DNA from: an uncultured Anaerolineales bacterium
GTDB lineage: Bacteria > Chloroflexota > Anaerolineae > UBA7937 > B3-Chlor
NCBI GenBank assembly: GCA_964577995.1
Contig: CAZOBP010000002.1
Coordinates: 15,972 to 79,971 of the forward strand
DNA length: 64,000 nucleotides
Reading direction: 5' to 3'
The notes under the pieces are model-generated. The model made no database searches, had not been told where the DNA came from, and saw only the letters and a list, made by a program, of their open reading frames with translations. Positions 1 to 64,000 of this stretch are shown in pieces. The translations under genes were made by a program, and so were the position numbers. How positions within the stretch are numbered: position 1 is the stretch's first letter; each line of letters opens with the position of its first letter.

Positions 1-1
1 C

Positions 2-466
2 GGTTACGTCTACATCGCTGTGGGCAACGACAGGCAATGGCAGGCTATGACGGAGTTGTCAGGGTTCGAGTCACTTCACAGCGAGGAGCGCAAGACCAAC
101 GCCGGGCGGATAGCAGATGTGGAGCGCTTGAATCAGGAGATCAGTGAGGTAACCAGAACCAGGGGCACGGAGGATCTGATAGAACTGTTCCGCAGCATTA
201 CAGTCCCTATTTCCACCGTGAGTCGCATTGAGGATGTGGTTGAAGATCCGCTGGTCAAGGATAGGTTGATAACAGCCACCGATCCGCGAACAGGCACGGT
301 GGCGTTCCTGCCACCTACACCGGTGATCACCGAGTATCTACGCTCCACAGGTATGCGGATGTCATTCCCTCCACGCCTGGGAGAGCACAACGACGAGATC
401 TATGGGGGTGCGCTGGGCTATGGAGCTCAGAGAGTGCGCGAGTTGAGAGACGCCGGCGTCATCTGA
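2..466 (+). CDS. Family III CoA-transferase (CaiB/BaiF type), C-terminal part; 5' end cut by window edge
   Basis: The frame is open from nt 2 (GYVYIAVGNDRQWQAM...), so the gene starts upstream of the window. The G-N-D-x-Q-W block and overall C-terminal sequence resemble family III CoA-transferases. Confidence 0.6.
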   Translation, partial: GYVYIAVGNDRQWQAMTELSGFESLHSEERKTNAGRIADVERLNQEISEVTRTRGTEDLIELFRSITVPISTVSRIEDVVEDPLVKDRLITATDPRTGTVAFLPPTPVITEYLRSTGMRMSFPPRLGEHNDEIYGGALGYGAQRVRELRDAGVI

Positions 467-494
467 GGAGACTGCACGGAGAGGAGCGGATGTT

Positions 495-1607
495 GTGGTG
501 GAAGGGCTGACCCTTGACCCGAACCTGTTGCGCGTTCCCATTCGCAAGGTGGGGAAGCCGACGGAGGAACTGCGCCTAGATTACGGCCTGGAGACGATCA
601 TCGGTCTCTCGGCAAATGAGAACCCTCTAGGTCCGTCGTCCTTGGCTGTGGAAGCGATGAGGGAGGCGTTGCCCTTTTCCAATCGATATCCCGGAGTGTG
701 CGAGACAGAGATTCGCGCGAAGATCGCCAGACTCATGGGATCGGGGTTCGACGAGGAGAACGTCGTCGTGGCCAACGGCTCCTCCGATCTCCTGCGGTTG
801 GTGTGCCAGGCGTTCTTGTCCGGAGGCGGCGAAAGCGTCGTCTGCGCCGCCACCTTCCCCCTCTACCGACTCTTCACCGAGATGTACGGCGGTGAAGCGG
901 TGCTTGTGGACGCCAAGAACTACGCCTACGACCTCCCTTCAATGGTCGAGGAGATCGGCGATCAGACGCGACTGTTCTTTGTCTGCAACCCCAACAACCC
1001 CACTGGGACGGTACTCACCCAGCGGCAGGTCGATGACTTGATGAAGCAGGTTCCCGACCGGGTGGTGGTGCTGTTCGACGAAGCGTACCGCGAGTACGTG
1101 GAGGACGATGAATACGCCGATGTAAGAGAGTACATCGAGGAGGGACGCAACGTTCTCCTCGTTCGTACCTTCTCGAAGATCTATGGTTTGGCTGGACTCC
1201 GCGTAGGGTATGGCGTGGGCAAGAAGGAGCTGGTCCAGTACTTGCGGCGCGCCCTTTCGGCCTTCCACGTGGCTGCGCTGAATCTCATTGGAGCCGCCGC
1301 GAGCCTGGACGACGAAGAGCACATTCTGAGGAGTAGAGAGCACAACTCCAGGGAGAAGCAGTTCCTCTACAAGCACTTCGACAGACTGGGCCTTCGCTAC
1401 GTTCCTTCACAATGCAACTTCGTATTGCTCGTGGAACTGGGACGCGATGTGCAAGGCCTGTGGGAGGCTCTCGTTCGTCGCGGCGTGGTCGTGACTCCGG
1501 CCCAAGGGTTTGGAGTCCCCGACGCCCTTCGTATCAGCGTGGGCACCCGGGAGGAGGACGAACGACTCGTGGAGGCTCTAGGACAAGCGCTGCACGAAGT
1601 GCCTTGA
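495..1607 (+). CDS. hisC: Histidinol-phosphate aminotransferase (class II aminotransferase)
   Basis: 370-aa ORF with LSANENPLGP, NPNNPTG and the PLP-lysine motif RTFSKIYGLAGLRVGY. Confidence 0.85.
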   Translation: MVEGLTLDPNLLRVPIRKVGKPTEELRLDYGLETIIGLSANENPLGPSSLAVEAMREALPFSNRYPGVCETEIRAKIARLMGSGFDEENVVVANGSSDLLRLVCQAFLSGGGESVVCAATFPLYRLFTEMYGGEAVLVDAKNYAYDLPSMVEEIGDQTRLFFVCNPNNPTGTVLTQRQVDDLMKQVPDRVVVLFDEAYREYVEDDEYADVREYIEEGRNVLLVRTFSKIYGLAGLRVGYGVGKKELVQYLRRALSAFHVAALNLIGAAASLDDEEHILRSREHNSREKQFLYKHFDRLGLRYVPSQCNFVLLVELGRDVQGLWEALVRRGVVVTPAQGFGVPDALRISVGTREEDERLVEALGQALHEVP

Positions 1608-1653
1608 GCGTGAGCGGGCGCGGTGAGCGTGCACCGGCCAGGAGCGGGAAACT

Positions 1654-2793
1654 GTGGATCTCTCTTTCAGCGAAGAGCAGGAGCTCCTGAGGCGCAGCGT
1701 AGCAGACTTCGTGGATAGGGAGGTCGTGCCGGCTGCCGCCCGGATCGACGAGGAAGGGCAATTCCCGTGGCCGCTGTTCCAGAAGACGGCTGAACTGGGC
1801 TACCTGGGCCTGCGCTATCCCGAGGAGTACGGCGGCTCCGGCGGCGACAATGTCATGTTCACGCTGATGTGCGAAGAGTTAGCCCGGGGATCGATGAGCC
1901 TGGCCGCCTGCGTGTCTATGCAGTGCCTGATGGGAACCGACTTCATCCACCGCTTCGGGACAGAGGGGCAGAGACAGCGGCTGCTAGTGCCCGCCATTAG
2001 AGGTGAGAAGATGGGTGTCATCGCCATGACGGAACCTGACGCCGGGTCCGATCTGGGAGCCATCCAGACCACTGCCCTGTGCGACGGTGACCACTACGTG
2101 CTCAACGGACGAAAGATCTGGGTCACCAACGCTAGGCTGGCCGATTTCTTCACCGTCGCGGCCAAGACGGATCCCCAAGAGGGGTTCAGGGGCATAGACA
2201 TGTTCCTTGTAGAGAGGGGCACTCCAGGGCTCAGCATCGGTGGGGACATCGCCAAGATGGGAGTCTTGGGCCAGAGTGCGGCTGAGATAATCTTGGAGGA
2301 CTGTCGCCTCCCAGCCTAGAACCTGCTTGGAGAGCGAGGGACAGGCTTTCGCAACCTTCGAGGGATCCTGGCGGAGATACGCATCATGATGGGTGCCCTC
2401 AGCCTTGGTCTGGGGCAAGCTGCGCTAGAGGCGGGCGTCAGATATGCTCAGGAGAGAGTGCAGTTCGGGCGCCCCATCGTCGGGTTTCAGGCCATCTCTC
2501 ACCGGCTGGTGGACATGGCTACCCAGTTGGAGGCGGCGCGGCTGATGGTCTACCGAGCGGCGTCACTTCTCGACAGCGGAGAGCGCGACATGAAGCTGGC
2601 GTCCATGGCCAAGCTCTTCACGTCGGAGATGGCCAACCAGGTGGCTGATGGTACTTCACGCATCTTCGCCAGCTATGGTTTCGCAACGGAGTACCCGGCA
2701 CAGCGCTACTTCCGGGATGCACGCTTCCTGCTACTTGGAGGAGGAACGTCGGAGATTCTGCGAGGCATCATCGCCCACGAGATGGGTTTGTGA
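1654..2793 (+). pseudogene. Acyl-CoA dehydrogenase interrupted by one in-frame TAG (2317-2319)
   Basis: ORFs 1654..2319 and 2386..2793 share a frame. The 66 nt between them also read as ACAD sequence. The whole 380-codon frame aligns with the intact paralog at 2846..3991 (MTEPDAGSD, QFGRPI, GGGTSEI). Confidence 0.75.
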
Positions 2794-2845
2794 CAGTATC
2801 CACGAAGCCTGAAGGAGCACGGGCTCGTAGGGGAGCGGAGGAAGG

Positions 2846-3991
2846 ATGGATTTCAATTTCACCCCCGAACAGGATCTTTTCCGTCAGAGTGTGCGGGAGT
2901 TCGCCGACAGACACGTGAGGCCTCGCATTAAGGAGATGGAGGAGAAGGAGGACGTTCCGCAAGACCTGATGCGCCAGATGGCCGAGCAAGGTTTCTACGG
3001 CATCCGCTACGCAGAGGAGTGGGGTGGTCAGGGCGGGGACAATGTGATGTTTGCCATCTTCAACGAAGAGATGGCTCGCTGCTATATGAGTGCGGCAGCC
3101 AGAGCGATGATGCAATGTCTGATGGGCACCGAATTCATCAACCTCTATGGAACGGAGGAGCAGAAAAACAACTTCCTGGTCCCGGCCATCCAGGGGGAGA
3201 TGTACGGCACCTTGGCCATCACTGAGCCGGCTGGCGGGACGGACCTCGGTGCTATGCAGACCACTGCGGTGCGGGATGGAGACGAGTACGTCATCAATGG
3301 TCATAAGAGCTGGATTACCGCCGCACATGTCGTCGACTTTCTCACGATAGCCGCCAAGACCGACCCTGAGGCAGGGTTCAGGGGTGTGGACATGTTTCTA
3401 TTGGAGAGGGACAGGCCAGGTGTGGTAATCGGGGACAAGATAGACAAGCTGATCGCCCGTGCTTCCGGGTGTTATGAGGTCTTTTTCAACGATGTCCGTA
3501 TCCCAGCGGATCGCCTGTTTGGTGGAGAGGAGGGCAAAGGGTTCGCGCTTCTCCGTGCCATCCTGAATGACATTCGCGTACATACGGCCGCTCTCGGGTT
3601 GGGGATAGCCCGGGCCGCGTACGAGGAGTCGCTGGAGTACGCCAAGCAACGCGTGGCCTATGGTCGCCCTATCATCAAGTGGCAAGCCATTCAGCACAAG
3701 CTAGCGAAGATGAGGGTGGACATCGACGCGGCCAAGCTGATGATCTACTACGCTGCTTGGCGTATGGATCAAGGTCTACCGGTGAACATTGAGGCCGCGA
3801 CCTGCAAGTACTTCATCACCGAGGCGGTGCTGAGGATCGTCGATGATGCCTCGCGCATCTTTGGCGGCTATGGGGCTTCCATGGACATGAACATTCAGAG
3901 GTATCTCCGGGATGCCCGCTGGCTCCTCTACGGCGGTGGCACTCAGACTATGATCCTCAACATCATTGCGGCTGAGATAGGTAGAGAGTAG
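2846..3991 (+). CDS. Acyl-CoA dehydrogenase
   Basis: 381-aa ORF preceded by GGAGGAAGG, with ITEPAGGTDLGA, YGRPIIKWQAIQHKLA and LYGGGTQTM. Confidence 0.9.
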   Translation: MDFNFTPEQDLFRQSVREFADRHVRPRIKEMEEKEDVPQDLMRQMAEQGFYGIRYAEEWGGQGGDNVMFAIFNEEMARCYMSAAARAMMQCLMGTEFINLYGTEEQKNNFLVPAIQGEMYGTLAITEPAGGTDLGAMQTTAVRDGDEYVINGHKSWITAAHVVDFLTIAAKTDPEAGFRGVDMFLLERDRPGVVIGDKIDKLIARASGCYEVFFNDVRIPADRLFGGEEGKGFALLRAILNDIRVHTAALGLGIARAAYEESLEYAKQRVAYGRPIIKWQAIQHKLAKMRVDIDAAKLMIYYAAWRMDQGLPVNIEAATCKYFITEAVLRIVDDASRIFGGYGASMDMNIQRYLRDARWLLYGGGTQTMILNIIAAEIGRE

Positions 3992-4004
3992 GGAGGGATT
4001 GGCG

Positions 4005-4991
4005 ATGCAGTTGCCTGGCTTCCAGCATCTACAACCCGGGTCCTTGAGCGAGGCCCTGGAGCTTCTTGCCGAACACGGGGAAGAGGCCAGGATCATTGCT
4101 GGCGGAACCGAACTGCTGGTGTCCATGAAGCAGGGACTCCTGGCTCCGGCGTATGTGATCGATCTCAAAGCGATCCCTGAACTGGACTTCATCGACGACG
4201 ATGATGGCGGGCTGCGCATCGGGGCCCTCACCAGGCTAGTTACGATCATCAATTCCAGCCTGATCTGTGAGAGGTCTCCTGTTCTCGCGCAGGCCTCCTC
4301 CATGGTTGCCGCTCCCCCGCTTCAGAACATGGGAACGCTCGGCGGAAACCTGTGTCTGAATACGCGGTGCTTCTACTTCAATCAATCACGATCCTGGAGG
4401 CAGACTCGAGGATCCTGCTACAAGACTGGCGGCGACACGTGCCACGTGGTCAAGGGCGGCAACCGGTGTTTCGCCACCTACCAGGGCGACGTGGCGCCTG
4501 CTCTGATGGCTCTGGACGCCAAAGTGAGGATTGCCAGCAAGGGCAGTGAGCGGACCGTCCCGCTCGCAGATCTCTACACAGGGAAGGGGAAACGACCTCT
4601 AGCCCTGGAACCAGGGGAGGTGCTGGTCGAGGTGCAGGTGCCGCCCTCTCCCTCCAAGACGGGGGGAGACTACCAGAAGTTGCGCTACAGAGGCTCGATG
4701 GACTTTCCGCTCGTCGGCGTGGCGGCAGTAGTGAGCAGGGATGACTCCGGTGTCTGCACGGGCGGGAAGGTTGTGCTCACGGCAGTGAGCAGAGGCCCGC
4801 TGGAGGTTGGGGAAGCCGGCCAGATGCTTGAGGGCCGCGAGGTCACAGACCAGGTAGCAGCTCAGGTCGCCGATGCTGCGTTCGAGGCGGCACGTCCCGT
4901 CGACAACGTCGGCAGCGACGCTTCGTATCGAAGAAAGATGGTCAGAGTGCTCACCCAGAGGGCTATTCTGAATGCATGGGGGAGGGAGTGA
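4005..4991 (+). CDS. Molybdenum hydroxylase FAD-binding medium subunit with Cys-rich [4Fe-4S]-type insertion (HcrB-like)
   Basis: CoxM/XdhB-type N-terminus (IIAGGTELLV). A C-x15-C-x7-C-x8-C insert lies at nt 4368-4469. ATG 4005 follows GGGAGGGA; TTG 3999 is an alternative start. Confidence 0.8.
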   Translation: MQLPGFQHLQPGSLSEALELLAEHGEEARIIAGGTELLVSMKQGLLAPAYVIDLKAIPELDFIDDDDGGLRIGALTRLVTIINSSLICERSPVLAQASSMVAAPPLQNMGTLGGNLCLNTRCFYFNQSRSWRQTRGSCYKTGGDTCHVVKGGNRCFATYQGDVAPALMALDAKVRIASKGSERTVPLADLYTGKGKRPLALEPGEVLVEVQVPPSPSKTGGDYQKLRYRGSMDFPLVGVAAVVSRDDSGVCTGGKVVLTAVSRGPLEVGEAGQMLEGREVTDQVAAQVADAAFEAARPVDNVGSDASYRRKMVRVLTQRAILNAWGRE

Positions 4992-4995
4992 GGCG

Positions 4996-5463
4996 ATGGA
5001 GAAGCGACTTATCCAATTGAGGGTCAATGGAGAGGAATATGATGTCGCCGTCACGCCCAACGAAACCCTGGTCGAAGTCCTGCGGGAGAGGCTGGAACTG
5101 ACAGGGACCAAGGCCGGATGTGGCGAGGGGGCCTGTGGGACCTGTACCATACTGCTGGATGGAAAACCGGTACGCTCCTGCCTGACTCTGGCGATTGAAG
5201 TCCAGGGCAAGGAGATAGTGACCATCGAAGGGCTGGCCAAGGGGATGGAACTCCATCCCGTGCAGAAGGCCTTCATCGAACATGGGGCCATTCAATGTGG
5301 CTTTTGTAGCCCGGCCATGATCCTGACCAGCAAGGCTCTCTTGGACGAGAACCCTCACCCGACCGAGGAAGAGGTCAGGCGTGCCATCTCTGGGGTCGTG
5401 TGTCGCTGCACCGGCTATGCCAAGATCGTCGAAGCGGTTCTGGCAGCGGCGGATAGTCTGTAA
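4996..5463 (+). CDS. Molybdenum hydroxylase [2Fe-2S] small subunit (CoxS/HcrC-like)
   Basis: 155 aa with CGEGACGTCT (plant-type 2Fe-2S), CGFCSPAM and CRCTGY (second 2Fe-2S). Confidence 0.9.
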   Translation: MEKRLIQLRVNGEEYDVAVTPNETLVEVLRERLELTGTKAGCGEGACGTCTILLDGKPVRSCLTLAIEVQGKEIVTIEGLAKGMELHPVQKAFIEHGAIQCGFCSPAMILTSKALLDENPHPTEEEVRRAISGVVCRCTGYAKIVEAVLAAADSL

Positions 5464-5479
5464 GGGGAGGAGATGCACA

Positions 5480-7759
5480 ATGGCGGAACACGAACTGGTG
5501 GGCCAGAGTGTGGTCAGGATCGATTCACTGGCCAAGGCCACGGGGCAGGCCCGCTACACAGCCGACCTGACTCTACCTCGAATGCTTCACGCAAAGGTGC
5601 TGAGGAGTCCCCACGCCCACGCCAGGATTCTGAACATCGACACCAGCAAAGCGGAGAAGCTCCGCGGTGTGGAGGCAGTGGTCACGGGAAAGGACGCCGC
5701 CGGCGTAAAGTGGGGGGTATTCCGCTACACGCGCGATCATGAACTGCTGCCCGCCGGGAAGGTCCGGTACATCGGCGAGGACGTGGCCGCAGTGGCGGCG
5801 GTGGACGAAGAGACCGCCATGGAGGCGCTGGAGTTGATCGCGGTGGAATACGAAGTCCTGCCTGCCGTGTTCGATCCTCTGGAGGCCATGAGGGAAGGTG
5901 CCCCTCAGATACACGATCACGCCGAGAACAACATCAACATCCACGTCCCCATCGAGGTGGGCGATGTGGACAGGGCGTTCGAGGAAGCGTACTACGTTAG
6001 AGAGGATCGGTTCGTCGACAGTGAGTACACGTATTGTCAGGCCGAACCCTATGCGGTACTGGTCAACTACGACAGTGCGGGCAATCTGGAGATCTGGACA
6101 CCCAACGCTTCTCCTCACACCAAGGCCAAGGCACTGTCCAATCTGTTGGAGATGCCTCTCGTCAAGGTCAAAGTCCGAAGGGTGAGCACAGGCGGGGCCT
6201 TCGGCGGTCGGTCAGACATCTTCCCCGGTGAGTTCATCGCTGCACTTCTGGCCATCAAGGCTGGCAGGCCGGTCAAGATGGTGTACACCAGAGAGGAGAG
6301 CTTCACCAGTGTGAGACAGGTGCACAGCATGGTTGTGGACTTGAAGACCGGCGTGACGAGAGACGGTCGTTTCCTGGCCAATGAGATCAAGGTGGTGATG
6401 GATGGTGGCGCTTACAGCAGCACCGGACCCATCGCCACTTCCGTGCCCTTCTTGGTCTGGGAGGAGACGTATCGTCTGCCGAACTTGCGCTTCAACGGAT
6501 ACCGTATCTACACCAACAAGCCCGTTCGAGGGATGTACCGTTGTCATGGCCGGTCTTTCTTGGGTGGGTTGGGCATGCAGTTGGACATGATGGCCGAGGA
6601 ACTGGGCATCGATCCGCTGGAGATGCGTCTCCGGAATGCACTCAAGACCGGTGAGAAACAGGCTACAGGTTCCAGGAGCATCAGTTGCGGCCTCAGCGAA
6701 GCCCTCGAGGAGGCGGCTGAGAAGTCGGGGTGGAAGGACAAGAGGGGAAAACTGCCCTACGGCAGGGGTATCGGCATGGGTGCCAATGGCATGATGGTGG
6801 GCTTTCCCATGGGGATACGAGGTGGATCGGCGGCCATTCTCAAGTTCAACGAGGACGGAGGGGCTACTCTCATCTCGGGCGTGGTGGACAATGGCCAGGG
6901 TAATGAGAGTATGGTCGTCCAAATCGCTGCCGACGTGCTGGGCCTGAGGATGGAGGACATCAATCTGGTGTCCGCCGACTCGGAGGTCACACCCCTGGAT
7001 CAGGGAGCCTATTCGCAAGCCGCAACCTTCGTCTCCGGGAATGCAGCCAGGGCCGCGGCTATTGATGCCAGGGAGCAGATCCTGAACATCGCCTCGGATA
7101 TGCTGGATGCCGTGCCCGAGCAGCTAGAGCTGAAAGACGGGCACGTATTCGTCAAGGACAGACCGGAGCGAAACCTCTGGCTGGGCAAGGTCATGCGCAA
7201 AGCCCTCATCGACAACACCCCCGTAGTGGGGCGGGGTTCATACATGCCCAAGGTCGATCAGAGGAGGGAGTGGGTGAGCAACCCCAAGGGACAGCACGCC
7301 GGGACCTTCAGCTACGGAGCGGTGGTAGCGGAGGTGGAGGTGGATACCGAGACCGGCCAGGTTAGAGTGGTCAACGTCACGGGAGCGCACGATTGCGGCT
7401 TCGCCATCAATCCCAGGGCGGTGGAGGGTCAACTGGAGGGCTCCGTGGCGTCAGGAGGGGTGGGTGCCACTCTACTGGAGGAACACCATTGGGACGGCGG
7501 ACAGATGCTCAACGCCAACATGCTGGAGTACAAGGTGCCTCTGTCCGTGGACATGCCGCAGATCACACCCATCATCGTGGAAACCATGGATCCTGAAGGT
7601 CCTTTCGGGGCCAAGGAGGCCGGTCTGTGGGGATCCATGAACATGTTCCAGGCCATCGGCAACGCCGTCTACGACGCCGTGGGCGTGTGGATCAAGGAGT
7701 TCCCCATCACGCCAGACAAGGTGCTCAAGGCCCTGGAGGAGAAGGACAGGGACTCATGA
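5480..7759 (+). CDS. Molybdopterin-binding large subunit of the xanthine dehydrogenase/aldehyde oxidase family (CoxL/HcrA-like)
   Basis: 759 aa from ATG 5480 after AAGGGGAGGAG, with GQARYTAD, GGAFGGR, AHDCGFAINP and PFGAKEAG blocks. Confidence 0.9.
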   Translation: MAEHELVGQSVVRIDSLAKATGQARYTADLTLPRMLHAKVLRSPHAHARILNIDTSKAEKLRGVEAVVTGKDAAGVKWGVFRYTRDHELLPAGKVRYIGEDVAAVAAVDEETAMEALELIAVEYEVLPAVFDPLEAMREGAPQIHDHAENNINIHVPIEVGDVDRAFEEAYYVREDRFVDSEYTYCQAEPYAVLVNYDSAGNLEIWTPNASPHTKAKALSNLLEMPLVKVKVRRVSTGGAFGGRSDIFPGEFIAALLAIKAGRPVKMVYTREESFTSVRQVHSMVVDLKTGVTRDGRFLANEIKVVMDGGAYSSTGPIATSVPFLVWEETYRLPNLRFNGYRIYTNKPVRGMYRCHGRSFLGGLGMQLDMMAEELGIDPLEMRLRNALKTGEKQATGSRSISCGLSEALEEAAEKSGWKDKRGKLPYGRGIGMGANGMMVGFPMGIRGGSAAILKFNEDGGATLISGVVDNGQGNESMVVQIAADVLGLRMEDINLVSADSEVTPLDQGAYSQAATFVSGNAARAAAIDAREQILNIASDMLDAVPEQLELKDGHVFVKDRPERNLWLGKVMRKALIDNTPVVGRGSYMPKVDQRREWVSNPKGQHAGTFSYGAVVAEVEVDTETGQVRVVNVTGAHDCGFAINPRAVEGQLEGSVASGGVGATLLEEHHWDGGQMLNANMLEYKVPLSVDMPQITPIIVETMDPEGPFGAKEAGLWGSMNMFQAIGNAVYDAVGVWIKEFPITPDKVLKALEEKDRDS

Positions 7760-8199
7760 AACTCGAGGCCATAGATCATCTATGTTTCGCGGTCAGAGAT
7801 CTAGATCGGGCCCGCAAGGCGTACGAGGAGGACCTGGGACTGGAGCTTGACGGTCTCTACGTCTCCAGGACTGAGAGGATCCGAGTGGCCCGCTACTACG
7901 TTGGAGAGGTAGCTCTGGAGCTCATAGAGCCAACTTCCCCCGATAGCGAAGTGGCCAGGTTCCTCGACAAGCGGGGTGAGGGCTTCTATCTCATCTCGTA
8001 TCGCGTGGGAAACGTGGACGAGGCACTGTCTGAGTTGAGATCGAAGCACGTCAAGACCATCGATCGAGTCCCACGCCGGTTGAAAGGCAACAGCTACGCC
8101 TTCATTCACTTCCCAAGAGACCTCTCCGGTGTCCTCACGGAGGTACTGGATGGGGAGTTCGACTACGGCGAGGAGGAGAATGAGCAAGAAGCCGATTAG
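7756..8199 (+). CDS. VOC/glyoxalase-family protein, methylmalonyl-CoA epimerase-like
   Basis: ATG 7756 overlaps the upstream stop (ATGA). The N-terminus [17 protein letters not shown] and the ~147-aa size fit epimerase/VOC proteins. Confidence 0.7.
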
Positions 8200-8578
8200 A
8201 GTGCTGGTGGCCAAGCCTGGCCTGGACGGGCACGATCGTGGAGCAAAGGTGGTCGCGCACGCCTTGCGTGATGCGGGAATGGAGGTCATCTATACCGGCT
8301 TGCACCAGACGGTGGAGCAGATAGCGGAGGCGGCTCTGCAAGAGGATGTGGACGTGATTGGCCTCTCCGTACTCTCGGGAGCGCACCTGCCGCTCACCGA
8401 GAAGCTGATGGCGCTCCTCAGAGAGAAGAACCTGGGCGACTTGTTGGTGATCGTGGGCGGGAACGTGCCCCGAAGAGATGTCGAGAAGCTCGAAGCCCTG
8501 GGCGTGGGTGGGGTTTTCCGTACCGGTGCCCGCTTCGAGGACATCGTGAGCTTCATCGAGGGAAGAGTCACCCGGTGA
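8180..8578 (+). CDS. Cobalamin-binding domain protein (methylmalonyl-CoA mutase small/C-terminal subunit type)
   Basis: ATG 8180 follows [28 protein letters not shown] carries the DxHxxG B12-binding signature. Confidence 0.85.
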
Positions 8579-9045
8579 CATAGTCACGGCCAGGGTACCG
8601 GGGCTCAACTACCCTACAATCGCCCGCCAGCACCTATCCTCTGTCTGGTCATGGTTTCATCCAGTTTCATCCACCCGAAGCCCGGTCATTTGCCGTTCTG
8701 CTGACCTCGGGTCCCGGCAGCGCGGTTGATGGTCCGCAGGCCAGTGCTAGACCCCGGTTGCGCCTGCATCGAGCAGTCCTCTGACCTGTAGCCGCCACTG
8801 TCACGGCCACCGAGATGGTCGTTTCGCGAAGTCGCCTGCCAGTCGTGCTTGTGCCGCTTCGCTATCTCCTGACCTCTCGTGTCTAGGTCATTCCCCCCGC
8901 TGTCTGGGCTTGCCCGTGGGCAATCACAGGGCCTCTCTGCAATCCTGGGGTGCCAGTGATCAGGCGTGGTGTGCAGGGGTGAGTGGTTTCCGATGTGAGT
9001 GAAGCGGTCAATGATGGTCCGGGGACAGAGCCGGGTCCGGGGAGT

Positions 9046-9744
9046 CTAGGGCGCCTTCTCGAAGCGGTAGCCCACGCCTATCTCGGTCTGGATGTACCTG
9101 GGGTTCTTGGGGTCCTGCTCCAACTTCTGCCGGAGATGCCAGACATAGACCCGCACGTAGTCCAGATCGTCTTGGTACTCCCACCCCCAGACGTTCTGGA
9201 GGATTTGCGTGAAGGTGAGGACCTGACCCGCATTCTGGACGAGGTAGGCCAATAGACGGTACTCGGTGGCCGTGAGCTTCACCTGTTCTCCCCCTACGGT
9301 CACGCGACGCTCCTTGAGATCGATGGTGAGGAAGTCGTCTGCGTAGGTGGTAGGCTCAGCGTACTCAGCGGGGGGCAGGGCAGCTCGACGGAGGACTGCT
9401 CGAGCATGAGCGAGCAGGACCTTGATGCTGAAGGGCTTGGTGAGGTAGTCGTCGGCCCCGTACTCCAGGCCGCGGACGATGTCTTCGTCCTGTCCGCGCG
9501 CGGTGAGCATCACAATGGGGGCATCCGAAACTTCTCGAATGCGCCGGCAGGTCTCCCATCCATCCATGCGGGGCATCATGATATCCAGAATGACCAGGTC
9601 TGGCTTGTGAGCGAAGAACTCCCTCAAAGCCTCCTTGCCGTCGCAGGCCGTGAGAACCTCGTAACCTTCCCGGGCAAAGGTGTATTCGATCAGAGGGAGC
9701 AGTGCAGGATCGTCGTCGACGACCAGGACTCTCTTTTGTTCCAT
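9046..9744 (-). CDS. OmpR-family response regulator
   Basis: REC domain (VLVVDDDP, LDIMMPRMDG, LTKPF) plus a winged-helix output (TEYRLLAYL, GVGYRF). The likely start is the ATG at 9744. Confidence 0.9.
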   Translation of the reverse strand: MEQKRVLVVDDDPALLPLIEYTFAREGYEVLTACDGKEALREFFAHKPDLVILDIMMPRMDGWETCRRIREVSDAPIVMLTARGQDEDIVRGLEYGADDYLTKPFSIKVLLAHARAVLRRAALPPAEYAEPTTYADDFLTIDLKERRVTVGGEQVKLTATEYRLLAYLVQNAGQVLTFTQILQNVWGWEYQDDLDYVRVYVWHLRQKLEQDPKNPRYIQTEIGVGYRFEKAP

Positions 9745-10091
9745 CCGCTGGGCCGCACCTCGGTGGTACACTCAGTGACTAGTGCTAATCATACTGCAAC
9801 TGGCCCTTGAGGGCAAAGACCACACAGTGAGGTCAGCGTCGTGCTGTGGTTCTTGGCGCGCCGCGTTTGTCCAGAGGTGGTCGCAGATCGTGCCCCTGGG
9901 GCTAGCTGGTGCAAAGCTGAGTCTTGCCCGTGGAACGACCTGTCTCCGGCGTCCTGGTTGGTGCGCGCCACGTGGTTTGCGAGGGAGCAGGACGGCTTGC
10001 GACCCTCCTGCATGACATGGCAAAGTGAGGTGGGAAGGCGAGGGTCGTGGGCGCGGTCGCCAGAGTTCGACAACAGAGTACTTTTTTCCCA

Positions 10092-10121
10092 TTGACGCAG
10101 ATACTATCAATCCAGTATAAT
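10092..10121 (+). promoter_or_regulatory. Sigma70-like promoter TTGACG-18nt-TATAAT
   Basis: TTGACG at 10092-10097 and TATAAT at 10116-10121, in a locally AT-rich patch about 40 nt upstream of the riboswitch aptamer. Confidence 0.55.
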
Positions 10122-10163
10122 TGGGTCAGAACCTAGTCAAACGATACATCGCGTGCTGGATCA

Positions 10164-10263
10164 CAGCGATAAAGGCAAACCCATCGAAAGGTGGGGACGC
10201 AAAGCCATGGATCTAAGGCTCCGGGAGGGGCGATGATCGCCAGGCTGCCGAAAGTGACCGCTG
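10164..10263 (+). promoter_or_regulatory. c-di-GMP-I (GEMM-I) riboswitch aptamer
   Basis: AAAGGCAAACCCAUCGAAAGGUGGGGACGCAAAGCC matches the GEMM-I core: GCAAAC, a GAAA tetraloop hairpin and GGGACGCAAAGCC. The second arm has a CUAAG tetraloop-receptor-like element. A closing helix pairs CAGCG (10164-68) with CGCUG (10259-63). Confidence 0.8.
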
Positions 10264-10291
10264 CACACCGCGGACGTTCTTCCACTGATCG

Positions 10292-10318
10292 ACGCCTGGC
10301 GTGAGCCAGGCGTTTTTC
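10292..10318 (+). terminator. Intrinsic terminator forming the riboswitch expression platform
   Basis: ACGCCTGGC-GTGA-GCCAGGCGT followed by TTTTT. GCCAGGC also occurs inside the aptamer (10239-45) and could pair with 10294-10300 instead. Confidence 0.75.
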
Positions 10319-10448
10319 TATCTCCATCGCCCAGGTACCAAGGACCCTGGCAGGAATCGGGTCTTTTCGTTGGCGAAATCAGGATTCTCCCGATACACAG
10401 CCTGGCCAAGACTGGGTATTCTAGAAAGTGAGATGGGGAGGGCATAGT

Positions 10449-10649
10449 GTGAGGAACCGAAAGGAGAGGTTGCTCAGGGCTAAGGAAGCAGCCGAGTACC
10501 TCGGAGTGAGCCTTGTAACCCTGCGTAGGATGGAGAAGCAGGGCGCGCTCTCACCCTATCGTACGCCGGGAGGACACCGTAGATACAGCATAGAGATGCT
10601 TGAGGAGTACCTGGAGAGTTCTCGAAGATTCTCAGGCGCGACTCAATAG
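10449..10649 (+). CDS. Small HTH DNA-binding protein (excisionase/MerR-type HTH_17-like)
   Basis: LLRAKEAAEYLGVSLVTLRRMEKQGALSPYRTPGGHRRY is a typical excisionase-family HTH. GTG 10449 follows GGGGAGGG; GTG 10428 is an alternative start. Confidence 0.7.
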   Translation: MRNRKERLLRAKEAAEYLGVSLVTLRRMEKQGALSPYRTPGGHRRYSIEMLEEYLESSRRFSGATQ

Positions 10650-10944
10650 CAGGCCACGGCCGGTGATTCGGTTGGGATCATTCCTCACACCCAGGTCGTG
10701 GAGCGCGAACTGCGGAGTTGTCCCGCCGGCGGCGGATAGCACAGACTCGATGCCGATTGTATGGGGTGAGCGGGGAGTTTGCGATGACCATGACGAGCAG
10801 TACGATCACTGTGGCCAGGAACGAATACTGGTGTTCGCTGTGTAGCATGGGTGAGCAGACAGATAGCGTGCCCTGAAAACGTTGGGACTACGGGCTAGCT
10901 ACCTGGTTCTTCACAAGGACCGGAGGGTGATGAGGCGCTAAACG

Positions 10945-12146
10945 ATGACTCAGAGCAAGGTTCTCATAGTTGATGATGATAGGCTGACCCTGACCATAGT
11001 GGCAGATACGCTGCGAGAGGCTGGGTTGGTGGTGGAAACCGCGCAGAACGGTCAAGAAGCACTGCACAAGCTAGCGGATTCAACCCTGACCTGATCGTCC
11101 TGGACGTGGTCATGCCCGACTTGGACGGCTACGAGGTCGCTCGTCGGTTGCGACAGGATCCCGCTTGGGCGCTGATTCCCATCATCATGCTCACCACCAA
11201 GGGTGGTATCGCCGACAAGGTGACTGCTTTCCAGGCAGGGGCAGACGATTACCTGACCAAGCCTTTCGATCCGGTCGAACTCGAGGTGAGGGTCAAGGCG
11301 CATCTGGCAAGGACCCGAGCAGCGCTGGGTGTACAGCGCACCAAGCCCAGAGGCAAGGTCATCACGCTATTCAGCCTGCGAGGCGGAGCGGGCGTGACGT
11401 CCCTGGCGGTCAATCTCGCCGCAGCACTAGCTCAATTGTGGCAGGTGGAGGTACCTCTGCTCGATCTGGCTCTGGAATCCGGTCATGCAGCCCTGATGCT
11501 TGACGTGAGGCCCAAATACACGCTGGCAGAACTGGCGCGGAAGTCGCTGGCCGATGTCGAGTTTGGCCTCTTGGCTGGCTATCTGGCGGACCACGAGTCC
11601 GGAGTGAGAGTCCTGGCGGCGCCCAGAAGTGCGGAAGAGGCTGGCCTGGTGACGCCATCCCTGGTGGACAAGATCCTTTCCCTACTCAGGGAGCGGTTCG
11701 AGTACCTGGTCATAGATACTCCGTCGGCCTTCACCGAAGTCACTCTGGCGACGCTCGATGCTTCCGATCTGATCATCCTGGTGGTCACGCCGGAGATCGC
11801 GGGAGTGAAGGTGATGGTGAACACACTAGATATCTTCGCGTCACTGGGCTACCCCGAGGAGCGGCTACTGGCGGTCGTCAACCACAACCTGCCAAAGGGA
11901 GCACTACCCACGGAGAACATTCAGGCTTCTCTGCGTATACCAGTGATGGACGGTGTGCCGTATGACAGCGGGGCGTTCGTGCAAGGCATTAACAAAGGTG
12001 TGCCCTTCGTGTTGAGCGGGACTTCGAGCGACGCAGCCAGGGTGGTAGCGCGCCTGGCGTACCAAGTGAGCAAGCCGGAGATGCAGCAGAGCAGGCCCGA
12101 ATCGCCCTCACCTTTGCTGCAGAGCGTCCGGCGGACTCTGAAGTGA
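10945..12146 (+). pseudogene. TadZ/CpaE-like protein (receiver domain + ParA/MinD-type ATPase) with a 1-nt frameshift inside the receiver domain
   Basis: ATG 10945 gives MTQSKVLIVDDD...EALHKLADS and then stops at 11092. The frame of ORF 11106..12146 already reads NPDLIVLDVVMPDLDG from 11082. The C-terminal part has FSLRGGAGVTSLAVNLA (deviant Walker A) and LVIDTP. Confidence 0.75.
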
Positions 12147-12156
12147 GGCAAGAAGG

Positions 12157-13383
12157 ATGAACTGTCCAGAATGCGGGGAAGAACTTGTGGGCAATGAGGC
12201 GGTATGTCCTCATTGTCTGACCCGATTGGCTGTCCTGGAGCAGCAAGGGGAAGCCAACTCGGTTGTGTCGGAAAGTCCCGTGGGTCCGGTGCTGCTGCGA
12301 CCGCTGGGCAAGCGGTTCTCCGCACCTTCTGTCCCAAAGCGCAGGTTGGTGATAGGTGCACTGATACCAGTCGCCCTGATCGTGGTTGCCTCGCTGTGGG
12401 TGACCAGAGCGCAGCGCGACGCGGCGTACTACTTCAATGAGGCCGAGAGGCTCTATGAGGGACGGCAATACGAATCTGCGCTTGTATCCTATCGCAGGGT
12501 GACGGACTTGGAGCCTGAACTTGGTGTGGTCTACGCTCGAATGGGATGGTGCTACTACCACCTGGCGCGCGACGAGGAGTCGGTTCCGCAGTTCCGGAGG
12601 GCCATCGAGCTCGAGCCAGAATTGGCGGAAGCGCACGCGGGCTTGGGTCAGGCCTACTACTACCTGAGGGAGTATCCAGAGGCGGAGAGTGCTCTACGGG
12701 GGGCCATCGAACTGGACAATCGAAGGGCGGAAAGCTATGGCTATCTCGGCTCTGCTCTCTTCTGGCAGGACAGGTATGAAGAGGCGATACAGCCGTTGAC
12801 GGAGGCTACTCGCCTCGATCCATTCGATGCTGACTCTCATGAGTTCCTTGGGCGCTCCTACTTCCTGCTGGGCAGGTACAACGACGCACTGAGCCCTCTG
12901 AGCACGGCCATTGGACTCGATGCTGATGACGTTGACGTGACGCGAGCTCTGGCACAAACCTACTACGAGTTGGGACGGTACGAGCAGGCCGGCCCCTACT
13001 TCTTGGATTTGCTAGCCTACGAACCAGACGACCCAGAGCTCTATCTACTGCTAGGTCGCTCCTTGTACGAGGATGGAGACTATGGTCAGGCCATCGCCCA
13101 GTTGAACGTAGCTCTGGACAAACTGAGCGTGGGCCTCGTGGCGCCAGCAAGCTACCGTTATCTGGGCTGGTCCTATTATGAACTCGAGCGGTACCAAGAG
13201 GCGATCTATCTCTTTGAGCGGTCGCTGATCTTCGAAGCGGAACAGGCGGACACCTACAGTGGCCTCGGCTGGTGCTATCAACGTCTGGACAGATGCGAGG
13301 AGGCAGTGCCCATGTTCGAGCGGGCACTGGAGCTGGATCACACCCTACAGACAGCTAGAGGAGGTCTCGATGCGTGCCGGTAG
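12157..13383 (+). CDS. Zinc-ribbon / single-TM / TPR-repeat protein
   Basis: N-terminal CPECG...CPHC, one hydrophobic helix (LVIGALIPVALIVVASLWV), then about 8 TPR-like repeats (A..Y...G.Y.EA...). Confidence 0.8.
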   Translation: MNCPECGEELVGNEAVCPHCLTRLAVLEQQGEANSVVSESPVGPVLLRPLGKRFSAPSVPKRRLVIGALIPVALIVVASLWVTRAQRDAAYYFNEAERLYEGRQYESALVSYRRVTDLEPELGVVYARMGWCYYHLARDEESVPQFRRAIELEPELAEAHAGLGQAYYYLREYPEAESALRGAIELDNRRAESYGYLGSALFWQDRYEEAIQPLTEATRLDPFDADSHEFLGRSYFLLGRYNDALSPLSTAIGLDADDVDVTRALAQTYYELGRYEQAGPYFLDLLAYEPDDPELYLLLGRSLYEDGDYGQAIAQLNVALDKLSVGLVAPASYRYLGWSYYELERYQEAIYLFERSLIFEAEQADTYSGLGWCYQRLDRCEEAVPMFERALELDHTLQTARGGLDACR

Positions 13384-14035
13384 GTTGTACTCAGTTGGTG
13401 CGTCAGGAAGTGAGGCGGAAACGGGGCAGGGCCTGGTCGAGTACGCGCTGATCGTGGCCCTGGTGGCCCTAGTCGTCAGCGCTGTGCTGATTGCCCTGGG
13501 ACCAGCGATTGGCGACGCCTTCAGAGCTGTCCAGGACAGGATGCGCGAGCTTGGTGCCGGTGCAGCGACTCCCGTCGCCACCAGCGAGCCAGGTGTTACA
13601 GTTACCCCAGGTCCTGCTGAGGTCGTCATCGACCCCTCCTGTTCCTGCTTTGACTGCAAGGGTTCATCGAAGGGAAAGCCCTCTGAACGCACCCCCGAGG
13701 AGGAGCATATATGCTTCACCAACCGAGAAGCATACGCGGTGGACATGACAGGGTGGACGGTGACGGATGCGGTGAATCACCGCTACACCTTCCCGCGTTT
13801 CCACCTCCAGGCGGGGGCGAGTGTCAAGCTGTATAGTGACAGGGGCGCCGATACGGAGACCGATCTCTACTGGGGAACGGAAGGCAACATCTGGAACGAC
13901 AAGGGCGACACTGCATACCTACGTAATGCAACCGGCGTCCTGGTTGACGAGTACTCGTATGGACGCATGGTACCTCCAGCTGCGACGTTGGTGCCTGATC
14001 CGAGCCCGCCGCCGGTGAGTCCTGTGCTGCCCTAG
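13370..14035 (+). CDS. Flp-type prepilin-like N-terminus fused to a lamin-tail-domain (LTD)-like C-terminus
   Basis: ATG 13370 follows AGAGGAGG. The leader MRAGRLYSVGASGSEAETG precedes QGLVEYALIVALVALVV (a G-x4-EY class III signal), then ...LGPAIGDAFRAV. After a linker comes AVDMTGWTVTD..YTFP..L.AG..V.LYS...IWNDKGDTAYL, which is LTD-like. Confidence 0.6.
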   Translation: MRAGRLYSVGASGSEAETGQGLVEYALIVALVALVVSAVLIALGPAIGDAFRAVQDRMRELGAGAATPVATSEPGVTVTPGPAEVVIDPSCSCFDCKGSSKGKPSERTPEEEHICFTNREAYAVDMTGWTVTDAVNHRYTFPRFHLQAGASVKLYSDRGADTETDLYWGTEGNIWNDKGDTAYLRNATGVLVDEYSYGRMVPPAATLVPDPSPPPVSPVLP

Positions 14036-14211
14036 CTAGGGGTGATGGTGGTCAAAAGGTGCACGCTGAAGAAGACTGTGGCAATCTATTGGCGGTTGTG
14101 CAGGAAAGCGGGGGGCAGGCAGCCCGACCGCGCTTGGATACCGTGACAAACTCGATCTCCGTGCGTAGAGAAGTGGCAATTCCGGAAGCAGGCGCCCTTG
14201 AATCGGCCGGC

Positions 14212-14985
14212 ATGCGCGCTGCCCGGGTGGCAGATTGCACCGGTGGCATGGAGACCGGTCAGTCATTGGTCGAGTATTGCCTGTTATTGCTTCTGGTAGC
14301 GATCATCGTGCTGGGGGGCGTGTGGCTGGTAGGAATGCGGGTGTCGAGAGCGTACGGGAGAGTGACCACGAACATCGGCGAGTCCGAGGAGGTGCCCACG
14401 CCCGTGCCCACAGCCACGCCCGAGGAGGGTAGTTCATCCTGGCAGGAGTGGCAAGAAGCGGCTGGCAGCGGGTGGCGTGCGGAGACGACGCGGTACTGTG
14501 TGGATCAGCAGGGTGAGCACAGATCGTTCTACGGCGCTGAGAACTGGACGGACTACATCATTCGAGTGAAGGCCAATCTCTATCAAGGGGAGGGCTATGG
14601 CGTGTTCTTCAGGGCCGTCGATGTGAGTCACGTCAGCGGCTATGTGTTCCAGTATGAGCCTACCTGTAGGTATCTGGGCCGAGAAGGATGTTTCAGTCTC
14701 CGAAAGGTTGTCGGCGGCCGTGTTGAGTACCCGTTCGCCCGAAGCAGCGTGCCGTCTGACTACGAATGGTACAACGCTCCAAGAGACATCGAAGTGCAAG
14801 TGGAGGGTAGCTCTTTCAGAGCCTTCATCGACGGCGAGGAGGTATTGATGGGGACGGATGGTGAGTACACCCACGGTCAGGTGGGTCTACGCACCTGGGA
14901 CGCATCGGAAGTCTGCTTCTGGGAGTTCACGATCACTTTCCTCGAGCAGCCGGATCGGGATCGTGACGATCGGGATGGACAGTAG
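14212..14985 (+). CDS. Flp-type prepilin-like N-terminus fused to a ConA-like/DUF1080-like beta-sandwich domain
   Basis: MRAARVADCTGGMETG precedes QSLVEYCLLLLLVAIIVL (G-x4-EY). After a P/T/E linker come WTDYIIRVKA, GYGVFFRA, GYVFQY and GQVGLRTW, as in 3-keto-disaccharide-hydrolase/LamG-like domains. The start could be ATG 14248. Confidence 0.55.
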   Translation: MRAARVADCTGGMETGQSLVEYCLLLLLVAIIVLGGVWLVGMRVSRAYGRVTTNIGESEEVPTPVPTATPEEGSSSWQEWQEAAGSGWRAETTRYCVDQQGEHRSFYGAENWTDYIIRVKANLYQGEGYGVFFRAVDVSHVSGYVFQYEPTCRYLGREGCFSLRKVVGGRVEYPFARSSVPSDYEWYNAPRDIEVQVEGSSFRAFIDGEEVLMGTDGEYTHGQVGLRTWDASEVCFWEFTITFLEQPDRDRDDRDGQ

Positions 14986-15080
14986 AAGGGAGGAGACCCG
15001 GTCAACTGATCGCGCATTGATGGAGGGCAGTGCTTGAGCGGCGTATGTATGGGTGCAGGGTGATCACTCTGCGAGAATGA

Positions 15081-15470
15081 ATGGCTGGTGATGAGATGGA
15101 CGTAGCGAAATACAAGGACTTGTATCTCACCGAGGCTTACGCACAGGTCGCTGTGATGGAAGAGGGGGTTGCGGCGCTTGGGGACTCTCCGGCAGACTCT
15201 GAACTCCTGTCGAGCATCAGTCGCGCTGCCCACACGTTGAAGGGTATGTCTGCGACGATGGGGTATGAGAAACTGGCTCGGCTAGCCGGCGGAGTGGAGA
15301 GACTGATGGACTCGAACACACTCCGGAGCGTAGCCGGTACGTCTGAGCTCGGTGATCTGCTGACTGACTGCATCGAAACACTTCGCCTACTCTTAGGGCA
15401 GGTTGTCGACGGGAGCGCCTGCGAAGTCGAGTTGGACGCCTTACTGCGGCGGATGGAGCTTCTTGCCTAG
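15081..15470 (+). CDS. Stand-alone Hpt (histidine phosphotransfer) domain protein
   Basis: AAHTLKGMSATMGYEKLARLA is the HxLKG Hpt signature. The size is about 125 aa. Confidence 0.75.
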   Translation: MAGDEMDVAKYKDLYLTEAYAQVAVMEEGVAALGDSPADSELLSSISRAAHTLKGMSATMGYEKLARLAGGVERLMDSNTLRSVAGTSELGDLLTDCIETLRLLLGQVVDGSACEVELDALLRRMELLA

Positions 15471-15528
15471 CAAGAACGACTATGCTGATCTGCTTCGAGT
15501 CACCAGTCGAACAGGAGGGAGGGGGAGC

Positions 15529-15909
15529 GTGGTAAGAATACTGTTGGTCGAGGACGAGGCAAGCCTTCGGCGCTTGATCGAGTATGCACTTCAAACCAGG
15601 GGGTATGAAGTGGTCGTGGCTGCCGACGGGCGCCAGGGACTGGACAAGGCACGATCTGAATCGCCGGATCTCATTCTCCTCGACATGGTCATGCCGGAAA
15701 TGGGCGGAATGGAGGTCCTCAGCGCGTTGAAGAAGGATGCGCGTTTGAAGGACATTCCGGTGCTGATTGTGACTGCCAGTGCGCAGAAAGGGGATGCGGA
15801 GAAGGCCATGGGTATGGGCGCGGCAGGCTATCTGACCAAGCCTTTCCACGTGCCCACTCTGTACGACAGAGTTGAAGAACTCCTGTCCGGTGTAGCCGAG
15901 AAAGGTTAG
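15529..15909 (+). CDS. Single-domain CheY-like response regulator
   Basis: GTG 15529 follows GGAGGGAGGGGGAG, with ILLVEDE, LILLDMVMPEMGG and YLTKPF. Confidence 0.9.
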   Translation: MVRILLVEDEASLRRLIEYALQTRGYEVVVAADGRQGLDKARSESPDLILLDMVMPEMGGMEVLSALKKDARLKDIPVLIVTASAQKGDAEKAMGMGAAGYLTKPFHVPTLYDRVEELLSGVAEKG

Positions 15910-15924
15910 AGGGGATGAGAGTAG

Positions 15925-16320
15925 ATGGGCAGAATCCTTGTGGTGGATGATTCTCCATTCATGGTGCGCCTCGTAACGTACATGCTGGAGTCCGCAGGCC
16001 ATGAGACGGCGAGCGCTGAGAACGGGAAAGTCGCGCTTGGCCTTATGGCCGAGGAGGTCCCGGACCTGGTGTTCCTTGACAGCATGATGCCCGAGATGGA
16101 CGGTTTGGAGACGCTGCGCGCAATCAGAGCGAACCCCAACACCATGGACGTGCCGGTCCTCATGCTGACGGCCAAGGCCCAGGACGACGACTACCTGGCT
16201 GCCAGGGAGGCGGGCGCCAATGGGTACCTGACCAAGCCGTTCAACCGGGCTGACGTGTTGGACAGCGTGGCTCGGTGCCTGGGTCCCGGATCTGAAGGAG
16301 CGGACGAGGAAGATGAGTGA
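15925..16320 (+). CDS. Single-domain CheY-like response regulator
   Basis: ILVVDDSP, VFLDSMMPEMDG and YLTKPF. The stop overlaps the start of the next gene. Confidence 0.9.
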   Translation: MGRILVVDDSPFMVRLVTYMLESAGHETASAENGKVALGLMAEEVPDLVFLDSMMPEMDGLETLRAIRANPNTMDVPVLMLTAKAQDDDYLAAREAGANGYLTKPFNRADVLDSVARCLGPGSEGADEEDE

Positions 16321-17146
16321 GAGTCCCGGTGCCAGAGAGGAAGTAGTCCGGCTGAAGTGGTACGTCGTGGCTGCCACCGTCGCTCTCATTACCCTCTTGG
16401 AGGTGTTCTATCTGACGGTGGTGGAAGTGCCACCGGTGGAGTGTCTGATCCAGTGGATAGTGGTTACGGGTTTGGCCCTGGCACTCATCCACTTCACGTT
16501 CACGATGGCGCTCAGGGAGCATGACCGCGTCGAACAACAGGCGCGGCAACTAGCAAGGCCGCTTGCGGAGGGCGAGAAAGACCGGGATGCCATCAGACGC
16601 CTGGCGTATCACGACGAACTGACCGGTTTGCCCAACCGTGCGCTGTTCTAAGATCGACTGGAGGTGGCGACATCTCGTGCGCGACGCAACGGTTCCAAGC
16701 TTGTGGTGATGTTGATGGACTTGGATCGGTTCAAGGAGATCAACGACACACTTGGGCATGCGGCGGGGGATCGCTTGCTACAGAGGGTTGGGGAGCGGCT
16801 GACGGCCACTGTGCGGAAGAGCGATACCGTATGTCGGATGGGTGGCGATGAGTTCCTCTTGCTCTTCCCTGACCCGGACCGCTCGGAGGAGGCGGACGTA
16901 ATCGCCGATAAGGTTCTGACAGCGATCAGGGACCCTATTGGTGTGGGTGATCTGCAACTACAGATCACCACCAGCCTTGGCGCAGCGCTGTACCCAGATC
17001 ATGGCATAGATTGTGATACTCTCATTAGCAGCGCTGACATCGCCATGTACCATGTCAAGGATAATGGGCGAGACGGCTATCAGTGGCATGCTCCAACGCA
17101 GAAGAGGGGGCAGCTTCCTGGTCCGGATCTCGCGGCCGGGAGGTGA
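16313..17146 (+). pseudogene. Membrane-anchored GGDEF diguanylate cyclase interrupted by one in-frame TAA (16649-16651)
   Basis: ORFs 16313..16651 and 16664..17146 share a frame. The read is ...DELTGLPNRALF*DRLEVA...LMDLDRFKEINDTLGHAAGD...RKSDTVCRMGGDEFLL. Two N-terminal TM helices are present, and the GGDEF and RxxD I-site motifs are intact. Confidence 0.75.
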
Positions 17147-17151
17147 GAGCT

Positions 17152-20100
17152 GTGACAGACGAGCGCATGACCAGGGAGCAGTTGATGGGCGAGGTGCTCG
17201 AGCTACGGCACAAAGTCGCCGAACTGGAGTCATTGGAGCAGGGGGGGAGGAGGGCCGAGGAGGAGGCCCGCAAGGAGCGGGACAAGACCCAGAAATACCT
17301 CGACGTCGCAGGGGTGATCTTCGTGGTCATCGGCGTAAACGAAGAGGTGGAGCTTGTCAACAAGCAGGGCTGTGAGGTTCTGGGGTACGACGAGCATGAG
17401 ATCGTCGGCCGGAACTGGTTCGAGACGTTTCTCCCGGCCCGAGTCAGGGATGACGTGCGGGCGGTTTTCACCTCACTGATGAACGGCGCTCTCGAGCCGG
17501 CCGAACGTTATGAGAATCCCATCCTGGCCAAGGCCGGGGAGGAGCGCACCATCGTCTGGCACAATACTGTTCTCACGGACGAAACAGGTGTCATTGTCGG
17601 GGCTATCTCGTCAGGGCAGGACATTACTGAGCGCAGGCAGGCGGAAAAGGCCTTACGAGAGAGTGAGAGGAGCTTCAGGGCACTGGCCGACAATGCCAGT
17701 GATGGTATTCTCATCGGGACGAGTAGTGGTCTACACATATACGCCAATCGACGGGCAGCAGAGATCACAGGCTACGAAGCGGATGAGTTGGTGGATATGG
17801 GGATTCGAGATCTCGTCCATCCCGATGAGCTGTCGACGGTTCTCGAGACCTACAGGAAGCGATTGGAGGGCCAATCGGCTCCGCGCCACTACGAGACGCG
17901 CTTTGTGCGGAACGACGGGACGACGGTGGCGGTGGAGTTGGCGGGTGCGAAGACCGTCTGGCAGGGACTGCCCGCCGACCTAGTTCTCTTTCGCGACATA
18001 GCCGAGCGCAAGCAGGCCGAGACCGAACTCAGAGATTCCGAGGAGCGACTCAGAACACTGTTCGAGTCCGCGCCCGTGGCCTACTACCTGAATGATCTGC
18101 GAGGGACATTCCTCGACGGCAATAGAGCTGCGGAGCAACTGTTCGGCTACGCACGGGAGGAGTTGGTCGGAAGCAGCCTCCTGGAGCTGAGACTGCTCTC
18201 CGCAGACCAGCTTCCTCGCTCCTCTGCTCTCCTGGCCAGAAGTGCTATGGGTGACGCTACCGGCCCCGATGAGTTCGTGCTGAACCGCAGAGACGGCACG
18301 GAGGTCGCCATGGAGATAAGCACATACCCGGTCAAGTTGAAGGGCGACTCTGTGATCCTCGGTATTGCCAGGGACATCACCCAGAGTAAAGATGCTGAAG
18401 AGGCGCTGAGGGAGAACGAACAGCGCTATCGCGGGTTGTTCGAGAACTCTCCCATCGCCCTCTGGGAGGAGGATGCCTCGGAAGTCAAGAGATACATAGA
18501 TGAACTGCGTGCCTCGGGTGTCAAGGACTACAGGAGCTACTTTGGCAGTCACCCAGGGGCCGTTCGCGAGTGCACGGGATTGGTCAGAATACTCGACGTG
18601 AATCAGGCTACCCTGGACTTGTACGGGGCAGAGAGTAAGGAGGAACTGCTGGCAGGTCTGGACCAGGTACTCGCCGAAGGCTCGTATGACATCTTCAAGG
18701 AGGAAGTGCTTGCCATCGCCGAAGGCAGAACCCAATTCGATGCTGAGACGAGAGCGCGAACTCTCTCGGGCGAGGCCCGGGATATTGCCTTGAGATGGAC
18801 GGTGGCCCCTGGCTGCGAGGAGACCTTCTCGAGCGTGTTGGTCTCAGACATAGATGTCACTGAGCGCACAAGGGCGGAAAGGGAGATCAGGCATCGCACG
18901 AGCCAGTTGACTCTTGTCAACAAAGTGGGGCAAAGGCTGGCTCCCATCCTGGAGTCTGTCCAGCTCTACACGATGGTGGTCCAGGCTGTCCAGGAGGAGT
19001 TCGGCTACCAGATGGTCGGCTTCTTCTTGGTGAGAGGCGACGAGTTGGTCGTGGAGGCGGCGGCTGGACCCTTTAAGGAATCCATCCCGGTGGGGCACAG
19101 TCAGAAGATAGGCGAAGGCACCCTGGGCTGGGTGGCCGAGCACGGAAAGCCGTTGCTGGTCAACGATGCAAGCGAGGAATCTCGCTTCTTGGAGGTGGAG
19201 ACACTAGACATCGCAGCCGAGCTGGACGTGCCCGTGACTGTCGCTGGTCAGACGATAGGCGTGATAGCGGTCGCGAGTGACTCTGCCAACGTCTTTTCCG
19301 AGACGGACGTCACGGCCATGGAGGCGATAGCCGGTCAGGTTGCCCGCGCCATCGAGAACTCCCGGCTGTACGAGCAGGAGCGGCGTCGCGGGATTCAGAG
19401 AGAGACGATCGCCGAAGTGGGGCGGGCGATCGCCGCTATTCTGGACATGGACACTCTGCTCTCACGGGTTGTGGAACTGGTGGCACAGAACTTCGGATAC
19501 TATGCAGTGAATGTGTTCGAGGTCGATGCAGCGTCTGAATACGCTGCCTTCAGAGCCTCAACGGTGGAATCCGAGGGCAGCGGGCGGGAAGGTCTCCGGC
19601 TCAGAGTAGGTGAGGAGGGGATTGTGGGATGGGTAGCCGGCAGTGGGCAACCGCTGATGGTCGATGACGTCAGTCGCGAGCCCCGTTTCCGATTCGACCC
19701 GGCGGTTGCTGACACACGTTCAGAGGTGGCGGTACCCATCAGGCTTGGAGACAAGGTCGTCGGCGTGTTGGACGTGCTCAGTGATGAGGTAGATGCCTTC
19801 GACGAGAGCGTTTTGGGGACCCTGGAAACTCTGGCGCACTCACTGGCCGTGGCCATGGAGAACGCCCGCCTGTATGAGGAGGAGAGGAGACGATCTGAGG
19901 AACTATCGGCGCTCCTGGATACGGCGCAAGCCCTGGCCTCGTCGCTGGACTTGGAGGAGGTTTTGGAGATCGTAGCGCGCCAGGTGAAGGCACTGACCCA
20001 AGCGGACGGTGGTCGTATCTACTTGTTGGAGCCCGATGGGCAGACGCTACGGCCCCTTGTGGCGCTGGGGGTGGAGGCGGAAGAGATGATGGCCTTCTCC

Positions 20101-21504
20101 TTTGGCATTGGGCAGGGCATTACTGGCCAAGTGGCTGCCACAGGGAATGCAGAGGTGGTGAATGATGTCCATAGGGATCCGAGAGGCTTGCACATCCCCG
20201 GGACCACACAAGAACCGATGTCTATGCTGTGTGTGCCACTTGCCATCAAGGGGGATGTGGCAGGAGTGATGGCAGTGTCTAGGTTCGGAGAGCGGCCCTT
20301 CGATGACCAGGATCTCCAGTTGGCGATCAGCATGGCGAGCCATGCGGCGACCGCCATCGAGAACTCCCGGCTCTATCAATCGGTTGCTGACAGAGAGACC
20401 AAACTCCGGGACCAGATCGAATCTGCCGCCGATGCCATCTTCAATCTGGATCCCCAGGGGAGGTTAACGCTCTTCAACGGGGAGGCGGAGAGGCTCTCTG
20501 GCTTCAGGCGCGATGAGGTATTGGGATACCACTACACTCAGATGCTGTGGCCGGAGCAGACCGAGCAGATGCGCAGTCTGCTGTCGCCCGATGTCGGTGG
20601 GGAAGTATTACAGCAAGCCTATGAGATCGATTTCCTCGACAAGTGGGGACAGCGGGTTCCTATGGAGATCCGCGTCAGCGCTCTCGAGCGTGCAGGACGT
20701 CTGGAGGGCTGGCAAGTCATCGGTCGGGATGTCAGCGAGCGACGGCGTCTTGAGGAGATGAAGAGCCAGTTCCTGGCTACCGTGTCGCATGATTTGAGAA
20801 CGCCCTTGGCATCAATCATGGGTTTCACCGAGATGCTTGTGGAGGGAAGCCCCGGTCCCTTGACAGAGATACAGGATGAGTTCCTCGGGATAGTCTTCGA
20901 GAACTCCCAGCGCCTGATGGCTCTGGTCAACGATCTCCTGGACATCTCCAAGTTGGAGGTTGGGCGGACCAGCCTGGTGGTGAAGACCATAGAGTTGCCG
21001 CGCCTGATCGCTGGTGTGATTGACGAGATGAGCCCGCTGACCTACAGGAAGAACATCTCGCTCGAGGTAGACTGTGCAGAGACGCTGCCCCCGACACAAG
21101 GCGATCAAAGGCGACTGGAGCAGGTCCTCAACAACCTGCTTTCCAACGCAGTGAAGTTCACGCCTGAGGGAGGAAGGGTGGAAGTCAAGGCGGAGCTGGA
21201 AGGGGAGCAGTTGGTGGTCACCGTGAGAGACACGGGTCTCGGCATACCTCCGGACGATCTGCCCCATCTGTTTCAGCCGTTTCACCGAGGTGGGAATGTG
21301 ACCGAGCAGGCTATCGAGGGGACGGGTCTGGGCCTGAGCATTGCCAAGGCTTTGGTCGAGGCGCACGGTGGCGACATGGGAGTGGAGAGCGAGTTGGGCA
21401 AAGGTAGCACGTTCTGGTTCACGTTACCTGTCAAGGAACCTGCGCTGTCTGAGCCAGTCCAGACCGATGGAGGACCGGATCTGGGATCGTTGCCACGTGG
21501 TTGA
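17152..21504 (+). CDS. Large multi-PAS/multi-GAF sensor histidine kinase
   Basis: Coiled-coil N-terminus, repeated PAS blocks, three GAF-like blocks, H-box SHDLRTPL and HATPase boxes [27 protein letters not shown] 17152 follows GGGAGGTGAGAG. There is no receiver domain. Confidence 0.9.
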
Positions 21505-21654
21505 CAGGTGGGAATGGGTTTTTGAGGGAGTTGCTGGGCAAGCTATCTCCTCGCCGACGGCGGAGAACGGACCCTGGCGTGGTCCACTTCCCACTCTGGG
21601 TGCGCCGGGTGCCAGGCTCCATGATCCGCTCGCAGTGTCTTGAAGGGGCCTTGC

Positions 21655-21682
21655 TTGCAATGGGGGCATACCTGGGTATAAT
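21655..21682 (+). promoter_or_regulatory. Sigma70-like promoter TTGCAA-16nt-TATAAT
   Basis: TTGCAA at 21655-60 and TATAAT at 21677-82, 64 nt upstream of the ferredoxin ATG. Confidence 0.5.
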
Positions 21683-21685
21683 TAG

Positions 21686-22015
<330 letters not shown>

Positions 22016-22063
22016 GGAGCTTCCTGCGATCGCAGACGGTGTCCTCTAGACCAATTGCCGAAG

Positions 22064-22116
22064 AAAAAGCCCGGGAAACGGGAGTGTCCGTACTCCCTCC
22101 CACCCAGGCTTTTTTG
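22064..22116. terminator. Bidirectional intrinsic terminator between convergent genes
   Basis: AAAAAGCCCGGG...(inner hairpin CGGGAGT-GTCCGT-ACTCCC)...CCCAGGCTTTTTT, with an A-tract 5' and a T-tract 3'. Confidence 0.65.
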
Positions 22117-22260
22117 CTGTCCGCCACCCGCTTGGTGTTGGCCTCTCCCGACGTCAGGCGGCCACACCTGCGCACGCGGAACGGCTTCCGAGTGCCTGGC
22201 GAGTGGTTCTCTCTGGCCCAGAGTGGCGAGAAGTGATGCCGAGGCTTAGCACGCTGGTGG

Positions 22261-22446
22261 TCACACGAAGGCGTTGATCAGCAGAACGAGAGGCGTCTCG
22301 AGTGGCGCCGGCGTTGGTGTGGGTGGAGTCGGTGAGGGCATGGCGGTCAGCACATAGCCTATGGCCATGCTTATGACCACCAGGAGACTTAAGATGATGA
22401 AGAGGATCTGACTGGTTCGGGGTTTCTGCGATCGTTTTCGAGCCAA
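22261..22446 (-). CDS. Small membrane protein (61 aa), function unknown
   Basis: TTG start 5 nt after GGGAGGAG. The protein has a basic N-terminus, one TM helix (ILFIILSLLVVISMAIGYVL) and a Pro/Thr-rich tail. A TTGCAT-17-TACAAT promoter-like pair lies on the minus strand at 22505-22477. Confidence 0.45.
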   Translation of the reverse strand: MARKRSQKPRTSQILFIILSLLVVISMAIGYVLTAMPSPTPPTPTPAPLETPLVLLINAFV

Positions 22447-22723
22447 CTGCTCCTCCCTTGACAGGACTTCTGCTTTATTGTAAGACAGTTATCGCCGGGA
22501 TGCAAAGTGACATGGTCGAACGAGCAGCCGGAGCATGTCCAGGTTCCGGGGTAGGTGGATCGGGAGGGGCGGTCCTGGGAGAGGGAGGTAGGGGCAGACC
22601 CTGTATCTCGGTCGCCGCATCTCGAGGCGGAGACGGGCACTCAGCTGCTGGAACAGGGTGTCGAGATCTGGCACGCCCGCCATCGGGAGTCGTCTTGATT
22701 GGGCAGCAGCGTGCGTCCCTTGC

Positions 22724-22752
22724 TTGACTTTGGGACCTAGCGATGGTAAGAT
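22724..22752 (+). promoter_or_regulatory. Sigma70-like promoter TTGACT-17nt-TAAGAT
   Basis: TTGACT at 22724-29 and TAAGAT at 22747-52, upstream of the GAF kinase gene. Confidence 0.45.
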
Positions 22753-22805
22753 GCGACGCGTGCCTCCAGGTCGTGCTCGGCGACACAGACTAGCGCGAGG
22801 CTTGT

Positions 22806-25145
22806 GTGACTGTGTGTTCGGCAACAGGCGACGTCGAGGATTGCGGATCCGGTGCTTCGCACCGTGAGTTGATGGCACTCGATGCGCTTGTCAAATCGAG
22901 TGCGGAATCCGCAGATCTAGACGAAGTGCTCTGGCTTGCCCTGGACAGGATTGCGGAGATCACAGGGCTTGAGATCGCCTACGTCAGCCTGTATGACGAG
23001 GAGAGGCGGGAACTGGAGGTCGTCGCCCATACGGCTCGGGACGAGGACCCTTCTGGCAAGGATAGTTGGACGATGTTGCCCCAGGACCTTGTGGGGCGAG
23101 TTGCTCGCACGGCGGAAGCAGTATTGGTTGAGGACACCTGGGTAGATCCCAGATTCTCCGATGGGACGGCTGCGCAGCCGCAAGTTCGTAGCGCTGCGAG
23201 CATACCGCTCAAGTCTAGAGGGACCGTGTTGGGCGTCTTGAGCGTGGCGAGTGCACAGCCGTTTCGATTCACCCCCCTTCATCAGGCCTTCTTGTCCGTC
23301 CTGGCTGGTCAACTGAGTTGGGCGATTGAGAGCACCGTTCTGCGAGAGAGGCTGAATAGCTCTCGGCTCCATCTGCGAGAACGGGTCAAGGAACTCAGCA
23401 TCCTCTATGACGTTAGCCGGGAAGCTCTGGTGGCTGAGAACGTTGAACGCTTCTTGACCTTTGTGGCCCGGCGACTACCGGCCTCGATGCAGCACCAGCG
23501 GGCGAAGGCAGTCGTGTTCTGCAGCGCGGGGACCTGCGACTACTCGACGTGGTCAGACAATGTGGACGAGGCCATCGCGGAGAGGTTGGCCGTCGTCCCT
23601 GGTGAGGGGACACTGGGCAAGCTCCTGGTCGATAGGGGAGTGCTCTTGGAGTATGCAATCTCCAGGCTGGACGATCTCCTGGGGGAGTGCGACGTCAAGT
23701 CCGTGCTGGCGGTACCGGTCTTCGTCAACGGGGAGACGATAGGCTCGATTGCCGTGTACTACCAGAATGATAGATGGCGCTTCCTGGAGGAGGAGATCGA
23801 TCTGCTTCGCGGGATCTCAGAGCAAGTGGCGCAGTACCTCGCGCGGGATGCCATAGAACGGGAGAACCAGCGCCACGTTCAAGAGGTTTCCACTCTCTTC
23901 GAGGTCTCCAAGGCACTTGCATCTGTCGTGGATATTGAGGGGCTACTGCCCGCCATCCAACACACGCTGATGGAGGCGGTCGGACCTGCCGAAGCCGGGG
24001 TTCTCTTGCTGTTCGACAAGGTGACGGGGATGCTCCGGGTTGCATCCTCTTTCGGCTACGACGTCGAGACCTTGCACAGGGTCAGCTTGCGAACAGGCGA
24101 GTCCATATCCGGCCAAGTGTTCGAATCTGGCATGCCGGGGGTCTGGAGCACTCCAGACGAGTCTGAGTCTGCCATGGCCACCATGACCGCGCACAACCGT
24201 GAGTTCTTCAGGCAGGCATCGCGCGGTCTGGACTTTCCCAGAAGTGCAATTGGCGTACCGCTCATATATCGGGATGAGAAGATTGGCGTGCTCACGCTGG
24301 AGACCTTTGGCAGCGCTGAGTGGTTCTCGGGGTCACACGTTCCGTTCCTGCAAGCCCTTGCCGAGTTGTTGGTCATCAATCTAACTCAGATCCGACTGCT
24401 ACAGGAGACAGAGGAAGCTCGGGCCGTGCAGGAGGCGGACCGGTTGAGATCGGAACTGATCGCGGCGTTGGCGCATGATATGCGCACCCCGCTGACCTCC
24501 ATACAGGGTTACGCGTCGGCGTTGTTGCTCGACGACGTCGAGTGGGACGAAACATCCCGGGCAAGACAGTTGCAGATCATAGAAGCGGAGGCCAGGGATC
24601 TGCAGGCCATGGTCCAGGACTTGCTGGAATCATCTATTGTCGACGCCGGCCTGCTGACATTGGCTAAGGAACCCACTCTGGTGCCTCGCCTGGTCGAGAG
24701 TCTAGTGCGTGAGATGGCTCGTCGCACGGCAAGGCATCGATTTGTGCTAAGCTTCCCCGCTGACTTTCCGATCATAGATGCGGACCCCCGGCGTCTCGAG
24801 CAAGTGATACGCAACGTGCTCGACAATGCCGTGAAGTATTCGCCTGACGGCGGGCTGGTGGTCGTAAGGGGGCAGGTGGCTGGTGACGAGGTCATCATCA
24901 GCGTGGCCGACAATGGCGTGGGAATCGCCCCAGAACACCTGAACCGACTCTTCGAGAAGTTCTTCCGGGTGAAGTCGCCCATTGGTGAAAAAGTGCGGGG
25001 CACGGGACTTGGGCTTCCAGTATCCCGCACTATAGTGGAAAGCCACGGCGGCAGGATCTGGGCCGAGAGCGAGGTGGGCAAGGGAACGACCATGTACTTC
25101 TCTCTGCCCTGCCGGCAAGGCGCAGATACACATGCATCCGACTGA
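22806..25145 (+). CDS. Multi-GAF sensor histidine kinase
   Basis: GAF-like blocks, H-box AHDMRTPLTSI and HATPase boxes NVLDNAVKYS, DNGVGI, GTGLGL. The start is uncertain (GTG 22806 or ATG 22872). Confidence 0.9.
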   Translation: MTVCSATGDVEDCGSGASHRELMALDALVKSSAESADLDEVLWLALDRIAEITGLEIAYVSLYDEERRELEVVAHTARDEDPSGKDSWTMLPQDLVGRVARTAEAVLVEDTWVDPRFSDGTAAQPQVRSAASIPLKSRGTVLGVLSVASAQPFRFTPLHQAFLSVLAGQLSWAIESTVLRERLNSSRLHLRERVKELSILYDVSREALVAENVERFLTFVARRLPASMQHQRAKAVVFCSAGTCDYSTWSDNVDEAIAERLAVVPGEGTLGKLLVDRGVLLEYAISRLDDLLGECDVKSVLAVPVFVNGETIGSIAVYYQNDRWRFLEEEIDLLRGISEQVAQYLARDAIERENQRHVQEVSTLFEVSKALASVVDIEGLLPAIQHTLMEAVGPAEAGVLLLFDKVTGMLRVASSFGYDVETLHRVSLRTGESISGQVFESGMPGVWSTPDESESAMATMTAHNREFFRQASRGLDFPRSAIGVPLIYRDEKIGVLTLETFGSAEWFSGSHVPFLQALAELLVINLTQIRLLQETEEARAVQEADRLRSELIAALAHDMRTPLTSIQGYASALLLDDVEWDETSRARQLQIIEAEARDLQAMVQDLLESSIVDAGLLTLAKEPTLVPRLVESLVREMARRTARHRFVLSFPADFPIIDADPRRLEQVIRNVLDNAVKYSPDGGLVVVRGQVAGDEVIISVADNGVGIAPEHLNRLFEKFFRVKSPIGEKVRGTGLGLPVSRTIVESHGGRIWAESEVGKGTTMYFSLPCRQGADTHASD

Positions 25146-25186
25146 CGCTCATCCGTCAGACTAAAATGTAAGGAGAATGGAGAATC

Positions 25187-26434
25187 ATGGATAAGCTGAA
25201 CCCGTTCGAGATCGCGCAGAGGCAGCTAGATGAAGCTGCGGAGATCCTGGGCCTCGACCCAGGGATGCATGCCCTTCTGCGAGAGCCGCTGCGGGAGCTG
25301 CACGTGACCCTCCCGGTCAGGATGGACGATGGTTCCGTGGAGGTCTTCAAAGGCTTCCGTGTACAGTACAACGACGCCCGCGGCCCAGCCAAGGGCGGCC
25401 TGCGCTTTCATCCGGAGGAGACCATTGACACTGTGCGGGCTTTGGCCGCCTGGATGACCTGGAAGACTGCGGTGGTGGACATACCGCTGGGAGGCGGCAA
25501 AGGGGGAATAATCTGCAACCCCAAGGAGATGTCTCAGGCTGAGTTGGAGCGACTGAGCAGGGCGTACATTCGGCAAGTGGGTCGCATACTGGGACCCAAG
25601 TCAGACGTTCCGGCGCCTGACGTGTATACGAACCCTCAGATCATGGCCTGGATGATGGACGAGTACTCCGTGATGCAGGGGCACAGCGAGCCCGGCGTCA
25701 TTACGGGCAAGCCGTTGGCCCTGGGAGGGTCTGCCGGCCGTATGGATGCCACGGCCAGAGGAGGCATGTATTGTCTGCGTGAAGCAGGCAAGGTGCTGGG
25801 CATCGACTTGAAGGGTGCTACCACTGCCATCCAAGGCTATGGCAACGCTGGCTACTACGGCCAGGTCCTTGGGGAGGAGTTGCTGGGGCTGAATGTCATC
25901 TGCGTGAGCGACTCGAGGGGCGGAATCGTCTGCGACGGTGGCCTGGAGTGCGAAGAGGTCAAGGGCCACAAGGACGAGACCGGTACTTGTGTGGGCCTAC
26001 CCGACTCCGAGCCCATCAGCAACGAGGAGCTGCTGGAGTTGGACGTGGACGTGCTGGTTCCGGCCGCGCTGGAGAACGTCATCACCGAGGAGAACGCTCA
26101 TCGGGTGAAGGCGAAGATCGTGGTCGAACTTGCCAATGGACCTACGACACCGGAAGCCGACAGAATACTCCACGAGAACGGGGTATACGTCATTCCCGAT
26201 TTCCTGTGCAACGCCGGAGGAGTCGTCGTCTCCTACTTCGAGGGAGTGCAGAACGCCTACAACTACTACTGGGACCTCGAGGAGGTTTACGAAAGGCTGG
26301 ATCGGAAGATGACAGCCGCCTTCCACGCGGTGCACGAGATGGCTCAAGCCAAGGGGGTACACAACCGGCTGGCGGCCTATCTGGTGGCAGTGGCCAGGGT
26401 CGCCGACGCCGTGAAACTCCGTGGCTGGGCGTGA
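25187..26434 (+). CDS. gdhA: Glutamate dehydrogenase
   Basis: 415 aa with [16 protein letters not shown] and GYGNAGYY (Glu/Leu/Phe/Val dehydrogenase family). AAGGAGAATGGAG RBS. Confidence 0.95.
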
Positions 26435-26499
26435 ACCATCAGTAGCACCCTGGGGAGGAGGTCGCCGGGCAGCGCCAACTGGAATTGGCGGGATGCGAA

Positions 26500-27207
26500 G
26501 TGAAAAAAGAAGCCATTCTCGTGGTTGATGATGAGCCGCGGCTTGTCAGGCTGGTGCACGAGATCATGACGGCGGTGGGCTACGACGTACTCAGTGCACG
26601 CGATGGCAAGGAGGCATTGGAGGTCCTGGCCATCGAGGAACCAGACCTGGTTCTGCTGGACATCATGTTGCCTGGCGACATGGACGGCTATGATGTGTGC
26701 AGGCGGGTGAGAGAGTTCTCGGCCGTACCCGTCGTCATGCTGACGGCCAAGACGCGCGAGGTGGACATGCTGGAAGGCTTCGACGTCGGCGCTGATGACT
26801 ATCTGACCAAGCCTTTCAATGCCAAGGAGCTGATCGCGAGGGTCAAGGCGGTCTTGCGCCGCAGTACACTGCCTGGCAAGGAAGCCATGATCACGGCTGA
26901 CCTGTCGTGCGGCGACCTGACAGTCAGCTTCGCCCGGCGCAACGTCAGGATGGGGGAGCGGGAAATTGCCCTCACGCCAACCGAGTTCAAGCTGCTCCAG
27001 CAGCTAGCGCTGAACACGAACCGCGTGATGCTGCACGAGGACTTACTGACGGAGGTCTGGGGTCCTCAGTATCGCGACGACATAGACTATCTTCGAGCAT
27101 ACGTGCGCCATCTGCGGCTGAAGATAGAAGACGATCCGTCTCAACCCTGCTACATCCTCACCACCCCTGGGGTGGGCTACATGCTTTCGTGCCCCGAGGG
27201 CAGCTAG
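26500..27207 (+). CDS. OmpR-family response regulator
   Basis: ILVVDDEP, LLDIMLPGDMDG, YLTKPF, then a winged helix (TEFKLL, GVGYML). The likely start is GTG 26500. Confidence 0.9.
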   Translation: MKKEAILVVDDEPRLVRLVHEIMTAVGYDVLSARDGKEALEVLAIEEPDLVLLDIMLPGDMDGYDVCRRVREFSAVPVVMLTAKTREVDMLEGFDVGADDYLTKPFNAKELIARVKAVLRRSTLPGKEAMITADLSCGDLTVSFARRNVRMGEREIALTPTEFKLLQQLALNTNRVMLHEDLLTEVWGPQYRDDIDYLRAYVRHLRLKIEDDPSQPCYILTTPGVGYMLSCPEGS

Positions 27208-27250
27208 AAGACCCTCCATAGCACGCGCACTGCCATACTTGCATGCGAAG

Positions 27251-27278
27251 AACCCGTGATTTTTCACGGGTTTTTCAT
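27251..27278 (+). terminator. Intrinsic terminator
   Basis: AACCCGTGA-TTTT-TCACGGGTT followed by a T-rich run. Confidence 0.75.
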
Positions 27279-27367
27279 TTCTCTGCCCCTCCCTTTTATG
27301 AGAACTCCACGGATTGTCCGGTAGAATGATACTGGCGCGATGCGTTGTAGCCACGAGACCTTCAGAC

Positions 27368-27384
27368 TACACGTGCGACGTGTA
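27368..27384. promoter_or_regulatory. 17-bp palindrome TACACGT-GCG-ACGTGTA upstream of the redox operon (candidate operator or 5'-UTR hairpin)
   Basis: Perfect 7-bp inverted arms, 39 nt upstream of the GTG at 27423. No family assignment. Confidence 0.25.
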
Positions 27385-27422
27385 AGCAGCGCTCGGATGG
27401 GGCGGTAACAAGGAGGGGCAAA

Positions 27423-27914
27423 GTGGATTTCCAGCTGGCGTTTGACGCGAGTGAGATTGATGACTTGTTGAATGGCAAGAGAGATGGCGGAAACGGATCT
27501 CTGATGGATGTGTTGGAGGAAGTCCAGGCGCGCTACCGGTATCTGCCGAGGGATGCGCTGATCTTGATCAGCGAGAGCATGGGAGTGCCGTTGAGCCAGA
27601 CTTACGGTGTGGCTACCTTCTACAATGCCTTCAGCCTGAAGCCCAAGGGCAGGCATGTCATCAACGTGTGCACTGGGACAGCGTGCATGGTCCGAGGCGC
27701 CAAGAAGGTCCTAGAGAGGATCTCCGAGAGGCTGGGCATACAGCCTGGCGAGACTACGGAAGACGGGCAATTCACGTTGGAGACGGTGAATTGCCTGGGT
27801 GCCTGTGCTTTGGGACCCGTGGTTGTGGCGGACGGTGCATACTCCGGGGAGATGACCAGTGCGAAGACAGACGCGTTGCTGAAAGAAGTGATGAGTGAGG
27901 TCGAGACGGTATAG
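27423..27914 (+). CDS. NuoE/HoxE-like thioredoxin-fold [2Fe-2S] protein
   Basis: CTGTAC ... CLGAC cluster motifs and ATFYN. AAGGAGGGG RBS before the GTG. Confidence 0.9.
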   Translation: MDFQLAFDASEIDDLLNGKRDGGNGSLMDVLEEVQARYRYLPRDALILISESMGVPLSQTYGVATFYNAFSLKPKGRHVINVCTGTACMVRGAKKVLERISERLGIQPGETTEDGQFTLETVNCLGACALGPVVVADGAYSGEMTSAKTDALLKEVMSEVETV

Positions 27915-27917
27915 CAC

Positions 27918-29771
27918 ATGACCATGGTACGAACCCCCGAAGAGTTGGAGAGCCTCAAGCAGAAGCTGCTGGCAGCAAGGGAACCCGACAAGCCGCGGGT
28001 CTCCGTGTGTTGCGGGACCGGCTGTCGGGTCCATGGAAGCATGGATGTGATCGAGGCTTTTCGACAGGAGATTGACAAGCGGAATCTGAACGGGGACATC
28101 AGCGTCGTCGGCACAGGATGCCATGGGTTCTGTGAAAAGGGTCCCGTTGTCGTCCTCAAGCCAAGCGGCGTCTTCTATCAGAGAGTGGGTCTAGGGGATG
28201 TCCCTGAGATCGTCTCCGAGACTGTGCTCAATGGGGCGGTCATCGACAGGCTGACCTACGTAGATCCGGCAAGCGGTGCGAAGGTAGTCTACGAAGAGGA
28301 CGTGCCCTTCTATCGCAAGCAGCAGCGGCTGGTGCTGGACCTGAACGGTGACATCGATCCCACCAACATAGAGGACTACATTGCCTTTGGCGGATACGCG
28401 GCGTTGGGCAAGGCTCTGCACCAGATGAAGCCTGAAGGGGTGATCGAGGAGGTTGTGGAGTCCGGACTGCGAGGGCGAGGCGGCGCAGGGTTCCCAGCGG
28501 GGATCAAGTGGAGACTGTGCCGAGAGGCAGATGGAGACACCAAGTACATCATCTGCAATGCAGACGAGGGCGACCCGGGTGCATACATGGATCGCAGCAT
28601 CATGGAGGGCAATCCTCACAGAGTAGTGGAGGGCATGATCATCGGCGCCTGGGCCATTGGCGCGCACGAGGGATACGTCTACATCCGCAATGAGTATCCT
28701 CTAGCGGTGGAGAACCTCAGAATAGCCATAGGGCAGGCGCAGGAGTATGGATTCCTCGGCCATGACATTCTGGGTTCGGGCTTCGATTTCTCGATCCACA
28801 TACGCCCCGGGAGCGGCGCGTTCGTGTGTGGCGAGGAGACCGCCCTGATGGCGTCCATTGAGGACAGGATTGGGGAGCCGAGACCGAGACCGCCATATCC
28901 AGCGGAAAGGGGTCTGTGGGGCAAGCCGACCAACATCAACAATGTGGAGACCTGGGCGAACGTACCCATCGTGATCGATCGGGGAGGAGAGTTGTACTCC
29001 CAGATAGGCACGGACAAGAGCAAGGGCACCAAGATCTTCTCAGTGGTGGGGAACATCAACAACACAGGGCTGGTCGAGGTGCCCATGGGGACCACTTTGT
29101 CCGAGATCGTTTACGACATCGGCGGTGGCGTTCCGGGGGGCAAGGAGTGCAAGGCAGTTCAGCTTGGCGGACCGTCCGGAGGATGTCTGCCTCGGGAGCA
29201 TTTCGATGTCCCTATCGACTTCGAGTCCTTGCAGGAACTTGGTGCCATCATGGGCTCTGGCGGCATGGTGGTCTGTGACGAGGATACCTGTATGGTGGAG
29301 TTTGCCAGGTACTTCATGGATTTCGTTCAGCAGGAATCCTGCGGCAAATGCGTGCCCTGTCGTCTGGGGACGAGGGCCATGCTAGAGGTGCTCACCAGGA
29401 TCACGCAGGGAGAGGGCCAGGAAGGAGACATCGAATACCTGGAGGAGTTGGCCAAACAGATCAGGGAGTCCTCTCTGTGTGGCCTGGGGCAGACTGCGCC
29501 CAATCCCGTGCTCTCGACAATACGTTACTTCCGCGATGAGTACGAAGCGCATATCCGGGACAAGCACTGTCCGGCTCACGTTTGCAGGGCTCTGATTCAC
29601 TATTCCGTTGATCCCGAGAAGTGCACTGGCTGCGGACGCTGCCTTCGCAACTGTCCGGCTGAGGCCATAAGCGGCGCCAAGAAGGAACCCCACAACATAG
29701 ACCAGGAGAAGTGCATCAAGTGCGGTTCCTGCTATGAGCTGTGCAAGTTCGATGCAATCGTCGTGGAGTAG
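27918..29771 (+). CDS. NuoF/HoxF/HydB-like NAD(H)-binding FMN flavoprotein with extra Fe-S domains
   Basis: N-terminal Trx-like 2Fe-2S (CCGTGC, CHGFCEKGP), GLRGRGGAGFPAGIKW, ESCGKCVPCR, and two C-terminal CxxCxxCxxxCP-type motifs. Confidence 0.9.
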   Translation: MTMVRTPEELESLKQKLLAAREPDKPRVSVCCGTGCRVHGSMDVIEAFRQEIDKRNLNGDISVVGTGCHGFCEKGPVVVLKPSGVFYQRVGLGDVPEIVSETVLNGAVIDRLTYVDPASGAKVVYEEDVPFYRKQQRLVLDLNGDIDPTNIEDYIAFGGYAALGKALHQMKPEGVIEEVVESGLRGRGGAGFPAGIKWRLCREADGDTKYIICNADEGDPGAYMDRSIMEGNPHRVVEGMIIGAWAIGAHEGYVYIRNEYPLAVENLRIAIGQAQEYGFLGHDILGSGFDFSIHIRPGSGAFVCGEETALMASIEDRIGEPRPRPPYPAERGLWGKPTNINNVETWANVPIVIDRGGELYSQIGTDKSKGTKIFSVVGNINNTGLVEVPMGTTLSEIVYDIGGGVPGGKECKAVQLGGPSGGCLPREHFDVPIDFESLQELGAIMGSGGMVVCDEDTCMVEFARYFMDFVQQESCGKCVPCRLGTRAMLEVLTRITQGEGQEGDIEYLEELAKQIRESSLCGLGQTAPNPVLSTIRYFRDEYEAHIRDKHCPAHVCRALIHYSVDPEKCTGCGRCLRNCPAEAISGAKKEPHNIDQEKCIKCGSCYELCKFDAIVVE

Positions 29772-29785
29772 AAAGGCGACAGTGG

Positions 29786-30469
29786 ATGATCATCCTAACC
29801 ATCAATGGCCGGGAAGTTGAGGCCATAGAAGGTTCAACGATACTGGAAGCTGCGCGGGAGAACGGCATCGAGATTCCGACTCTTTGCTACCATGAGGCTC
29901 TCGAGCCCTACGGTAGCTGCCGCCTCTGTGTGGTCGAGCTGGCTACGCCCAGGGGGCCTCGCCTGGTTGCGTCCTGCGTTTATCCTGCCGAGGAAGGGGC
30001 GGTAGTGAAGACCGATTCCGAGATGGTGCAGCGCTCGCGCCGCATGACTGTGGAGTTGCTGTTGGCTTCTGCTCCCCACGCGAAGGTCATACAGGAGTTG
30101 GCTGCGGAAATGGGCGTGCAGGAGCCTCGGGTGAGCCTGGGCGACAACGATTGCATACTATGCGGCCTGTGCGTACGGGCCTGTCGCGAGATTGTCGGGG
30201 CCAACGCCATTAGTCTTGTCAATCGAGGCTTCAGCAAAGAGGTAAGCCCTCCCTTCGAGATCGGCTCCAATGCCTGTATTGGTTGCACAACCTGCGTCTT
30301 CATCTGTCCGACGGGCGCCATCAAGCTGGAGGATGTTCTGGCCAACAGATCTGTGCATCGTTGGGCCTCGGATTTCGAGGCCACAGCTTGCAAGATCTGT
30401 GGTGACCACTATCTTGCGCCCGAGTTCGCGGCGGAAGTGGAACAGCCGCTCGATGCAAAGGGCGTGTGA
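29786..30469 (+). CDS. [2Fe-2S]/[4Fe-4S] protein resembling the NuoG/HydA N-terminal Fe-S module, with no catalytic domain
   Basis: INGREVEA..GSTILEAA, CYHEALEPYGSCRLC, CILCGLCVRAC and CIGCTTCVFICP. Confidence 0.8.
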   Translation: MIILTINGREVEAIEGSTILEAARENGIEIPTLCYHEALEPYGSCRLCVVELATPRGPRLVASCVYPAEEGAVVKTDSEMVQRSRRMTVELLLASAPHAKVIQELAAEMGVQEPRVSLGDNDCILCGLCVRACREIVGANAISLVNRGFSKEVSPPFEIGSNACIGCTTCVFICPTGAIKLEDVLANRSVHRWASDFEATACKICGDHYLAPEFAAEVEQPLDAKGV

Positions 30470-30505
30470 TCGGCAGTCTGGGACCTACCTGAAGGAGCAT
30501 GGGAA

Positions 30506-32629
30506 GTGACCGTTGAAGGCGAAGTCAGAATCGGCGTTTTCGTGTGCGAGTGCGGAGGGAAGATCTCGGATGCCGTTGACGTGGGGATGGTGGTAGAAGG
30601 CGCCGCGAAGATGCCCGGCGTAGTGCTGGCGCGGCGAGAACTCTATGGCTGCTCCAAGGCAGGACTCTGCGACATTGGGCAAGCGATAGAGGAACGGGGC
30701 CTGAATCGCGTGGTGATTGTCGGCTGCACACCTCGTACCCATGGGCCGCTGTTCGAGGGGGCCTTGAGCAAAGCAGGCTTGAGTGCCTCACTCTTTGAGA
30801 TGGTCAACGCCCGAGAGCAGTGCGCACTGGTGCACGCTGAGGATAAGGACGGGGCGAACAAGAAGGCCCTGGACTTGACACGAATGGGAGTGGCCAAGGC
30901 AGCGGTGCTAGAGCCTGTGCAGAAGGTGGAAGTCAACGTGGCACCGATGGCCTTAGTCATCGGCGGGGGAATAGCTGGCCTCACCGCGGCCACGACGGTG
31001 GCCGCGAGAGGGTTTCCCGTCAAACTGGTGGAGAAAGCACCGCAGTTGGGTGGTCAGGTCGCTCGACTGCATACTCTCTATCCATCCGGCGAGAGTGCCA
31101 AGGAGTTCATTGAGAAGAAGATCCGAGCTGCGAAGGAGCATGAGGATATCGAGGTGCTAGTTGGCGCCAGAGTGACAGACCTGTCAGGCCCGGCAGGTGA
31201 CTACAAGGTTACCGTGGCCCAGGACGGGAGGAATCTGGAGTTTCACGTGGGGGCGGTGATAGTGGCCACAGGGGCCCAAGAGGCTGAGCCTGGCGAGGGA
31301 TACGAGCACAGCAGTGTCCAAGTGATGACCCAGTCTGAGATGGAGCAGGCGTTGCAGCAGGGTGGTCCCCACGCCAAGCGTGCGGCGATAGTGGTGGTCG
31401 AGCCAAACCCCGAGCAGTACTCCTCAGTATCCGCCGCGGCAGCGCTGAAGAACTCCGCAGTGTTGAAGCGCAGAGATCCCGAAGCCACGGTTTCTCTGCT
31501 CTTCAACGATCTCTCTTCGGACCTCACTAGCACAATGATCGGGGAAGCGAGGGGCCTGGGCGTCCAGTTCTACAAATACGATGGAGATTTGCCTCCGCGC
31601 ATCACCGACCAGGGCGTGGAGGTCTTCGATCATTTGCGCGGAGGCCAAGCCACTATCCCCTGCGACCTGGTTGTGCTGGCTATGCCTTTGGTCCCACAGT
31701 CGGATGCCGCATCGGTTTCCAGAATGCTGGCCGTACCACTGGACGAGCGCGGCTTCCTGCTGGAACCCAGCATACGGCTGCGACCCGGGAGCTACATCCC
31801 CAGGGGCATCTTCGCATGTGGCAGCGCGCACTATCCGACGAATGCGCACGAGAGCATCTTCCAAGGCTATCGCGCAGGTGTGAGAGCCTTGAGCCATCTT
31901 TCGTCGGGCAGGCTCACCAGTCACGGGCCACGTCCCCGCGTGATTGACAGTCGCTGTGTGGGTTGCGGGACCTGTGTCGAGTCCTGCCCCTTCCATGCCA
32001 TTTCGATGCTCACCAGGGAAGGAACGCTGAGTGTGTCCCGGATCGATGTCTCGCTGTGCAACGGGTGCGGCAACTGCACGGTGGTATGTCCGGCCAAGGC
32101 CATCATCATGGAGACCTACGGAGACAGGGAGCTGATCGCTCAGATCAATGCAGCGTTGGCTGCTCGGAGGAACGGTGAGTCGCGGATACTCGCATTCCTC
32201 TGTGAGTGGAGCGGCTACGCGGCAGCCGACTTGGCCGGAGCCGAGGGCCGGCAGTATCCGTCCAACGTACGGATCATACGGGTCGGGTGTTCGGCACGTT
32301 TCGATCCCTATCTGGTTTTGTGGGCCTTCCTACAAGGTGCCGACGGCGTCCTATTGGGTGCATGCGATCCAGGCATGTGCCACTACATAGACGGAAACAG
32401 GTGGGCGGCAGAGCGGGTGGAGATGCTGGGCCGGATGCTCGAGCAAGCCGGCTTCGACTCCAGAAGACTGCATCTGGAGTGGTTCAAGCCCGATGATGCC
32501 CAGCAGTTTGTGAAAGTCGTGAGGGAATTCGCAGACGAGATAGAGTACCTGGGACCCATAGGCGAAGTTGACGCCGATCAGAGCCACTGGGCCACTGTGG
32601 GCGAGGAACTGCTGGTCTCTGAATCGTAG
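30506..32629 (+). CDS. HdrA-like FAD/Fe-S oxidoreductase fused to a C-terminal MvhD-like domain
   Basis: VFVCECGGKI...VIVGCTPRTH block, Rossmann VIGGGIAGLTAA..LVEK..LGG, CVGCGTCVESCP and CNGCGNCTVVCP. The C-terminus FLCEWSGYAAADLAG..RVGCSARFD..GACDPGMCHY is MvhD-like. Confidence 0.85.
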   Translation: MTVEGEVRIGVFVCECGGKISDAVDVGMVVEGAAKMPGVVLARRELYGCSKAGLCDIGQAIEERGLNRVVIVGCTPRTHGPLFEGALSKAGLSASLFEMVNAREQCALVHAEDKDGANKKALDLTRMGVAKAAVLEPVQKVEVNVAPMALVIGGGIAGLTAATTVAARGFPVKLVEKAPQLGGQVARLHTLYPSGESAKEFIEKKIRAAKEHEDIEVLVGARVTDLSGPAGDYKVTVAQDGRNLEFHVGAVIVATGAQEAEPGEGYEHSSVQVMTQSEMEQALQQGGPHAKRAAIVVVEPNPEQYSSVSAAAALKNSAVLKRRDPEATVSLLFNDLSSDLTSTMIGEARGLGVQFYKYDGDLPPRITDQGVEVFDHLRGGQATIPCDLVVLAMPLVPQSDAASVSRMLAVPLDERGFLLEPSIRLRPGSYIPRGIFACGSAHYPTNAHESIFQGYRAGVRALSHLSSGRLTSHGPRPRVIDSRCVGCGTCVESCPFHAISMLTREGTLSVSRIDVSLCNGCGNCTVVCPAKAIIMETYGDRELIAQINAALAARRNGESRILAFLCEWSGYAAADLAGAEGRQYPSNVRIIRVGCSARFDPYLVLWAFLQGADGVLLGACDPGMCHYIDGNRWAAERVEMLGRMLEQAGFDSRRLHLEWFKPDDAQQFVKVVREFADEIEYLGPIGEVDADQSHWATVGEELLVSES

Positions 32630-32662
32630 ATTCGAGGATGTAGGAGTTAGGGAGGACGCTTG

Positions 32663-33847
32663 ATGGTGAAGCGGATGGAATTGGAGGTTTGGGACCTGGA
32701 CAGATGTGCGGGCTGTGGCCTCTGCGTGGCCACGTGCTCCAAGGGCATGCTGCACTGGGATGGCGAGGCAAACCATCCGGTTAGAGAGGTAAGGCAGAAG
32801 AGGATCGGTCTCACAAACATCCCTCTCGATAGTTGCACTTTCTGCCAGGTGTTCTGTGAGGAGACGTGTCCCAGGCTTCATCAGTGGGAGGAGTTGCCAA
32901 CCCGTCGAGTGGTTTCGGCGAGGGCAGTGGGACCCGTCGAGAGCGGTGAGCCCATGGATGTGATCAAGGCACTCATGATCGGCAATCTGTCCGCCGGTGC
33001 AATAGATGGCGTGATCGCGAACGATATCAATGATTGGACCCTCCAACCGCGCGCAGAGGTGAAAACCACCGTCGAGGCGATGGCGGACAGCCTTGGGTTG
33101 CAGGGACTTTGGGTGCCCACCTTGGACAGACTCAACGAGGCGGTGTACGAGCGAAGACTGAGCAACATCGCAGTCGTCGGCCCCCCATGTTCTGCTGAGG
33201 CCATCAGAACGCTAAGAGCTTCGGGCAATGAGCGGCTGGCCCCATACAAGGACGCGCTGCGCTTGAGCGTTGCCTTGTTCTGTACGGGCGTTTACTACCC
33301 TGGCCAGGTGCGGGAGTTCCTCGAGGAGTCGATGGGCATAGTGGGCCGAGACGTGAAGCAGATCCACAGTTCGCCGCGCGAGAAGGAGCTGAGGGTCGTG
33401 CTGTGGGACGGTTCAACCATCACGGTTCCTCTGGCCAAGATAGAAGCCTATACACGACCGGGCTGCGCCACTTGCGGCGATTTCCTGGGAGAATCCGCAG
33501 ACATCTCTGTGGGTAAGGTGGGTGCGAAGGCAGGCTACTGTACACTGATCACCAGAAGCGCAACTGGCGATGATTGCCTACAAAACGCCGTCGATCTGGG
33601 ACTACTGGAGACTGTGGATGAGGTGGACGAGAAAGCGTTGCTTGCAGCAAAGGAGGACAAGGAGCGCAGGGAAAGGGCCCAGGCCTTCGATGACTTGATG
33701 CTGATGATGCTGGACGCTCTGAGAGAGCCTCAGAAGCGAGCTGAGGTGAGGCAAGAGTTCGTGAGGTTGTACGAGGTAGAGAGTGTACCTGAATCACTGC
33801 AGGAGGGAACGAGCCATGGCGCATGCGGCGAGTGTGCTGGATGCTAA
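32663..33847 (+). CDS. FrhB/FdhB-family (F420-hydrogenase/dehydrogenase beta-like) Fe-S flavoprotein
   Basis: CAGCGLCVATC and CTFCQVFCEETCP, then VVGPPCSAEAIRTL, ALFCTG and GCATCGDF..ADISVG. Confidence 0.8.
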   Translation: MVKRMELEVWDLDRCAGCGLCVATCSKGMLHWDGEANHPVREVRQKRIGLTNIPLDSCTFCQVFCEETCPRLHQWEELPTRRVVSARAVGPVESGEPMDVIKALMIGNLSAGAIDGVIANDINDWTLQPRAEVKTTVEAMADSLGLQGLWVPTLDRLNEAVYERRLSNIAVVGPPCSAEAIRTLRASGNERLAPYKDALRLSVALFCTGVYYPGQVREFLEESMGIVGRDVKQIHSSPREKELRVVLWDGSTITVPLAKIEAYTRPGCATCGDFLGESADISVGKVGAKAGYCTLITRSATGDDCLQNAVDLGLLETVDEVDEKALLAAKEDKERRERAQAFDDLMLMMLDALREPQKRAEVRQEFVRLYEVESVPESLQEGTSHGACGECAGC

Positions 33848-34481
33848 GGGAAAGGACTTGAGGGCGGCGAGTACAGAGCTCAAGTCTCTGCTCGCCAAGG
33901 AGCCGGTAGTTGTGAAGAACGCTTCCCATTTACACGGACTGTGTGGGGGACTCAAGCGCGGCGAGATAACCATAGACGGAGATGGGGGAGACTATCTGGG
34001 TGTGGTGAACAGTGGGGCCTTGATCAAGGTCACTGGCAATGCAGGCAAGTACGTCGCGGACAACATGACCTCGGGAAAAGTGATCGTAGAGGGAGATGCC
34101 GACTACGGCGCAGGTCAGTACTGCTATGGCGGCGAGGTGGTGGTCAAGGGTAACGCTGGCGATTTCACGGCCACGATGAACAAGGGTGCCACGATCGTGA
34201 TCGGCGGCGACGTGGGAGACGAAACCGCCACCTACATGGTCGGTGGCGATGTGGTCATCGTCGGCGACGCCGGAGAGAACCTGGGCAATTATCTCATCAG
34301 GGGCAACGTCTACATCGGGGGCGATTGGGACAGTCTGGGCCACAACTGCGCTGTTAGCGAAGTGGGTGTTGAGGACATCCAGAGATTGGAGTCTCTGTTA
34401 AGGGAGCACGGCGTCATTGTGAATGCCAAGACGTTCCGCAAGATCGTGCCCTTGTCGGACAAACCGTTCTACTCTCACTAG
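33816..34481 (+). CDS. GXGXG beta-helix protein (glutamate synthase alpha-subunit C-terminal domain / FwdC-like)
   Basis: Serial VTGNAGKYV, VEGDADYG, VKGNAGDF, IGGDVGDE and IVGDAGEN. ATG 33816 follows AGGAGGGA and overlaps the upstream gene by 32 nt. Confidence 0.8.
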   Translation: MAHAASVLDAKGKDLRAASTELKSLLAKEPVVVKNASHLHGLCGGLKRGEITIDGDGGDYLGVVNSGALIKVTGNAGKYVADNMTSGKVIVEGDADYGAGQYCYGGEVVVKGNAGDFTATMNKGATIVIGGDVGDETATYMVGGDVVIVGDAGENLGNYLIRGNVYIGGDWDSLGHNCAVSEVGVEDIQRLESLLREHGVIVNAKTFRKIVPLSDKPFYSH

Positions 34482-34492
34482 GAGGATTTCTG

Positions 34493-36037
34493 ATGTCGAC
34501 TGTCGGTGCCTTTTGCGTCACGCTGAACAAAGATCAGTGCATAAACGCTCGGATGCCTGGCAAGTGCGCAACGTGCGTGGAGATATGCCCGTATGGTGTC
34601 TATGGCCTCAATGGAAGCAACGAAGTAGTCGTACAGAACTACAACGCCTGTGTGGGTTGCCGCCTCTGCGCAGAGTTCTGCCCAGAGAACGCGATTCGCA
34701 TCAACCCGGCCGAGTCCGAGTTGGTTTCGCGATTTCCTTGGACCCTCGGGACTATCGAGGAGATCCACCACAAGGCCCTGACGGGCGGCTACGCGTTGAG
34801 GGGCTTCGGCACCATGGGGCCCACGCCGCATTTTGACACCATCGTGGTTGTGCCCTCGCAGCTAGCCTCTGCCTCGCCGAGAGACAAGTACCGCGAGGAG
34901 TGCAATATGGAGGTGGTGATCGGCGAAGACACGTGCGAGAAGCCGATCAGGTTGCAGTACCCGTTCATCTTTCCGGCCATGTCGTACGGTGCCCTGTCCA
35001 GGGAGGCGAAGCTCGCATTGGCTATCGCAGCAGCGAAGACGGGCATCTTGACCAACACCGGTGAGGGAGGCGTGGTCGAAGAAGAGCCCTACTACGCCAA
35101 TGGCTATGAGAAACCCAGCAGGAAGAAGAAGCGGTGGGAGCCTGGAGGCTACCTGGCTATCCAGTGGTCTACCGGACGATGGGGTGTCTCGGCCGACTAC
35201 GTCGATGCCGGGGACGCCGTGGAGGTCAAGATAGGTCAGGGTGCCAAACCCGGGATGGGTGGTCACCTGCTGGGCGATAAAGTCACAGAGGACATCGCGA
35301 GAATCCGCGGCATTCCTGTAGGTAGTGACGCATTGTCGCCGTGCAGGTACTACGATGTCACCGAGCCTGGTGATATCAAGAAGCAGGTGGGTTTTCTGAG
35401 GGACATCAGCAACTACGAGAAGCCGATCTTGATGAAGCTCGGTCCCAGCAGGCCGTATGACGACGTCAAGGCGGCGGCGCTGGCTGGGGTAGATGCCATC
35501 TCCATCGATGGGCTCGTCGGCGGGACCGGGTGTTCGCCCGAGGTCGTCACCCAGGGAGTGGGCATACCGACCATCGCCCTGATCGGCCCGGCGGTGAGGG
35601 CTCTCAAGGACCTGGGTCTCCATCGGAAGGTCAAGCTCTTCGCGCTGGGTGGAATGAGGAATGGGCTCGATGCCTACAAGGCGATGGCCATGGGCGCGGA
35701 TGGTGTAGGGTTTGGATCCGCTGCTGAGATAGCGATGGGGTGCCGAGGCTGCATGGCCTGTCACCAGGGCAACTGCCCGTATGGCATAACCTCGCAGAAC
35801 CCCAAGATGAGAGAGCGTCTCGATCCTGAGGAGATAGGTCAGCGTTTGGCGAACTTCATCAACGCATCGGCGGAAGAGGTGAAGATCTTGACCATGTTGT
35901 CGGGCCATTCGGATGTCAAAGAGCTGAGCGAAGAAGATCTGCGCGCCTTGGATGTGGACACAGCGGCGATAACTGGCTTGAAGTTGGTTGGTTATGAGAG
36001 GCCTCTGCCCTGGTGGGAGAACGGCCGTGGGAACTAG
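34493..36037 (+). CDS. Ferredoxin-domain + glutamate-synthase central (FMN) domain protein (archaeal-type GltB domain 2-like)
   Basis: CATCVEICP and CVGCRLCAEFCP, then TGEGG, KIGQGAKPGMGGHL, IDGLVGGTG and LGGMRNG. Confidence 0.85.
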   Translation: MSTVGAFCVTLNKDQCINARMPGKCATCVEICPYGVYGLNGSNEVVVQNYNACVGCRLCAEFCPENAIRINPAESELVSRFPWTLGTIEEIHHKALTGGYALRGFGTMGPTPHFDTIVVVPSQLASASPRDKYREECNMEVVIGEDTCEKPIRLQYPFIFPAMSYGALSREAKLALAIAAAKTGILTNTGEGGVVEEEPYYANGYEKPSRKKKRWEPGGYLAIQWSTGRWGVSADYVDAGDAVEVKIGQGAKPGMGGHLLGDKVTEDIARIRGIPVGSDALSPCRYYDVTEPGDIKKQVGFLRDISNYEKPILMKLGPSRPYDDVKAAALAGVDAISIDGLVGGTGCSPEVVTQGVGIPTIALIGPAVRALKDLGLHRKVKLFALGGMRNGLDAYKAMAMGADGVGFGSAAEIAMGCRGCMACHQGNCPYGITSQNPKMRERLDPEEIGQRLANFINASAEEVKILTMLSGHSDVKELSEEDLRALDVDTAAITGLKLVGYERPLPWWENGRGN

Positions 36038-36213
36038 CCCGGTGGCACCGCGTCTGGAAGCTTCGGGCCAGCGCCGGACTGATCGCCGGCGGTTGAGCAT
36101 GGTGGAGGGCAGGCGGGCTGGCAAAGTGGTGATTCGTGAGAGAACAGCAGACAAGGGAGGGCGAAATGAGGGCGGTTGGTGTGGGGGTAGGCACGATGCA
36201 TGAAGGAGGTAAC

Positions 36214-36744
36214 ATGGGTACAGTCACGATTGATGGCACTGCCATCCAAGACATGGTGCAGAGTGCGCTGGCGTTCTCCGCTCAGAAGGCGGTCTTACCA
36301 GCCGTGGATGAGGTGCGGCAGGCTGTCGCAGGTGGCGACTGCATCGTGTGTGGGTACCTTAGGTATGCACTGTCCAAGGAGATAGGTGAATACCTTGGTA
36401 CGATAGACACATCGGTGCAAGCCGTCTATGCTTACGAGCCTGAGTACGCTGCAGGTGCGCTTCACATTGACTCTGCTCGGCCAGCGATGGACGCCGGCAT
36501 CAACCTCATCGTCTCCGTGGACCGGAAGAACGCTGCACTCAGCTCCATTGTCGCGTCCCTGGAGGACGCAGTCAAGGAAGGGGTGAAGTCCCTGCTTTGC
36601 TCGAACGCCAATGGGTCTTGCTACGCCTTCGACGTCAGGGTGGTTGATGGCGAAGAAGTGGCTTCGAGGCATGGCTACGGGGCGCTCGTCTCGTCGATCT
36701 ACGCAGCCCCTGTCAAGCTTTGGGCCAGGGGTGACGGAGCCTAG
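36214..36744 (+). CDS. Hypothetical protein (176 aa)
   Basis: ATG 36214 follows GAAGGAGG. I recognise no motif. It is followed by a strong hairpin. Confidence 0.5.
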   Translation: MGTVTIDGTAIQDMVQSALAFSAQKAVLPAVDEVRQAVAGGDCIVCGYLRYALSKEIGEYLGTIDTSVQAVYAYEPEYAAGALHIDSARPAMDAGINLIVSVDRKNAALSSIVASLEDAVKEGVKSLLCSNANGSCYAFDVRVVDGEEVASRHGYGALVSSIYAAPVKLWARGDGA

Positions 36745-36828
36745 GTCAGCGTGACTGTTGGGTAGCGGAGACGACTATCCCGTAGGCACTGCGAAGTTGC
36801 GTGGTGACATTCTTCCTTCTCCTTACAT

Positions 36829-36862
36829 ACCCGCAGCACGGGGGGAACCTCGTGCTGCGGGT
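36829..36862. terminator. 12-bp perfect hairpin between convergent genes
   Basis: ACCCGCAGCACG-GGGGGAACCT-CGTGCTGCGGGT. There is no clear U-tract, so terminator function is inferred from position. Confidence 0.5.
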
Positions 36863-37027
36863 GCATTAGGCCTCGGATAGGACGGAGTGGGGTGTCCTCG
36901 TTAGCCCATTGGTGTCCGTCGGCGCTGCGACTACCGGGGAGCCATGCATAGGTGAGCTGTGTGGCACCATGGGGCTACCGCGTGGACTACACCGATCCGC
37001 TCTGCGGGGGAGCCGAGCGGCAGGGGC

Positions 37028-37828
37028 TTAGAAGGCCTCCAGCGTTCCCCTGCGCTTGGCCGTCATCTCGAACCAACCGAAGAGCAGATAGCCGATGAGG
37101 ACGTACACCGCGCCGATGAGTAGCTCCCCCGACAGGAGGGGTGCCACCTCAGCGAGGCTGGAACCAGCGATGACCAGGCGCGCTGCTTGGATGCCTCTAG
37201 TCAGAGGAAGCAGATGGGCGGCGTTCTGGACCCACACGGGGAAGTTGGTCAGTGGTACATTGGCTCCGCTGAACACCAGCAAGAGGAAGTAGATAGTGTT
37301 ATTGATGAACATCACATTGACAGTGAGAAGGCTCATGCAGCCCATCAGCAAGCCAAGCCCACACGTACTGACCGTGGTGATGAAGACGGTCAGGGCCAGG
37401 GCCAGCAGATCAGCCCTCGAGTAGTCGACACCGATCAGTAGGCCTGCCCAGACCAGCCCCATGACCACGCCCAGCATCCCATCCAGAATGTGAACTAGGG
37501 CCCTCCCCAGGAAGGTGAGGAGCCGGTTGGCAGGGCTGCCAAACAGGTAGATCAGAGTCCCCTCGTTTCTCTCTCCGCCGATGCTCATGGTGACCCCATA
37601 GATGCCACTCATGGCGGTCAGTTGTATGGCGTTGCCGATGGCATAGAAGCTGGCGCTGTCGCGACCTGTGGCAAAGGTACCCAGCAGAGTGAAGAAGAGT
37701 ATCTGGTTGAGCGGCACGATGATCTTGGTGGCGATGTACGGCTCCAACCTGAACCACCGGAAAAGGGCCTTGTAGGAGAGGACCGCCCCGCCAAGGAATA
37801 TACGAAGGGAGTTCGTGAGTTTCTTCAT
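37028..37828 (-). CDS. ABC-2 type transporter permease
   Basis: 266 aa with about 6 TM helices. It is the last gene of an ATPase-permease-permease string. Confidence 0.8.
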   Translation of the reverse strand: MKKLTNSLRIFLGGAVLSYKALFRWFRLEPYIATKIIVPLNQILFFTLLGTFATGRDSASFYAIGNAIQLTAMSGIYGVTMSIGGERNEGTLIYLFGSPANRLLTFLGRALVHILDGMLGVVMGLVWAGLLIGVDYSRADLLALALTVFITTVSTCGLGLLMGCMSLLTVNVMFINNTIYFLLLVFSGANVPLTNFPVWVQNAAHLLPLTRGIQAARLVIAGSSLAEVAPLLSGELLIGAVYVLIGYLLFGWFEMTAKRRGTLEAF

Positions 37829-37841
37829 CTCCGTATGTTTC

Positions 37842-38624
37842 TCACATCAAGCTCAGTGTGGCTTCCACTCGCGCGCGACGGAGCACGATTCCAAACAGGC
37901 GGTAGGACGCTGCTATGTAGAACGCCCCTAGAAGAAGCATCATGGACCAACTCAGCAGGATCTCCGCAGGAGTGGCGGTGCCGTTGCTTGCGGCATGTAA
38001 CACTCTTGCAGCCCAATAGGGCGCCAGCAGATAGCTGAAGGGGTTGCTCCAGCCGGGCAACAGCAGAATAGGGAACAGAAAGCCACCGAGGATGTACATG
38101 GGATACTCCAGGGCGTTCACCCAGCCGGTCAGGGACAGGTTCACCGCCATCAGCGGCGAGATCAGCAGGCCAAAGGATATGAAGGCCAAGATCGTCACCA
38201 GCAGGGAGGCGACAAACACCGCTGGCTGGGCGATGCTCAAAGGAAAACGGAAGACTGCGGATGCCAGCCCGTAGCTGAAGATCATAGACAGCAGGGATAG
38301 GGAAACGCTGGCCAGCGTCTTACCCAAAACCACGGAGGCGAGAGATGTGGGACTGGCCACTATCCCCTCCAGCGTGCCCATGAAGCGCTCAGCGTTGATG
38401 CTGAAGGTGCCACGGAACAGCAGACTGGTCCACAGTCCCGTCATACCACTGCCTACAACGACATAGATGCCGCGCGACGCGTCACGCTCCTGGAGCATGT
38501 AGATGGCCATGATCGCGATGAGCAAAGGCTGGATCAAGATCCCGAAGATCATGAACAGGTCGACGGCTTGTTGTTTGATGTCCAGCTCGAAAGTGGTGCG
38601 AATGACGCGCAGGTTGGCGATCAT
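37842..38624 (-). CDS. ABC-2 type transporter permease
   Basis: 260 aa, multi-TM. The start overlaps the ATPase stop by 4 nt. Confidence 0.8.
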   Translation of the reverse strand: MIANLRVIRTTFELDIKQQAVDLFMIFGILIQPLLIAIMAIYMLQERDASRGIYVVVGSGMTGLWTSLLFRGTFSINAERFMGTLEGIVASPTSLASVVLGKTLASVSLSLLSMIFSYGLASAVFRFPLSIAQPAVFVASLLVTILAFISFGLLISPLMAVNLSLTGWVNALEYPMYILGGFLFPILLLPGWSNPFSYLLAPYWAARVLHAASNGTATPAEILLSWSMMLLLGAFYIAASYRLFGIVLRRARVEATLSLM

Positions 38625-39598
38625 GCCTCTCCCCTCACGAGACGTACGTAGGCGTCTTCGAGCGTCGGTTCTCGTACTGTCACCCTGCCTATCGTGACGC
38701 CATTGCCATCCAGTCGCTGCATGATCTGGGGCACAATCGCTGAGCCCAGGTGGGAGTGCACCCGTAGCGCCTGCTTCTGATCGCGGTTCTCCACGGAGAC
38801 GGTATCGACCTCAGGTATCTGGCGCAGCAAGTCGACCATCTCGGGCGCGATGCCGAAGACCTCCAGTTCGATGACGGAGAGGTCTTCTACGTGCCGCTTC
38901 AGCCCTTCAGGCGTGTCCAGAGCGACGATCTTGCCGCGGTTGATGACCGCTACTCTCTCGCAGAGGGCATCTGCCTCGAACATGTAGTGCGTGGTCAGGA
39001 AGACCGTCTTGTCTTGAGCCACCAGGTTGTTGATGACCTGTCTCAGCTCGCGAGCCCCTACGGGGTCCAGGCCCATGGTAGGCTCGTCGAGGAACAGTAC
39101 CTGCGGGTCGTGGAGCAAGCAGCGTGCGACGTGCAAGCGCTGCCTCATGCCCCGCGAATAGCCCTCTACCTTCTCGTCCTCACGCCCAGAGAGACCGACG
39201 AGTTCGATCAGTTCCGGCAGACGTTGCTTGGCGACGTCAGGGTCCACGTGGTAGAGATCGGCGAAGTAGCGCAAGTTGTCTTTGGCAGAAAGGCGCCAGT
39301 ACAAGCCTCGTTCCCCGCCGAAGATGAAGCCGATACGGGACCTGATGGCGTCTGCGTCACTGACAACATCGTGCCCCAGTATAGTGGCCGATCCACTTGT
39401 GGGGATGAGCAGCGTGGTGAGCATCTTGACGGTGGTGGTCTTGCCGGCGCCATTCGGTCCCAGCAGCCCAAAGAGCTCGCCATCCCGGACATTAAAAGAG
39501 ATGCCGTCTACCGCCACCACCTCCCTGGTCTTTCGGCGGATGGTGCCGATGGTCGCTCGGAACACCCGATGCAAGTCACGTACTTCTATTGCGTTCAT
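38621..39598 (-). CDS. ABC transporter ATP-binding protein (DrrA-like)
   Basis: Walker A GPNGAGKTT, signature YSRGMRQRL, Walker B LFLDEPT. Confidence 0.9.
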   Translation of the reverse strand: MNAIEVRDLHRVFRATIGTIRRKTREVVAVDGISFNVRDGELFGLLGPNGAGKTTTVKMLTTLLIPTSGSATILGHDVVSDADAIRSRIGFIFGGERGLYWRLSAKDNLRYFADLYHVDPDVAKQRLPELIELVGLSGREDEKVEGYSRGMRQRLHVARCLLHDPQVLFLDEPTMGLDPVGARELRQVINNLVAQDKTVFLTTHYMFEADALCERVAVINRGKIVALDTPEGLKRHVEDLSVIELEVFGIAPEMVDLLRQIPEVDTVSVENRDQKQALRVHSHLGSAIVPQIMQRLDGNGVTIGRVTVREPTLEDAYVRLVRGEA

Positions 39599-40914
39599 TT
39601 CTCCTCATTCGAGCGATGATTGTGCCCGGCTGCAGCGTTCCTCGCTAGAGAGGGGTGTGGAGATTCCGCGGCACTTGCGACTTCAACTCCACAGGCAACC
39701 GGCTCAATAGGGCGTCTCTCTGTCCTGGTCTGCATTCCGATCAGCAAGAAGGAGACAGCGGTCAGAAGTGCCACGCCGGCCATGGAGTACCAAACCAGGA
39801 CGGGGCTGAGGCTATCGTTGATCATACCCCCCACCGCGGGCGCCAAGCCGAAGGAAAGACCGAAGCTCATACCGTACACACCCATGTAGCGGCCCCTCAT
39901 GGTCTCAGGGGCCACGTTGGCCACGAAAGCGGTCGATGAAGGAGCGAAGATCAGCTCGCCAACAGTAACGACGATCATGCTCACCAGGAACATGGAGAAA
40001 GTGGACGAGACGGCTACCGTGCCCAGCCCGAGGGCCACGAAGAGTGAGCTCACACTCAGCGCGGGCGCCAAGGCAACCCTCTTCAGCAGCTTCGCCATCG
40101 GGTACTGGAACAGAACCACCATGGCTGCATTGGTGGCCATGATCAGCCCGTATTGGCTCTCGACGATCTGGTATTGATCTTTGATGTAGACAGGCAGGAT
40201 GGTCATCACCTGTGCGTAGGCTATGCCCATCACGCCCAAGGTTACGCAGAAGGCGAGGAAGGGGACATCTCGCACAAGGCGTCCGTAGCCTTGGGTCAGC
40301 GCGGCAGCGTCCGTATCCGCGACGAAAGTCGTGGGCTTGGTCTCTTTGGTGAAGAAGAGAATGATCAGGAAGTAGATCGCCGAGGCAAGGGCTGCTGCCG
40401 CGAAGGAGATGAGATATGAGCGTGTGGCGATGAAACCTCCTATCGCCGGTCCAATGGCGATGCCCAGGTTGGATACGATTCTCATCAGACCGTAGGCTTC
40501 TATCCTCTTCTCCGGTTCGACCATGTCGGCCACCATGGCGTTGAGTGCGGGGTTGAAGAGGCTGCCGCAGAATCCGGAGAGCATGATCAGGGTGACGAAG
40601 GAGGGTAGTGTGTCCGCCAGTCCAAGACTGATCATGATCGCGGACCGCGAGCCGAGGCTGACGGCCATGGCGATCTTCCTGCCGAACCGATCCACTAGCG
40701 GTCCGCCGATGACTTGTGACACGAGGCCGGCGCCGGAGTTCGCGGCCAAGACGAGCCCGACCACGGTAAGGGTAACGTCCAGCTTTTCGCGGACGTAGAT
40801 AGTCATGAAGGGCCATACCAGGCTCATGCCTATGGAGCTCACGAGCTGGCCGAAGAACAGGATCCAGAACTGTCTCGGATAGTCTGATAGCCGGTCCGTG
40901 AGGGTCGAAGGCAC
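39595..40914 (-). CDS. MFS transporter
   Basis: 12-TM-like hydrophobic profile with the GGPLVDRFGRK MFS loop motif. GTG 40914 follows GAGGAG; the ORF is open to 40947. Confidence 0.85.
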   Translation of the reverse strand: MPSTLTDRLSDYPRQFWILFFGQLVSSIGMSLVWPFMTIYVREKLDVTLTVVGLVLAANSGAGLVSQVIGGPLVDRFGRKIAMAVSLGSRSAIMISLGLADTLPSFVTLIMLSGFCGSLFNPALNAMVADMVEPEKRIEAYGLMRIVSNLGIAIGPAIGGFIATRSYLISFAAAALASAIYFLIILFFTKETKPTTFVADTDAAALTQGYGRLVRDVPFLAFCVTLGVMGIAYAQVMTILPVYIKDQYQIVESQYGLIMATNAAMVVLFQYPMAKLLKRVALAPALSVSSLFVALGLGTVAVSSTFSMFLVSMIVVTVGELIFAPSSTAFVANVAPETMRGRYMGVYGMSFGLSFGLAPAVGGMINDSLSPVLVWYSMAGVALLTAVSFLLIGMQTRTERRPIEPVACGVEVASAAESPHPSLARNAAAGHNHRSNEEK

Positions 40915-40918
40915 CGAT

Positions 40919-41992
40919 TCACTCCTCTTCGTACAGATAGGCCACAAGCTGTGGTGCGAGAGCTTCGAGGCGCTCCCTGGAGACTTCGTAGGTGATGTGG
41001 TTGTCCACCGGTTTTTCCTCTACTATGCCGGCCTCTTTGAGGATTCGAAGGTGTCTGGAGACGGAAGGCTGCGAGATGTGGCATAGCTTGGCCAGCTTGC
41101 TGCCGTATACCTGCGGGTCGCTCGCGATCCATCTCAGCAACCTCAGGCGCGTCTTGTCCCCCAGAGCCTTGGCTGTGGCGATGATCTCTTCCTCGATCTC
41201 GTGCAGTTCTTCCCTGCGTCGTTCAGTCAACTGGCAATCGTAGATGACCGTGATAGATCCATATCCGTAGAACATGAGATGATGCCGCGCGAAGTAGGAG
41301 GGCACGAGAACCACCTCTTGCAGAGGGTATCCCTGGGGTATCTGGTCGGGCAGAGTCGATTTGTTGGACAGTGTCTTGACGAACTCCAGAGCATCCTGGT
41401 GCCTGAGAGCCTGGGATTTCTCCCGTATGCTGCTGTCCCAAAGCCCGACGTATTGCTTGCTTTCCTCCTCGAAGAAGGCCTGCCAGTAGTTTCTCCACAG
41501 TCTCAACAGCCTTGCTTTATAGGCCCCTGGCTCTGCGACCAGTTGAAGATAGCCCTCTGTCCTGAACCTGCTCTCAGTGTGCGGGCAGCCTTCAGGGAAG
41601 GCGTGGGTGATTATGGAGAGCAGCGATTCCATGTTGGGTTGCACCTTGGCCATCTCGTCAGGTGGGGCCAGTCGCCCAAGAGTGTAGAACAGGAACTGGG
41701 CTGTGCTCAGCCCCTCAACGTAGTTGATAAACCCGGGGATGTCGTGGTGGTCAGTATAGTCAACCGCCAATTCCATCAGCAGGACACCGTTCTCGAACCT
41801 GCTGTACAGGAAGTCCAAGTCGTCCAACACATCTTTGGATAGCCGAGGTCTGACCTCAGCCGCCCATCTCTCATGACGAGCAGTCGGGCGGTGCAGCGCT
41901 CCCAAGCTGAGCATCATCTCGTATATCGCTGAGCTGCGGAAGCTGACCATCGAAGGCGATTCTTCAGTATCTGTGCGGACCAGTGGCGACAT
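40919..41992 (-). CDS. ArsR-family transcriptional regulator with a ~270-aa N-terminal domain of unknown function
   Basis: C-terminal ALGDKTRLRLLRWIA...LAKLCHISQPSVSRHLRILKEAGIV is an ArsR HTH. The likely start is the ATG at 41992; the ORF is open to 42073. Confidence 0.8.
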   Translation of the reverse strand: MSPLVRTDTEESPSMVSFRSSAIYEMMLSLGALHRPTARHERWAAEVRPRLSKDVLDDLDFLYSRFENGVLLMELAVDYTDHHDIPGFINYVEGLSTAQFLFYTLGRLAPPDEMAKVQPNMESLLSIITHAFPEGCPHTESRFRTEGYLQLVAEPGAYKARLLRLWRNYWQAFFEEESKQYVGLWDSSIREKSQALRHQDALEFVKTLSNKSTLPDQIPQGYPLQEVVLVPSYFARHHLMFYGYGSITVIYDCQLTERRREELHEIEEEIIATAKALGDKTRLRLLRWIASDPQVYGSKLAKLCHISQPSVSRHLRILKEAGIVEEKPVDNHITYEVSRERLEALAPQLVAYLYEEE

Positions 41993-42087
41993 GGTGGTGC
42001 TCCCAACTTTCCTTGTTCCGCCGCTATTGGTACGCCGTGTCCGAAGATGCCGGCATTCCAGACCAGTGGACAAGGGGGTATATGTGT

Positions 42088-42099
42088 AATTAGCTAATT
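42088..42099. promoter_or_regulatory. Perfect 12-bp palindrome AATTAGCTAATT in an AT-rich patch (candidate ArsR operator/promoter)
   Basis: Seen directly. It lies just upstream of the ArsR-MFS-ABC operon, in the only strongly AT-rich stretch of this region (42080-42140). Confidence 0.35.
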
Positions 42100-42386
42100 G
42101 TCGAATGAGCTATATCATATATTCTGTATGATGTCAAGCTTCTGACGCCCACGGAACCTTAAGAGATGTACCGTTTGGTGCTAAAGGGCGACCGCAGTGA
42201 AAGGGGGTCGAGAGCCTTCCCCGGGGTAGGTCCCGCGCAGGACTTCAGTCAGTCGCTAGCGCTGGGAAGGCGGCTTGAGCCAGTCCGGGAAAATGCCGGA
42301 AGCATCTTCCCCTCTTCCCGCAGTATCGACGGCACCCACCCTAGGCGCTGTGAGAACGCTTTTCTTCACATTCTCCACCGAGATTC

Positions 42387-42415
42387 TTGACTTTGGCCTG
42401 CTGGAAGGCTAGAAT
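42387..42415 (+). promoter_or_regulatory. Sigma70-like promoter TTGACT-17nt-TAGAAT
   Basis: TTGACT at 42387-92 and TAGAAT at 42410-15, 42 nt upstream of the htrA-like GTG. Confidence 0.55.
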
Positions 42416-42456
42416 GGGTTATCAGGAGAATCTCGCGAGACAACCGAGGTGTGTAA

Positions 42457-43683
42457 GTGAATAGCGGGAGTGGGAGTGAGTCCGTAACTTCCGTGAGCAG
42501 GGGCCGATGGCGGCTCTCAGCGTTGTGCTCACTACTATTGACCAGTGTGCTCTTGGCCTGTGTGCCTCTTCCGGCGAGCTTCACCTCCTCCGAGACGGAG
42601 GAGAGCGCCAGTCCGACGCCGATCGTGGTCGTAGCCACTCCCACCGCGATACCGGCCGAGGTGCTCGACGAAGCGTCGGCCGAGGACCTACTTCTGATCA
42701 ACCTCTACGAGCGGGTGAACCCATCTGTGGTCAACATCGAGATACTGATATCAGCTGCGTCCTCGTTGGGCGGTGACCTCTATGCGGAGGGTGAAGGATC
42801 GGGCTTCATCATCGACAAAGAGGGACGCATTGTCACCAACAACCATGTGGTGGAAGGGGCGGAAGAGGTCCAGGTCACACTGTACGACGGGACGATGGCG
42901 GAGGCCCGGGTGCTGGGCACAGACCCCCACAGTGATCTGGCTGTGATCGAGGTAGACCTTCCCGCGGAGGTTCTTCATCCTGTGCAGTTGGGTGACTCCG
43001 ACCAGCTCAGGGTCGGACAGCGAGTCATCGCCATCGGGAACCCCTATGGTCTGGAGGGGACGATGACCACAGGCATCGTCAGTGCCTTGGGACGCACCCT
43101 GCCTGCGGAGAGCCAGTTCGCCATACCAAACGTCGTCCAAACAGACGCAGCAATCAATCCGGGCAACTCAGGGGGGCCGTTGCTCGACTCCGAAGGGCTG
43201 CTGATCGGCGTCAACACGGCCATCAGTACCACTACGGGGGGAAACAGCGGGGTCGGCTTCGCGGTGCCCGTGAACCTCTTAAAGCGAGTGGTGCTTGAGC
43301 TCATCTCCAGCGGTCACTACGATCACCCCCAGCTTGGCATCAAGGGTATGACGATCACCCCTCTTCTCGTCAAAGAGTTGGACCTGGCTGTCGAAAGTGG
43401 TGTCCTAGTGTCCGAGGCCACCGCGGATGGCCCTGCTGACAAGGCCGGCATCCGAGGGGGCAGCACGGAGGTCTCCATACGGGGCAACCTGGTGCGTACG
43501 GGAGGCGACATCATAGTCAGCATAGACGGGTACGAGATAGAGCAGTTCGAGGATTTGCTGTCCTACATCGTCATGGAGACGGAGGTCGGGCAGGAGGTGG
43601 CGCTGGGCATCGTGCGCGACGGAGAGGAACGAGTCATCAAGGTCGCCTTGGGAGCCCGCCCCGAGGTGGAGATTGGCGGCTAG
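42457..43683 (+). CDS. HtrA/DegP-family serine protease with PDZ domain
   Basis: TNNHVV (His), D in HSDLAV, GNSGGPL (Ser) and a C-terminal PDZ. The N-terminal signal has an LLAC lipobox-like site. Confidence 0.9.
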   Translation: MNSGSGSESVTSVSRGRWRLSALCSLLLTSVLLACVPLPASFTSSETEESASPTPIVVVATPTAIPAEVLDEASAEDLLLINLYERVNPSVVNIEILISAASSLGGDLYAEGEGSGFIIDKEGRIVTNNHVVEGAEEVQVTLYDGTMAEARVLGTDPHSDLAVIEVDLPAEVLHPVQLGDSDQLRVGQRVIAIGNPYGLEGTMTTGIVSALGRTLPAESQFAIPNVVQTDAAINPGNSGGPLLDSEGLLIGVNTAISTTTGGNSGVGFAVPVNLLKRVVLELISSGHYDHPQLGIKGMTITPLLVKELDLAVESGVLVSEATADGPADKAGIRGGSTEVSIRGNLVRTGGDIIVSIDGYEIEQFEDLLSYIVMETEVGQEVALGIVRDGEERVIKVALGARPEVEIGG

Positions 43684-43736
43684 GGGCCGTCCGTGCCGGT
43701 GGATTCGACGGTGGAGCATACTGACGGGAGAGAGAC

Positions 43737-44081
43737 CTGGAGCCCGGTGAACTCGCAAAAGAGCTGGTAGAAGCGATCAGCGACAAGAAGGGATCGGACA
43801 TCGTCCTGCTTGATGTTCGACCGGTGTCGCTGTTGGCCGACTACTTCATCATTTGTAGCGGAGACACGGAGCGGCAGGTCAAGGCTATCGTTGACGAGGT
43901 ACGCGAGAGAGGACAGGATGCCGAATTGCGGCCCTCGCAGGTCGAAGGCACGCCCAGCTCCGGTTGGATGGTTCTGGACTACGGCGTGGTGATCGTGCAT
44001 GTGTTCCTGCCATCTGAGCGTGACTACTACCAGTTGGAGGAGTTGTGGAGCGACGCCACGCTGGTGGTCAGCATACAGTGA
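43737..44081 (+). CDS. rsfS: Ribosome silencing factor RsfS (iojap); start codon unresolved
   Basis: ELAKELVEAISDKKGSDIVLLDV...ADYFIICSG.S.RQVKAI...W.LLDYG.VIVHVF is RsfS-like. The homology begins upstream of the first canonical in-frame start (GTG 43824). Only a CTG at 43737 is available after the in-frame TGA at 43722. Confidence 0.7.
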   Translation: MEPGELAKELVEAISDKKGSDIVLLDVRPVSLLADYFIICSGDTERQVKAIVDEVRERGQDAELRPSQVEGTPSSGWMVLDYGVVIVHVFLPSERDYYQLEELWSDATLVVSIQ

Positions 44082-44088
44082 AATAGCG

Positions 44089-44814
44089 CTAAGCTACGCT
44101 TTGGCAGTCTTGCCTGAGTCTGTCCCAGAGGCCGGGCAGTACCTCAGCGGCGGACCCCAGAAGGACCTCGTCCGCGTAGGGAGAGAGAGGCGTTCTCTCC
44201 AGGTTCACCTCAATGAGATACGCCCCGTGGTGCTTCGCTATGGCAGGTAGGGACGCAGCCGGCTGAACCACGGCTGACGTGCCGACGACCAGCATCAGGT
44301 CACATCTCTCAGCGGCAGCGTGGGCCGCTTGCAGCAAGCTGTGATCAAGTGATTCCCCGAACCATACTACATGGGGCCGCAGGGGTGCACCGCAGGAGCA
44401 CCTGGGTGGTATCTGAGGCAGAGGCACGTCCTCGTTGACAAACACCGAGCCCTCTGCGGTACAGCGTACCTGCCAGATGTTGCCGTGAAGCTCGACCATT
44501 CGTTCGCTGCCCGCTCGCTGATGCAGGCCGTCCACATTCTGGGTGATGAGGATGAATTCCTCGCATTCCCTTTCCATCTCCACCAGAGTGCCGTGGGCAG
44601 CGTTGGGCTCGCAAGCAGCTATCAGCCCACGGCGCCAGTCGTACCATTCCCAGACCAGGGCAGCGTCTCTCGCGAAAGCCTGAGGGGTGGCCAGTTCCTC
44701 GGCGCGATAGTGGCGCCATAGTCCGTCCTCGCCACGAAAGGTGGGTACTCCGCTTTCGGCGGAGATCCCAGAACCTGTGAGCACGGTGACGGAGGTGTAC
44801 CTCATCTCATCCAC
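44089..44814 (-). CDS. NAD-dependent protein deacylase, Sir2/CobB family
   Basis: GSGISAESGVPTFRG, QNVDGLH, a Zn-ribbon with Cys pairs, and VVWFGE. Confidence 0.9.
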   Translation of the reverse strand: MDEMRYTSVTVLTGSGISAESGVPTFRGEDGLWRHYRAEELATPQAFARDAALVWEWYDWRRGLIAACEPNAAHGTLVEMERECEEFILITQNVDGLHQRAGSERMVELHGNIWQVRCTAEGSVFVNEDVPLPQIPPRCSCGAPLRPHVVWFGESLDHSLLQAAHAAAERCDLMLVVGTSAVVQPAASLPAIAKHHGAYLIEVNLERTPLSPYADEVLLGSAAEVLPGLWDRLRQDCQSVA

Positions 44815-44832
44815 CTGTGTGTGGATCCCCCA

Positions 44833-45423
44833 CTAGAACATGACGGTCTCTGCGGCAGTTTCGTAGGAGCACAGTTCGTCTTCTGAGAACCAGTGACTGA
44901 TCTCGTGGGCGGCCTCGTCGTGATCGCTCGAGGCGTGGACGAGGTTCCTGACCGCTCTCTTCAACTCGTTCGCGACTATGGGCGAGGTGATGGAGAAATC
45001 GCCTCTTATGGTGCCAGGCTCCGCGAAGGCGGGCAGCGTGAAGCCACACATCTTGCGGACGACGCTTATGGCGTGGGCACCTTCCACTACCAGGGCCACC
45101 AGTGGCCCAGACGTCAGGTAGTCTACGTTCCAGTCCTTGATCATGTTGCCGATCTCCGTCGGGTCGGCGGTACCGATCTCCTGGACGGGGTCCTTTCCCT
45201 GGTCCTGGTAGGTCTGAAGTGTCTTTTCGCCCATGCCCTTGATCCACTCCGGGGTGTTAGGGTAATGGTTCGCGGCGTGCTCCCTGGAGACCTGCACGAG
45301 CTTCAGGGCCACGATCTTGAGGCCTACCTCCTCGAATCTGGTGAGCACTCTGCCCACGATGCCTCTCTTCACGCAGTCGGGTTTGATGAGCACGAGTGTC
45401 GTCTCCACGCAGTCCGATTTCAT
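44833..45423 (-). CDS. Nucleoside-diphosphate kinase-like protein with an internal insertion
   Basis: TLVLIKPD, GTIRGDF and NLVHAS (catalytic His context). It is 196 aa, against about 140-150 for canonical Ndk. Confidence 0.7.
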   Translation of the reverse strand: MKSDCVETTLVLIKPDCVKRGIVGRVLTRFEEVGLKIVALKLVQVSREHAANHYPNTPEWIKGMGEKTLQTYQDQGKDPVQEIGTADPTEIGNMIKDWNVDYLTSGPLVALVVEGAHAISVVRKMCGFTLPAFAEPGTIRGDFSITSPIVANELKRAVRNLVHASSDHDEAAHEISHWFSEDELCSYETAAETVMF

Positions 45424-45524
45424 CTTCCAAGTCCTTTCTCCACTGTCCGGTCACAGTCTGAAGGCGTGCAGCGGGCGCCACACGCCTTCGGTAGTAGATG
45501 AGTCCGCATTCACGCGAGCGTACG

Positions 45525-48500
45525 TCAACGAGCAAACATGACTCTCAGCCAGCGATACTTGTCCAGGGCTTTCTGTAGTTGGCCACTCCTCATGTAGGCG
45601 TCGGCGAGAAGCTCCTGAGTGCGTAGGTGATCTGGGGTGCTCTCCACGGCGATCTCTAGATCGGAAGTGACCTCATGTATCATACCTCCAAACGAGAGCA
45701 TCATCTGATATTGCAGTGCTGCCTGATCCAGGTCGCCCGCCTGTGAGTAGGCCCGTGCCAGGGCTAGGCGCGCGGTGTGATCGCGAGGATTGGCATCGAG
45801 GTGTTCGATATACTGCTCAAGGTCCCAGTCGGGTTGAGGCGTCTCCTCCAATGGGCGCTCCGGAGAGATATCCTCTGCCTCTGCGAAAGCCTCGGCCACT
45901 AGTGGCTTCTCCTCGACAGCCTGAGGGGCGACGGGCTCCTGAGGGACGGCCTCTGCTTCCTCGTCAGGCCAGGTTGCAGCCTCATGGACGGCCGCTTCGG
46001 CTGCTGGAGTCTCAACAGCCGCCGCACTCTTTGCTGCTCCCGCTCGCAGGTCGCGCAGCCAGGACGGTAGCTCTTCTTCTTGTATTGCTGGCAAGGGCGC
46101 CTCATCGGACGCGGCAGTCCTTTCCAGGAGAGCGCCTGTCTCTCCCTCTGCGGCTTGCGCTCTCAACTCGCGGAGCCATGAAGGCACGTGCTCGTCGAGA
46201 GGAGGTGCGACCATGTCGGCAACTCCTGGCTCCTCAGGGCGGATGGCTTCGATAGGCTGCCTTTCTTCTGAAGGGTGCACCGGCCAGGACGGCGCCTCCG
46301 CGGTCGGCGACTCCCTCTCTTCGGCCTCGAGCGCCGGTTGCTCCCCAGCTACCTCCGCCTTCAACTCCTCGAGCCAGGATGGGAGCTCTGCTTCCACCCT
46401 ATGGGCTGAAAGATCCTCCTGTGGCAGGGTTTCGGGTTCCTCGGCTGAAACCAGTGGTTCTTCTCTGTATGCCTCTGCCCGCAGCTCCTGTAGCCAGGGT
46501 GGCACCTCCTCTTCCCCTGTGGGGAGAGGCTCGGTTGCCTCGGGCGGGAGCTCACCGCCTTCTGGCTGGTACGGCGGTTCTACGCCGGTTGCCTCTGCAC
46601 GCAATTGGCGCAGCCAGGAGGGCATCTCCTCCTCCACCACGATGGCCGGTGACGTGTCCTCAGCAGGACTCCTCGGCTCCCCTTGTGGCACCGATGGTTC
46701 CTCTCTGGCTGCCTCTTCGCGCAGGTCGTGCAGCCAGGAGGGCATCTCTTCTTCCTCCGCGCCAGGCATGGCCGTCTCCGGAGCAGGGGTCTCGGCTTCC
46801 ACTCGCGGTGCCGGTGGTTCCCCTCTGGCTGTCTCTTCGCGCAGGTCGCGCAGCCAGGAGGGCATCTCCTCTTCGTTCGCCATCGGAAGCCCTGGCTCCT
46901 CGGGAGGAACCATCGTTGGTGCCTCGGGGGCGATGACAGCCTCTTCCATGGCTGCCTCTTCCTCCAGGACGCGCTCCGCGGCTGCTGTCTCTTCTGCCTC
47001 TGGGAACACCTCCTCGCTAATCGGCTCAAGTCCCGCTAGGAGGCCAGCCTCTTCCAACTCGCCTGCTACGTCCTCGTCCTCCAAGCCCGACCCCACCTCT
47101 TGCGGAGGCGGTAGCACTTCGTCGTCCATGGCCTTGGGCTTCATCTCCCTCAGCCAGGTTGGTATCTCGTCTTCCTGGGTGGGGATCGCTGCTTCCTCTG
47201 TTGGCGCCCCAGAGTCCTCTTCGAGCAATGCCTCTTCTGCACCCTCGGCCTCAGGTCGAAGATCGCGCAGCCAGGTCGGCATCTGCTCTTGCTCGGTGGT
47301 CTCCGACAGAGGCTCGGACTCCTGCGCTGGTTGCAGTTCCTCCAGGGCGGCCGCAGGGATCTCCCCTTCCCCGAGCAATGCCTTCGACTCTTCCATCCAG
47401 GTCATGATCTCGTCAATGGAGGCTGATTCGTCGGGCATAGTCTCCCGCAGGCGATCCATGGTCTGTCCGGTGATGTTCGAGGGCTCCTCCTCAGGTGCCG
47501 CGAACTCCCCTTCAGACAGCGCTGTGGCGGATAGAACGCTCTCCACTTCTTGCTCACCAACAATGGGCTCCTGTGCGGGTTGGTCTGAGGCCGCCTCCTG
47601 CCGCAGGCTGCGGAGCCAATCTGGTGTTTCGTCTGGTTCGCCAGGCTCCTCCTCTGGCTCTACACTTGACGGTACGGGCTGGATGACTTCACCTTCGGCC
47701 TGGAAAGGCCCTGCCGCGCCCTCGGGCTGCGCCAAGATCTCCTGTGCCTTTGCACCCATCTCTTCGTCCGGCTGAGCAACGGTCTCAGGTCCTATGGGTG
47801 GGACTATCTCCTCAGACGGAAGATCTCCGGCCTCCTCTTTCAGATCGCCGAGCCACTGGGGTATGCCTTCATCGATCTCGTGGCCGGGTGGACCACCGGC
47901 GTCCGCTACATCGGTGGTCTGCTCGGGGCTCTCTTCAGCCAGCTCTCGGAGCCAAGCAGGCATCTCCTGCGCCTCGGATGGCGTGGCGACCTCCTCAGGC
48001 GTGGCTTCCTTTTCTTCCTCTTGGAGCTTGCGCAGCCAATCTGGTGTCGCCTCGTCCAGGCGCTTGCCTGCGTCTGAGGGAGGGCCTTCCTTCCGGGCAC
48101 CGGTGCCCTTGTCAGCTACCGGAGCCTCAGACTTGAGTTCTTCGAGCTGCTCATCCAGCTCTTCCCGATCCAGTCTGGGCACGGTGACCGTCCCAGGCGG
48201 AAGTGGAGACTTATCGTGGAACAACTCGTGGGCGACGACACTCTCCGGGTCCATAGCTTGAGCTGTGTCGAGGAGAGACTGAGCTTCTGGCTGCCGACCG
48301 GCACTGAGCAGGATCTCGCCGAGTATGAGGTTGGCTTTGAGGCAATTGGGGTACTGCTCCAGCAAGGCTTCGCAGATCCTTGCCGCTTCTTGCCTCTGTT
48401 CGCTCCACGAGAGTGCCTGGGCCAGTGCGATCTGGATGTCTGCGCGTTCAGGGTCTTCTTCCAAGACCGCTCTGAACTCATCTATAGCGCGCTGGTACAG

Positions 48501-48932
48501 TTCCTCCCTCATGTACAAGCGACCTAGCGCCGCAGAAGTGAGCTTCAGCTTCTGGGGAGCGGCTCCGTCGCGATCACTGTAGAGCCTTTGCAGTTCCTTT
48601 CTGATCTCAGCATTGCCGGGGTTGATCTCGAAGGCGCGTTCGAGTTGCCAGATCGCTTCGTCCAGAGCGCCCTGCTCGTCGAAGACAATGCCCAGGCCTA
48701 CGTAGACCACCATGTCTTCCATGTCAGCGCCCAGTACCCGCTTGAAAAGGTTGGCCGCCTCGATGTAGTCGCCCTTCTCGAGACATGCCTCGCCCATGAG
48801 CCGGTAGGCTCTGACGTACCTGGGATACAGTTTCAGGATGTGCCGGCAGATGGCGATGGCCTGATCATATGAGTCGGCCCTGATCAGCTCCCTTGCTTCG
48901 TCACAGTATTTGCTCAGGGTTACCTCAGCCAT
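45525..48932 (-). CDS. Large TPR protein with a central acidic array of PxWL(R)(D/E)L(R) repeats
   Basis: TPR repeats at both termini. The central ~750 aa is E/P/A-rich with about 13 copies of (E/D)-hydrophobic-P-x-W-L-x-x-L. ATG 48932 follows GGCGGAGGAAG. Confidence 0.8.
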   Translation of the reverse strand: MAEVTLSKYCDEARELIRADSYDQAIAICRHILKLYPRYVRAYRLMGEACLEKGDYIEAANLFKRVLGADMEDMVVYVGLGIVFDEQGALDEAIWQLERAFEINPGNAEIRKELQRLYSDRDGAAPQKLKLTSAALGRLYMREELYQRAIDEFRAVLEEDPERADIQIALAQALSWSEQRQEAARICEALLEQYPNCLKANLILGEILLSAGRQPEAQSLLDTAQAMDPESVVAHELFHDKSPLPPGTVTVPRLDREELDEQLEELKSEAPVADKGTGARKEGPPSDAGKRLDEATPDWLRKLQEEEKEATPEEVATPSEAQEMPAWLRELAEESPEQTTDVADAGGPPGHEIDEGIPQWLGDLKEEAGDLPSEEIVPPIGPETVAQPDEEMGAKAQEILAQPEGAAGPFQAEGEVIQPVPSSVEPEEEPGEPDETPDWLRSLRQEAASDQPAQEPIVGEQEVESVLSATALSEGEFAAPEEEPSNITGQTMDRLRETMPDESASIDEIMTWMEESKALLGEGEIPAAALEELQPAQESEPLSETTEQEQMPTWLRDLRPEAEGAEEALLEEDSGAPTEEAAIPTQEDEIPTWLREMKPKAMDDEVLPPPQEVGSGLEDEDVAGELEEAGLLAGLEPISEEVFPEAEETAAAERVLEEEAAMEEAVIAPEAPTMVPPEEPGLPMANEEEMPSWLRDLREETARGEPPAPRVEAETPAPETAMPGAEEEEMPSWLHDLREEAAREEPSVPQGEPRSPAEDTSPAIVVEEEMPSWLRQLRAEATGVEPPYQPEGGELPPEATEPLPTGEEEVPPWLQELRAEAYREEPLVSAEEPETLPQEDLSAHRVEAELPSWLEELKAEVAGEQPALEAEERESPTAEAPSWPVHPSEERQPIEAIRPEEPGVADMVAPPLDEHVPSWLRELRAQAAEGETGALLERTAASDEAPLPAIQEEELPSWLRDLRAGAAKSAAAVETPAAEAAVHEAATWPDEEAEAVPQEPVAPQAVEEKPLVAEAFAEAEDISPERPLEETPQPDWDLEQYIEHLDANPRDHTARLALARAYSQAGDLDQAALQYQMMLSFGGMIHEVTSDLEIAVESTPDHLRTQELLADAYMRSGQLQKALDKYRWLRVMFAR
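46561..46920. repeat. Three tandem 120-nt (40-codon) repeat units inside the TPR/acidic gene
   Basis: GCGCAGCCAGGAGGGCATCTC recurs at 46609, 46729 and 46849 with similar flanks (plus-strand view). More diverged copies lie on both sides. Confidence 0.85.
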
Positions 48933-48979
48933 GGTTCTTCCTCCGCCAACATTAAGAAGCCGGGGTTCCACCCAATAGT

Positions 48980-49008
48980 ATTATGCCTTCTTTTGACGAG
49001 ATTGTCAA
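48980..49008 (-). promoter_or_regulatory. Sigma70-like promoter TTGACA-17nt-CATAAT (minus strand)
   Basis: The minus strand reads TTGACAatctcgtcaaaagaaggCATAAT, about 45 nt upstream of the TPR gene ATG. Confidence 0.5.
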
Positions 49009-49137
49009 TGTCAGTTCTCCGCGGTTGGTTGAATAGGGACCATCATCGGGGCACACGCGGGACGAACCGGGGTCCATGCCCACCATATCGGGCAGAAGTA
49101 TGGCGCTGATCATCAACAATCAGCGATCAGGTCGACG

Positions 49138-50163
49138 CTAGACCAAACGATGTGCGCCTTTGACGTGGATGATCAAGTCATCGATGGGCACACTTGGCTG
49201 CGGTGAAGGGCCCAGCGGGTCGTAGACCTCGTCTCCTACCAGCGCTTGCAGGGTGGCCGCGATGGAATGGGACGTGGCTCGCAGATCGTATCCACCTTCC
49301 AGGGTGAAGGCCAGACGACCATGACACAGCTCCTCAGCCATCTCCTTCAACGTGCTCGCCAGATGGGCATAGCCGGTAGTAGAGAGCTGCATCATGCCCA
49401 GGGGATCTCCCCAATGCGCGTCGTATCCTGCGGAGACCAGGATGATCTGGGGGCGATATCGCTCGGCGAGGGGATAGAGTATCTCGTCGAAGACACGTTC
49501 GTAGCCCTCGTCTCCAACACCTGCCGGTAGCGGTACGTTCACTGTATACCCTTGCCCATCTCCTTCACCGACCTCTGACCAGTGGCCGCTCCCAGGGTAG
49601 TGAGGATACTGGTGCGTTGAGAAGTACATGACCTGACTCGTGTCGTAGAAGATCTCCTGGGTGCCGTTGCCGTGGTGCAGGTCGAAGTCCACGATGAGGA
49701 CACGGGAGAGACCCCTGTGCTGCAGGGCGTACGCGGTGCTCACTGCGATATTGTTGAAGAGGCAGAATCCCATACCGCGACCGCGCAGGGCATGATGTCC
49801 AGGTGGTCGCACCAGGGCGAAACCGTCGGCTACCTCGCCGTTCATGATTGCGTCTACGAGATTCAGCAACCCCCCTGCGGCGAGCAGTGCGACGTCAAAG
49901 GAACGGTCGTTCACATAGGTGTCGGGATCGAGATTGCCACCGCTTCTTTCTGACACCTCCCTAACGAGCTTGACGTAGTGCTCGTGATGGATCTCCAGCA
50001 GGTGGTCCATGAGCACCTGTGTGGGCCGGACCTCGACCAACCGGTCCAGCAGCCGCTGCTCGCGCAGCACCTGCATCGCCGTCTCCAGACGTTCCCTACA
50101 CTCAACGTGTCCTACTCGGTTGTGCTCCAGATAGAGCGGATCGTAGACGTAGCCGGTGGACAT
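49138..50163 (-). CDS. Zn-dependent histone-deacetylase-family deacetylase (AcuC/HDAC class)
   Basis: RPPGHHA, DFDLHHGNGTQ and EGGYD motifs. Confidence 0.9.
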   Translation of the reverse strand: MSTGYVYDPLYLEHNRVGHVECRERLETAMQVLREQRLLDRLVEVRPTQVLMDHLLEIHHEHYVKLVREVSERSGGNLDPDTYVNDRSFDVALLAAGGLLNLVDAIMNGEVADGFALVRPPGHHALRGRGMGFCLFNNIAVSTAYALQHRGLSRVLIVDFDLHHGNGTQEIFYDTSQVMYFSTHQYPHYPGSGHWSEVGEGDGQGYTVNVPLPAGVGDEGYERVFDEILYPLAERYRPQIILVSAGYDAHWGDPLGMMQLSTTGYAHLASTLKEMAEELCHGRLAFTLEGGYDLRATSHSIAATLQALVGDEVYDPLGPSPQPSVPIDDLIIHVKGAHRLV

Positions 50164-50230
50164 GCCTTACCTTCTTCCGTCTGGTGCGGCGATCGCCCCA
50201 GCTTCATGGCTGCACGGGGCTGCTGCGTAC

Positions 50231-51337
50231 CTACTCGTAGAACACCTCGTCAACGAGGGCGTGGATCTTGTCCCAGTCAGGGTACAGGAGACTGGGCTCG
50301 TCCCCGGCCTGCCGCTGGCTAGGGTCGAGATAGGAACGGTCGATGACCACGGACCGCACGTTGTCCGGACCCACCCGGCTGGCCATTTCGGCCAGGCGGA
50401 TGAGTGTTGTCGGCGAGAGGTCCGTGTAGAAGGTGTTGCTCATGGCTTGAAGTAGCTCGGGTAGGCGCGGCAGCATCTGCAGGCTCAAGGCCTTCTTGGT
50501 CAGAGCCACCAGTGCCTTCTGCTGTCTGGCCATGCGGTGGAAATCGTCGCTGCCGTGCCTGGAGCGGCAGTAGATGAGCAGCGTCTCGCTGTCCATGTGT
50601 TGTTGCCCTGCTGGTATGTGGATGGTGATCTCGCTGCCTCGATCATCGGGATAGCTGCTATCCCAGATCTCCTTGTCGACGTAGATGTCCACTCCCCCGA
50701 GCAGATCGACTACCTCTCTGAAGCCTTGGAAGTTGATCATCACGTACCCGTGGAGAGGTATGCCGAAGTTCTGTTGTATCGTATCCATCAGCAGAGCTGG
50801 TCCGCCCCCGGGATAGTCCTGAGTCTCACCCAGCACGTGTGCTATGTTGATGCGCTGTTTTCCGTGACCAGGGACCTCCACGTACAGGTCCCGTGGAATG
50901 GAGAACAGCATCGCCTCGTTGGTCTCGGGATGCAGGGAGGCAATCATCATGGTGTCAGTTCGGAACGCTCTGTGCTCCACCTCCCACCTTTGGTCCAAGC
51001 CTACCAGGAGGATGTTGATCCGAGGGTTGCTGCCCGTTGCGAGCTCGGTGGCTTGCTGGTCCGGGACGCTCTCGAACCGTGGACCTACAGCGGGGAGCAG
51101 TCCGCTGGCCTCCAGCGGATGGACGAGGCTGCGGTACAGGTCGTAGAAATACGGTATTTCGATCACTTCGTAGAACAGATATCCTGATGCAACGCCAGCC
51201 AGCGTACAGATGGTCATGGTGGCAGATGCGAGGATAGCCAGAACTAGGGGGCGGAGTCCGCCTATACTCGTCTTGGTGGTCTTGTTCGGCATGTTGTTCG
51301 TAGAAACCATGTAGTTTTTGTTACGCACTCCCTCCAT
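50231..51337 (-). CDS. LytR-CpsA-Psr (LCP) family protein
   Basis: N-terminal TM anchor, then NILLVGLDQR, RTDTMMIASL and FSIPRDLYV. The start is ambiguous (ATG at 51337, 51310 or 51292; the ORF is open to 51505). Confidence 0.8.
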   Translation of the reverse strand: MEGVRNKNYMVSTNNMPNKTTKTSIGGLRPLVLAILASATMTICTLAGVASGYLFYEVIEIPYFYDLYRSLVHPLEASGLLPAVGPRFESVPDQQATELATGSNPRINILLVGLDQRWEVEHRAFRTDTMMIASLHPETNEAMLFSIPRDLYVEVPGHGKQRINIAHVLGETQDYPGGGPALLMDTIQQNFGIPLHGYVMINFQGFREVVDLLGGVDIYVDKEIWDSSYPDDRGSEITIHIPAGQQHMDSETLLIYCRSRHGSDDFHRMARQQKALVALTKKALSLQMLPRLPELLQAMSNTFYTDLSPTTLIRLAEMASRVGPDNVRSVVIDRSYLDPSQRQAGDEPSLLYPDWDKIHALVDEVFYE

Positions 51338-51512
51338 TATACCATTTTCGGATAGCGTGTCAAAACACTCGGGCGGGTTGGCGTTGCGTCCATCTTCGCT
51401 CGGAAGATCAACCTCGCTCTGGCTAGGCCTTGATCGAGGTCTCCCCAGCAGACACGTCACTCGTACACGGCCGCCGGTTCGCGATCTTCGCCAGTTGAGG
51501 ATCAAACAACAG

Positions 51513-51545
51513 GCCCCGTGTCAATGTTGGTGGTCGACACGGGGC
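51513..51545 (-). terminator. Hairpin downstream of hppA
   Basis: GCCCCGTGTC...GACACGGGGC forms a 10-bp stem. It is followed on the minus strand by CUGUUGUUUGAU. Confidence 0.45.
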
Positions 51546-51643
51546 TCGTCGTATCATCAATGGAGACGGCTGCCACGCCTTTCACCCCATAAGTGGAAAG
51601 GCTCCACGGTGAGGGCAGGCCCGTCTATGATTCAGCCATTCAT

Positions 51644-53914
51644 CTATGCAGGCTCTTGCGTCGATTCCTGACCAATCTCCCTCTTGCTCTGCCAGATGCC
51701 CCAGATGAGGAGGACGGCCAGGACCACTACCGCTAACCAGGCCGCCGGCTTGCCCCTGGATTCGACGATGAGCGGGGCCGCCAGAAGACTGACTAGGTTC
51801 ACAACCTTGATCAGAGGGTTGAGCGCCGGACCAGCCGTGTCCTTCAGCGGGTCGCCCACGGTGTCGCCCTCTACGGCAGCCTTGTGGGCTGGGGATCCCT
51901 TGCCACCGAAGTGGCCGTCTTCGATGTACTTCTTGGCGTTGTCCAGAGCGCCCCCGGAGATGGCCATGAAGACGGCCATCAATTGACCGACGAGGATGAC
52001 ACCCGCCAGGAAGGCGCCCAGCGCCTCCAGTGAGAACAACAGGCCGACGAGCAGCGGCAAGGTTACCGCGATGACCACCAGGCTGACCAGCTCCTTCTGG
52101 GCAGCGGCGGTGGTTATGGCCACGACCTTGCCGTAGTCCGGAGTAGTTGTACCTTCCATCACGCCAGGGATCTTGAACTGGCGGCGCACCTCGTTGACCA
52201 CCAAATACGCGCCACGAGACACCGCGCGAAGGCAGAAGGCTGAGAAGAGAAAGACTAGTGCCCCTCCCAGCAGGAAGCCAATGGTGCCGTCAAGGGTGGA
52301 AACGCGGATGCCGCGCTCCAAGAGTTCGGCCACCGGCACGCCTGGGTGGGCCAGAGACAGCGAATCGGCCACAAAGGAGAAGAACAGCGCTGTGGCCGCG
52401 ACCACAGCCGATGCAATGGCCACCTGTTTGGTGATGGCCTTGGTGGTGTTGCCCACTGCGTCCAGTTCGGTCAGCATCGACTGTGCCTTCTTGTCCGCGC
52501 CGGCCATCTCGCCGATGCCACTGGCGTTGTCGGCGATAGGGCCGTAGGAGTCCATGGCCACGTTATTGCCGGTGTGGGAAAGCATGCCGATGCCTACCAT
52601 GGCCACGCCGTAGAGGACGTGGATCAGGGACTCGCTCCTAAACACGACCAGGCTGGCGCCCATGGCTACCACGATGGCAAGCAGACTCCAGACACTGCTC
52701 TCCATTCCCAGCGCCAGGCCCGACAGGACGGTGGTGGCCGTGCCGGTCTGCGTGGACTCTGCGATCTCCTGCACTGGCCTGCGCTTGACCGAAGTGAAGA
52801 GTGAGGTCAAAGGGTTGAAGGCCACCGCCAGGCCCACACCTACCGCATTCAACGTCGCCAGTTGCCACTCGTGAGCGTAGAGAAGCGAGAAGAGGAAGGC
52901 GAAGATCACGGTGTTGACTGACGATACTTCGTAGGAGCGGAACATGGATTCCTCGGCATCTTTGGCCCTCAAGAACTTGATGGGGAAGTTCTCCCAGAAG
53001 GGCACGGCAAGGGTCCCCAAGATGGAGGAGATGACGCCGATGGCGCGCACTATGAGCGGGTAGACGATCCAGAACGTGTCACCCGTCTGGTGGTACAGAA
53101 ACAAGCCCAGAACGAGGGCGGATACGATGGTCACCTCGTAGCTCTCGAAGATGTCCGCTGCCATTCCGGCGCAGTCGCCCACGTTGTCGCCCACCAGGTC
53201 GGCCACGACGGCAGCGTTACGTGGGTCATCCTCCGGCAGCCCGTGCTCGACCTTGCCCACCAGGTCGGCGCCGACGTCAGCGGCCTTGGTGTAGATGCCT
53301 CCTCCAATCCTCATGAAGAGCGCCACCAGGGTGCCGCCGAAGCCGAAGCCCATCAGGGCGTCCGGGGCTGCTTTGCCGAAGATGATGAAGATGAGCGTGC
53401 CTCCCAGCAGTCCCAGGCCGTCGGTCAGCATCCCAGTGAAGGTGCCTGCCCGATAGGCCACCGTGAGAGCACCGTTGTAGTTGTCCTTCGCGGCTTGAGC
53501 GGCCACTCGGATGTTGCCCTCAATAGCCACCCTCATCCCGAGTTGCCCCACCAGAATGGAAAACGTCGCGCCTGCAACGAAGGCCAGGCTCCTACCGATG
53601 CCCATCCAGAAGCGGGCGGTGTTCTGGTCGTGCTGGAACAGGGCCAGAGCCTCTTCACTGGGCTGGACCACGTACACGCTGAAGAACAGCAACACCGCCA
53701 GTATCACTAGTACTGGGAGGATGGTCTTCAACTGCTTCCGCAGATAGGCGTTGGCGCCCGCCTTGATGGCGCGCCAGACCTTCTGCATGTCCTCGCCTGC
53801 CTTCTCTCGTCGGAGTGTGTCGCGCCACAGCCAGTATGCATACGCCAGGCTGATGAACGCTACGCCGATCACCGCGTAGAGCATCGTCGCTTCGAAACTG
53901 CTTAGCTCTCCCAT
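51644..53914 (-). CDS. hppA: Membrane-bound ion-translocating pyrophosphatase
   Basis: 756 aa, about 16 TM, with GGIYTKAADVGADLVGKVE, DNVGDCAGMAADIFESYE and GDTVGDPLKDT. Confidence 0.95.
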   Translation of the reverse strand: MGELSSFEATMLYAVIGVAFISLAYAYWLWRDTLRREKAGEDMQKVWRAIKAGANAYLRKQLKTILPVLVILAVLLFFSVYVVQPSEEALALFQHDQNTARFWMGIGRSLAFVAGATFSILVGQLGMRVAIEGNIRVAAQAAKDNYNGALTVAYRAGTFTGMLTDGLGLLGGTLIFIIFGKAAPDALMGFGFGGTLVALFMRIGGGIYTKAADVGADLVGKVEHGLPEDDPRNAAVVADLVGDNVGDCAGMAADIFESYEVTIVSALVLGLFLYHQTGDTFWIVYPLIVRAIGVISSILGTLAVPFWENFPIKFLRAKDAEESMFRSYEVSSVNTVIFAFLFSLLYAHEWQLATLNAVGVGLAVAFNPLTSLFTSVKRRPVQEIAESTQTGTATTVLSGLALGMESSVWSLLAIVVAMGASLVVFRSESLIHVLYGVAMVGIGMLSHTGNNVAMDSYGPIADNASGIGEMAGADKKAQSMLTELDAVGNTTKAITKQVAIASAVVAATALFFSFVADSLSLAHPGVPVAELLERGIRVSTLDGTIGFLLGGALVFLFSAFCLRAVSRGAYLVVNEVRRQFKIPGVMEGTTTPDYGKVVAITTAAAQKELVSLVVIAVTLPLLVGLLFSLEALGAFLAGVILVGQLMAVFMAISGGALDNAKKYIEDGHFGGKGSPAHKAAVEGDTVGDPLKDTAGPALNPLIKVVNLVSLLAAPLIVESRGKPAAWLAVVVLAVLLIWGIWQSKREIGQESTQEPA

Positions 53915-54604
53915 ATACGTCTGCCTCCTATCCGTACTCTGTAATACGTGCTTCGCCGCCGCGTGGGCAGAACGACCGTGTGCTCAGGGCACCAAGCGCT
54001 CTTGCCATCTCTATCCGGTCGCCGACTTCGGCGCCGGACACGCACAGCCAGACATTCTATCAAGGGACTGGACTCAAGTCAAATGCACCCACCATGGTGT
54101 TGAAGAACGCACTGGGGATAGCTCCCGTGCAGAACTGACGTCCTGCACCAGTTGTAAGGAACCGGCTTCGGCCGGTTTCAATAAGGTGCTTCCGGAGTGT
54201 TTCACTCCGCCCGTTGCATCGGCGGTCCACCCCGATGCGTCGTGAGGACCCTTTTTGCACGCAGTCCCTACCAGGGTATGGGAAAGGGGGTGAGAACCGC
54301 CGTGGGCCACATCCTGGGGAGGGACCGCAGGCCCTCTCAAACAAGTGAGGCAACGTCGGTGGGGACGTGAGCCACTTGACAGGCATGTCTGCGAGACTCC
54401 TGCTACGCTCTCCCTGTGCCCCATAGAGAAGCACTCTGTACTGCTCGAGCGCGGCTAGTGAAGCACGGACCTTCTTGATTGGTGCCACCACCACATTGTA
54501 GTCTCACTGAGTCGGAATCTGGTCCTATGCAGGTCGTAATCAGGTCCAAACTGGCTCGCTGCTGGCGTGGACGATCTGGCTTCACGATCGGGAGTGCACA
54601 ACCA

Positions 54605-54634
54605 TTGCTAGGGTCAATGTGTCGATGCTATAAT
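54605..54634 (+). promoter_or_regulatory. Sigma70-like promoter TTGCTA-18nt-TATAAT
   Basis: TTGCTA at 54605-10 and TATAAT at 54629-34. An AAAGGGGG RBS precedes the GTG at 54670. Confidence 0.5.
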
Positions 54635-54669
54635 AGCAACGGTGCAGGTTACGAAAGGGGGCTCTCACC

Positions 54670-55326
54670 GTGACTCGTGAGACATTCGACGAACAGCTAA
54701 GAGCGCTCGAGCAAGATGTCCTGGAAATGGGCAAGATGGTCGACAAGGCGATTGACCTCAGTGTCGAGGCTCTCAAGAAGCGAGACATCGATCTCTCCCG
54801 GCAGGTGGTACGAGACGACTTGGCGATCAACCAGGCCCAACACGACATCGAGGAGCAGTGTCTCGTGTTGATTGCCACGCAGCAGCCCCTGGCCAGTGAT
54901 CTTAGAGTGATCTTTGCCATCGCCAACATAGCCACAGAGCTGGAGCGGATGGCGGACCACGCCAAGGGGATTGGGCAGATCGGAGTCATGATGGGCCCTC
55001 GTGAACCCCTCAAGCCGCTCGTGGACATCCCCCGCATGGCCAGGAAGGGCCGCTGGCTGCTGGAGCAGGAGCTGACGGCCTTCGTCAACCGTGACACCGA
55101 GCTGGCCAGAAGCCTGGGCGACGAGGATGACGAGGTGGACAGGCTCTACGACCAGGTCTTCCGGGAGTTGCTCATCTTCATGATGGACGACCCGCGTACC
55201 ATCACCAGGGCGACTTATCTTCTCTGGGTCGCTCACAATCTCGAGCGGATTGCCGACCGTGCGATCAACATCGGAGAACGAGTGGTGTTTCTGGTCAGCG
55301 GCGAGGTTGAAGAGCACAATGCCTAG
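54670..55326 (+). CDS. phoU: Phosphate-signalling regulator PhoU
   Basis: 218 aa with two PhoU repeats, each carrying the E..ERIADHA/DRA-type motif (LERMADHAKGI, LERIADRAINI). Confidence 0.9.
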   Translation: MTRETFDEQLRALEQDVLEMGKMVDKAIDLSVEALKKRDIDLSRQVVRDDLAINQAQHDIEEQCLVLIATQQPLASDLRVIFAIANIATELERMADHAKGIGQIGVMMGPREPLKPLVDIPRMARKGRWLLEQELTAFVNRDTELARSLGDEDDEVDRLYDQVFRELLIFMMDDPRTITRATYLLWVAHNLERIADRAINIGERVVFLVSGEVEEHNA

Positions 55327-56467
55327 GGAGAAGTCGGGGAGCGACATGGATGCCCGCGAGACCAGACAGCGCGTGGACTGGCTTGACCAGGAGCGACAGC
55401 GCGACAAGGCGCTTCTTGCTGAACTACAGAAGAGGGTGGAGCAGCAGGAGGCACAACTCACTCACGCTCAGGAGGCCACGGAGGCGTTGTCGGAAACCTT
55501 GAGCCGCGGCTCAGTCGAGGCGAGGAGTCTGTCCAGGTTCGAAAAGGCGTTGCAGCAGTTCAAGGAAGAGATCATGCTGGAGCTCCGTAAGGCTGAGGAG
55601 CATCTGGCCAAGGATAGTCAGAGCGCGGACAGCCATCTGCGGGAGGAAAGGCGTGAGCGGCAGAATGCCCTCGCTCGACTTGAGCAGCGCATAGAGGAGG
55701 CGTTCCGACTGGAGGTCACACTGCGTACCCAGCGGGTGGACATAGACCGTCTGACCAAGACTGCGGCGGCCCTAGGTACACAGATGGAGGGGATGTTCAA
55801 AGAGAGGCGGGAACAGCAGGAGACGTTGCTGGCACTTGAGGACCGAATCAGAAGAAGTGAAGAGAGGACGACCGATCTCCTCCAGGCACGCGAAGCGGCG
55901 AGCTCGAGGTCCGACGACATCGTCGAAAGTCTTAGGCTTGCGCAGACTCAGATAGAGCGACTATCCCAGCAGACTTCGGATCTGGAATCGTCTCGTGAAG
56001 AGGTCAGGCAGGAACACACTGCGATTGCCGAGGAACTCCGGGCGGTGGATGACAGGGTGAAGAAGCAGATCGCCGGCTGGACAAAGGAGATGGGCAAGTG
56101 GCGCGGCAGTGCAGAGGAGTTGAGGGAGCGCGTGGCACTATCGGACAAGCAACTCAGAAACGGCGAGAAGATGCTGGCGTCTTTGCATGAGATGAGCATC
56201 CAACTGGAGAAGGATCGGGAGTCCATTCAGCATGTAGAGCGGACGGCAGAGGAACGGCAACGACAGCAGCTCGAGGAGTGGCGACAGGAGAATGCACTCC
56301 TCTGGTTGAGAAACGACGAGAGGTGGGAGCAACTGGCCGGGGAGAACGCCAAGCGCGATGACCACATAAGGGGATTGTGGGGGACCCAGTTGTCATACCT
56401 GCGACGTGAGGTCGGCGAACTGGAGAAGTTGATGAAGGAACTGGGGAAGCGGCTTACACGCCGGTAG
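55319..56467 (+). CDS. Coiled-coil protein of unknown function
   Basis: About 380 aa rich in E/R/L/Q, with a heptad-like character throughout. The ATG overlaps the phoU stop region. Confidence 0.55.
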   Translation: MPREKSGSDMDARETRQRVDWLDQERQRDKALLAELQKRVEQQEAQLTHAQEATEALSETLSRGSVEARSLSRFEKALQQFKEEIMLELRKAEEHLAKDSQSADSHLREERRERQNALARLEQRIEEAFRLEVTLRTQRVDIDRLTKTAAALGTQMEGMFKERREQQETLLALEDRIRRSEERTTDLLQAREAASSRSDDIVESLRLAQTQIERLSQQTSDLESSREEVRQEHTAIAEELRAVDDRVKKQIAGWTKEMGKWRGSAEELRERVALSDKQLRNGEKMLASLHEMSIQLEKDRESIQHVERTAEERQRQQLEEWRQENALLWLRNDERWEQLAGENAKRDDHIRGLWGTQLSYLRREVGELEKLMKELGKRLTRR

Positions 56468-56472
56468 GCAAC

Positions 56473-58389
56473 ATGACGCAGTCCATTCGGACCATCGGAA
56501 CAGCAGGGCACGTTGACCACGGCAAGTCTGCCCTCGTGAAGGCACTCACCGGCATAGATCCCGACCGGCTCAAGGAAGAGAAGGAGAGGGAGATGACCAT
56601 CGACCTGGGCTTTGCCTGGCTGACGTTGCCCAGCGGCGCAGTGGCGAGCATCGTGGACGTGCCGGGACACGAGAGCTTCATCAAGAACATGCTGGCTGGT
56701 GTAGGTGGCATAGATGCTGCTCTGTTTGTCGTGGCTGCTGACGAGGGTATCATGCCCCAGACCCGGGAGCATCTCGACATACTTGACCTTCTGCTGCTGG
56801 AGCACGGCGTAGTCGCCATCACCAAAGTGGACGTCGTCGAGGACCAGGAGTGGCTGGAGTTGGTCACGGACGACGTCGCAGAACTGATCGAAGATACTAC
56901 ACTTTCAGAGGCTGAGATTGTGCCCGTCTCCGCCGTAACTGGCGCGGGAATCGATTCACTGCTGGGGAAGCTAGATGACTTATTGGAGCATGTCCCTCCC
57001 AAACGAGATATCGGGAAACCGCGCCTCCCCATCGACAGGGTGTTCGTGATGTCCGGTTTTGGCACCGTGGTCACCGGGACGCTCGTCGATGGTAGTCTCG
57101 AGGTGGGCCAGGAAGTGGAGATTCTGCCATCCGGGCTCAAAGCGCGCATACGGGGTTTGCAGACTCACCGTCAGAAGCTGGAAGCGACTGCTCCTGGTGG
57201 TCGAGTGGCCGTAAATCTCGGGGGTGTGAGCAGCGACCAATTGCGGCGAGGAGACGTGCTGACGCTGCCTGGCCGGCTGGAGCGCAGTTTCCTGGTGGAT
57301 GCACGGCTCAGTCTGTTGCCGACTGCCCCCAGAGTCCTCAAACACAATGTGCCGGTGGAGTTCTACAGCGGTTCAGCCCAGATCATGGCCCATCTCCGGC
57401 TGCTTGATGACGAGACCCTACGGCCAGGCGAGGAGGGCTGGGTCCAGTTTCGATTGTCGTCGCCAACCGCTGTGCTGCGCGGCGATCGCTTCATCATACG
57501 GCAACCTTCTCCCAGCCTGACCATTGGCGGCGGAGTGGTCGTCGATCCAGTCCCACGACGTCGTCATCGGCGCTTCCGTCCTGTGCTGGTGCAGCGGCTC
57601 GAGGCTCTGTTGCGCGGGAGTCCCGAGGAGATCCTGCTGGAGGCTGCGCAGGGCCCGCGCCCGCGACAGGTGGGCGAGGTGGTGAACGACAGCGGCTTGG
57701 TGGAGGACAACGGTAGAGAGGCTCTGGGCGGGCTTCTGCGCACAGGGCAGGTGCTACTGCTCGGTGCAGGTGACTCAGCGGCCAGTGGCCCGGCGACCGA
57801 TGACCGGTATGTGATGGCCATCACCAGCTACCAAGAACTGATGAGTCGCATGGAGGCCTGGTTGCAGGAGTACCACCAACGCTATCCACTACGCCCTGGC
57901 ATGCCACGCGAGGAACTGAAGAGCAGGTCGAACCTCCCTAGCCGTGCGTTCAGCCAGTTCCTGGAGCGCGCCGCTGATCAAGGTGGACTGGTCGAAGCAG
58001 GAGCAGTCGTCAGGTTGCCACAACATCAGGTCAGATTCAGTGCCGAACAGCAGCGAAGGGTCGACGAGTTGCTGGCGACGTTGGCCGAGAGTGCGTACTC
58101 CACCCCGTCGGTGGCCGAGACCGAGGCCGCAGTAGGGTTGGAGGCGCTCAATCTGTTGCTGGATGAAGGGCGCTTGGTGCGTGTGAGCGAGACCGTTCTC
58201 TTCCTGCGGGAAACCTATCAGGAGATGGTGGAGCGTGTGATCGCTCACATCGAGGAGCACGGGAGCATCACTGTCGCACAGGTGCGCGACATGTTCCAGG
58301 CGAGCCGTAAGTACGCCCTGGCCCTGATGGAACATCTGGACGATCAGCGCATTACCAAGAGGGTGGGCGATGAGCGAGTGCTGCGCTGA
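56473..58389 (+). CDS. selB: Selenocysteine-specific translation elongation factor SelB
   Basis: IGTAGHVDHGKSALVKALTGIDPDRLKEEKEREMTIDLGFA, DVPGHE and TKVD. A long C-terminal winged-helix extension gives 638 aa. Confidence 0.9.
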   Translation: MTQSIRTIGTAGHVDHGKSALVKALTGIDPDRLKEEKEREMTIDLGFAWLTLPSGAVASIVDVPGHESFIKNMLAGVGGIDAALFVVAADEGIMPQTREHLDILDLLLLEHGVVAITKVDVVEDQEWLELVTDDVAELIEDTTLSEAEIVPVSAVTGAGIDSLLGKLDDLLEHVPPKRDIGKPRLPIDRVFVMSGFGTVVTGTLVDGSLEVGQEVEILPSGLKARIRGLQTHRQKLEATAPGGRVAVNLGGVSSDQLRRGDVLTLPGRLERSFLVDARLSLLPTAPRVLKHNVPVEFYSGSAQIMAHLRLLDDETLRPGEEGWVQFRLSSPTAVLRGDRFIIRQPSPSLTIGGGVVVDPVPRRRHRRFRPVLVQRLEALLRGSPEEILLEAAQGPRPRQVGEVVNDSGLVEDNGREALGGLLRTGQVLLLGAGDSAASGPATDDRYVMAITSYQELMSRMEAWLQEYHQRYPLRPGMPREELKSRSNLPSRAFSQFLERAADQGGLVEAGAVVRLPQHQVRFSAEQQRRVDELLATLAESAYSTPSVAETEAAVGLEALNLLLDEGRLVRVSETVLFLRETYQEMVERVIAHIEEHGSITVAQVRDMFQASRKYALALMEHLDDQRITKRVGDERVLR

Positions 58390-58398
58390 GCGCGGACC

Positions 58399-59571
58399 AT
58401 GCCGCTGAAGCTGGACTTGCTCGGTCAGCGAATAACCGAGATGGTGCAGGCCAGCGCTGCGGAGGATCGCGGGCGCTGGGTCGAGAGGGCGCTACAGCTC
58501 TTGGACTCCGTCGGTCCAGAGCAGCTCAGAGCCAAGTTGGAGGAGCGTGTTGTCCGGCTGCCTTGGCTCGTGGGTATCCCTGACGGCGGCGTCAATGGAG
58601 CGTTCGAGGTGCAGGAGTGCCCTTCGAGCTTCAGTGTGGTGGCTGCGGACGGCTCCTACATAGCTCCGGATCGGCACAGTCCTTTTCGGTTCTACGTCCT
58701 CAACACTGGCTACGCCGTCCTCACCTACGGAAGGCAGCCCTCCGCTGTCCTCGACTCCTCGGCTCAACTCTACTTCCAAGAGCAAGACCTGTACCTGGAT
58801 CCTCTGGTACGGAGTGCGCCGGTAGAAGGTGCGCGCCTGAGCGCCAAGATGTGCCTGGCGGAGATGAGAGCGCTGCTGGAGGCGGCTGAGCGGGTCGAGG
58901 GACGCCCATTGGTGGCTCTGCGCGACGGGTCGCTGATCACCTGGGGGCTACAGACCGAAGACCCCGCTTTTGTACAAGAGCGATTCCTCACCGAGTTCTT
59001 GACCTACCTGGAGAGGTTCGATGCACTGGGTATTCCGCTAGTCAGTTACATCAGCTATCCAGGGGCTCGTGACGTGGTCAACTCACTCAGGGTCTGGTTG
59101 TGCACCCAGGGCGACATGGACTGCGCCAGGTGTCCATCCGCTGACGTCGAGCAGTTCTGCAGGGCCTTGAGGGAGATCCGAGACCGGGAGTTGTTCGGCT
59201 TCCTCCAGGACGGTGAGCGTTCGGATGTCTTCGGCAGCAAGTCGGCCATTCTGAATCGATATGGGCTTCATCGTATTCATTTCTTCTACATGAACGTCGG
59301 TGGCGAGGTTGTGCGGCTGGAAGCTCCTCAGTGGGTAACCGGTGACTCCCAGACGTTGCGCCTGGTGCAGGCGCTGATCTACGATCAGGCCCGGAGGAGC
59401 GCCATCCACCCGCCGTACCCTCCCGCCTTGCAGGAGGCCCATGAGGAGGCGTTCATCTCGGGGTCCGATAGACGACTGGTCCAGCTCCTGGTAGAACGCT
59501 CACTGGCAGAGCGGGGATTCGTCTACAGTGGCTCGGCGAAGAGCGGCAGCAAGAGAAGGCGAGGTGTATGA
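58399..59571 (+). CDS. nurA: NurA-domain nuclease
   Basis: VVAADGSYIAPD and ALRDGSLITWGL are typical NurA D-G-S blocks. 390 aa; the stop overlaps the next start (ATGA). Confidence 0.7.
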   Translation: MPLKLDLLGQRITEMVQASAAEDRGRWVERALQLLDSVGPEQLRAKLEERVVRLPWLVGIPDGGVNGAFEVQECPSSFSVVAADGSYIAPDRHSPFRFYVLNTGYAVLTYGRQPSAVLDSSAQLYFQEQDLYLDPLVRSAPVEGARLSAKMCLAEMRALLEAAERVEGRPLVALRDGSLITWGLQTEDPAFVQERFLTEFLTYLERFDALGIPLVSYISYPGARDVVNSLRVWLCTQGDMDCARCPSADVEQFCRALREIRDRELFGFLQDGERSDVFGSKSAILNRYGLHRIHFFYMNVGGEVVRLEAPQWVTGDSQTLRLVQALIYDQARRSAIHPPYPPALQEAHEEAFISGSDRRLVQLLVERSLAERGFVYSGSAKSGSKRRRGV

Positions 59572-60158
59572 GAATCGGGGAGATCGTCGAGAGTACCAGC
59601 ACGCACTTCGTGGCAGAGAGCCTCGACTTGGGACGCCCGCCCGAACTGGGAAGACTGGTCAAAGTGCACCTTGCAGAGGACCGCGATCTGTGCGCTGTGG
59701 TCTGCCACGGTGAGACGGGCAGCCTCGATCCGGGTCGGCGCGCCGTGCGGAGGAGCACGGAAGAGGTGTACGACGATCAGGTATATCGGGAGCACCCACA
59801 GCTCGAACACGTCCTTCGTACCCAGTTCACCAGCCTCGCGGTGGGGGTCATTGACAAGGAAGTCGTTCACCAGGGTCTGCCTTCTCAGCCTCCCCCGCTC
59901 CATTACTCTGTGCATGGGTGCGACGAGGAGGAGACGACCCGCTTCACGCAGGACCTGTACTACTTCCGTCTTCTGCTGGGGGTGCCGGTTCGGATCCCGG
60001 TGGAACTCGTTCTCGCGGGGCACCTGAGGTGGGTGTACCGCGGGCGAGGCCACGACGAGGAGTGGCTGCAAGTGGCTGCACGAGAGGTCGCGAAGCTGTT
60101 GAAGCAGGACTACGAACGGCTGGCGACCGTTCTGTACGCCATCGAGCGCGATACCTAG
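59568..60158 (+). CDS. Hypothetical protein, N-terminus resembles a HerA-type HAS-barrel
   Basis: IGEIVESTSTHFVAESLDLGRPPELGRLVKVHL follows the same pattern as the HerA N-terminus downstream (LGLVTGGTFKTGLGVRL...LRVGEMVVIE). This is similarity by eye only. Confidence 0.4.
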   Translation: MRIGEIVESTSTHFVAESLDLGRPPELGRLVKVHLAEDRDLCAVVCHGETGSLDPGRRAVRRSTEEVYDDQVYREHPQLEHVLRTQFTSLAVGVIDKEVVHQGLPSQPPPLHYSVHGCDEEETTRFTQDLYYFRLLLGVPVRIPVELVLAGHLRWVYRGRGHDEEWLQVAAREVAKLLKQDYERLATVLYAIERDT

Positions 60159-60183
60159 CTCCACAGGGAGGAGTCTTGGTGGG

Positions 60184-61797
60184 ATGAGGCGAACGCGATT
60201 AGGCTTGGTCACGGGTGGGACCTTCAAGACAGGGTTGGGGGTCAGGTTGGATGCTGACTGCACGACCGAGGACCTGCGCGTTGGGGAGATGGTCGTCATC
60301 GAAGGAGCCTCCAATCGCTACTTCGGCATGATAACCGACATGCAACTCCAGGCCACCGATCCCAGACTGCTCGCTTCTCCCCCGGAGGCTGGATCGACCC
60401 TGCTGGCGCAAGCTTTGACCGGAACCGTCAACTACGCCACGGTAGAGGTCAAACCCATGCTGATGCTGGAACTGAAAGCCGATCTCGACGAGCAGAGGGG
60501 CCCTGGACCGGTTCGGACCATACCCATGCACTTCGCCGCTCTGCGCAAGGCCAGCGCCATGGACTTCGACACCGTGTTCGGGAAGGAAGGGGGCACCAAC
60601 TTCGCTGTAGGCACGCCTGTGCCCATGGACATCCCCATCCGCCTACGTCTGGATAGGTTCGTGGAGCGCTCCAATGGCATCTTTGGTCAGTCGGGCACGG
60701 GCAAGAGCTTCCTGGCGCGGGTGCTGCTGTGCGGCGTGATCAGGACGCGTGCCGCAGCCAACCTGATCTTCGACATGCACAGCGAATATGCCTTCGACAA
60801 GCAGACCGAGGACGGTCACTTTGTGAGGGGCCTGCGCGACCTGTTTGGCCCTCAGATTCTGGTCTACTCGCTGGATGAGGGGGCTGCGGCTCGGCGTAAC
60901 GTAGACGTGACCCTGGCGGTCGGTCTGAACCAGATCGAGGCCGAGGATATCATGCTCCTGGCCGACGAACTGGACTTGACGTCTACCACGGCCGCCACGG
61001 CGGGGCTGCTGGGGGACCAGTACGGCAAGGAGTGGCTGCGCCAGCTCTTGGCGATGTCAGCGGACGACGTGGCGGAGTTCTGCCAATCCTCTGGAGCTCA
61101 TCCCGAAGCGACGCGAGCACTACAGCGCAAGCTGAGGGGGGTCCAGCGTCGTGCATATCTCAAGGAGGAGGCGCCTTTCTCCCTCATCGACGAGATGGTG
61201 GCGGCATTGGGGAGGGGCCGCAGCATCATCCTCGAGTTTGGGCGGTTCGACAGTCCTCTGGACTACATGCTGGTCGCCAACATCGTGACACGCCGCATCC
61301 GCAGGCTGTACCAGCAGAAGGTGGAGCGCTTCGAGGAGACGAAGGCTGAGTCCGACAGGCCGCTTCAGTTAGTGATCACCCTGGAGGAGGCGCACAAGTT
61401 CCTTAGCCCCGCCGTGGCCAGCCAGACCATCTTTGGGACCATCGCCCGTGAGATGCGGAAATACAACGTCACGCTGATGGTCATCGACCAGCGCCCCAGC
61501 GGTATTGACCCCGAGGTAATGTCCCAGTTGGGCACAAGGGTGACAGGCTTGCTGACCGAGGAACGGGACATAGACGCGGTCTTCACAGGGGTGGGCGGCC
61601 GCTCCTTCCTGAGAGGCGCCTTGGCCAGCCTGGACACCCGCCAGCAGGTTCTCCTGATGGGTCACGCGGTGCCCATGCCCGTGGTGGTTCAGACGCGTAC
61701 TTACGATGAGGAGTTCTACCGGGCGGTGGGGAGCTCTGGCTCCTGGACAGAGGACAGAGAGATCAACGCTACCGACATCTGGGGGAAAAAGCAGTAA
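60184..61797 (+). CDS. herA: HerA/FtsK-like hexameric ATPase (DUF87 type)
   Basis: N-terminal barrel, Walker A GQSGTGKSFL, Walker B LVITLEEAHKFL, and MVIDQRPS. Confidence 0.8.
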   Translation: MRRTRLGLVTGGTFKTGLGVRLDADCTTEDLRVGEMVVIEGASNRYFGMITDMQLQATDPRLLASPPEAGSTLLAQALTGTVNYATVEVKPMLMLELKADLDEQRGPGPVRTIPMHFAALRKASAMDFDTVFGKEGGTNFAVGTPVPMDIPIRLRLDRFVERSNGIFGQSGTGKSFLARVLLCGVIRTRAAANLIFDMHSEYAFDKQTEDGHFVRGLRDLFGPQILVYSLDEGAAARRNVDVTLAVGLNQIEAEDIMLLADELDLTSTTAATAGLLGDQYGKEWLRQLLAMSADDVAEFCQSSGAHPEATRALQRKLRGVQRRAYLKEEAPFSLIDEMVAALGRGRSIILEFGRFDSPLDYMLVANIVTRRIRRLYQQKVERFEETKAESDRPLQLVITLEEAHKFLSPAVASQTIFGTIAREMRKYNVTLMVIDQRPSGIDPEVMSQLGTRVTGLLTEERDIDAVFTGVGGRSFLRGALASLDTRQQVLLMGHAVPMPVVVQTRTYDEEFYRAVGSSGSWTEDREINATDIWGKKQ

Positions 61798-61826
61798 CAG
61801 GCGGCCGGTCTCGAGCCAGCCCCAGC

Positions 61827-64000
61827 CTACGCGGCCGAGCGTATTCTGTGAATCCAGGACTTGACGGGTCCCTGGTAGCGTTTGACGATCATCACCGTTT
61901 TCGAGCATTCCCTGGCTACACGCTCGGGCAGGGCGCCGAAGAGCAGTTGCTCGAAGAACCCCTCTTCCGTCGCTCCCAACACGACCAGGTTGGATTTCTC
62001 CGCTTCTTGCAGTATGCCCTCCAGGATGGTGGGAGCGGAGATCACTTTGGGCTCGATCGGGTAGTCAAAGGGGGCCATGGCCTTGTCCAAGATCCCCTCA
62101 CCCAGCTCTATCAGTCTCCGGTCACCGCCACGGGCGACGTAGAGCGCCGTGATGTGGGGCTGGAACCCGTTTGCTCTTTCGTACTCTCGCGCTTGAGCGA
62201 TAGCCAGCTCCAGGGCGAGAGAGGAGCTAGGTCCGCCACCCGTCGGCACCAGGATCTCGTGCAGGTCCTCTCGCTTCCTGTATCGTACCATAGCCACGTC
62301 GCACGGTGGGTTCTTGCTGACCGCATCGATGACACTGCCGAAGGCCCTTCCTTCGCCGCTGGTAGTGCCTAGCCAGCCGAGGAGAATGAGGTCGGAGTTG
62401 CGCTCGCGGGCGGTGTCAATGACGGCCTGGCTAACGTCGCGCCCGAAGCGGATCATGGTGTTCACGGGCACATCCAACGCCTTGGCCTGAGCGATCACCT
62501 CCTCCAGGATGGGCTTCCCGTGCTTGAGGAAGAACCGGCCGTCGGTGATGCTAAGTTGCTTTGGCACGCGCACCACGTGCAGAGCGAATACCTCACCGTC
62601 CTTGTCTCTGGCGATGGGCGCGGCCAGAGTGCCCAGCAGGCGTGCTTGCAGCTCATCAGCCACAGGGATGAGTATGGAGTATCTCCCCGTAGAGACTATC
62701 TCCTGGTGGATGACCTCGAAAGGCTCCTTCATGGGCTCGGTTCGGGAGGCATAGACTACGTAGAAGACCAGCCCCGCCGCGATCCAGAGCCCTCCTATGT
62801 GCCAAGCCTGGGGGCTCAAGCGAAAGAGGAAGACGATCACCGTTGCCTGAGAAATGATGCCCAAGATGGGGATCAATGGCATCAACGGGATTCTGAAACC
62901 TCTCTCCAAATCCGGCCGGAGGTGGCGCATGCGGATGGCCGTGACGTTGACCATCATGAAAAGGAGCAGGAACATGATGTCGGCGGCGCTGGCCACCGAC
63001 GTGACAGGTAGGGCCACGGCGATGAGAGCTACCAAGGTGCCAGAGATCAGTATGGCAGACTGCGGTGTGTGCCGATTCGGGTGCACCTGCCCGAAGAGTG
63101 CGGGCAGGTTGCGATCCCGACCCATGGCGAAGGAGACTCGCGACGAAGCGTAAATGGTGGCGTTCAGCGCCGACATCGTGGACATCAGGCCGCCAACTAT
63201 CATCACGAATGCTCCAAGAGGCATCAACTGACGGGCCGCCTCTATGATTGCCGTCTCCTCGAACCGTGCAAGGAACTGCCACGTTGCCATCCCCGGGATT
63301 GACGGCTCCACGGCGCCCAACGCCACGAAGGCCACTCCAAGGTAGACGGCAACTGCTACCCCTATGGCGGCGAAGGTGGCTCGTGGCAGGTTGCGCTTGG
63401 GCTCACATATCTCCTCGCCACACTGGGCAATGATCTCGTACCCTTGGAAGGCAATGGTAGTCAAGCCAGCAGCCATCACCACTCCAGCGAGGCCCGTGGG
63501 GAAGAAAGGCTCGAACCTGAACGTCCAATCTCCTTGCCGCAGCATGCTCAGCAGACCGAAGCCAACAAAGAGGCCCAGAATCGCTATCTTGGACAGGGTC
63601 AGGATGTTGCCCACCTTGCCGGTCTCGGAGACGCCTTGGAGATTGATGTACGTGAAAAGAGCAGTGATGGCGACCGCGATTGCTACGGCCAGCACGTTGG
63701 TGTCCACGAAGGTGGGGCTAAGTCCAAGTCGTTCGAGGAGATCCGCGGTATAGTGACCGAACCCCAGAGCATACAAGCTGCAGGCCACCGAGTGGCCAAA
63801 CCAGGTGATCCAGCCGCTGAGGAATCCCAATAGGGGAGAAAGAGTCTGTTTGATCCAGAGGTAGCCGCCGCCAGCATTGGGGAACATGGAGCCTAGTTCG
63901 GCGTACGAGGCAGCGGTGAAAGTCGTCATTATGCCGTTGAGCAGGAAGGCAAGGATCAGAGCTGGCCCGGCGACCCCAGCAGCGATGCCCGTCAGCACGA
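61827..64000 (-). CDS. APC-family amino-acid/polyamine permease fused to two C-terminal universal-stress-protein (USP) domains; N-terminus beyond the window
   Basis: The N-terminal region reads AELGSMFPNAGGGYLW and is multi-TM. The C-terminal ~280 aa holds two USP-like units (ILIPVAD...LILLGW; ILVPTGGG...LVVLGA). The ORF is still open at 63998. Confidence 0.85.
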   Translation of the reverse strand, partial: VLTGIAAGVAGPALILAFLLNGIMTTFTAASYAELGSMFPNAGGGYLWIKQTLSPLLGFLSGWITWFGHSVACSLYALGFGHYTADLLERLGLSPTFVDTNVLAVAIAVAITALFTYINLQGVSETGKVGNILTLSKIAILGLFVGFGLLSMLRQGDWTFRFEPFFPTGLAGVVMAAGLTTIAFQGYEIIAQCGEEICEPKRNLPRATFAAIGVAVAVYLGVAFVALGAVEPSIPGMATWQFLARFEETAIIEAARQLMPLGAFVMIVGGLMSTMSALNATIYASSRVSFAMGRDRNLPALFGQVHPNRHTPQSAILISGTLVALIAVALPVTSVASAADIMFLLLFMMVNVTAIRMRHLRPDLERGFRIPLMPLIPILGIISQATVIVFLFRLSPQAWHIGGLWIAAGLVFYVVYASRTEPMKEPFEVIHQEIVSTGRYSILIPVADELQARLLGTLAAPIARDKDGEVFALHVVRVPKQLSITDGRFFLKHGKPILEEVIAQAKALDVPVNTMIRFGRDVSQAVIDTARERNSDLILLGWLGTTSGEGRAFGSVIDAVSKNPPCDVAMVRYRKREDLHEILVPTGGGPSSSLALELAIAQAREYERANGFQPHITALYVARGGDRRLIELGEGILDKAMAPFDYPIEPKVISAPTILEGILQEAEKSNLVVLGATEEGFFEQLLFGALPERVARECSKTVMIVKRYQGPVKSWIHRIRSAA

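Follow-up and report, generated by a model that had tools for sequence, protein, structure and literature searches.

The seven-gene operon of this Anaerolineales bacterium could encode one soluble Fe-S flavoenzyme, a Bfu-fed and glutaminase-less GltS-like reductase in which an HdrA/MvhD protein acts as a wire, a reading to which a probability of about 0.5 is given. Its seven co-directional open reading frames are tightly packed on the + strand at positions 27423-36037 of the window, that is, the whole stretch of 64,000 nt analysed, whose coordinates are used throughout. That the products assemble into a complex, and in what order electrons run through it, is proposed from gene order and by analogy, and the substrates and direction of the putative reductase are those we infer. 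The genes of the operon, together with an eighth that follows them, are as follows.

27423..27914, + strand: g1, BfuC / NuoE-like [2Fe-2S] subunit (Pfam 2Fe-2S_thioredx, E 2e-48)
27918..29771, + strand: g2, BfuB, bifurcating-type NADH/FMN subunit, NuoF-like (Pfam, NCBIfam)
29741..30469, + strand: g3, small BfuA, NuoG-N/HoxU-like (Pfam Fer2_4 and Fer4)
30506..32629, + strand: g4, HdrA-like flavoprotein fused to MvhD (FlpD) (Pfam, NCBIfam)
32660..33847, + strand: g5, FrhB-like Fe-S flavoprotein (Pfam FrhB_FdhB_C and Fer4)
33783..34481, + strand: g6, GXGXG beta-helix subunit, GltB C-terminal domain / FwdC-like (Pfam GXGXG, E 1e-19)
34493..36037, + strand: g7, archaeal-type glutamate synthase FMN/synthase subunit (Pfam Glu_synthase, E 8e-104)
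36214..36744, + strand: g8, conserved 176-aa protein following g7

Profile annotation with Pfam and NCBIfam bore out the seven reading frames and the domain content that a preliminary description had assigned to them, and the intergenic gaps range, as given there, from -32 to +36 nt. The order g1-g7 is repeated in 30 independent Anaerolineae loci, the cultured Longilinea arvoryzae among them, and these colinear loci span a divergence in which g4 identity falls as low as 33-40%. Such recurrence is far beyond chance, and the synteny check proposed for the NuoEF/HdrA and GltS-like genes showed them to be a single conserved unit, not neighbours by accident. Among the 30 complete loci, 24 have g8 downstream of g7, and the operon of Anaerolineae comprises eight genes once g8 is counted. 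No Pfam match and no PDB sequence match was found for g8, which belongs to a family of 424 representative clusters; homologues occur fused to PPDK_N or to polyferredoxin-MvhD, and the AF2 model (pLDDT 75) gives weak matches to the nucleotidyltransferase fold. It is probably the eighth component, as an accessory or docking subunit. The Pfam/NCBIfam annotation of the operon and of the whole 64-kb window revealed no gene for a hydrogenase, a formate dehydrogenase or a CCG-domain protein, and no HdrBC was found in the operon (Pfam), as had been proposed.

The first three genes are predicted to form a full Bfu-type NADH/ferredoxin module. All four cysteines of g1, whose start is preceded at 6 nt by the ribosome-binding site AAGGAGG, are conserved in 13/13 sequences. 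The g2 product matches BfuB of the A. mobile NiFe-Bfu (7t2r_B) over its full length (E 4e-263), as well as HydB (7q4v, 8a6t, 7p5h) and NfnB (9n5u), and keeps every cluster cysteine of the N-terminal 2Fe-2S cluster, the N3-like 4Fe-4S cluster, the B2-site Cys pair and the C-terminal 2x4Fe-4S domain. Of the extra clusters that mark a bifurcating BfuB, in distinction from a plain NADH dehydrogenase, it lacks none. The third subunit, g3, with 2Fe-2S and 2x4Fe-4S clusters and a probable true start at ATG 29786, has as its best solved relative 9mqx_A, a 247-aa 'NuoG-like' subunit that is the partner of a BfuB-type chain, and its twelve cysteines are conserved in 14/14 sequences. Comparison of g2 with the solved BfuB structures, and with the traits that define the Bfu family (PMC9304861), confirmed that the NuoEF-like part is of a bifurcating flavoprotein type.

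The preliminary description had placed a second bifurcating flavoprotein, of HdrA type, in the same operon, and this part did not hold in its canonical form. The best NCBIfam model of g4 is HdrA2, and the protein consists of an N-terminal [4Fe-4S] domain, an FAD domain, a C-terminal 2x[4Fe-4S] domain and an MvhD [2Fe-2S] domain. It aligns to HdrA (8rvu_a/5odc_A) in two blocks, with residues 248-319 skipped, such that the inserted ferredoxin domain holding HA5/HA6, the low-potential exit, is missing from g4 and from every group-1 relative aligned. At HA4, the high-potential exit to HdrC/B, all four cysteines have been lost in the clade of g4 and replaced by VVEPNPEQYSSVSAAAALK, with no Cys at the C-x12-C-x3-CC site in the same alignment. 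What HA4 and HA3->HA5 do in HdrA has been described (PMC12350162), and g4 differs from a canonical bifurcating HdrA in being without both exits of the FAD. The GGGIAG...E dinucleotide motif and the C-terminal FAD motif are kept in the window clade, so that the ligands on which bifurcation by g4 had been made to depend are retained for the FAD and lost for HA4 and HA5/HA6. Judged by its sequence, the HdrA core of g4 is degenerate, and a catalytic role of its flavin in the window clade may persist, given the intact FAD motif. The N-terminal, C-terminal and MvhD ("arm") clusters are the only invariant ones, in 47/47 relatives, and because the bifurcating FAD has lost its two canonical exits, g4 would be mainly a connector.

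The same features bear on the working hypothesis first put forward, in which a GltS-like module replaces HdrBC in an HdrA-type bifurcation: the NuoEF-like module would oxidise NADH, and the FAD of g4, reached via MvhD, would split the electrons downhill to GltS and uphill to ferredoxin (2 NADH + Fd(ox) + 2-oxoglutarate + NH3 -> 2 NAD+ + Fd(red) + glutamate). In potential, the glutamate couple lies sufficiently high to drive bifurcation of this kind, and FlxABCD-HdrABC is an NADH-driven complex of Hdr type. A further NADH-driven example, HdrABC-MvhD-MetVF (summarised in PMC5736913), also favours this proposal, as do both FAD motifs of g4, the fusion of MvhD to g4 as in HdrA2-type proteins and the absence of HdrBC. 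However, beyond the lost HA4 cysteines and the deleted ferredoxin domain, the FAD motif and HA4 are retained together in only 11/47 relatives, the extra clusters of g2 are those of a bifurcating BfuB and not of a plain NADH dehydrogenase, and the same core occurs in one related locus (L042) without any HdrA FAD domain. The conserved unit and its Bfu-type part stand, and HdrA-type bifurcation within it is considered unlikely.

The Bfu module of the proposed reductase is one of several inputs found among relatives. At L042, a polyferredoxin-MvhD and a [NiFe]-hydrogenase take the place of the whole HdrA/Bfu part; at another locus (L083) the FrhB/GXGXG/GltS core is accompanied by a GltD-like NAD(P)H module, and NuoF-GltD fusions also occur; at a third (L080) the core is fed from an HdrA/HdrBC-like set. 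Input modules, including the Bfu module, are thus exchanged between lineages around a constant core of MvhD-FrhB-GXGXG-GltS. The hydrogenase-, GltD- and Hdr-linked relatives would favour a reductive direction and a core fed by MvhD. As anticipated, no enzyme of this subunit composition turned up in the searchable papers; the pairing of Bfu-type and HdrA-type modules has a precedent in class II benzoyl-CoA reductase, where the BamB-I complex already combines the two (PMC9304861).

The core itself, g5-g7, corresponds to the archaeal-type, putatively F420-dependent GltS minus one of its four subunits, the glutaminase, and the association of FrhB with GltS is already known as a putative F420-dependent glutamate synthase (PMC3448663). 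Probes for the E. coli and archaeal-type glutaminase found none in the 64-kb window (probe E > 0.6) or in about 95 related loci, and matched only L095-L102, which have the classic four-subunit arrangement. The N-terminal 2x[4Fe-4S] ferredoxin domain gives g5 an Fsr-N/FpoF-type architecture, and twelve of its cysteines are invariant in 19/19 sequences. With its FrhB core kept, g5 might take F420 or some other hydride carrier, which would open an entry or exit point that the preferred Bfu-fed scheme lacks and so counts against it. A stronger version, in which g5 is a true oxidoreductase of F420 or a related hydride carrier, would turn the complex into an NADH/ferredoxin:F420 oxidoreductase coupled with a glutamate synthase of F420 type, and F420 would be an extra diffusible substrate. 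The best solved relatives of g5, 8rja_E and 8riu_B, are annotated as F420 hydrogenase/dehydrogenase beta-subunit family and are followed by FrhB and Fsr, the FrhB-like subunits of archaeal GltS have been proposed to oxidise F420H2, and an F420-Bfu type has been predicted (PMC9304861). Nevertheless, no F420-biosynthesis gene or other F420-dependent gene was found in the 64-kb window, titles and abstracts of the literature do not establish F420 use by Anaerolineae, and a diffusible carrier would be needless if the inputs are hard-wired through MvhD. The FrhB-family enzymes BciB and HCAR, moreover, use ferredoxin and no F420, and an F420-dependent complex is accordingly regarded as improbable.

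The remaining two core subunits carry the glutamate synthase signature. For g6, whose true start is probably 33816, the NCBIfam match is to the glutamate synthase large subunit, in its C-terminal part. Conservation within the operon is highest for g7 (59-98% identity), a Fer4 protein in which a 2x[4Fe-4S] domain at the N terminus is combined with the cluster motif C-x2-C-x2-C-x4-C. Its sequence can be aligned with the FMN domains of Fd-GltS (1llw) and NADPH-GltS (2vdc and 6s6s), and the residues of the 2-oxoglutarate/FMN site (Glu of TGEGG, Gln/Lys of QGAKPG and an Arg) are retained, which upholds the GltS-like pair as the only candidate catalytic unit. It is quite doubtful that the pair instead takes a different 2-oxo acid/imine or an N-alkyl-glutamate (cf. 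N-methylglutamate synthase), making the operon a low-potential reductase of another specificity: the glutaminase and central domain are absent, some database entries call close homologues 'methylamine-glutamate N-methyltransferase subunit C' and g7 of groups 1 and 2 shares only 34-35% identity with that of classic four-subunit loci, but all residues contacting 2-oxoglutarate and FMN in solved GltS are kept, GDH recurs as a neighbour and no MgsA-like or other partner gene was found in the operon or window (Pfam).

In the preferred Bfu-fed, GltS-like scheme, g1-g3 would exchange electrons with NADH at the FMN, the extra BfuB clusters probably being the site of ferredoxin exchange, and electrons would leave through the BfuA clusters to g4. 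The 'mobile arm' clusters of g4 (N-terminal 4Fe-4S, C-terminal 2x4Fe-4S and MvhD 2Fe-2S) would connect to g5, from which electrons would reach the FMN of g7 via the N-terminal ferredoxin domain and 4-Cys cluster of that protein. At this FMN, an imine formed from 2-oxoglutarate would be reduced to glutamate, with g6 as structural GXGXG partner and, since no glutaminase subunit is encoded in the window, free ammonia most likely as nitrogen donor. It counts against this scheme that a glutaminase might be encoded elsewhere in the genome. The predicted net reaction would be NADH + reduced ferredoxin + 2 (2-oxoglutarate + NH4+) -> NAD+ + oxidised ferredoxin + 2 glutamate. The glutamate couple lies near -0.13 V, and the transfer of electrons of about -400 mV into it would waste much energy, which counts against this model. 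Such a downhill transfer would be unusual for Bfu, as the third substrates of characterised Bfu enzymes lie between NADH and ferredoxin in potential (PMC9304861).

The region around the operon contains the following elements.

22806..25145, + strand: GAF-domain sensor histidine kinase (Pfam GAF x3, HisKA, HATPase_c)
25187..26434, + strand: glutamate dehydrogenase (GDH), ELFV family (Pfam ELFV_dehydrog_N, ELFV_dehydrog)
26485..27207, + strand: OmpR-family response regulator (Pfam Response_reg, Trans_reg_C)
27247..27276, + strand: intrinsic-terminator-like hairpin and T-run, 3' of the regulator gene (terminator scan, fold)
27262..27277, + strand: direct repeat TTTCA-N5-TTTTCA, overlapping the 3' arm of that hairpin
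27298..27327, + strand: promoter-like site ATGAGA-18-TAGAAT (promoter scan)
36828..36863, + strand: GC-rich strong hairpin 3' of g8, without U-tract (sequence, fold)

The two terminators said to bracket the operon fared differently. The upstream one is real, with 13 pairs followed by the T-run in the terminator scan and a dG of -21.1 kcal/mol (z -5.4) in the fold. The one placed at 36829 is a hairpin (dG -38.1 kcal/mol, z -6.0) that the terminator scan did not call and that lies beyond g8 rather than g7; it is possibly the end of the transcription unit. The repeat TTTCA-N5-TTTTCA is kept in the upstream alignment even where the left arm of the hairpin is not, which makes it a probable regulator binding site as well, with the OmpR-type protein as its candidate ligand. 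It occurs 20 times in 1.07 Mb of loci, 12 of these at 149-176 nt upstream of g1. Both TATGAGA and the -10 element TAGAAT (27322-27327) are conserved in an alignment of nine loci, and the repeat and -10 element together suggest that the operon has its own regulated promoter. The response regulator gene keeps its position directly upstream (found in 24/30 complete loci), and the pair it makes with the GAF histidine kinase, the probable sensor of this two-component system, adjoins the operon in most related loci. Expression is probably under the control of this pair and co-regulated with GDH.

The GDH gene is part of the locus in 16/30 complete loci. It takes three placements, of which two are on the same strand, upstream or downstream, and one is downstream on the opposite strand; as a recurrent neighbour it supports a link to glutamate. 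A GDH beside an ammonia-dependent glutamate-forming enzyme looks redundant, which counts against the preferred reductase. The window also encodes an aminotransferase (495-1607) and an amino-acid permease (61827-63998). These two genes and GDH would suit the opposite direction, that of an electron-confurcating glutamate dehydrogenase in which high-potential glutamate and low-potential reduced ferredoxin are oxidised together to give 2 NADH, as would the missing glutaminase, which fits an ammonia-releasing direction, and a host class of anaerobic fermenters, as described in titles and abstracts of the literature. Co-oxidation of this kind is how the confurcating lactate dehydrogenase/Etf works. 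However, a conventional GDH is already encoded, the GltD-linked variants look like biosynthetic NAD(P)H-GltS, the hydrogenase-linked L042 could not produce H2 from glutamate, and the Bfu model (PMC9304861) has NAD as its high-potential partner, for which electrons from glutamate would enter far too high. Confurcation is thus held to be distinctly unlikely; if it were true, the complex would pull an otherwise unfavourable oxidative deamination in peptide-fermenting Anaerolineae.

The window has a G+C content of about 60%, and the nearest relatives of its proteins are found in metagenome-assembled genomes of Anaerolineae (Chloroflexota). ORF calling placed seven ORFs in a single direction between 27423 and 36037, with intergenic gaps of -32 to +36 nt when the likeliest starts are used, and the domain content given for these genes in the preliminary description was borne out by Pfam and NCBIfam. 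The operon and its surroundings are as follows.

Upstream of the operon: genes for a GAF histidine kinase, a glutamate dehydrogenase (GDH) and an OmpR-type response regulator (Pfam)
27423-36037, all in one direction: the operon, encoding g1 (BfuC/NuoE-like), g2 (BfuB/NuoF-like), g3 (small BfuA), g4 (HdrA-MvhD fusion), g5 (FrhB-like), g6 (GXGXG) and g7 (FMN/Fe-S subunit of glutamate synthase, GltS)
36214-36744: g8, an unannotated gene for a protein of 176 aa
Downstream of g8: convergent ABC-2 transporter genes

A total of 102 related loci (numbered with the prefix L) were gathered and compared by local tblastn; 13 came from species-representative genomes, and the other sources were contigs encoding homologues of g7 and g5 and 80 metagenome loci obtained through alignment of the FrhB-like protein. 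One E. coli locus served only as a source of probes and lies outside this set. Thirty loci carry the complete g1-g7 series in identical order and on one strand, in agreement with the earlier proposal that the genes form one unit, and shorter contigs hold partial runs with the order unchanged. The sole apparent break was observed in L077, where a g4 match is absent between g3 and g5. The cultured anaerobe Longilinea arvoryzae is represented among the operon-bearing loci. A scan of species-representative genomes with a single protein found only 13 loci, all of Anaerolineae/Chloroflexota, and the metagenome loci, including groups 2 and 3, carry no taxonomy. The lowest identities are about 33-40% for g4 and 46-50% for g5, while g7 stays at 71-98%, and the strongest constraint therefore acts on g7. 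Within the 30 complete loci, g8 and the response regulator are each present in 24, and a GDH gene in 16, in three different arrangements. A division of the operon by internal promoters or terminators, which had been considered as an objection to a single unit, was rejected, as the scan showed only weak 5-bp stems within the genes, at or below the level of shuffled sequence.

By architecture and ligands, g1-g3 are a bona fide Bfu module, for which tightly coupled NAD(H)/ferredoxin turnover with a third substrate is predicted. The g2 protein aligns over its full length with a BfuB of known structure, that of the NiFe-Bfu of Acetomicrobium mobile (7t2r_B, E 4e-263), and also with HydB of three bifurcating [FeFe]-hydrogenases and with NfnB. 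The FMN/NADH site and the N3-like [4Fe-4S] cluster (B1) are present (Complex1_51K and NADH_4Fe-4S domains), and C475, C478, C481 and C521 are kept in 14 of 14 sequences. It also holds the extra BfuB clusters B2-B5, with an N-terminal 2Fe-2S domain, a C-terminal 2x4Fe-4S domain and the B2-site ligands, whose motif RDKxCPAxxC (the CPAxxC pair) is seen in the 7t2r_B alignment. The ligand motifs separating bifurcating BfuB from plain NuoF have been defined, the extra clusters being missing from non-bifurcating NuoF homologues (PMC9304861), and g2 retains all of them. The best solved relative of g3, with motifs for one 2Fe-2S and two 4Fe-4S clusters, is 9mqx_A, a "NuoG-like" chain of 247 aa whose partner is a chain of the BfuB type, and g1, encoded beside g2 and g3, is the BfuC/NuoE 2Fe-2S subunit.

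The catalytic end, g5-g7, resembles the core of an archaeal-type glutamate synthase with no glutaminase gene at the locus, and is predicted to form glutamate. The g7 protein combines a ferredoxin domain with a glutamate-synthase FMN domain (Pfam Glu_synthase, E 8e-104) and aligns with the FMN/synthase domain of ferredoxin- and NADPH-dependent GltS (1llw, 2vdc) and of E. coli GltB. It keeps the Glu of TGEGG, the Gln and Lys of QGAKPG and an Arg, which we take, from Fd-GltS structures, to be the 2-oxoglutarate-binding positions. A C-x2-C-x2-C-x4-C motif stands where the 3Fe-4S ligands sit; it was rejected as an operon-specific feature, since classic archaeal-type loci share it. The g6 protein is the GXGXG beta-helix subunit (Pfam GXGXG), and g5, a ferredoxin domain joined to FrhB, is of the FrhB-like electron-input type ("subunit 4"), so that, of the four subunit types of the archaeal-type enzyme, three (FrhB-like, GXGXG and FMN) are represented. 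The classic order glutaminase-FMN-GXGXG-FrhB is seen in L095-L102, the most distant of the loci recovered, where the glutaminase has a typical MCGIFGV start. Probes made from the E. coli GltB glutaminase domain and from the archaeal-type glutaminase of L095-L102 matched only these classic loci in tblastn; no Ntn-type/class II amidotransferase glutaminase was found in the 64-kb window (best E 0.65) or in the other collected loci, and glutaminase loss is therefore a consistent trait of the collected operon-type loci. A scan of the window for Ntn-start motifs likewise gave no glutaminase, and tblastn of the window returned nothing for the GltB central domain or GltD.

Between these two ends, g4 matches methanogen HdrA (E 7e-82) and MvhD (5odc_D, E 1e-32), and its residues indicate that it is not a canonical bifurcating HdrA. 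The alignment to HdrA falls into two blocks, g4 6-242 to HdrA 11-247 and g4 239-551 to HdrA 320-653, and passes over HdrA 248-319, so that the inserted ferredoxin domain carrying clusters HA5/HA6 is missing. At the site of the HA4 cluster (C-x12-C-x3-CC) g4 reads VVEPNPEQYSSVSAAAALK, and no Cys occupies the aligned site in the window g4 or its clade. In HdrA, HA4 takes the high-potential electron towards HdrC/B, and the inserted HA5/HA6 domain is the low-potential exit (PMC12350162, PMC13518236). The FAD-binding thioredoxin-reductase-like core is present, with GGGIAG...VEK and GIFACGSA motifs; the concern that the HdrA-like protein might lack the FAD and Fe-S ligands needed for bifurcation thus applies to the HA4 and HA5/HA6 ligands, which are lost, and not to the FAD motif, which is kept. 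In a sample of 47 distinct relatives, drawn from Bfu-linked operons, the 16 Cys of the arm (N-terminal [4Fe-4S], C-terminal 2x[4Fe-4S] and MvhD [2Fe-2S]) are all invariant (47/47), 34 relatives have an intact FAD dinucleotide motif and 13 a degenerate one, HA4 has its four Cys in 22, and only 11 combine the FAD motif with HA4. The inserted domain occurs in none of the 47 and is missing from every group-1 relative aligned. The window clade has kept the FAD motif and lost HA4, and the Longilinea-type clade tends to the reverse; a family-wide loss of HA4, suggested by 14 close relatives, was rejected on this wider sample. The arm is invariant and the bifurcating core is not; selection has therefore preserved the arm, not the core, and this pattern points to g4 as a connector. 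No CCG domain (HdrB/HdrC) was found in the operon or the 64-kb window; in the collected loci, this domain appears only in a distant variant of the L080 type.

The relatives also differ in the modules that precede the core. In L012, L017, L034, L067 and L089 the C-terminal 2x[4Fe-4S] ferredoxin domain of NuoF/BfuB is replaced by a GltD-like extension; this consists of Fer4_20 and Pyr_redox_2 (L012:1986-5234, L017:4297-7431), a second pyridine-nucleotide site in this operon type. L083 and L087 are without Bfu and encode, beside a GltD-like protein, a short HdrA core as a separate protein; this core has HA4 and the inserted domain, and HA4 is retained in their g4-like protein as well. In L083:5060-13349 the GltD-like protein and the short HdrA core precede the HdrA-MvhD/FrhB/GXGXG/GltS core, and a PurP-like DUF1246/DUF1297 gene is also found in this locus. 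L080 and L082 have an added ELFV-type dehydrogenase, a free MvhD and a ferredoxin/MvhD/CCG (HdrBC-like) fusion; in L080:2229-13440 the dehydrogenase, free MvhD, a Fer4/FlpD/CCG fusion and a short HdrA core all stand before the core, and in L080 and L083 HdrA seems to be split into "core" and "arm" proteins. L042 lacks both Bfu and the flavin domain of HdrA: the order in L042:3402-14931 is histidine kinase, response regulator, g8, a fusion of g8 with four Fer4 domains and MvhD, FrhB, GXGXG, GltS and g8, followed by the small and large subunits of a [NiFe]-hydrogenase, and it appears to be a hydrogenase-fed form of the same core. The MvhD-FrhB-GXGXG-GltS core is constant across the variants and the inputs are swapped. 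That donors as unlike as H2, NAD(P)H and NADH/ferredoxin feed one core argues that this core is a reductase, and the donor swaps on a constant core argue for a hard-wired route that enters via MvhD.

The reading preferred here, to which a probability of roughly 0.5 is assigned, is that the Bfu module would oxidise NADH, and probably reduced ferredoxin, and that electrons would pass from BfuA through the arm clusters and MvhD of g4 to the Fe-S/FAD protein g5 and then to g7. Within g7 they would run from the ferredoxin domain through the four-Cys cluster to the FMN, which would reduce the imine of 2-oxoglutarate and free ammonia to glutamate. The parts, their ligand motifs, the colinearity and the exchange of modules are observed; we infer that the products form a complex, as well as the order of this wire, its substrates and its direction. 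The main weak points of this reading are a steep fall in energy (electrons at about -400 mV entering a couple near -0.13 V), a g4 that in the window clade still has its FAD motif, an apparent redundancy with GDH and the possible use of F420 or another carrier by g5. The operon could also encode an energy-coupling glutamate enzyme with flavin sites in two places (in Bfu the FMN/Fe-S site, in g4 or g5 the FAD), acting either as an NADH-driven bifurcating synthase that makes reduced ferredoxin from the very exergonic reductive amination or, in reverse, as a ferredoxin-assisted confurcating dehydrogenase. This is rather unlikely; if true, 2-oxoglutarate/glutamate would be a new high-potential partner in electron bifurcation, and nitrogen assimilation or amino-acid catabolism would be tied directly to the ferredoxin pool in very abundant anaerobes. 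The hypothesis of the preliminary description, HdrA-type bifurcation with GltS in the place of HdrBC, agrees with the kept FAD motif and with the absence of HdrB/C, but HA4 and the inserted domain are missing from g4 and an HdrA-less variant exists, which makes it unlikely. An F420-linked system is suggested by the proposed F420 dependence of archaeal-type GltS with an FrhB-like subunit (PMC3448663, PMC3087415); the putative F420-dependent enzyme (FGltS) would presumably draw on free F420H2, whereas the operon has a hard-wired Bfu/HdrA-MvhD source, and such a system is considered distinctly unlikely. Confurcating glutamate oxidation fits neither the current Bfu potential scheme nor the hydrogenase-linked variant and is very improbable. 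Equally improbable is a core substrate other than 2-oxoglutarate/glutamate, given the conserved active-site residues and the GDH neighbours.

The seven genes had been described as bracketed by terminators. Upstream, the hairpin at 27247-27276 is stable and followed by a T-run, as expected from that description, but the downstream one (36828-36863), although very stable, has no U-tract and lies 3' of g8. The strong hairpin after g8 makes an eight-gene transcription unit likely; folding of the 176-nt spacer between g7 and g8 showed nothing significant (z +0.9). Many loci, including some without the upstream hairpin, conserve two elements 5' of g1: a direct repeat, TTTCA-N5-TTTTCA (27262-27277), and a TAGAAT box (27322-27327). 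The repeat occurs 20 times in the 1.07 Mb of collected loci, 12 of these 149-176 nt upstream of g1, and it is a candidate site for the adjacent OmpR-type regulator. It overlaps the response-regulator gene's terminator-like hairpin at the 3' arm, and one sequence may thus act both as terminator and as candidate regulator site.

The g8 protein belongs to a family of 424 representative clusters. It has no match beyond noise in Pfam at E <= 1 or among PDB sequences at E <= 10, and its AlphaFold2 model (pLDDT 75) gave weak Foldseek matches to nucleotidyltransferase folds (minimal nucleotidyltransferases; E 0.02, TM about 0.35). These results were not taken as an assignment, and g8 as a disguised glutaminase or a known domain was rejected. 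It is found stand-alone, fused to a PPDK_N-type ATP-grasp protein directly 3' of g7 (Longilinea, L019, P0324), or fused to a polyferredoxin-MvhD (L042, P0381). Fusions to a DksA/TraR zinc finger also occur in the family, in which a CxxC and two more Cys are conserved, and homologues were located at L016:13545-16094 and L042:6146-7933. The family accompanies the FrhB/GXGXG/GltS core, and g8 is probably an accessory or docking component.

Several other genes of the window deserve mention. Two neighbouring acyl-CoA dehydrogenase ORFs lie at 1654-2319 and 2846-3991; the first (221 aa) has only the N-terminal and middle domains, the next 500 nt or so contain no long ORF, and it may be a truncated or frameshifted paralogue next to an intact one. 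Xanthine-dehydrogenase-family genes span 3999-7759 (FAD-binding subunit 3999-4991, molybdopterin subunit 5381-7759), and L021 carries a comparable set downstream of its operon. Signalling genes are unusually dense near 17083-21504, which encodes a 1473-aa cytoplasmic sensor kinase with multiple PAS and GAF domains upstream of the operon-neighbouring GAF kinase; further response regulators are at 9046-9771 and 11106-12146. A 1148-aa TPR protein (45525-48971) stands between a Sir2-family deacetylase (44089-44814) and a histone-deacetylase-family protein (49138-50163), in a region (44089-50163) where G+C rises locally to 0.64 and AT skew is strongly negative. An H+-pyrophosphatase is encoded at 51644-53914. 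The selenocysteine-specific elongation factor SelB (56473-58389) indicates that the organism uses selenocysteine, and the 405-aa ORF just 5' of it (55250-56467) has no Pfam match at E <= 1e-5. A NurA-like nuclease (58399-59571) is paired with a HerA-like helicase (60184-61797), a pairing better known from archaea.

The individual parts of the operon are already known: Bfu enzymes, the union of Bfu, HdrA and MvhD (Bam), the FrhB-type GltS subunit and the MvhD/HdrA arm (Mvh-, Fdh- and Elp-Hdr). In BfuC, BfuB and BfuA architecture g1-g3 are like Bfu enzymes of the BfuABC/HydABC type (A. mobile 7T2R; 9MQX with a small BfuA), but a partner made of HdrA/MvhD, FrhB-like and GltS-like proteins is not among the Bfu types listed in PMC9304861, and the presumed third substrate of the operon is much higher in potential than the H2, formate and NADPH of that family. 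Class II benzoyl-CoA reductase (BamBCDEFGHI, Bam-Bfu) is a characterised complex that unites BfuABC with MvhD and a flavoprotein of the HdrA type (PMC9304861). However, its catalytic subunit is a tungsten-pterin protein and the enzyme needs very low-potential electrons, whereas the operon has a GltS-like end and a g4 without HA4 and the inserted domain. The archaeal-type four-subunit GltS or putative FGltS (e.g., the MTH193 cluster) has the same Fer4+FMN (C-x2-C-x2-C-x4-C), GXGXG and FrhB-like subunits, but the operon is without its glutaminase, and identity between g7 and the classic type is only about 35%. Methanogen MvhAGD/ElpABC/FdhAB-HdrABC complexes share HdrA and MvhD with g4, which differs in the fusion of MvhD and in the absence of HdrB/C, the inserted domain and, in the window clade, HA4. 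In Elp-Hdr an FrhB-family subunit delivers electrons via the HdrA arm clusters and MvhD (PMC12350162); in the operon electrons probably flow towards the FrhB-like subunit, not from it. The same logic is shared with NADPH-GltS (GltBD), NfnAB and Nfn-Bfu/Stn: in GltBD a pyridine-nucleotide flavoprotein feeds an Fe-S chain ending at the GltS FMN (PMC8097209), and relatives of the operon even fuse a GltD-like domain to NuoF. In contrast to GltBD, the operon is without GltD, glutaminase and central domain, takes its input from NuoEFG-type proteins and has a four-Cys rather than a three-Cys cluster motif.

No description of a Bfu module joined to a decayed HdrA/MvhD and a glutaminase-less GltS-like core, conserved across a bacterial class, was found in the searchable literature. 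Little is known of energy and nitrogen metabolism in Anaerolineae, which belong to the core community of anaerobic digesters, sediments and sludges. The operon would give the Bfu family an amino-acid/nitrogen-linked type of "third substrate" with a glutaminase-less GltS-like end, and the MvhD/HdrA arm seems to serve as a plug joining Bfu, GltD, [NiFe]-hydrogenase or Hdr inputs to one core. The relatives constitute a natural series in which the bifurcating core of HdrA decays and the arm stays. Of interest to those who study electron bifurcation and anaerobic nitrogen metabolism, the operon poses a testable question, for which Longilinea arvoryzae KOME-1 (operon at about DF967972.1:1,644,000-1,652,750) offers a cultured host: whether glutamate formation or oxidation can be coupled to the ferredoxin pool.

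Follow-up and report, generated by a model that had tools for sequence, protein, structure and literature searches.

A predicted stand-alone HAS barrel encoded between nurA and herA in Chloroflexota, probably an undescribed third part of the NurA–HerA DNA-end-processing machine

Characterised NurA–HerA systems

NurA–HerA serves as a model helicase–nuclease for DNA-end resection, and relatives of HerA are prominent in anti-phage systems. The HAS barrel of HerA is the domain responsible for ring cohesion and for docking of the NurA dimer. The two-component complexes of Deinococcus and Sulfolobus function without an adaptor, and all solved NurA–HerA complexes are, to our knowledge, two-component. 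Structures have been obtained for Sulfolobus solfataricus (4D2I), Thermococcus kodakarensis (9X1L/9X1M) and Deinococcus radiodurans (7F6D/7WRW), and the characterised complexes consist of two components, as NurA2:HerA6 (PMC3326311, PMC5715905, PMC9960219, PMC12977600). With regard to docking, the D. radiodurans study places the NurA site on the HAS-barrel face of HerA, and reports for this species an ionic contact that requires a C-terminal basic motif of NurA (PMC9960219). The papers retrieved on HAS barrels together with NurA mention no third subunit in their titles and abstracts. In the HerA–effector anti-phage systems, namely, SIR2-HerA (Nezha), DUF4297-HerA and TdpAB, the HerA-family hexamer receives its effector on the side of the HAS barrels.

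The nurA–X–herA locus

The window, i.e., the whole stretch of 64,000 nucleotides of Anaerolineales DNA analysed here, carries on its + strand, in this order, nurA (58399-59571), a gene designated X (59568-60158) and herA (60184-61797), which code for 390, 196 and 537 residues, respectively. An earlier note on this DNA had delineated these three open reading frames correctly, and the features that it had pointed out are all present in the sequence: the ATGA overlap between nurA and X, the 25-nt gap before herA, the D-G-S blocks of NurA, the GTGKS and ITLEEAH motifs of HerA, and the quoted N-terminus of X, which matches the translation exactly. The ATGA in which the stop codon of nurA overlaps the start of X (59568-59571, + strand) lies within GTATGAGA at 59566-59573 and provides translational coupling, while the 25-nt spacer between X and herA (60159-60183, + strand) contains a Shine-Dalgarno-like GGGAGGAG. 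The conserved upstream neighbour is selB (56473-58389, + strand), identified by its Pfam SelB domains, which ends 9 nt before nurA and is possibly co-transcribed with it. Scanning for promoters and terminators yielded counts not above those of shuffled sequence, and the single good promoter-like site (54605-54634) is located upstream of phoU.

Compared with the NurA–HerA resection complex, the locus has in common intact NurA motifs, a hexameric-type HerA with HAS barrel and Walker A and B motifs, and a co-oriented arrangement in a single operon, but it differs by the presence of a third conserved, barrel-only gene between the two, and by an operon that adjoins selB and lacks mre11 and rad50. 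Neither of the latter genes was found in the operon among the open reading frames and Pfam matches of the window, which thus does not display the archaeal-type genomic linkage to mre11 and rad50. Elsewhere in the genome, a weak SbcD/Mre11-like match is present on another contig, and a search for RecB returned only sub-threshold UvrD- or AddA-like helicases, hence nothing firm on alternative resection pathways.

The NurA protein matches Pfam PF09376 (6.3e-24) over residues 79-351, covering model positions 2-252 of 254. All three motifs, I to III, are intact (VVAADGS at 80-86, ALRDGS at 173-178 and LQEAHEEAF at 344-352), and the protein thereby has the catalytic DG motifs of NurA-domain nucleases together with their AH motif. 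No match was obtained for it among PDB sequences. Its last 30 residues bear a net charge of +5 and include a conserved basic C-terminal tail, SAKSGSKRRRGV (59533-59568, + strand), a candidate HAS-barrel docking motif. Every NurA examined from three-gene systems terminates in such a basic tail, and the pattern [SA]-K-x-x-S-K-x-R-R-R is common to the Chloroflexota NurAs of type 1 (associated with X) and type 2 (associated with the X' family described below), and to a Natrinema plasmid NurA. The tail is analogous to motif-4 of D. radiodurans NurA (PMC9960219), and it may dock on a HAS barrel.

HerA combines a HAS barrel (1.2e-5, residues 7-55) with a RecA-like core detected as Pfam DUF87 (2.5e-29), and carries the Walker A motif GQSGTGKS (168-175) and the Walker B motif VITLEEAH (397-404), as found in HerA ATPases. 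The gene is the sole strong DUF87 match in the genome. HerA chains of the PDB match the protein at 1e-15, with an alignment limited to the C-terminal part of the ATPase; D. radiodurans HerA is absent from these PDB matches, and the acidic docking patch of that protein is therefore not mappable onto the HerA of the window.

Protein X and its predicted fold

Protein X is more than a chance open reading frame, since it evolves under purifying selection (dN/dS of 0.11-0.13 against orthologues with 87-91% identity), has 350 homologues, belongs to a family of 502 clusters at 50% identity, and occurs in 30 of the 41 related genomes. The protein is acidic overall, with a net charge of -9. A search of its long homologues and of long open frames revealed no protein in which X is naturally fused to NurA or HerA; longer homologues were considered as candidate fusions and rejected, since they owe their extra length to insertions in loops, to spurious extension of high-GC frames or to chimeric C-termini.

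The AF2 model of X (pLDDT 84.2, pTM 0.80) predicts a HerA-like HAS beta-barrel for residues 1-117 (59568-59918, + strand), with strands at 2-9, 13-18, 30-35, 39-53, 82-96, 99-102 and 114-117, followed by a four-helix C-terminal domain. When this model was compared with the PDB using Foldseek, all 50 matches listed were HerA-family chains (E from 4.2e-6 for the best to 6e-4, probability 1.00, TMq 0.34-0.45, 125-188 aligned columns). They include 4d2i, T. kodakarensis and D. radiodurans HerA, and the HerA chains of the anti-phage systems TdpAB (TdpA), DUF4297-HerA and SIR2-HerA, and the predicted barrel is thus superposable on the N-terminal domain of HerA. At the sequence level, the Pfam HAS-barrel model PF09378 is matched by 20 of 40 X-family members, the best at 1.8e-8, and one member (P0295) carries a precomputed PF09378 tag; the X of the window gave no match to this model at E<=1. 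The resemblance of the X N-terminus to a HAS barrel, judged by eye in the earlier note, is hence borne out by the predicted fold as well as by the family's sequences. Duplication of the N-terminus of the operon's own herA was considered as a recent origin of X and rejected, as comparison of the X-family profile with that of its own HerA gave no signal.

Residues 1-117 thus have the predicted fold of the HAS barrel (PF09378) of HerA and of the N-terminal crown barrel of F1-ATPase subunits, but the barrel of X is free-standing and lacks an attached RecA-like ATPase domain; X differs further by a conserved loop of some 28 residues inserted in the barrel, and by the helical domain. The loop, DPGRRAVRRS... 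(residues 54-81; 59727-59810, + strand), is highly conserved and models poorly, pLDDT falling below 50 for residues 56-68. P55, G56, R57, A59 and R61 are invariant in one alignment (A1), R57 is nearly invariant in a diverse one (A2), and the net charge of the loop is -2. As for the C-terminal domain (residues 118-196; 59919-60155, + strand), it folds alone in AF2 with a pLDDT of 80 and helices at 3-21, 28-42, 47-61 and 65-76. It has no assignable fold relative: a Foldseek search of the PDB with this domain alone returned nothing below E=5, and the X family profile found one insignificant match only among PDB sequences.

The sister family DUF8166

A second family, which we call X', corresponds to Pfam DUF8166 (PF26500). 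Profile comparison of X with X' by hhalign (96%, E 2e-9, 173 columns) indicates that X is a distant homologous sister of DUF8166. Judging by the precomputed PF26500 tag, which is carried by all X' proteins and by no X-family protein, it is not a member at the Pfam threshold. In other Chloroflexota, X' occupies the corresponding slot of mre11-rad50-nurA-X'-herA operons, and it is found in the same slot on a plasmid of the haloarchaeon Natrinema. Both families comprise proteins of about 200 residues, are encoded at the same place and in the same gene order between nurA and herA, and have a partner NurA with the same basic C-terminal tail. However, they occur in different lineages and are mutually exclusive, and X-type operons lack mre11-rad50, whereas DUF8166-type operons contain it. 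Their partners have also strongly diverged, phmmer comparisons of NurA and HerA giving 1e-6 to 1e-21 between types and 1e-44 to 1e-147 within a type. In split operons, X mostly keeps to nurA, whereas DUF8166 keeps to herA, X' being directly upstream of herA in 7/7 cases.

The question of whether the system is already catalogued, raised in the earlier note, thus receives a mixed answer: the sister family is in Pfam, but as a domain of unknown function, and X itself appears to fall outside it. A literature search on DUF8166 and PF26500 found no paper. What is new is a sister branch that keeps company with nurA and, by its tags, lies beyond the Pfam model, and the window thereby contributes a second branch of the NurA–HerA barrel partner family.

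Genomic linkage and distribution

In 41 of 49 loci, nurA is directly upstream of X. The two genes overlap in 21 of the 39 related loci that were measured, 19 of them by the identical 4 nt, and are never more than 250 nt apart. With regard to herA, it overlaps X or begins at most 60 nt away in 14 of 21 measured loci, a 4-nt overlap being observed in a locus from Dehalococcoidia (L063) and in a metagenome contig (L064). Among 301 Chloroflexota genomes, X is present in 122, X' in 70 and NurA in 195; X or X' accompanies NurA in 188 of the 195 NurA-positive genomes, and NurA is present in 188 of the 191 genomes that possess X or X'. Conserved order, translational coupling and this near-perfect co-occurrence with NurA lend support to the three-component variant of NurA–HerA suggested by the earlier note. 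These data contradict the claim of a recent review that bacterial nurA genes have no stable synteny with herA.

The selB–nurA adjacency is kept in many Anaerolineae loci as well as in the Dehalococcoidia locus L063. Several Anaerolineae loci have X with nurA while herA is elsewhere (L032, L035, L037, L040, L041), and in genome G235 X is with nurA and herA is on another contig. Certain lineages have X apart from nurA as well as herA (L039, L049-L051, L053), which, along with the lack of fusions, of a Pfam HAS-barrel match for the X of the window and of profile similarity to its own HerA, speaks against a three-subunit view.

Possible function of X

We regard X as a probable, so far undescribed third part of the NurA–HerA DNA-end-processing machine, and on balance we lean towards an obligate third component of a chromosomal machine of this kind, which would couple NurA to HerA. 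A free-standing HAS barrel devoid of ATPase would thus be used to connect the NurA nuclease with the HerA translocase, and this barrel would probably form a ring or collar sharing the axis of the HerA hexamer. The basic C-terminal tail of NurA may bind an acidic barrel surface, and the DPGRR loop may contact a partner or DNA. The data themselves establish purifying selection on X, its predicted fold and family relationships, and the order, coupling and co-occurrence of the genes; a physical association with NurA and HerA, its stoichiometry, the collar geometry and the roles of tail and loop are what we infer from them. X follows nurA and DUF8166 follows herA, which argues for a protein that contacts both partners.

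An adaptor is not obviously needed, since HerA keeps its own HAS barrel, and the barrel of X might compete with it for binding to one and the same surface of NurA, given the docking mode reported in the D. radiodurans study (PMC9960219). X might accordingly be a regulator or decoy rather than a permanent subunit, mimicking the docking barrel of HerA and holding the NurA dimer inactive or stable until its handover to HerA, or else capping the HerA ring. The ATGA coupling, which implies synthesis matched to that of NurA, and the Anaerolineae loci where X stays with nurA in the absence of a nearby herA are in keeping with such a function; nevertheless, we consider it unlikely, because X' is always with herA and not nurA in split operons, X overlaps herA in L063 and L064, and following the motor would be unexpected for a pure NurA inhibitor. 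The conserved arginine-rich DPGRRAVRRS loop, modelled as disordered, and the type-1 operon of the window without mre11-rad50, unlike its type-2 sisters, could point instead to a factor that recognises DNA ends or lesions, binds DNA through this loop, recruits NurA–HerA and partly replaces Mre11–Rad50. This is distinctly improbable, considering that X' shares its operon with mre11-rad50 and hence replaces nothing, that X is acidic overall and its loop has a net negative charge, and that an SbcD/Mre11-like gene exists at another place in the genome. As to a mere sharing of the operon slot by a functionally unrelated protein, which the few loci having X with neither partner nearby would allow, we give it hardly any credence in view of the 188/191 co-occurrence, the fixed gene order, the overlapping genes and the HerA-specific fold.

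The choice between repair and defence had been left open in the earlier note; the evidence at this locus leans to the former, in the form of chromosomal DNA-end processing, which is favoured because housekeeping neighbours are stable across genera, NurA and X have no PADLOC match, and X has no match in plasmids or phages. In an anti-phage module of the HerA-plus-effector kind, NurA would be the effector and X the adaptor. A 2026 review regards bacterial NurA–HerA as mainly degrading foreign DNA (PMC13748450), haloarchaeal plasmids carry DUF8166-type cassettes, a restriction-modification methylase adjoins X in L035, and HerA scores against the anti-phage HerA models of PADLOC and NCBIfam (3.4e-27 and 1.3e-19). 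However, the PADLOC matches of HerA are confined to the C-terminal part of the ATPase (residues ~365-510), the score of 70 bits with the NCBIfam model lies far below its cut-off of 800, and neither resource revealed a recognised defence effector or a full-length defence-HerA match. Unlike the described HerA–effector systems, the locus encodes no SIR2, DUF4297 or TdpB-like effector, and is chromosomal, syntenic and vertically inherited. Its neighbours phoU, a coiled-coil gene, selB and a permease are constant across genera, with selB–nurA reaching another class; most genomes of the lineages having X possess a single locus; and the conserved flanks and the occurrence in 30/41 relatives do not resemble a patchy, island-like or mobile-element distribution. 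A defensive function of the trio thus appears very unlikely.

That a conserved barrel-only protein accompanies nearly every NurA in a whole bacterial phylum, and is present in haloarchaeal cassettes, suggests an architecture that has escaped study and perhaps a step at which a dangerous nuclease is controlled. More tentatively, X and DUF8166 could constitute an ancient bacterial–archaeal superfamily of barrel-only HerA paralogues, integral to a distinct three-component class of NurA–HerA, where a second ring of HAS barrels, or one of mixed composition, between nuclease and motor would control the way in which NurA receives DNA ends. Should this be true, the two-subunit design of the textbooks would represent just one of two solutions. 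Both families, as well as the single archaeal plasmid locus examined, show the invariable order of nurA, then X or X', then herA.

The nurA-X-herA Operon and Its Product X

Three co-oriented ORFs, namely, nurA (58399-59571, + strand, 390 aa), X (59568-60158, + strand, 196 aa) and herA (60184-61797, + strand, 537 aa), lie exactly where the earlier note had placed them, and the DG and AH motifs of NurA, the Walker A and Walker B motifs of HerA, and the ATGA in which the nurA stop overlaps the X start were likewise recovered. The nurA product matches the Pfam NurA model over its full length (6.3e-24). In the herA product, the central HerA domain DUF87 was recognised at 2.5e-29, and residues 7-55 form an N-terminal HAS barrel of its own (1.2e-5). 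A 25-nt spacer containing GGGAGGAG separates X from herA.

X had no match in Pfam, NCBIfam, PADLOC or PHROGs, nor among 72,556 plasmids and 50,697 phage records. Judged from its conservation, it is a real gene rather than a chance ORF: it is found in 30 of 41 related genomes, under purifying selection (dN/dS of 0.11-0.13 between orthologues at 87-91% identity). A word-indexed search returned 350 homologues, almost all of 195-210 aa, and an exhaustive HMMER search yielded 502 clusters (50% identity), with 236 scoring below 1e-10. Those homologues with source names all come from Chloroflexota (Anaerolineae, Dehalococcoidia, Caldilineae or Ardenticatenia).

The AlphaFold2 model of X, built on a 31-sequence alignment (pLDDT 84.2, pTM 0.80), predicts a beta-barrel (residues 2-117), broken by a badly modelled stretch (pLDDT <50 at residues 56-68), and then a helical domain (residues 120-193). 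Each of the 50 PDB matches that Foldseek listed is a chain of the HerA family (E 4e-6 to 6e-4, probability 1.00, TMq 0.34-0.45), including S. solfataricus 4D2I, TdpA, DUF4297-HerA, SIR2-HerA, and the T. kodakarensis and D. radiodurans HerA. The Pfam HAS-barrel is matched by 20 of 40 diverse family members (best 1.8e-8), the X of the window not being among the matching sequences. Together, these matches uphold the HAS-barrel-like N-terminus that had been proposed by eye. A recent copy of the HerA of the same operon is ruled out, since comparison of the X profile with this HerA shows no similarity. The badly modelled segment D54-P-G-R-R-A-V-R-R-S63 is among the most conserved stretches, with R57 nearly invariant in the whole family. 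Folded alone, the C-terminal domain forms a predicted four-helix unit (pLDDT 80), for which a Foldseek structure search found no relative below E=5.

Gene Neighbourhood

In a survey of 49 loci from species-representative genomes, nurA lies directly 5' of X in 41. The distance between them never exceeds 250 nt at the 39 measurable junctions. The two genes overlap at 21 of these, and at 19 the overlap is the 4 nt seen in the window. X and herA overlap or are at most 60 nt apart in 14 of 21 measurable cases, and inserted genes push herA away in six, for example a MauJ-like gene. This insert, conserved in one Anaerolineae lineage (loci L020, 3754-4509; L033, 5628-6392; and L030), encodes about 250 aa, with a C-terminal domain matching PF17419 at 3.7e-14. 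Several loci have no herA within 5 kb of X, which is then followed by unrelated genes (peptidase, glycosyltransferase, restriction-modification methylase); at locus L035, a 1349-aa Eco57I/MmeI-type methylase gene (5631-9680) is directly 3' of X. X overlaps herA by 4 nt in a named Dehalococcoidia MAG (L063), where insertions separate nurA from X, and in a metagenome contig (L064), where nurA is missing from the flank. The L063 stretch between nurA and X (3287-4906) contains genes for a 331-aa protein without Pfam match, a DUF7387 protein and a HicA toxin, and an insertion sequence with an rve transposase lies 5' of X in L064 (2729-3858). The operon is tolerant of insertions.

The wider order phoU, a 405-aa coiled-coil gene, selB, nurA, X, herA and, on the opposite strand, a permease-USP gene is common to many genera, and the selB-nurA adjacency is kept as far as the Dehalococcoidia locus (L010-L019, L028, L033, L036, L042, L048, L052, L063). 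In the window, 9 nt separate the selB end from nurA (56473-58399); why a gene for selenocysteine decoding should accompany one for a DNA nuclease is not obvious in functional terms. The glutamate- and arginine-rich coiled-coil ORF (55250-56467), without Pfam match, occupies the same position in many related loci at 25-80% identity. The best sigma-70-like site of the region (54605-54634; TTGCTA, 18-nt spacer, TG, TATAAT) is just 5' of phoU, and a long phoU-to-herA transcript could start from this candidate promoter, in a region where promoter counts do not exceed those of shuffled sequence.

A Sister System with DUF8166

NurA is also present in Chloroflexota lineages negative for X, where the slot between nurA and herA is filled by a different gene, X', likewise coding for about 200 aa. 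The X' product is tagged as DUF8166 (PF26500) in protein-collection annotation, and its operons, termed type 2, have the order mre11 (Metallophos)-rad50 (SMC_N)-nurA-DUF8166-herA. Alignments of X and X' matched over 173 columns in hhalign (96% probability, E 2e-9). The partner NurA and HerA have diverged in step, with phmmer values of 1e-6 to 1e-21 between types compared with 1e-44 to 1e-147 inside one type. The five-gene order is also annotated on a Natrinema zhouii plasmid, and an X' homologue is found on three further haloarchaeal plasmids. In L083, a GmrSD-type restriction gene (GmrSD_N + HNH; 14076-15380) lies about 4 kb 3' of a type-2 operon.

Among 301 Chloroflexota genomes of at least 85% completeness, surveyed together with that of the window (84%), 122 have X, 70 have X' and 195 have NurA, counts that describe lineages and not independent trials since the genomes are mutually related. 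X and X' are mutually exclusive, one gene (genome G113) matching both. When the three sets of results were cross-read, X or X' was found in 188 of the 195 NurA-positive genomes, the seven others having mostly weak NurA matches or fragmented assemblies. Conditioned the other way, 191 genomes carry X or X', and 188 of them also have NurA. Among the three that do not, G296 carries a broken X; it is the only X-positive genome without a NurA match, and TAG and TAA stops disrupt its copy (contig C44, 3284-3879), as would be expected if both genes were being lost together.

The window adds a sister branch apparently outside the DUF8166 model of Pfam, in an operon that adjoins selB and is devoid of mre11-rad50, whereas type-2 operons carry both. 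X prefers to stay with nurA, in contrast to X', which is directly 5' of herA in all seven split type-2 operons examined.

A Putative Third Subunit of NurA-HerA

In solved complexes, the NurA dimer docks on the HAS-barrel ring of HerA. The D. radiodurans contact is ionic, between acidic barrel residues and basic NurA motifs, among them a C-terminal one (R336, R337, R339) whose mutation weakens binding (PMC9960219). A conserved basic tail, [SA]-K-x-x-S-K-x-R-R-R, ends every NurA examined from three-gene systems, whether type 1 (the X operons), type 2 or haloarchaeal (L007, L008, L020, L033, L070, L068, L073, L065-L069 and L091, including the Natrinema plasmid NurA). In the window, it is encoded at 59533-59568, outside the Pfam NurA domain. 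X is acidic (net charge -9) and always placed between nurA and herA, keeping one of the two partners when the operon is broken. From this tail, acidity and placement, we infer that X contacts both NurA and HerA.

X would act as a third subunit, in its simplest form a barrel collar placed between nuclease and motor. Against this proposal, HerA retains its own barrel, and two-component NurA-HerA complexes function elsewhere. The main rival to the third-subunit reading is that X acts as a regulator or decoy of NurA.

With regard to the choice between repair and defence left by the earlier note, chromosomal DNA-end processing is favoured at the window locus because of the stable housekeeping synteny, the single locus in most genomes carrying the operon, the lack of mobile-element matches, and the presence in sister operons of mre11-rad50, the classical break-repair partners. 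In the same direction, NurA and X had no PADLOC match, and HerA gave only partial, sub-threshold matches to anti-phage HerA models. A defence role may still apply to the plasmid-borne haloarchaeal cassettes.

A literature search on DUF8166/PF26500 found no paper, and one on HAS-barrel plus NurA, judged by titles, abstracts and passages of PMC9960219, found no third subunit described. A 2026 review (PMC13748450) considers Thermus and Deinococcus the sole characterised bacterial NurA-HerA systems and bacterial nurA to be without stable synteny with herA, a view that the kept nurA-X-herA synteny contradicts.
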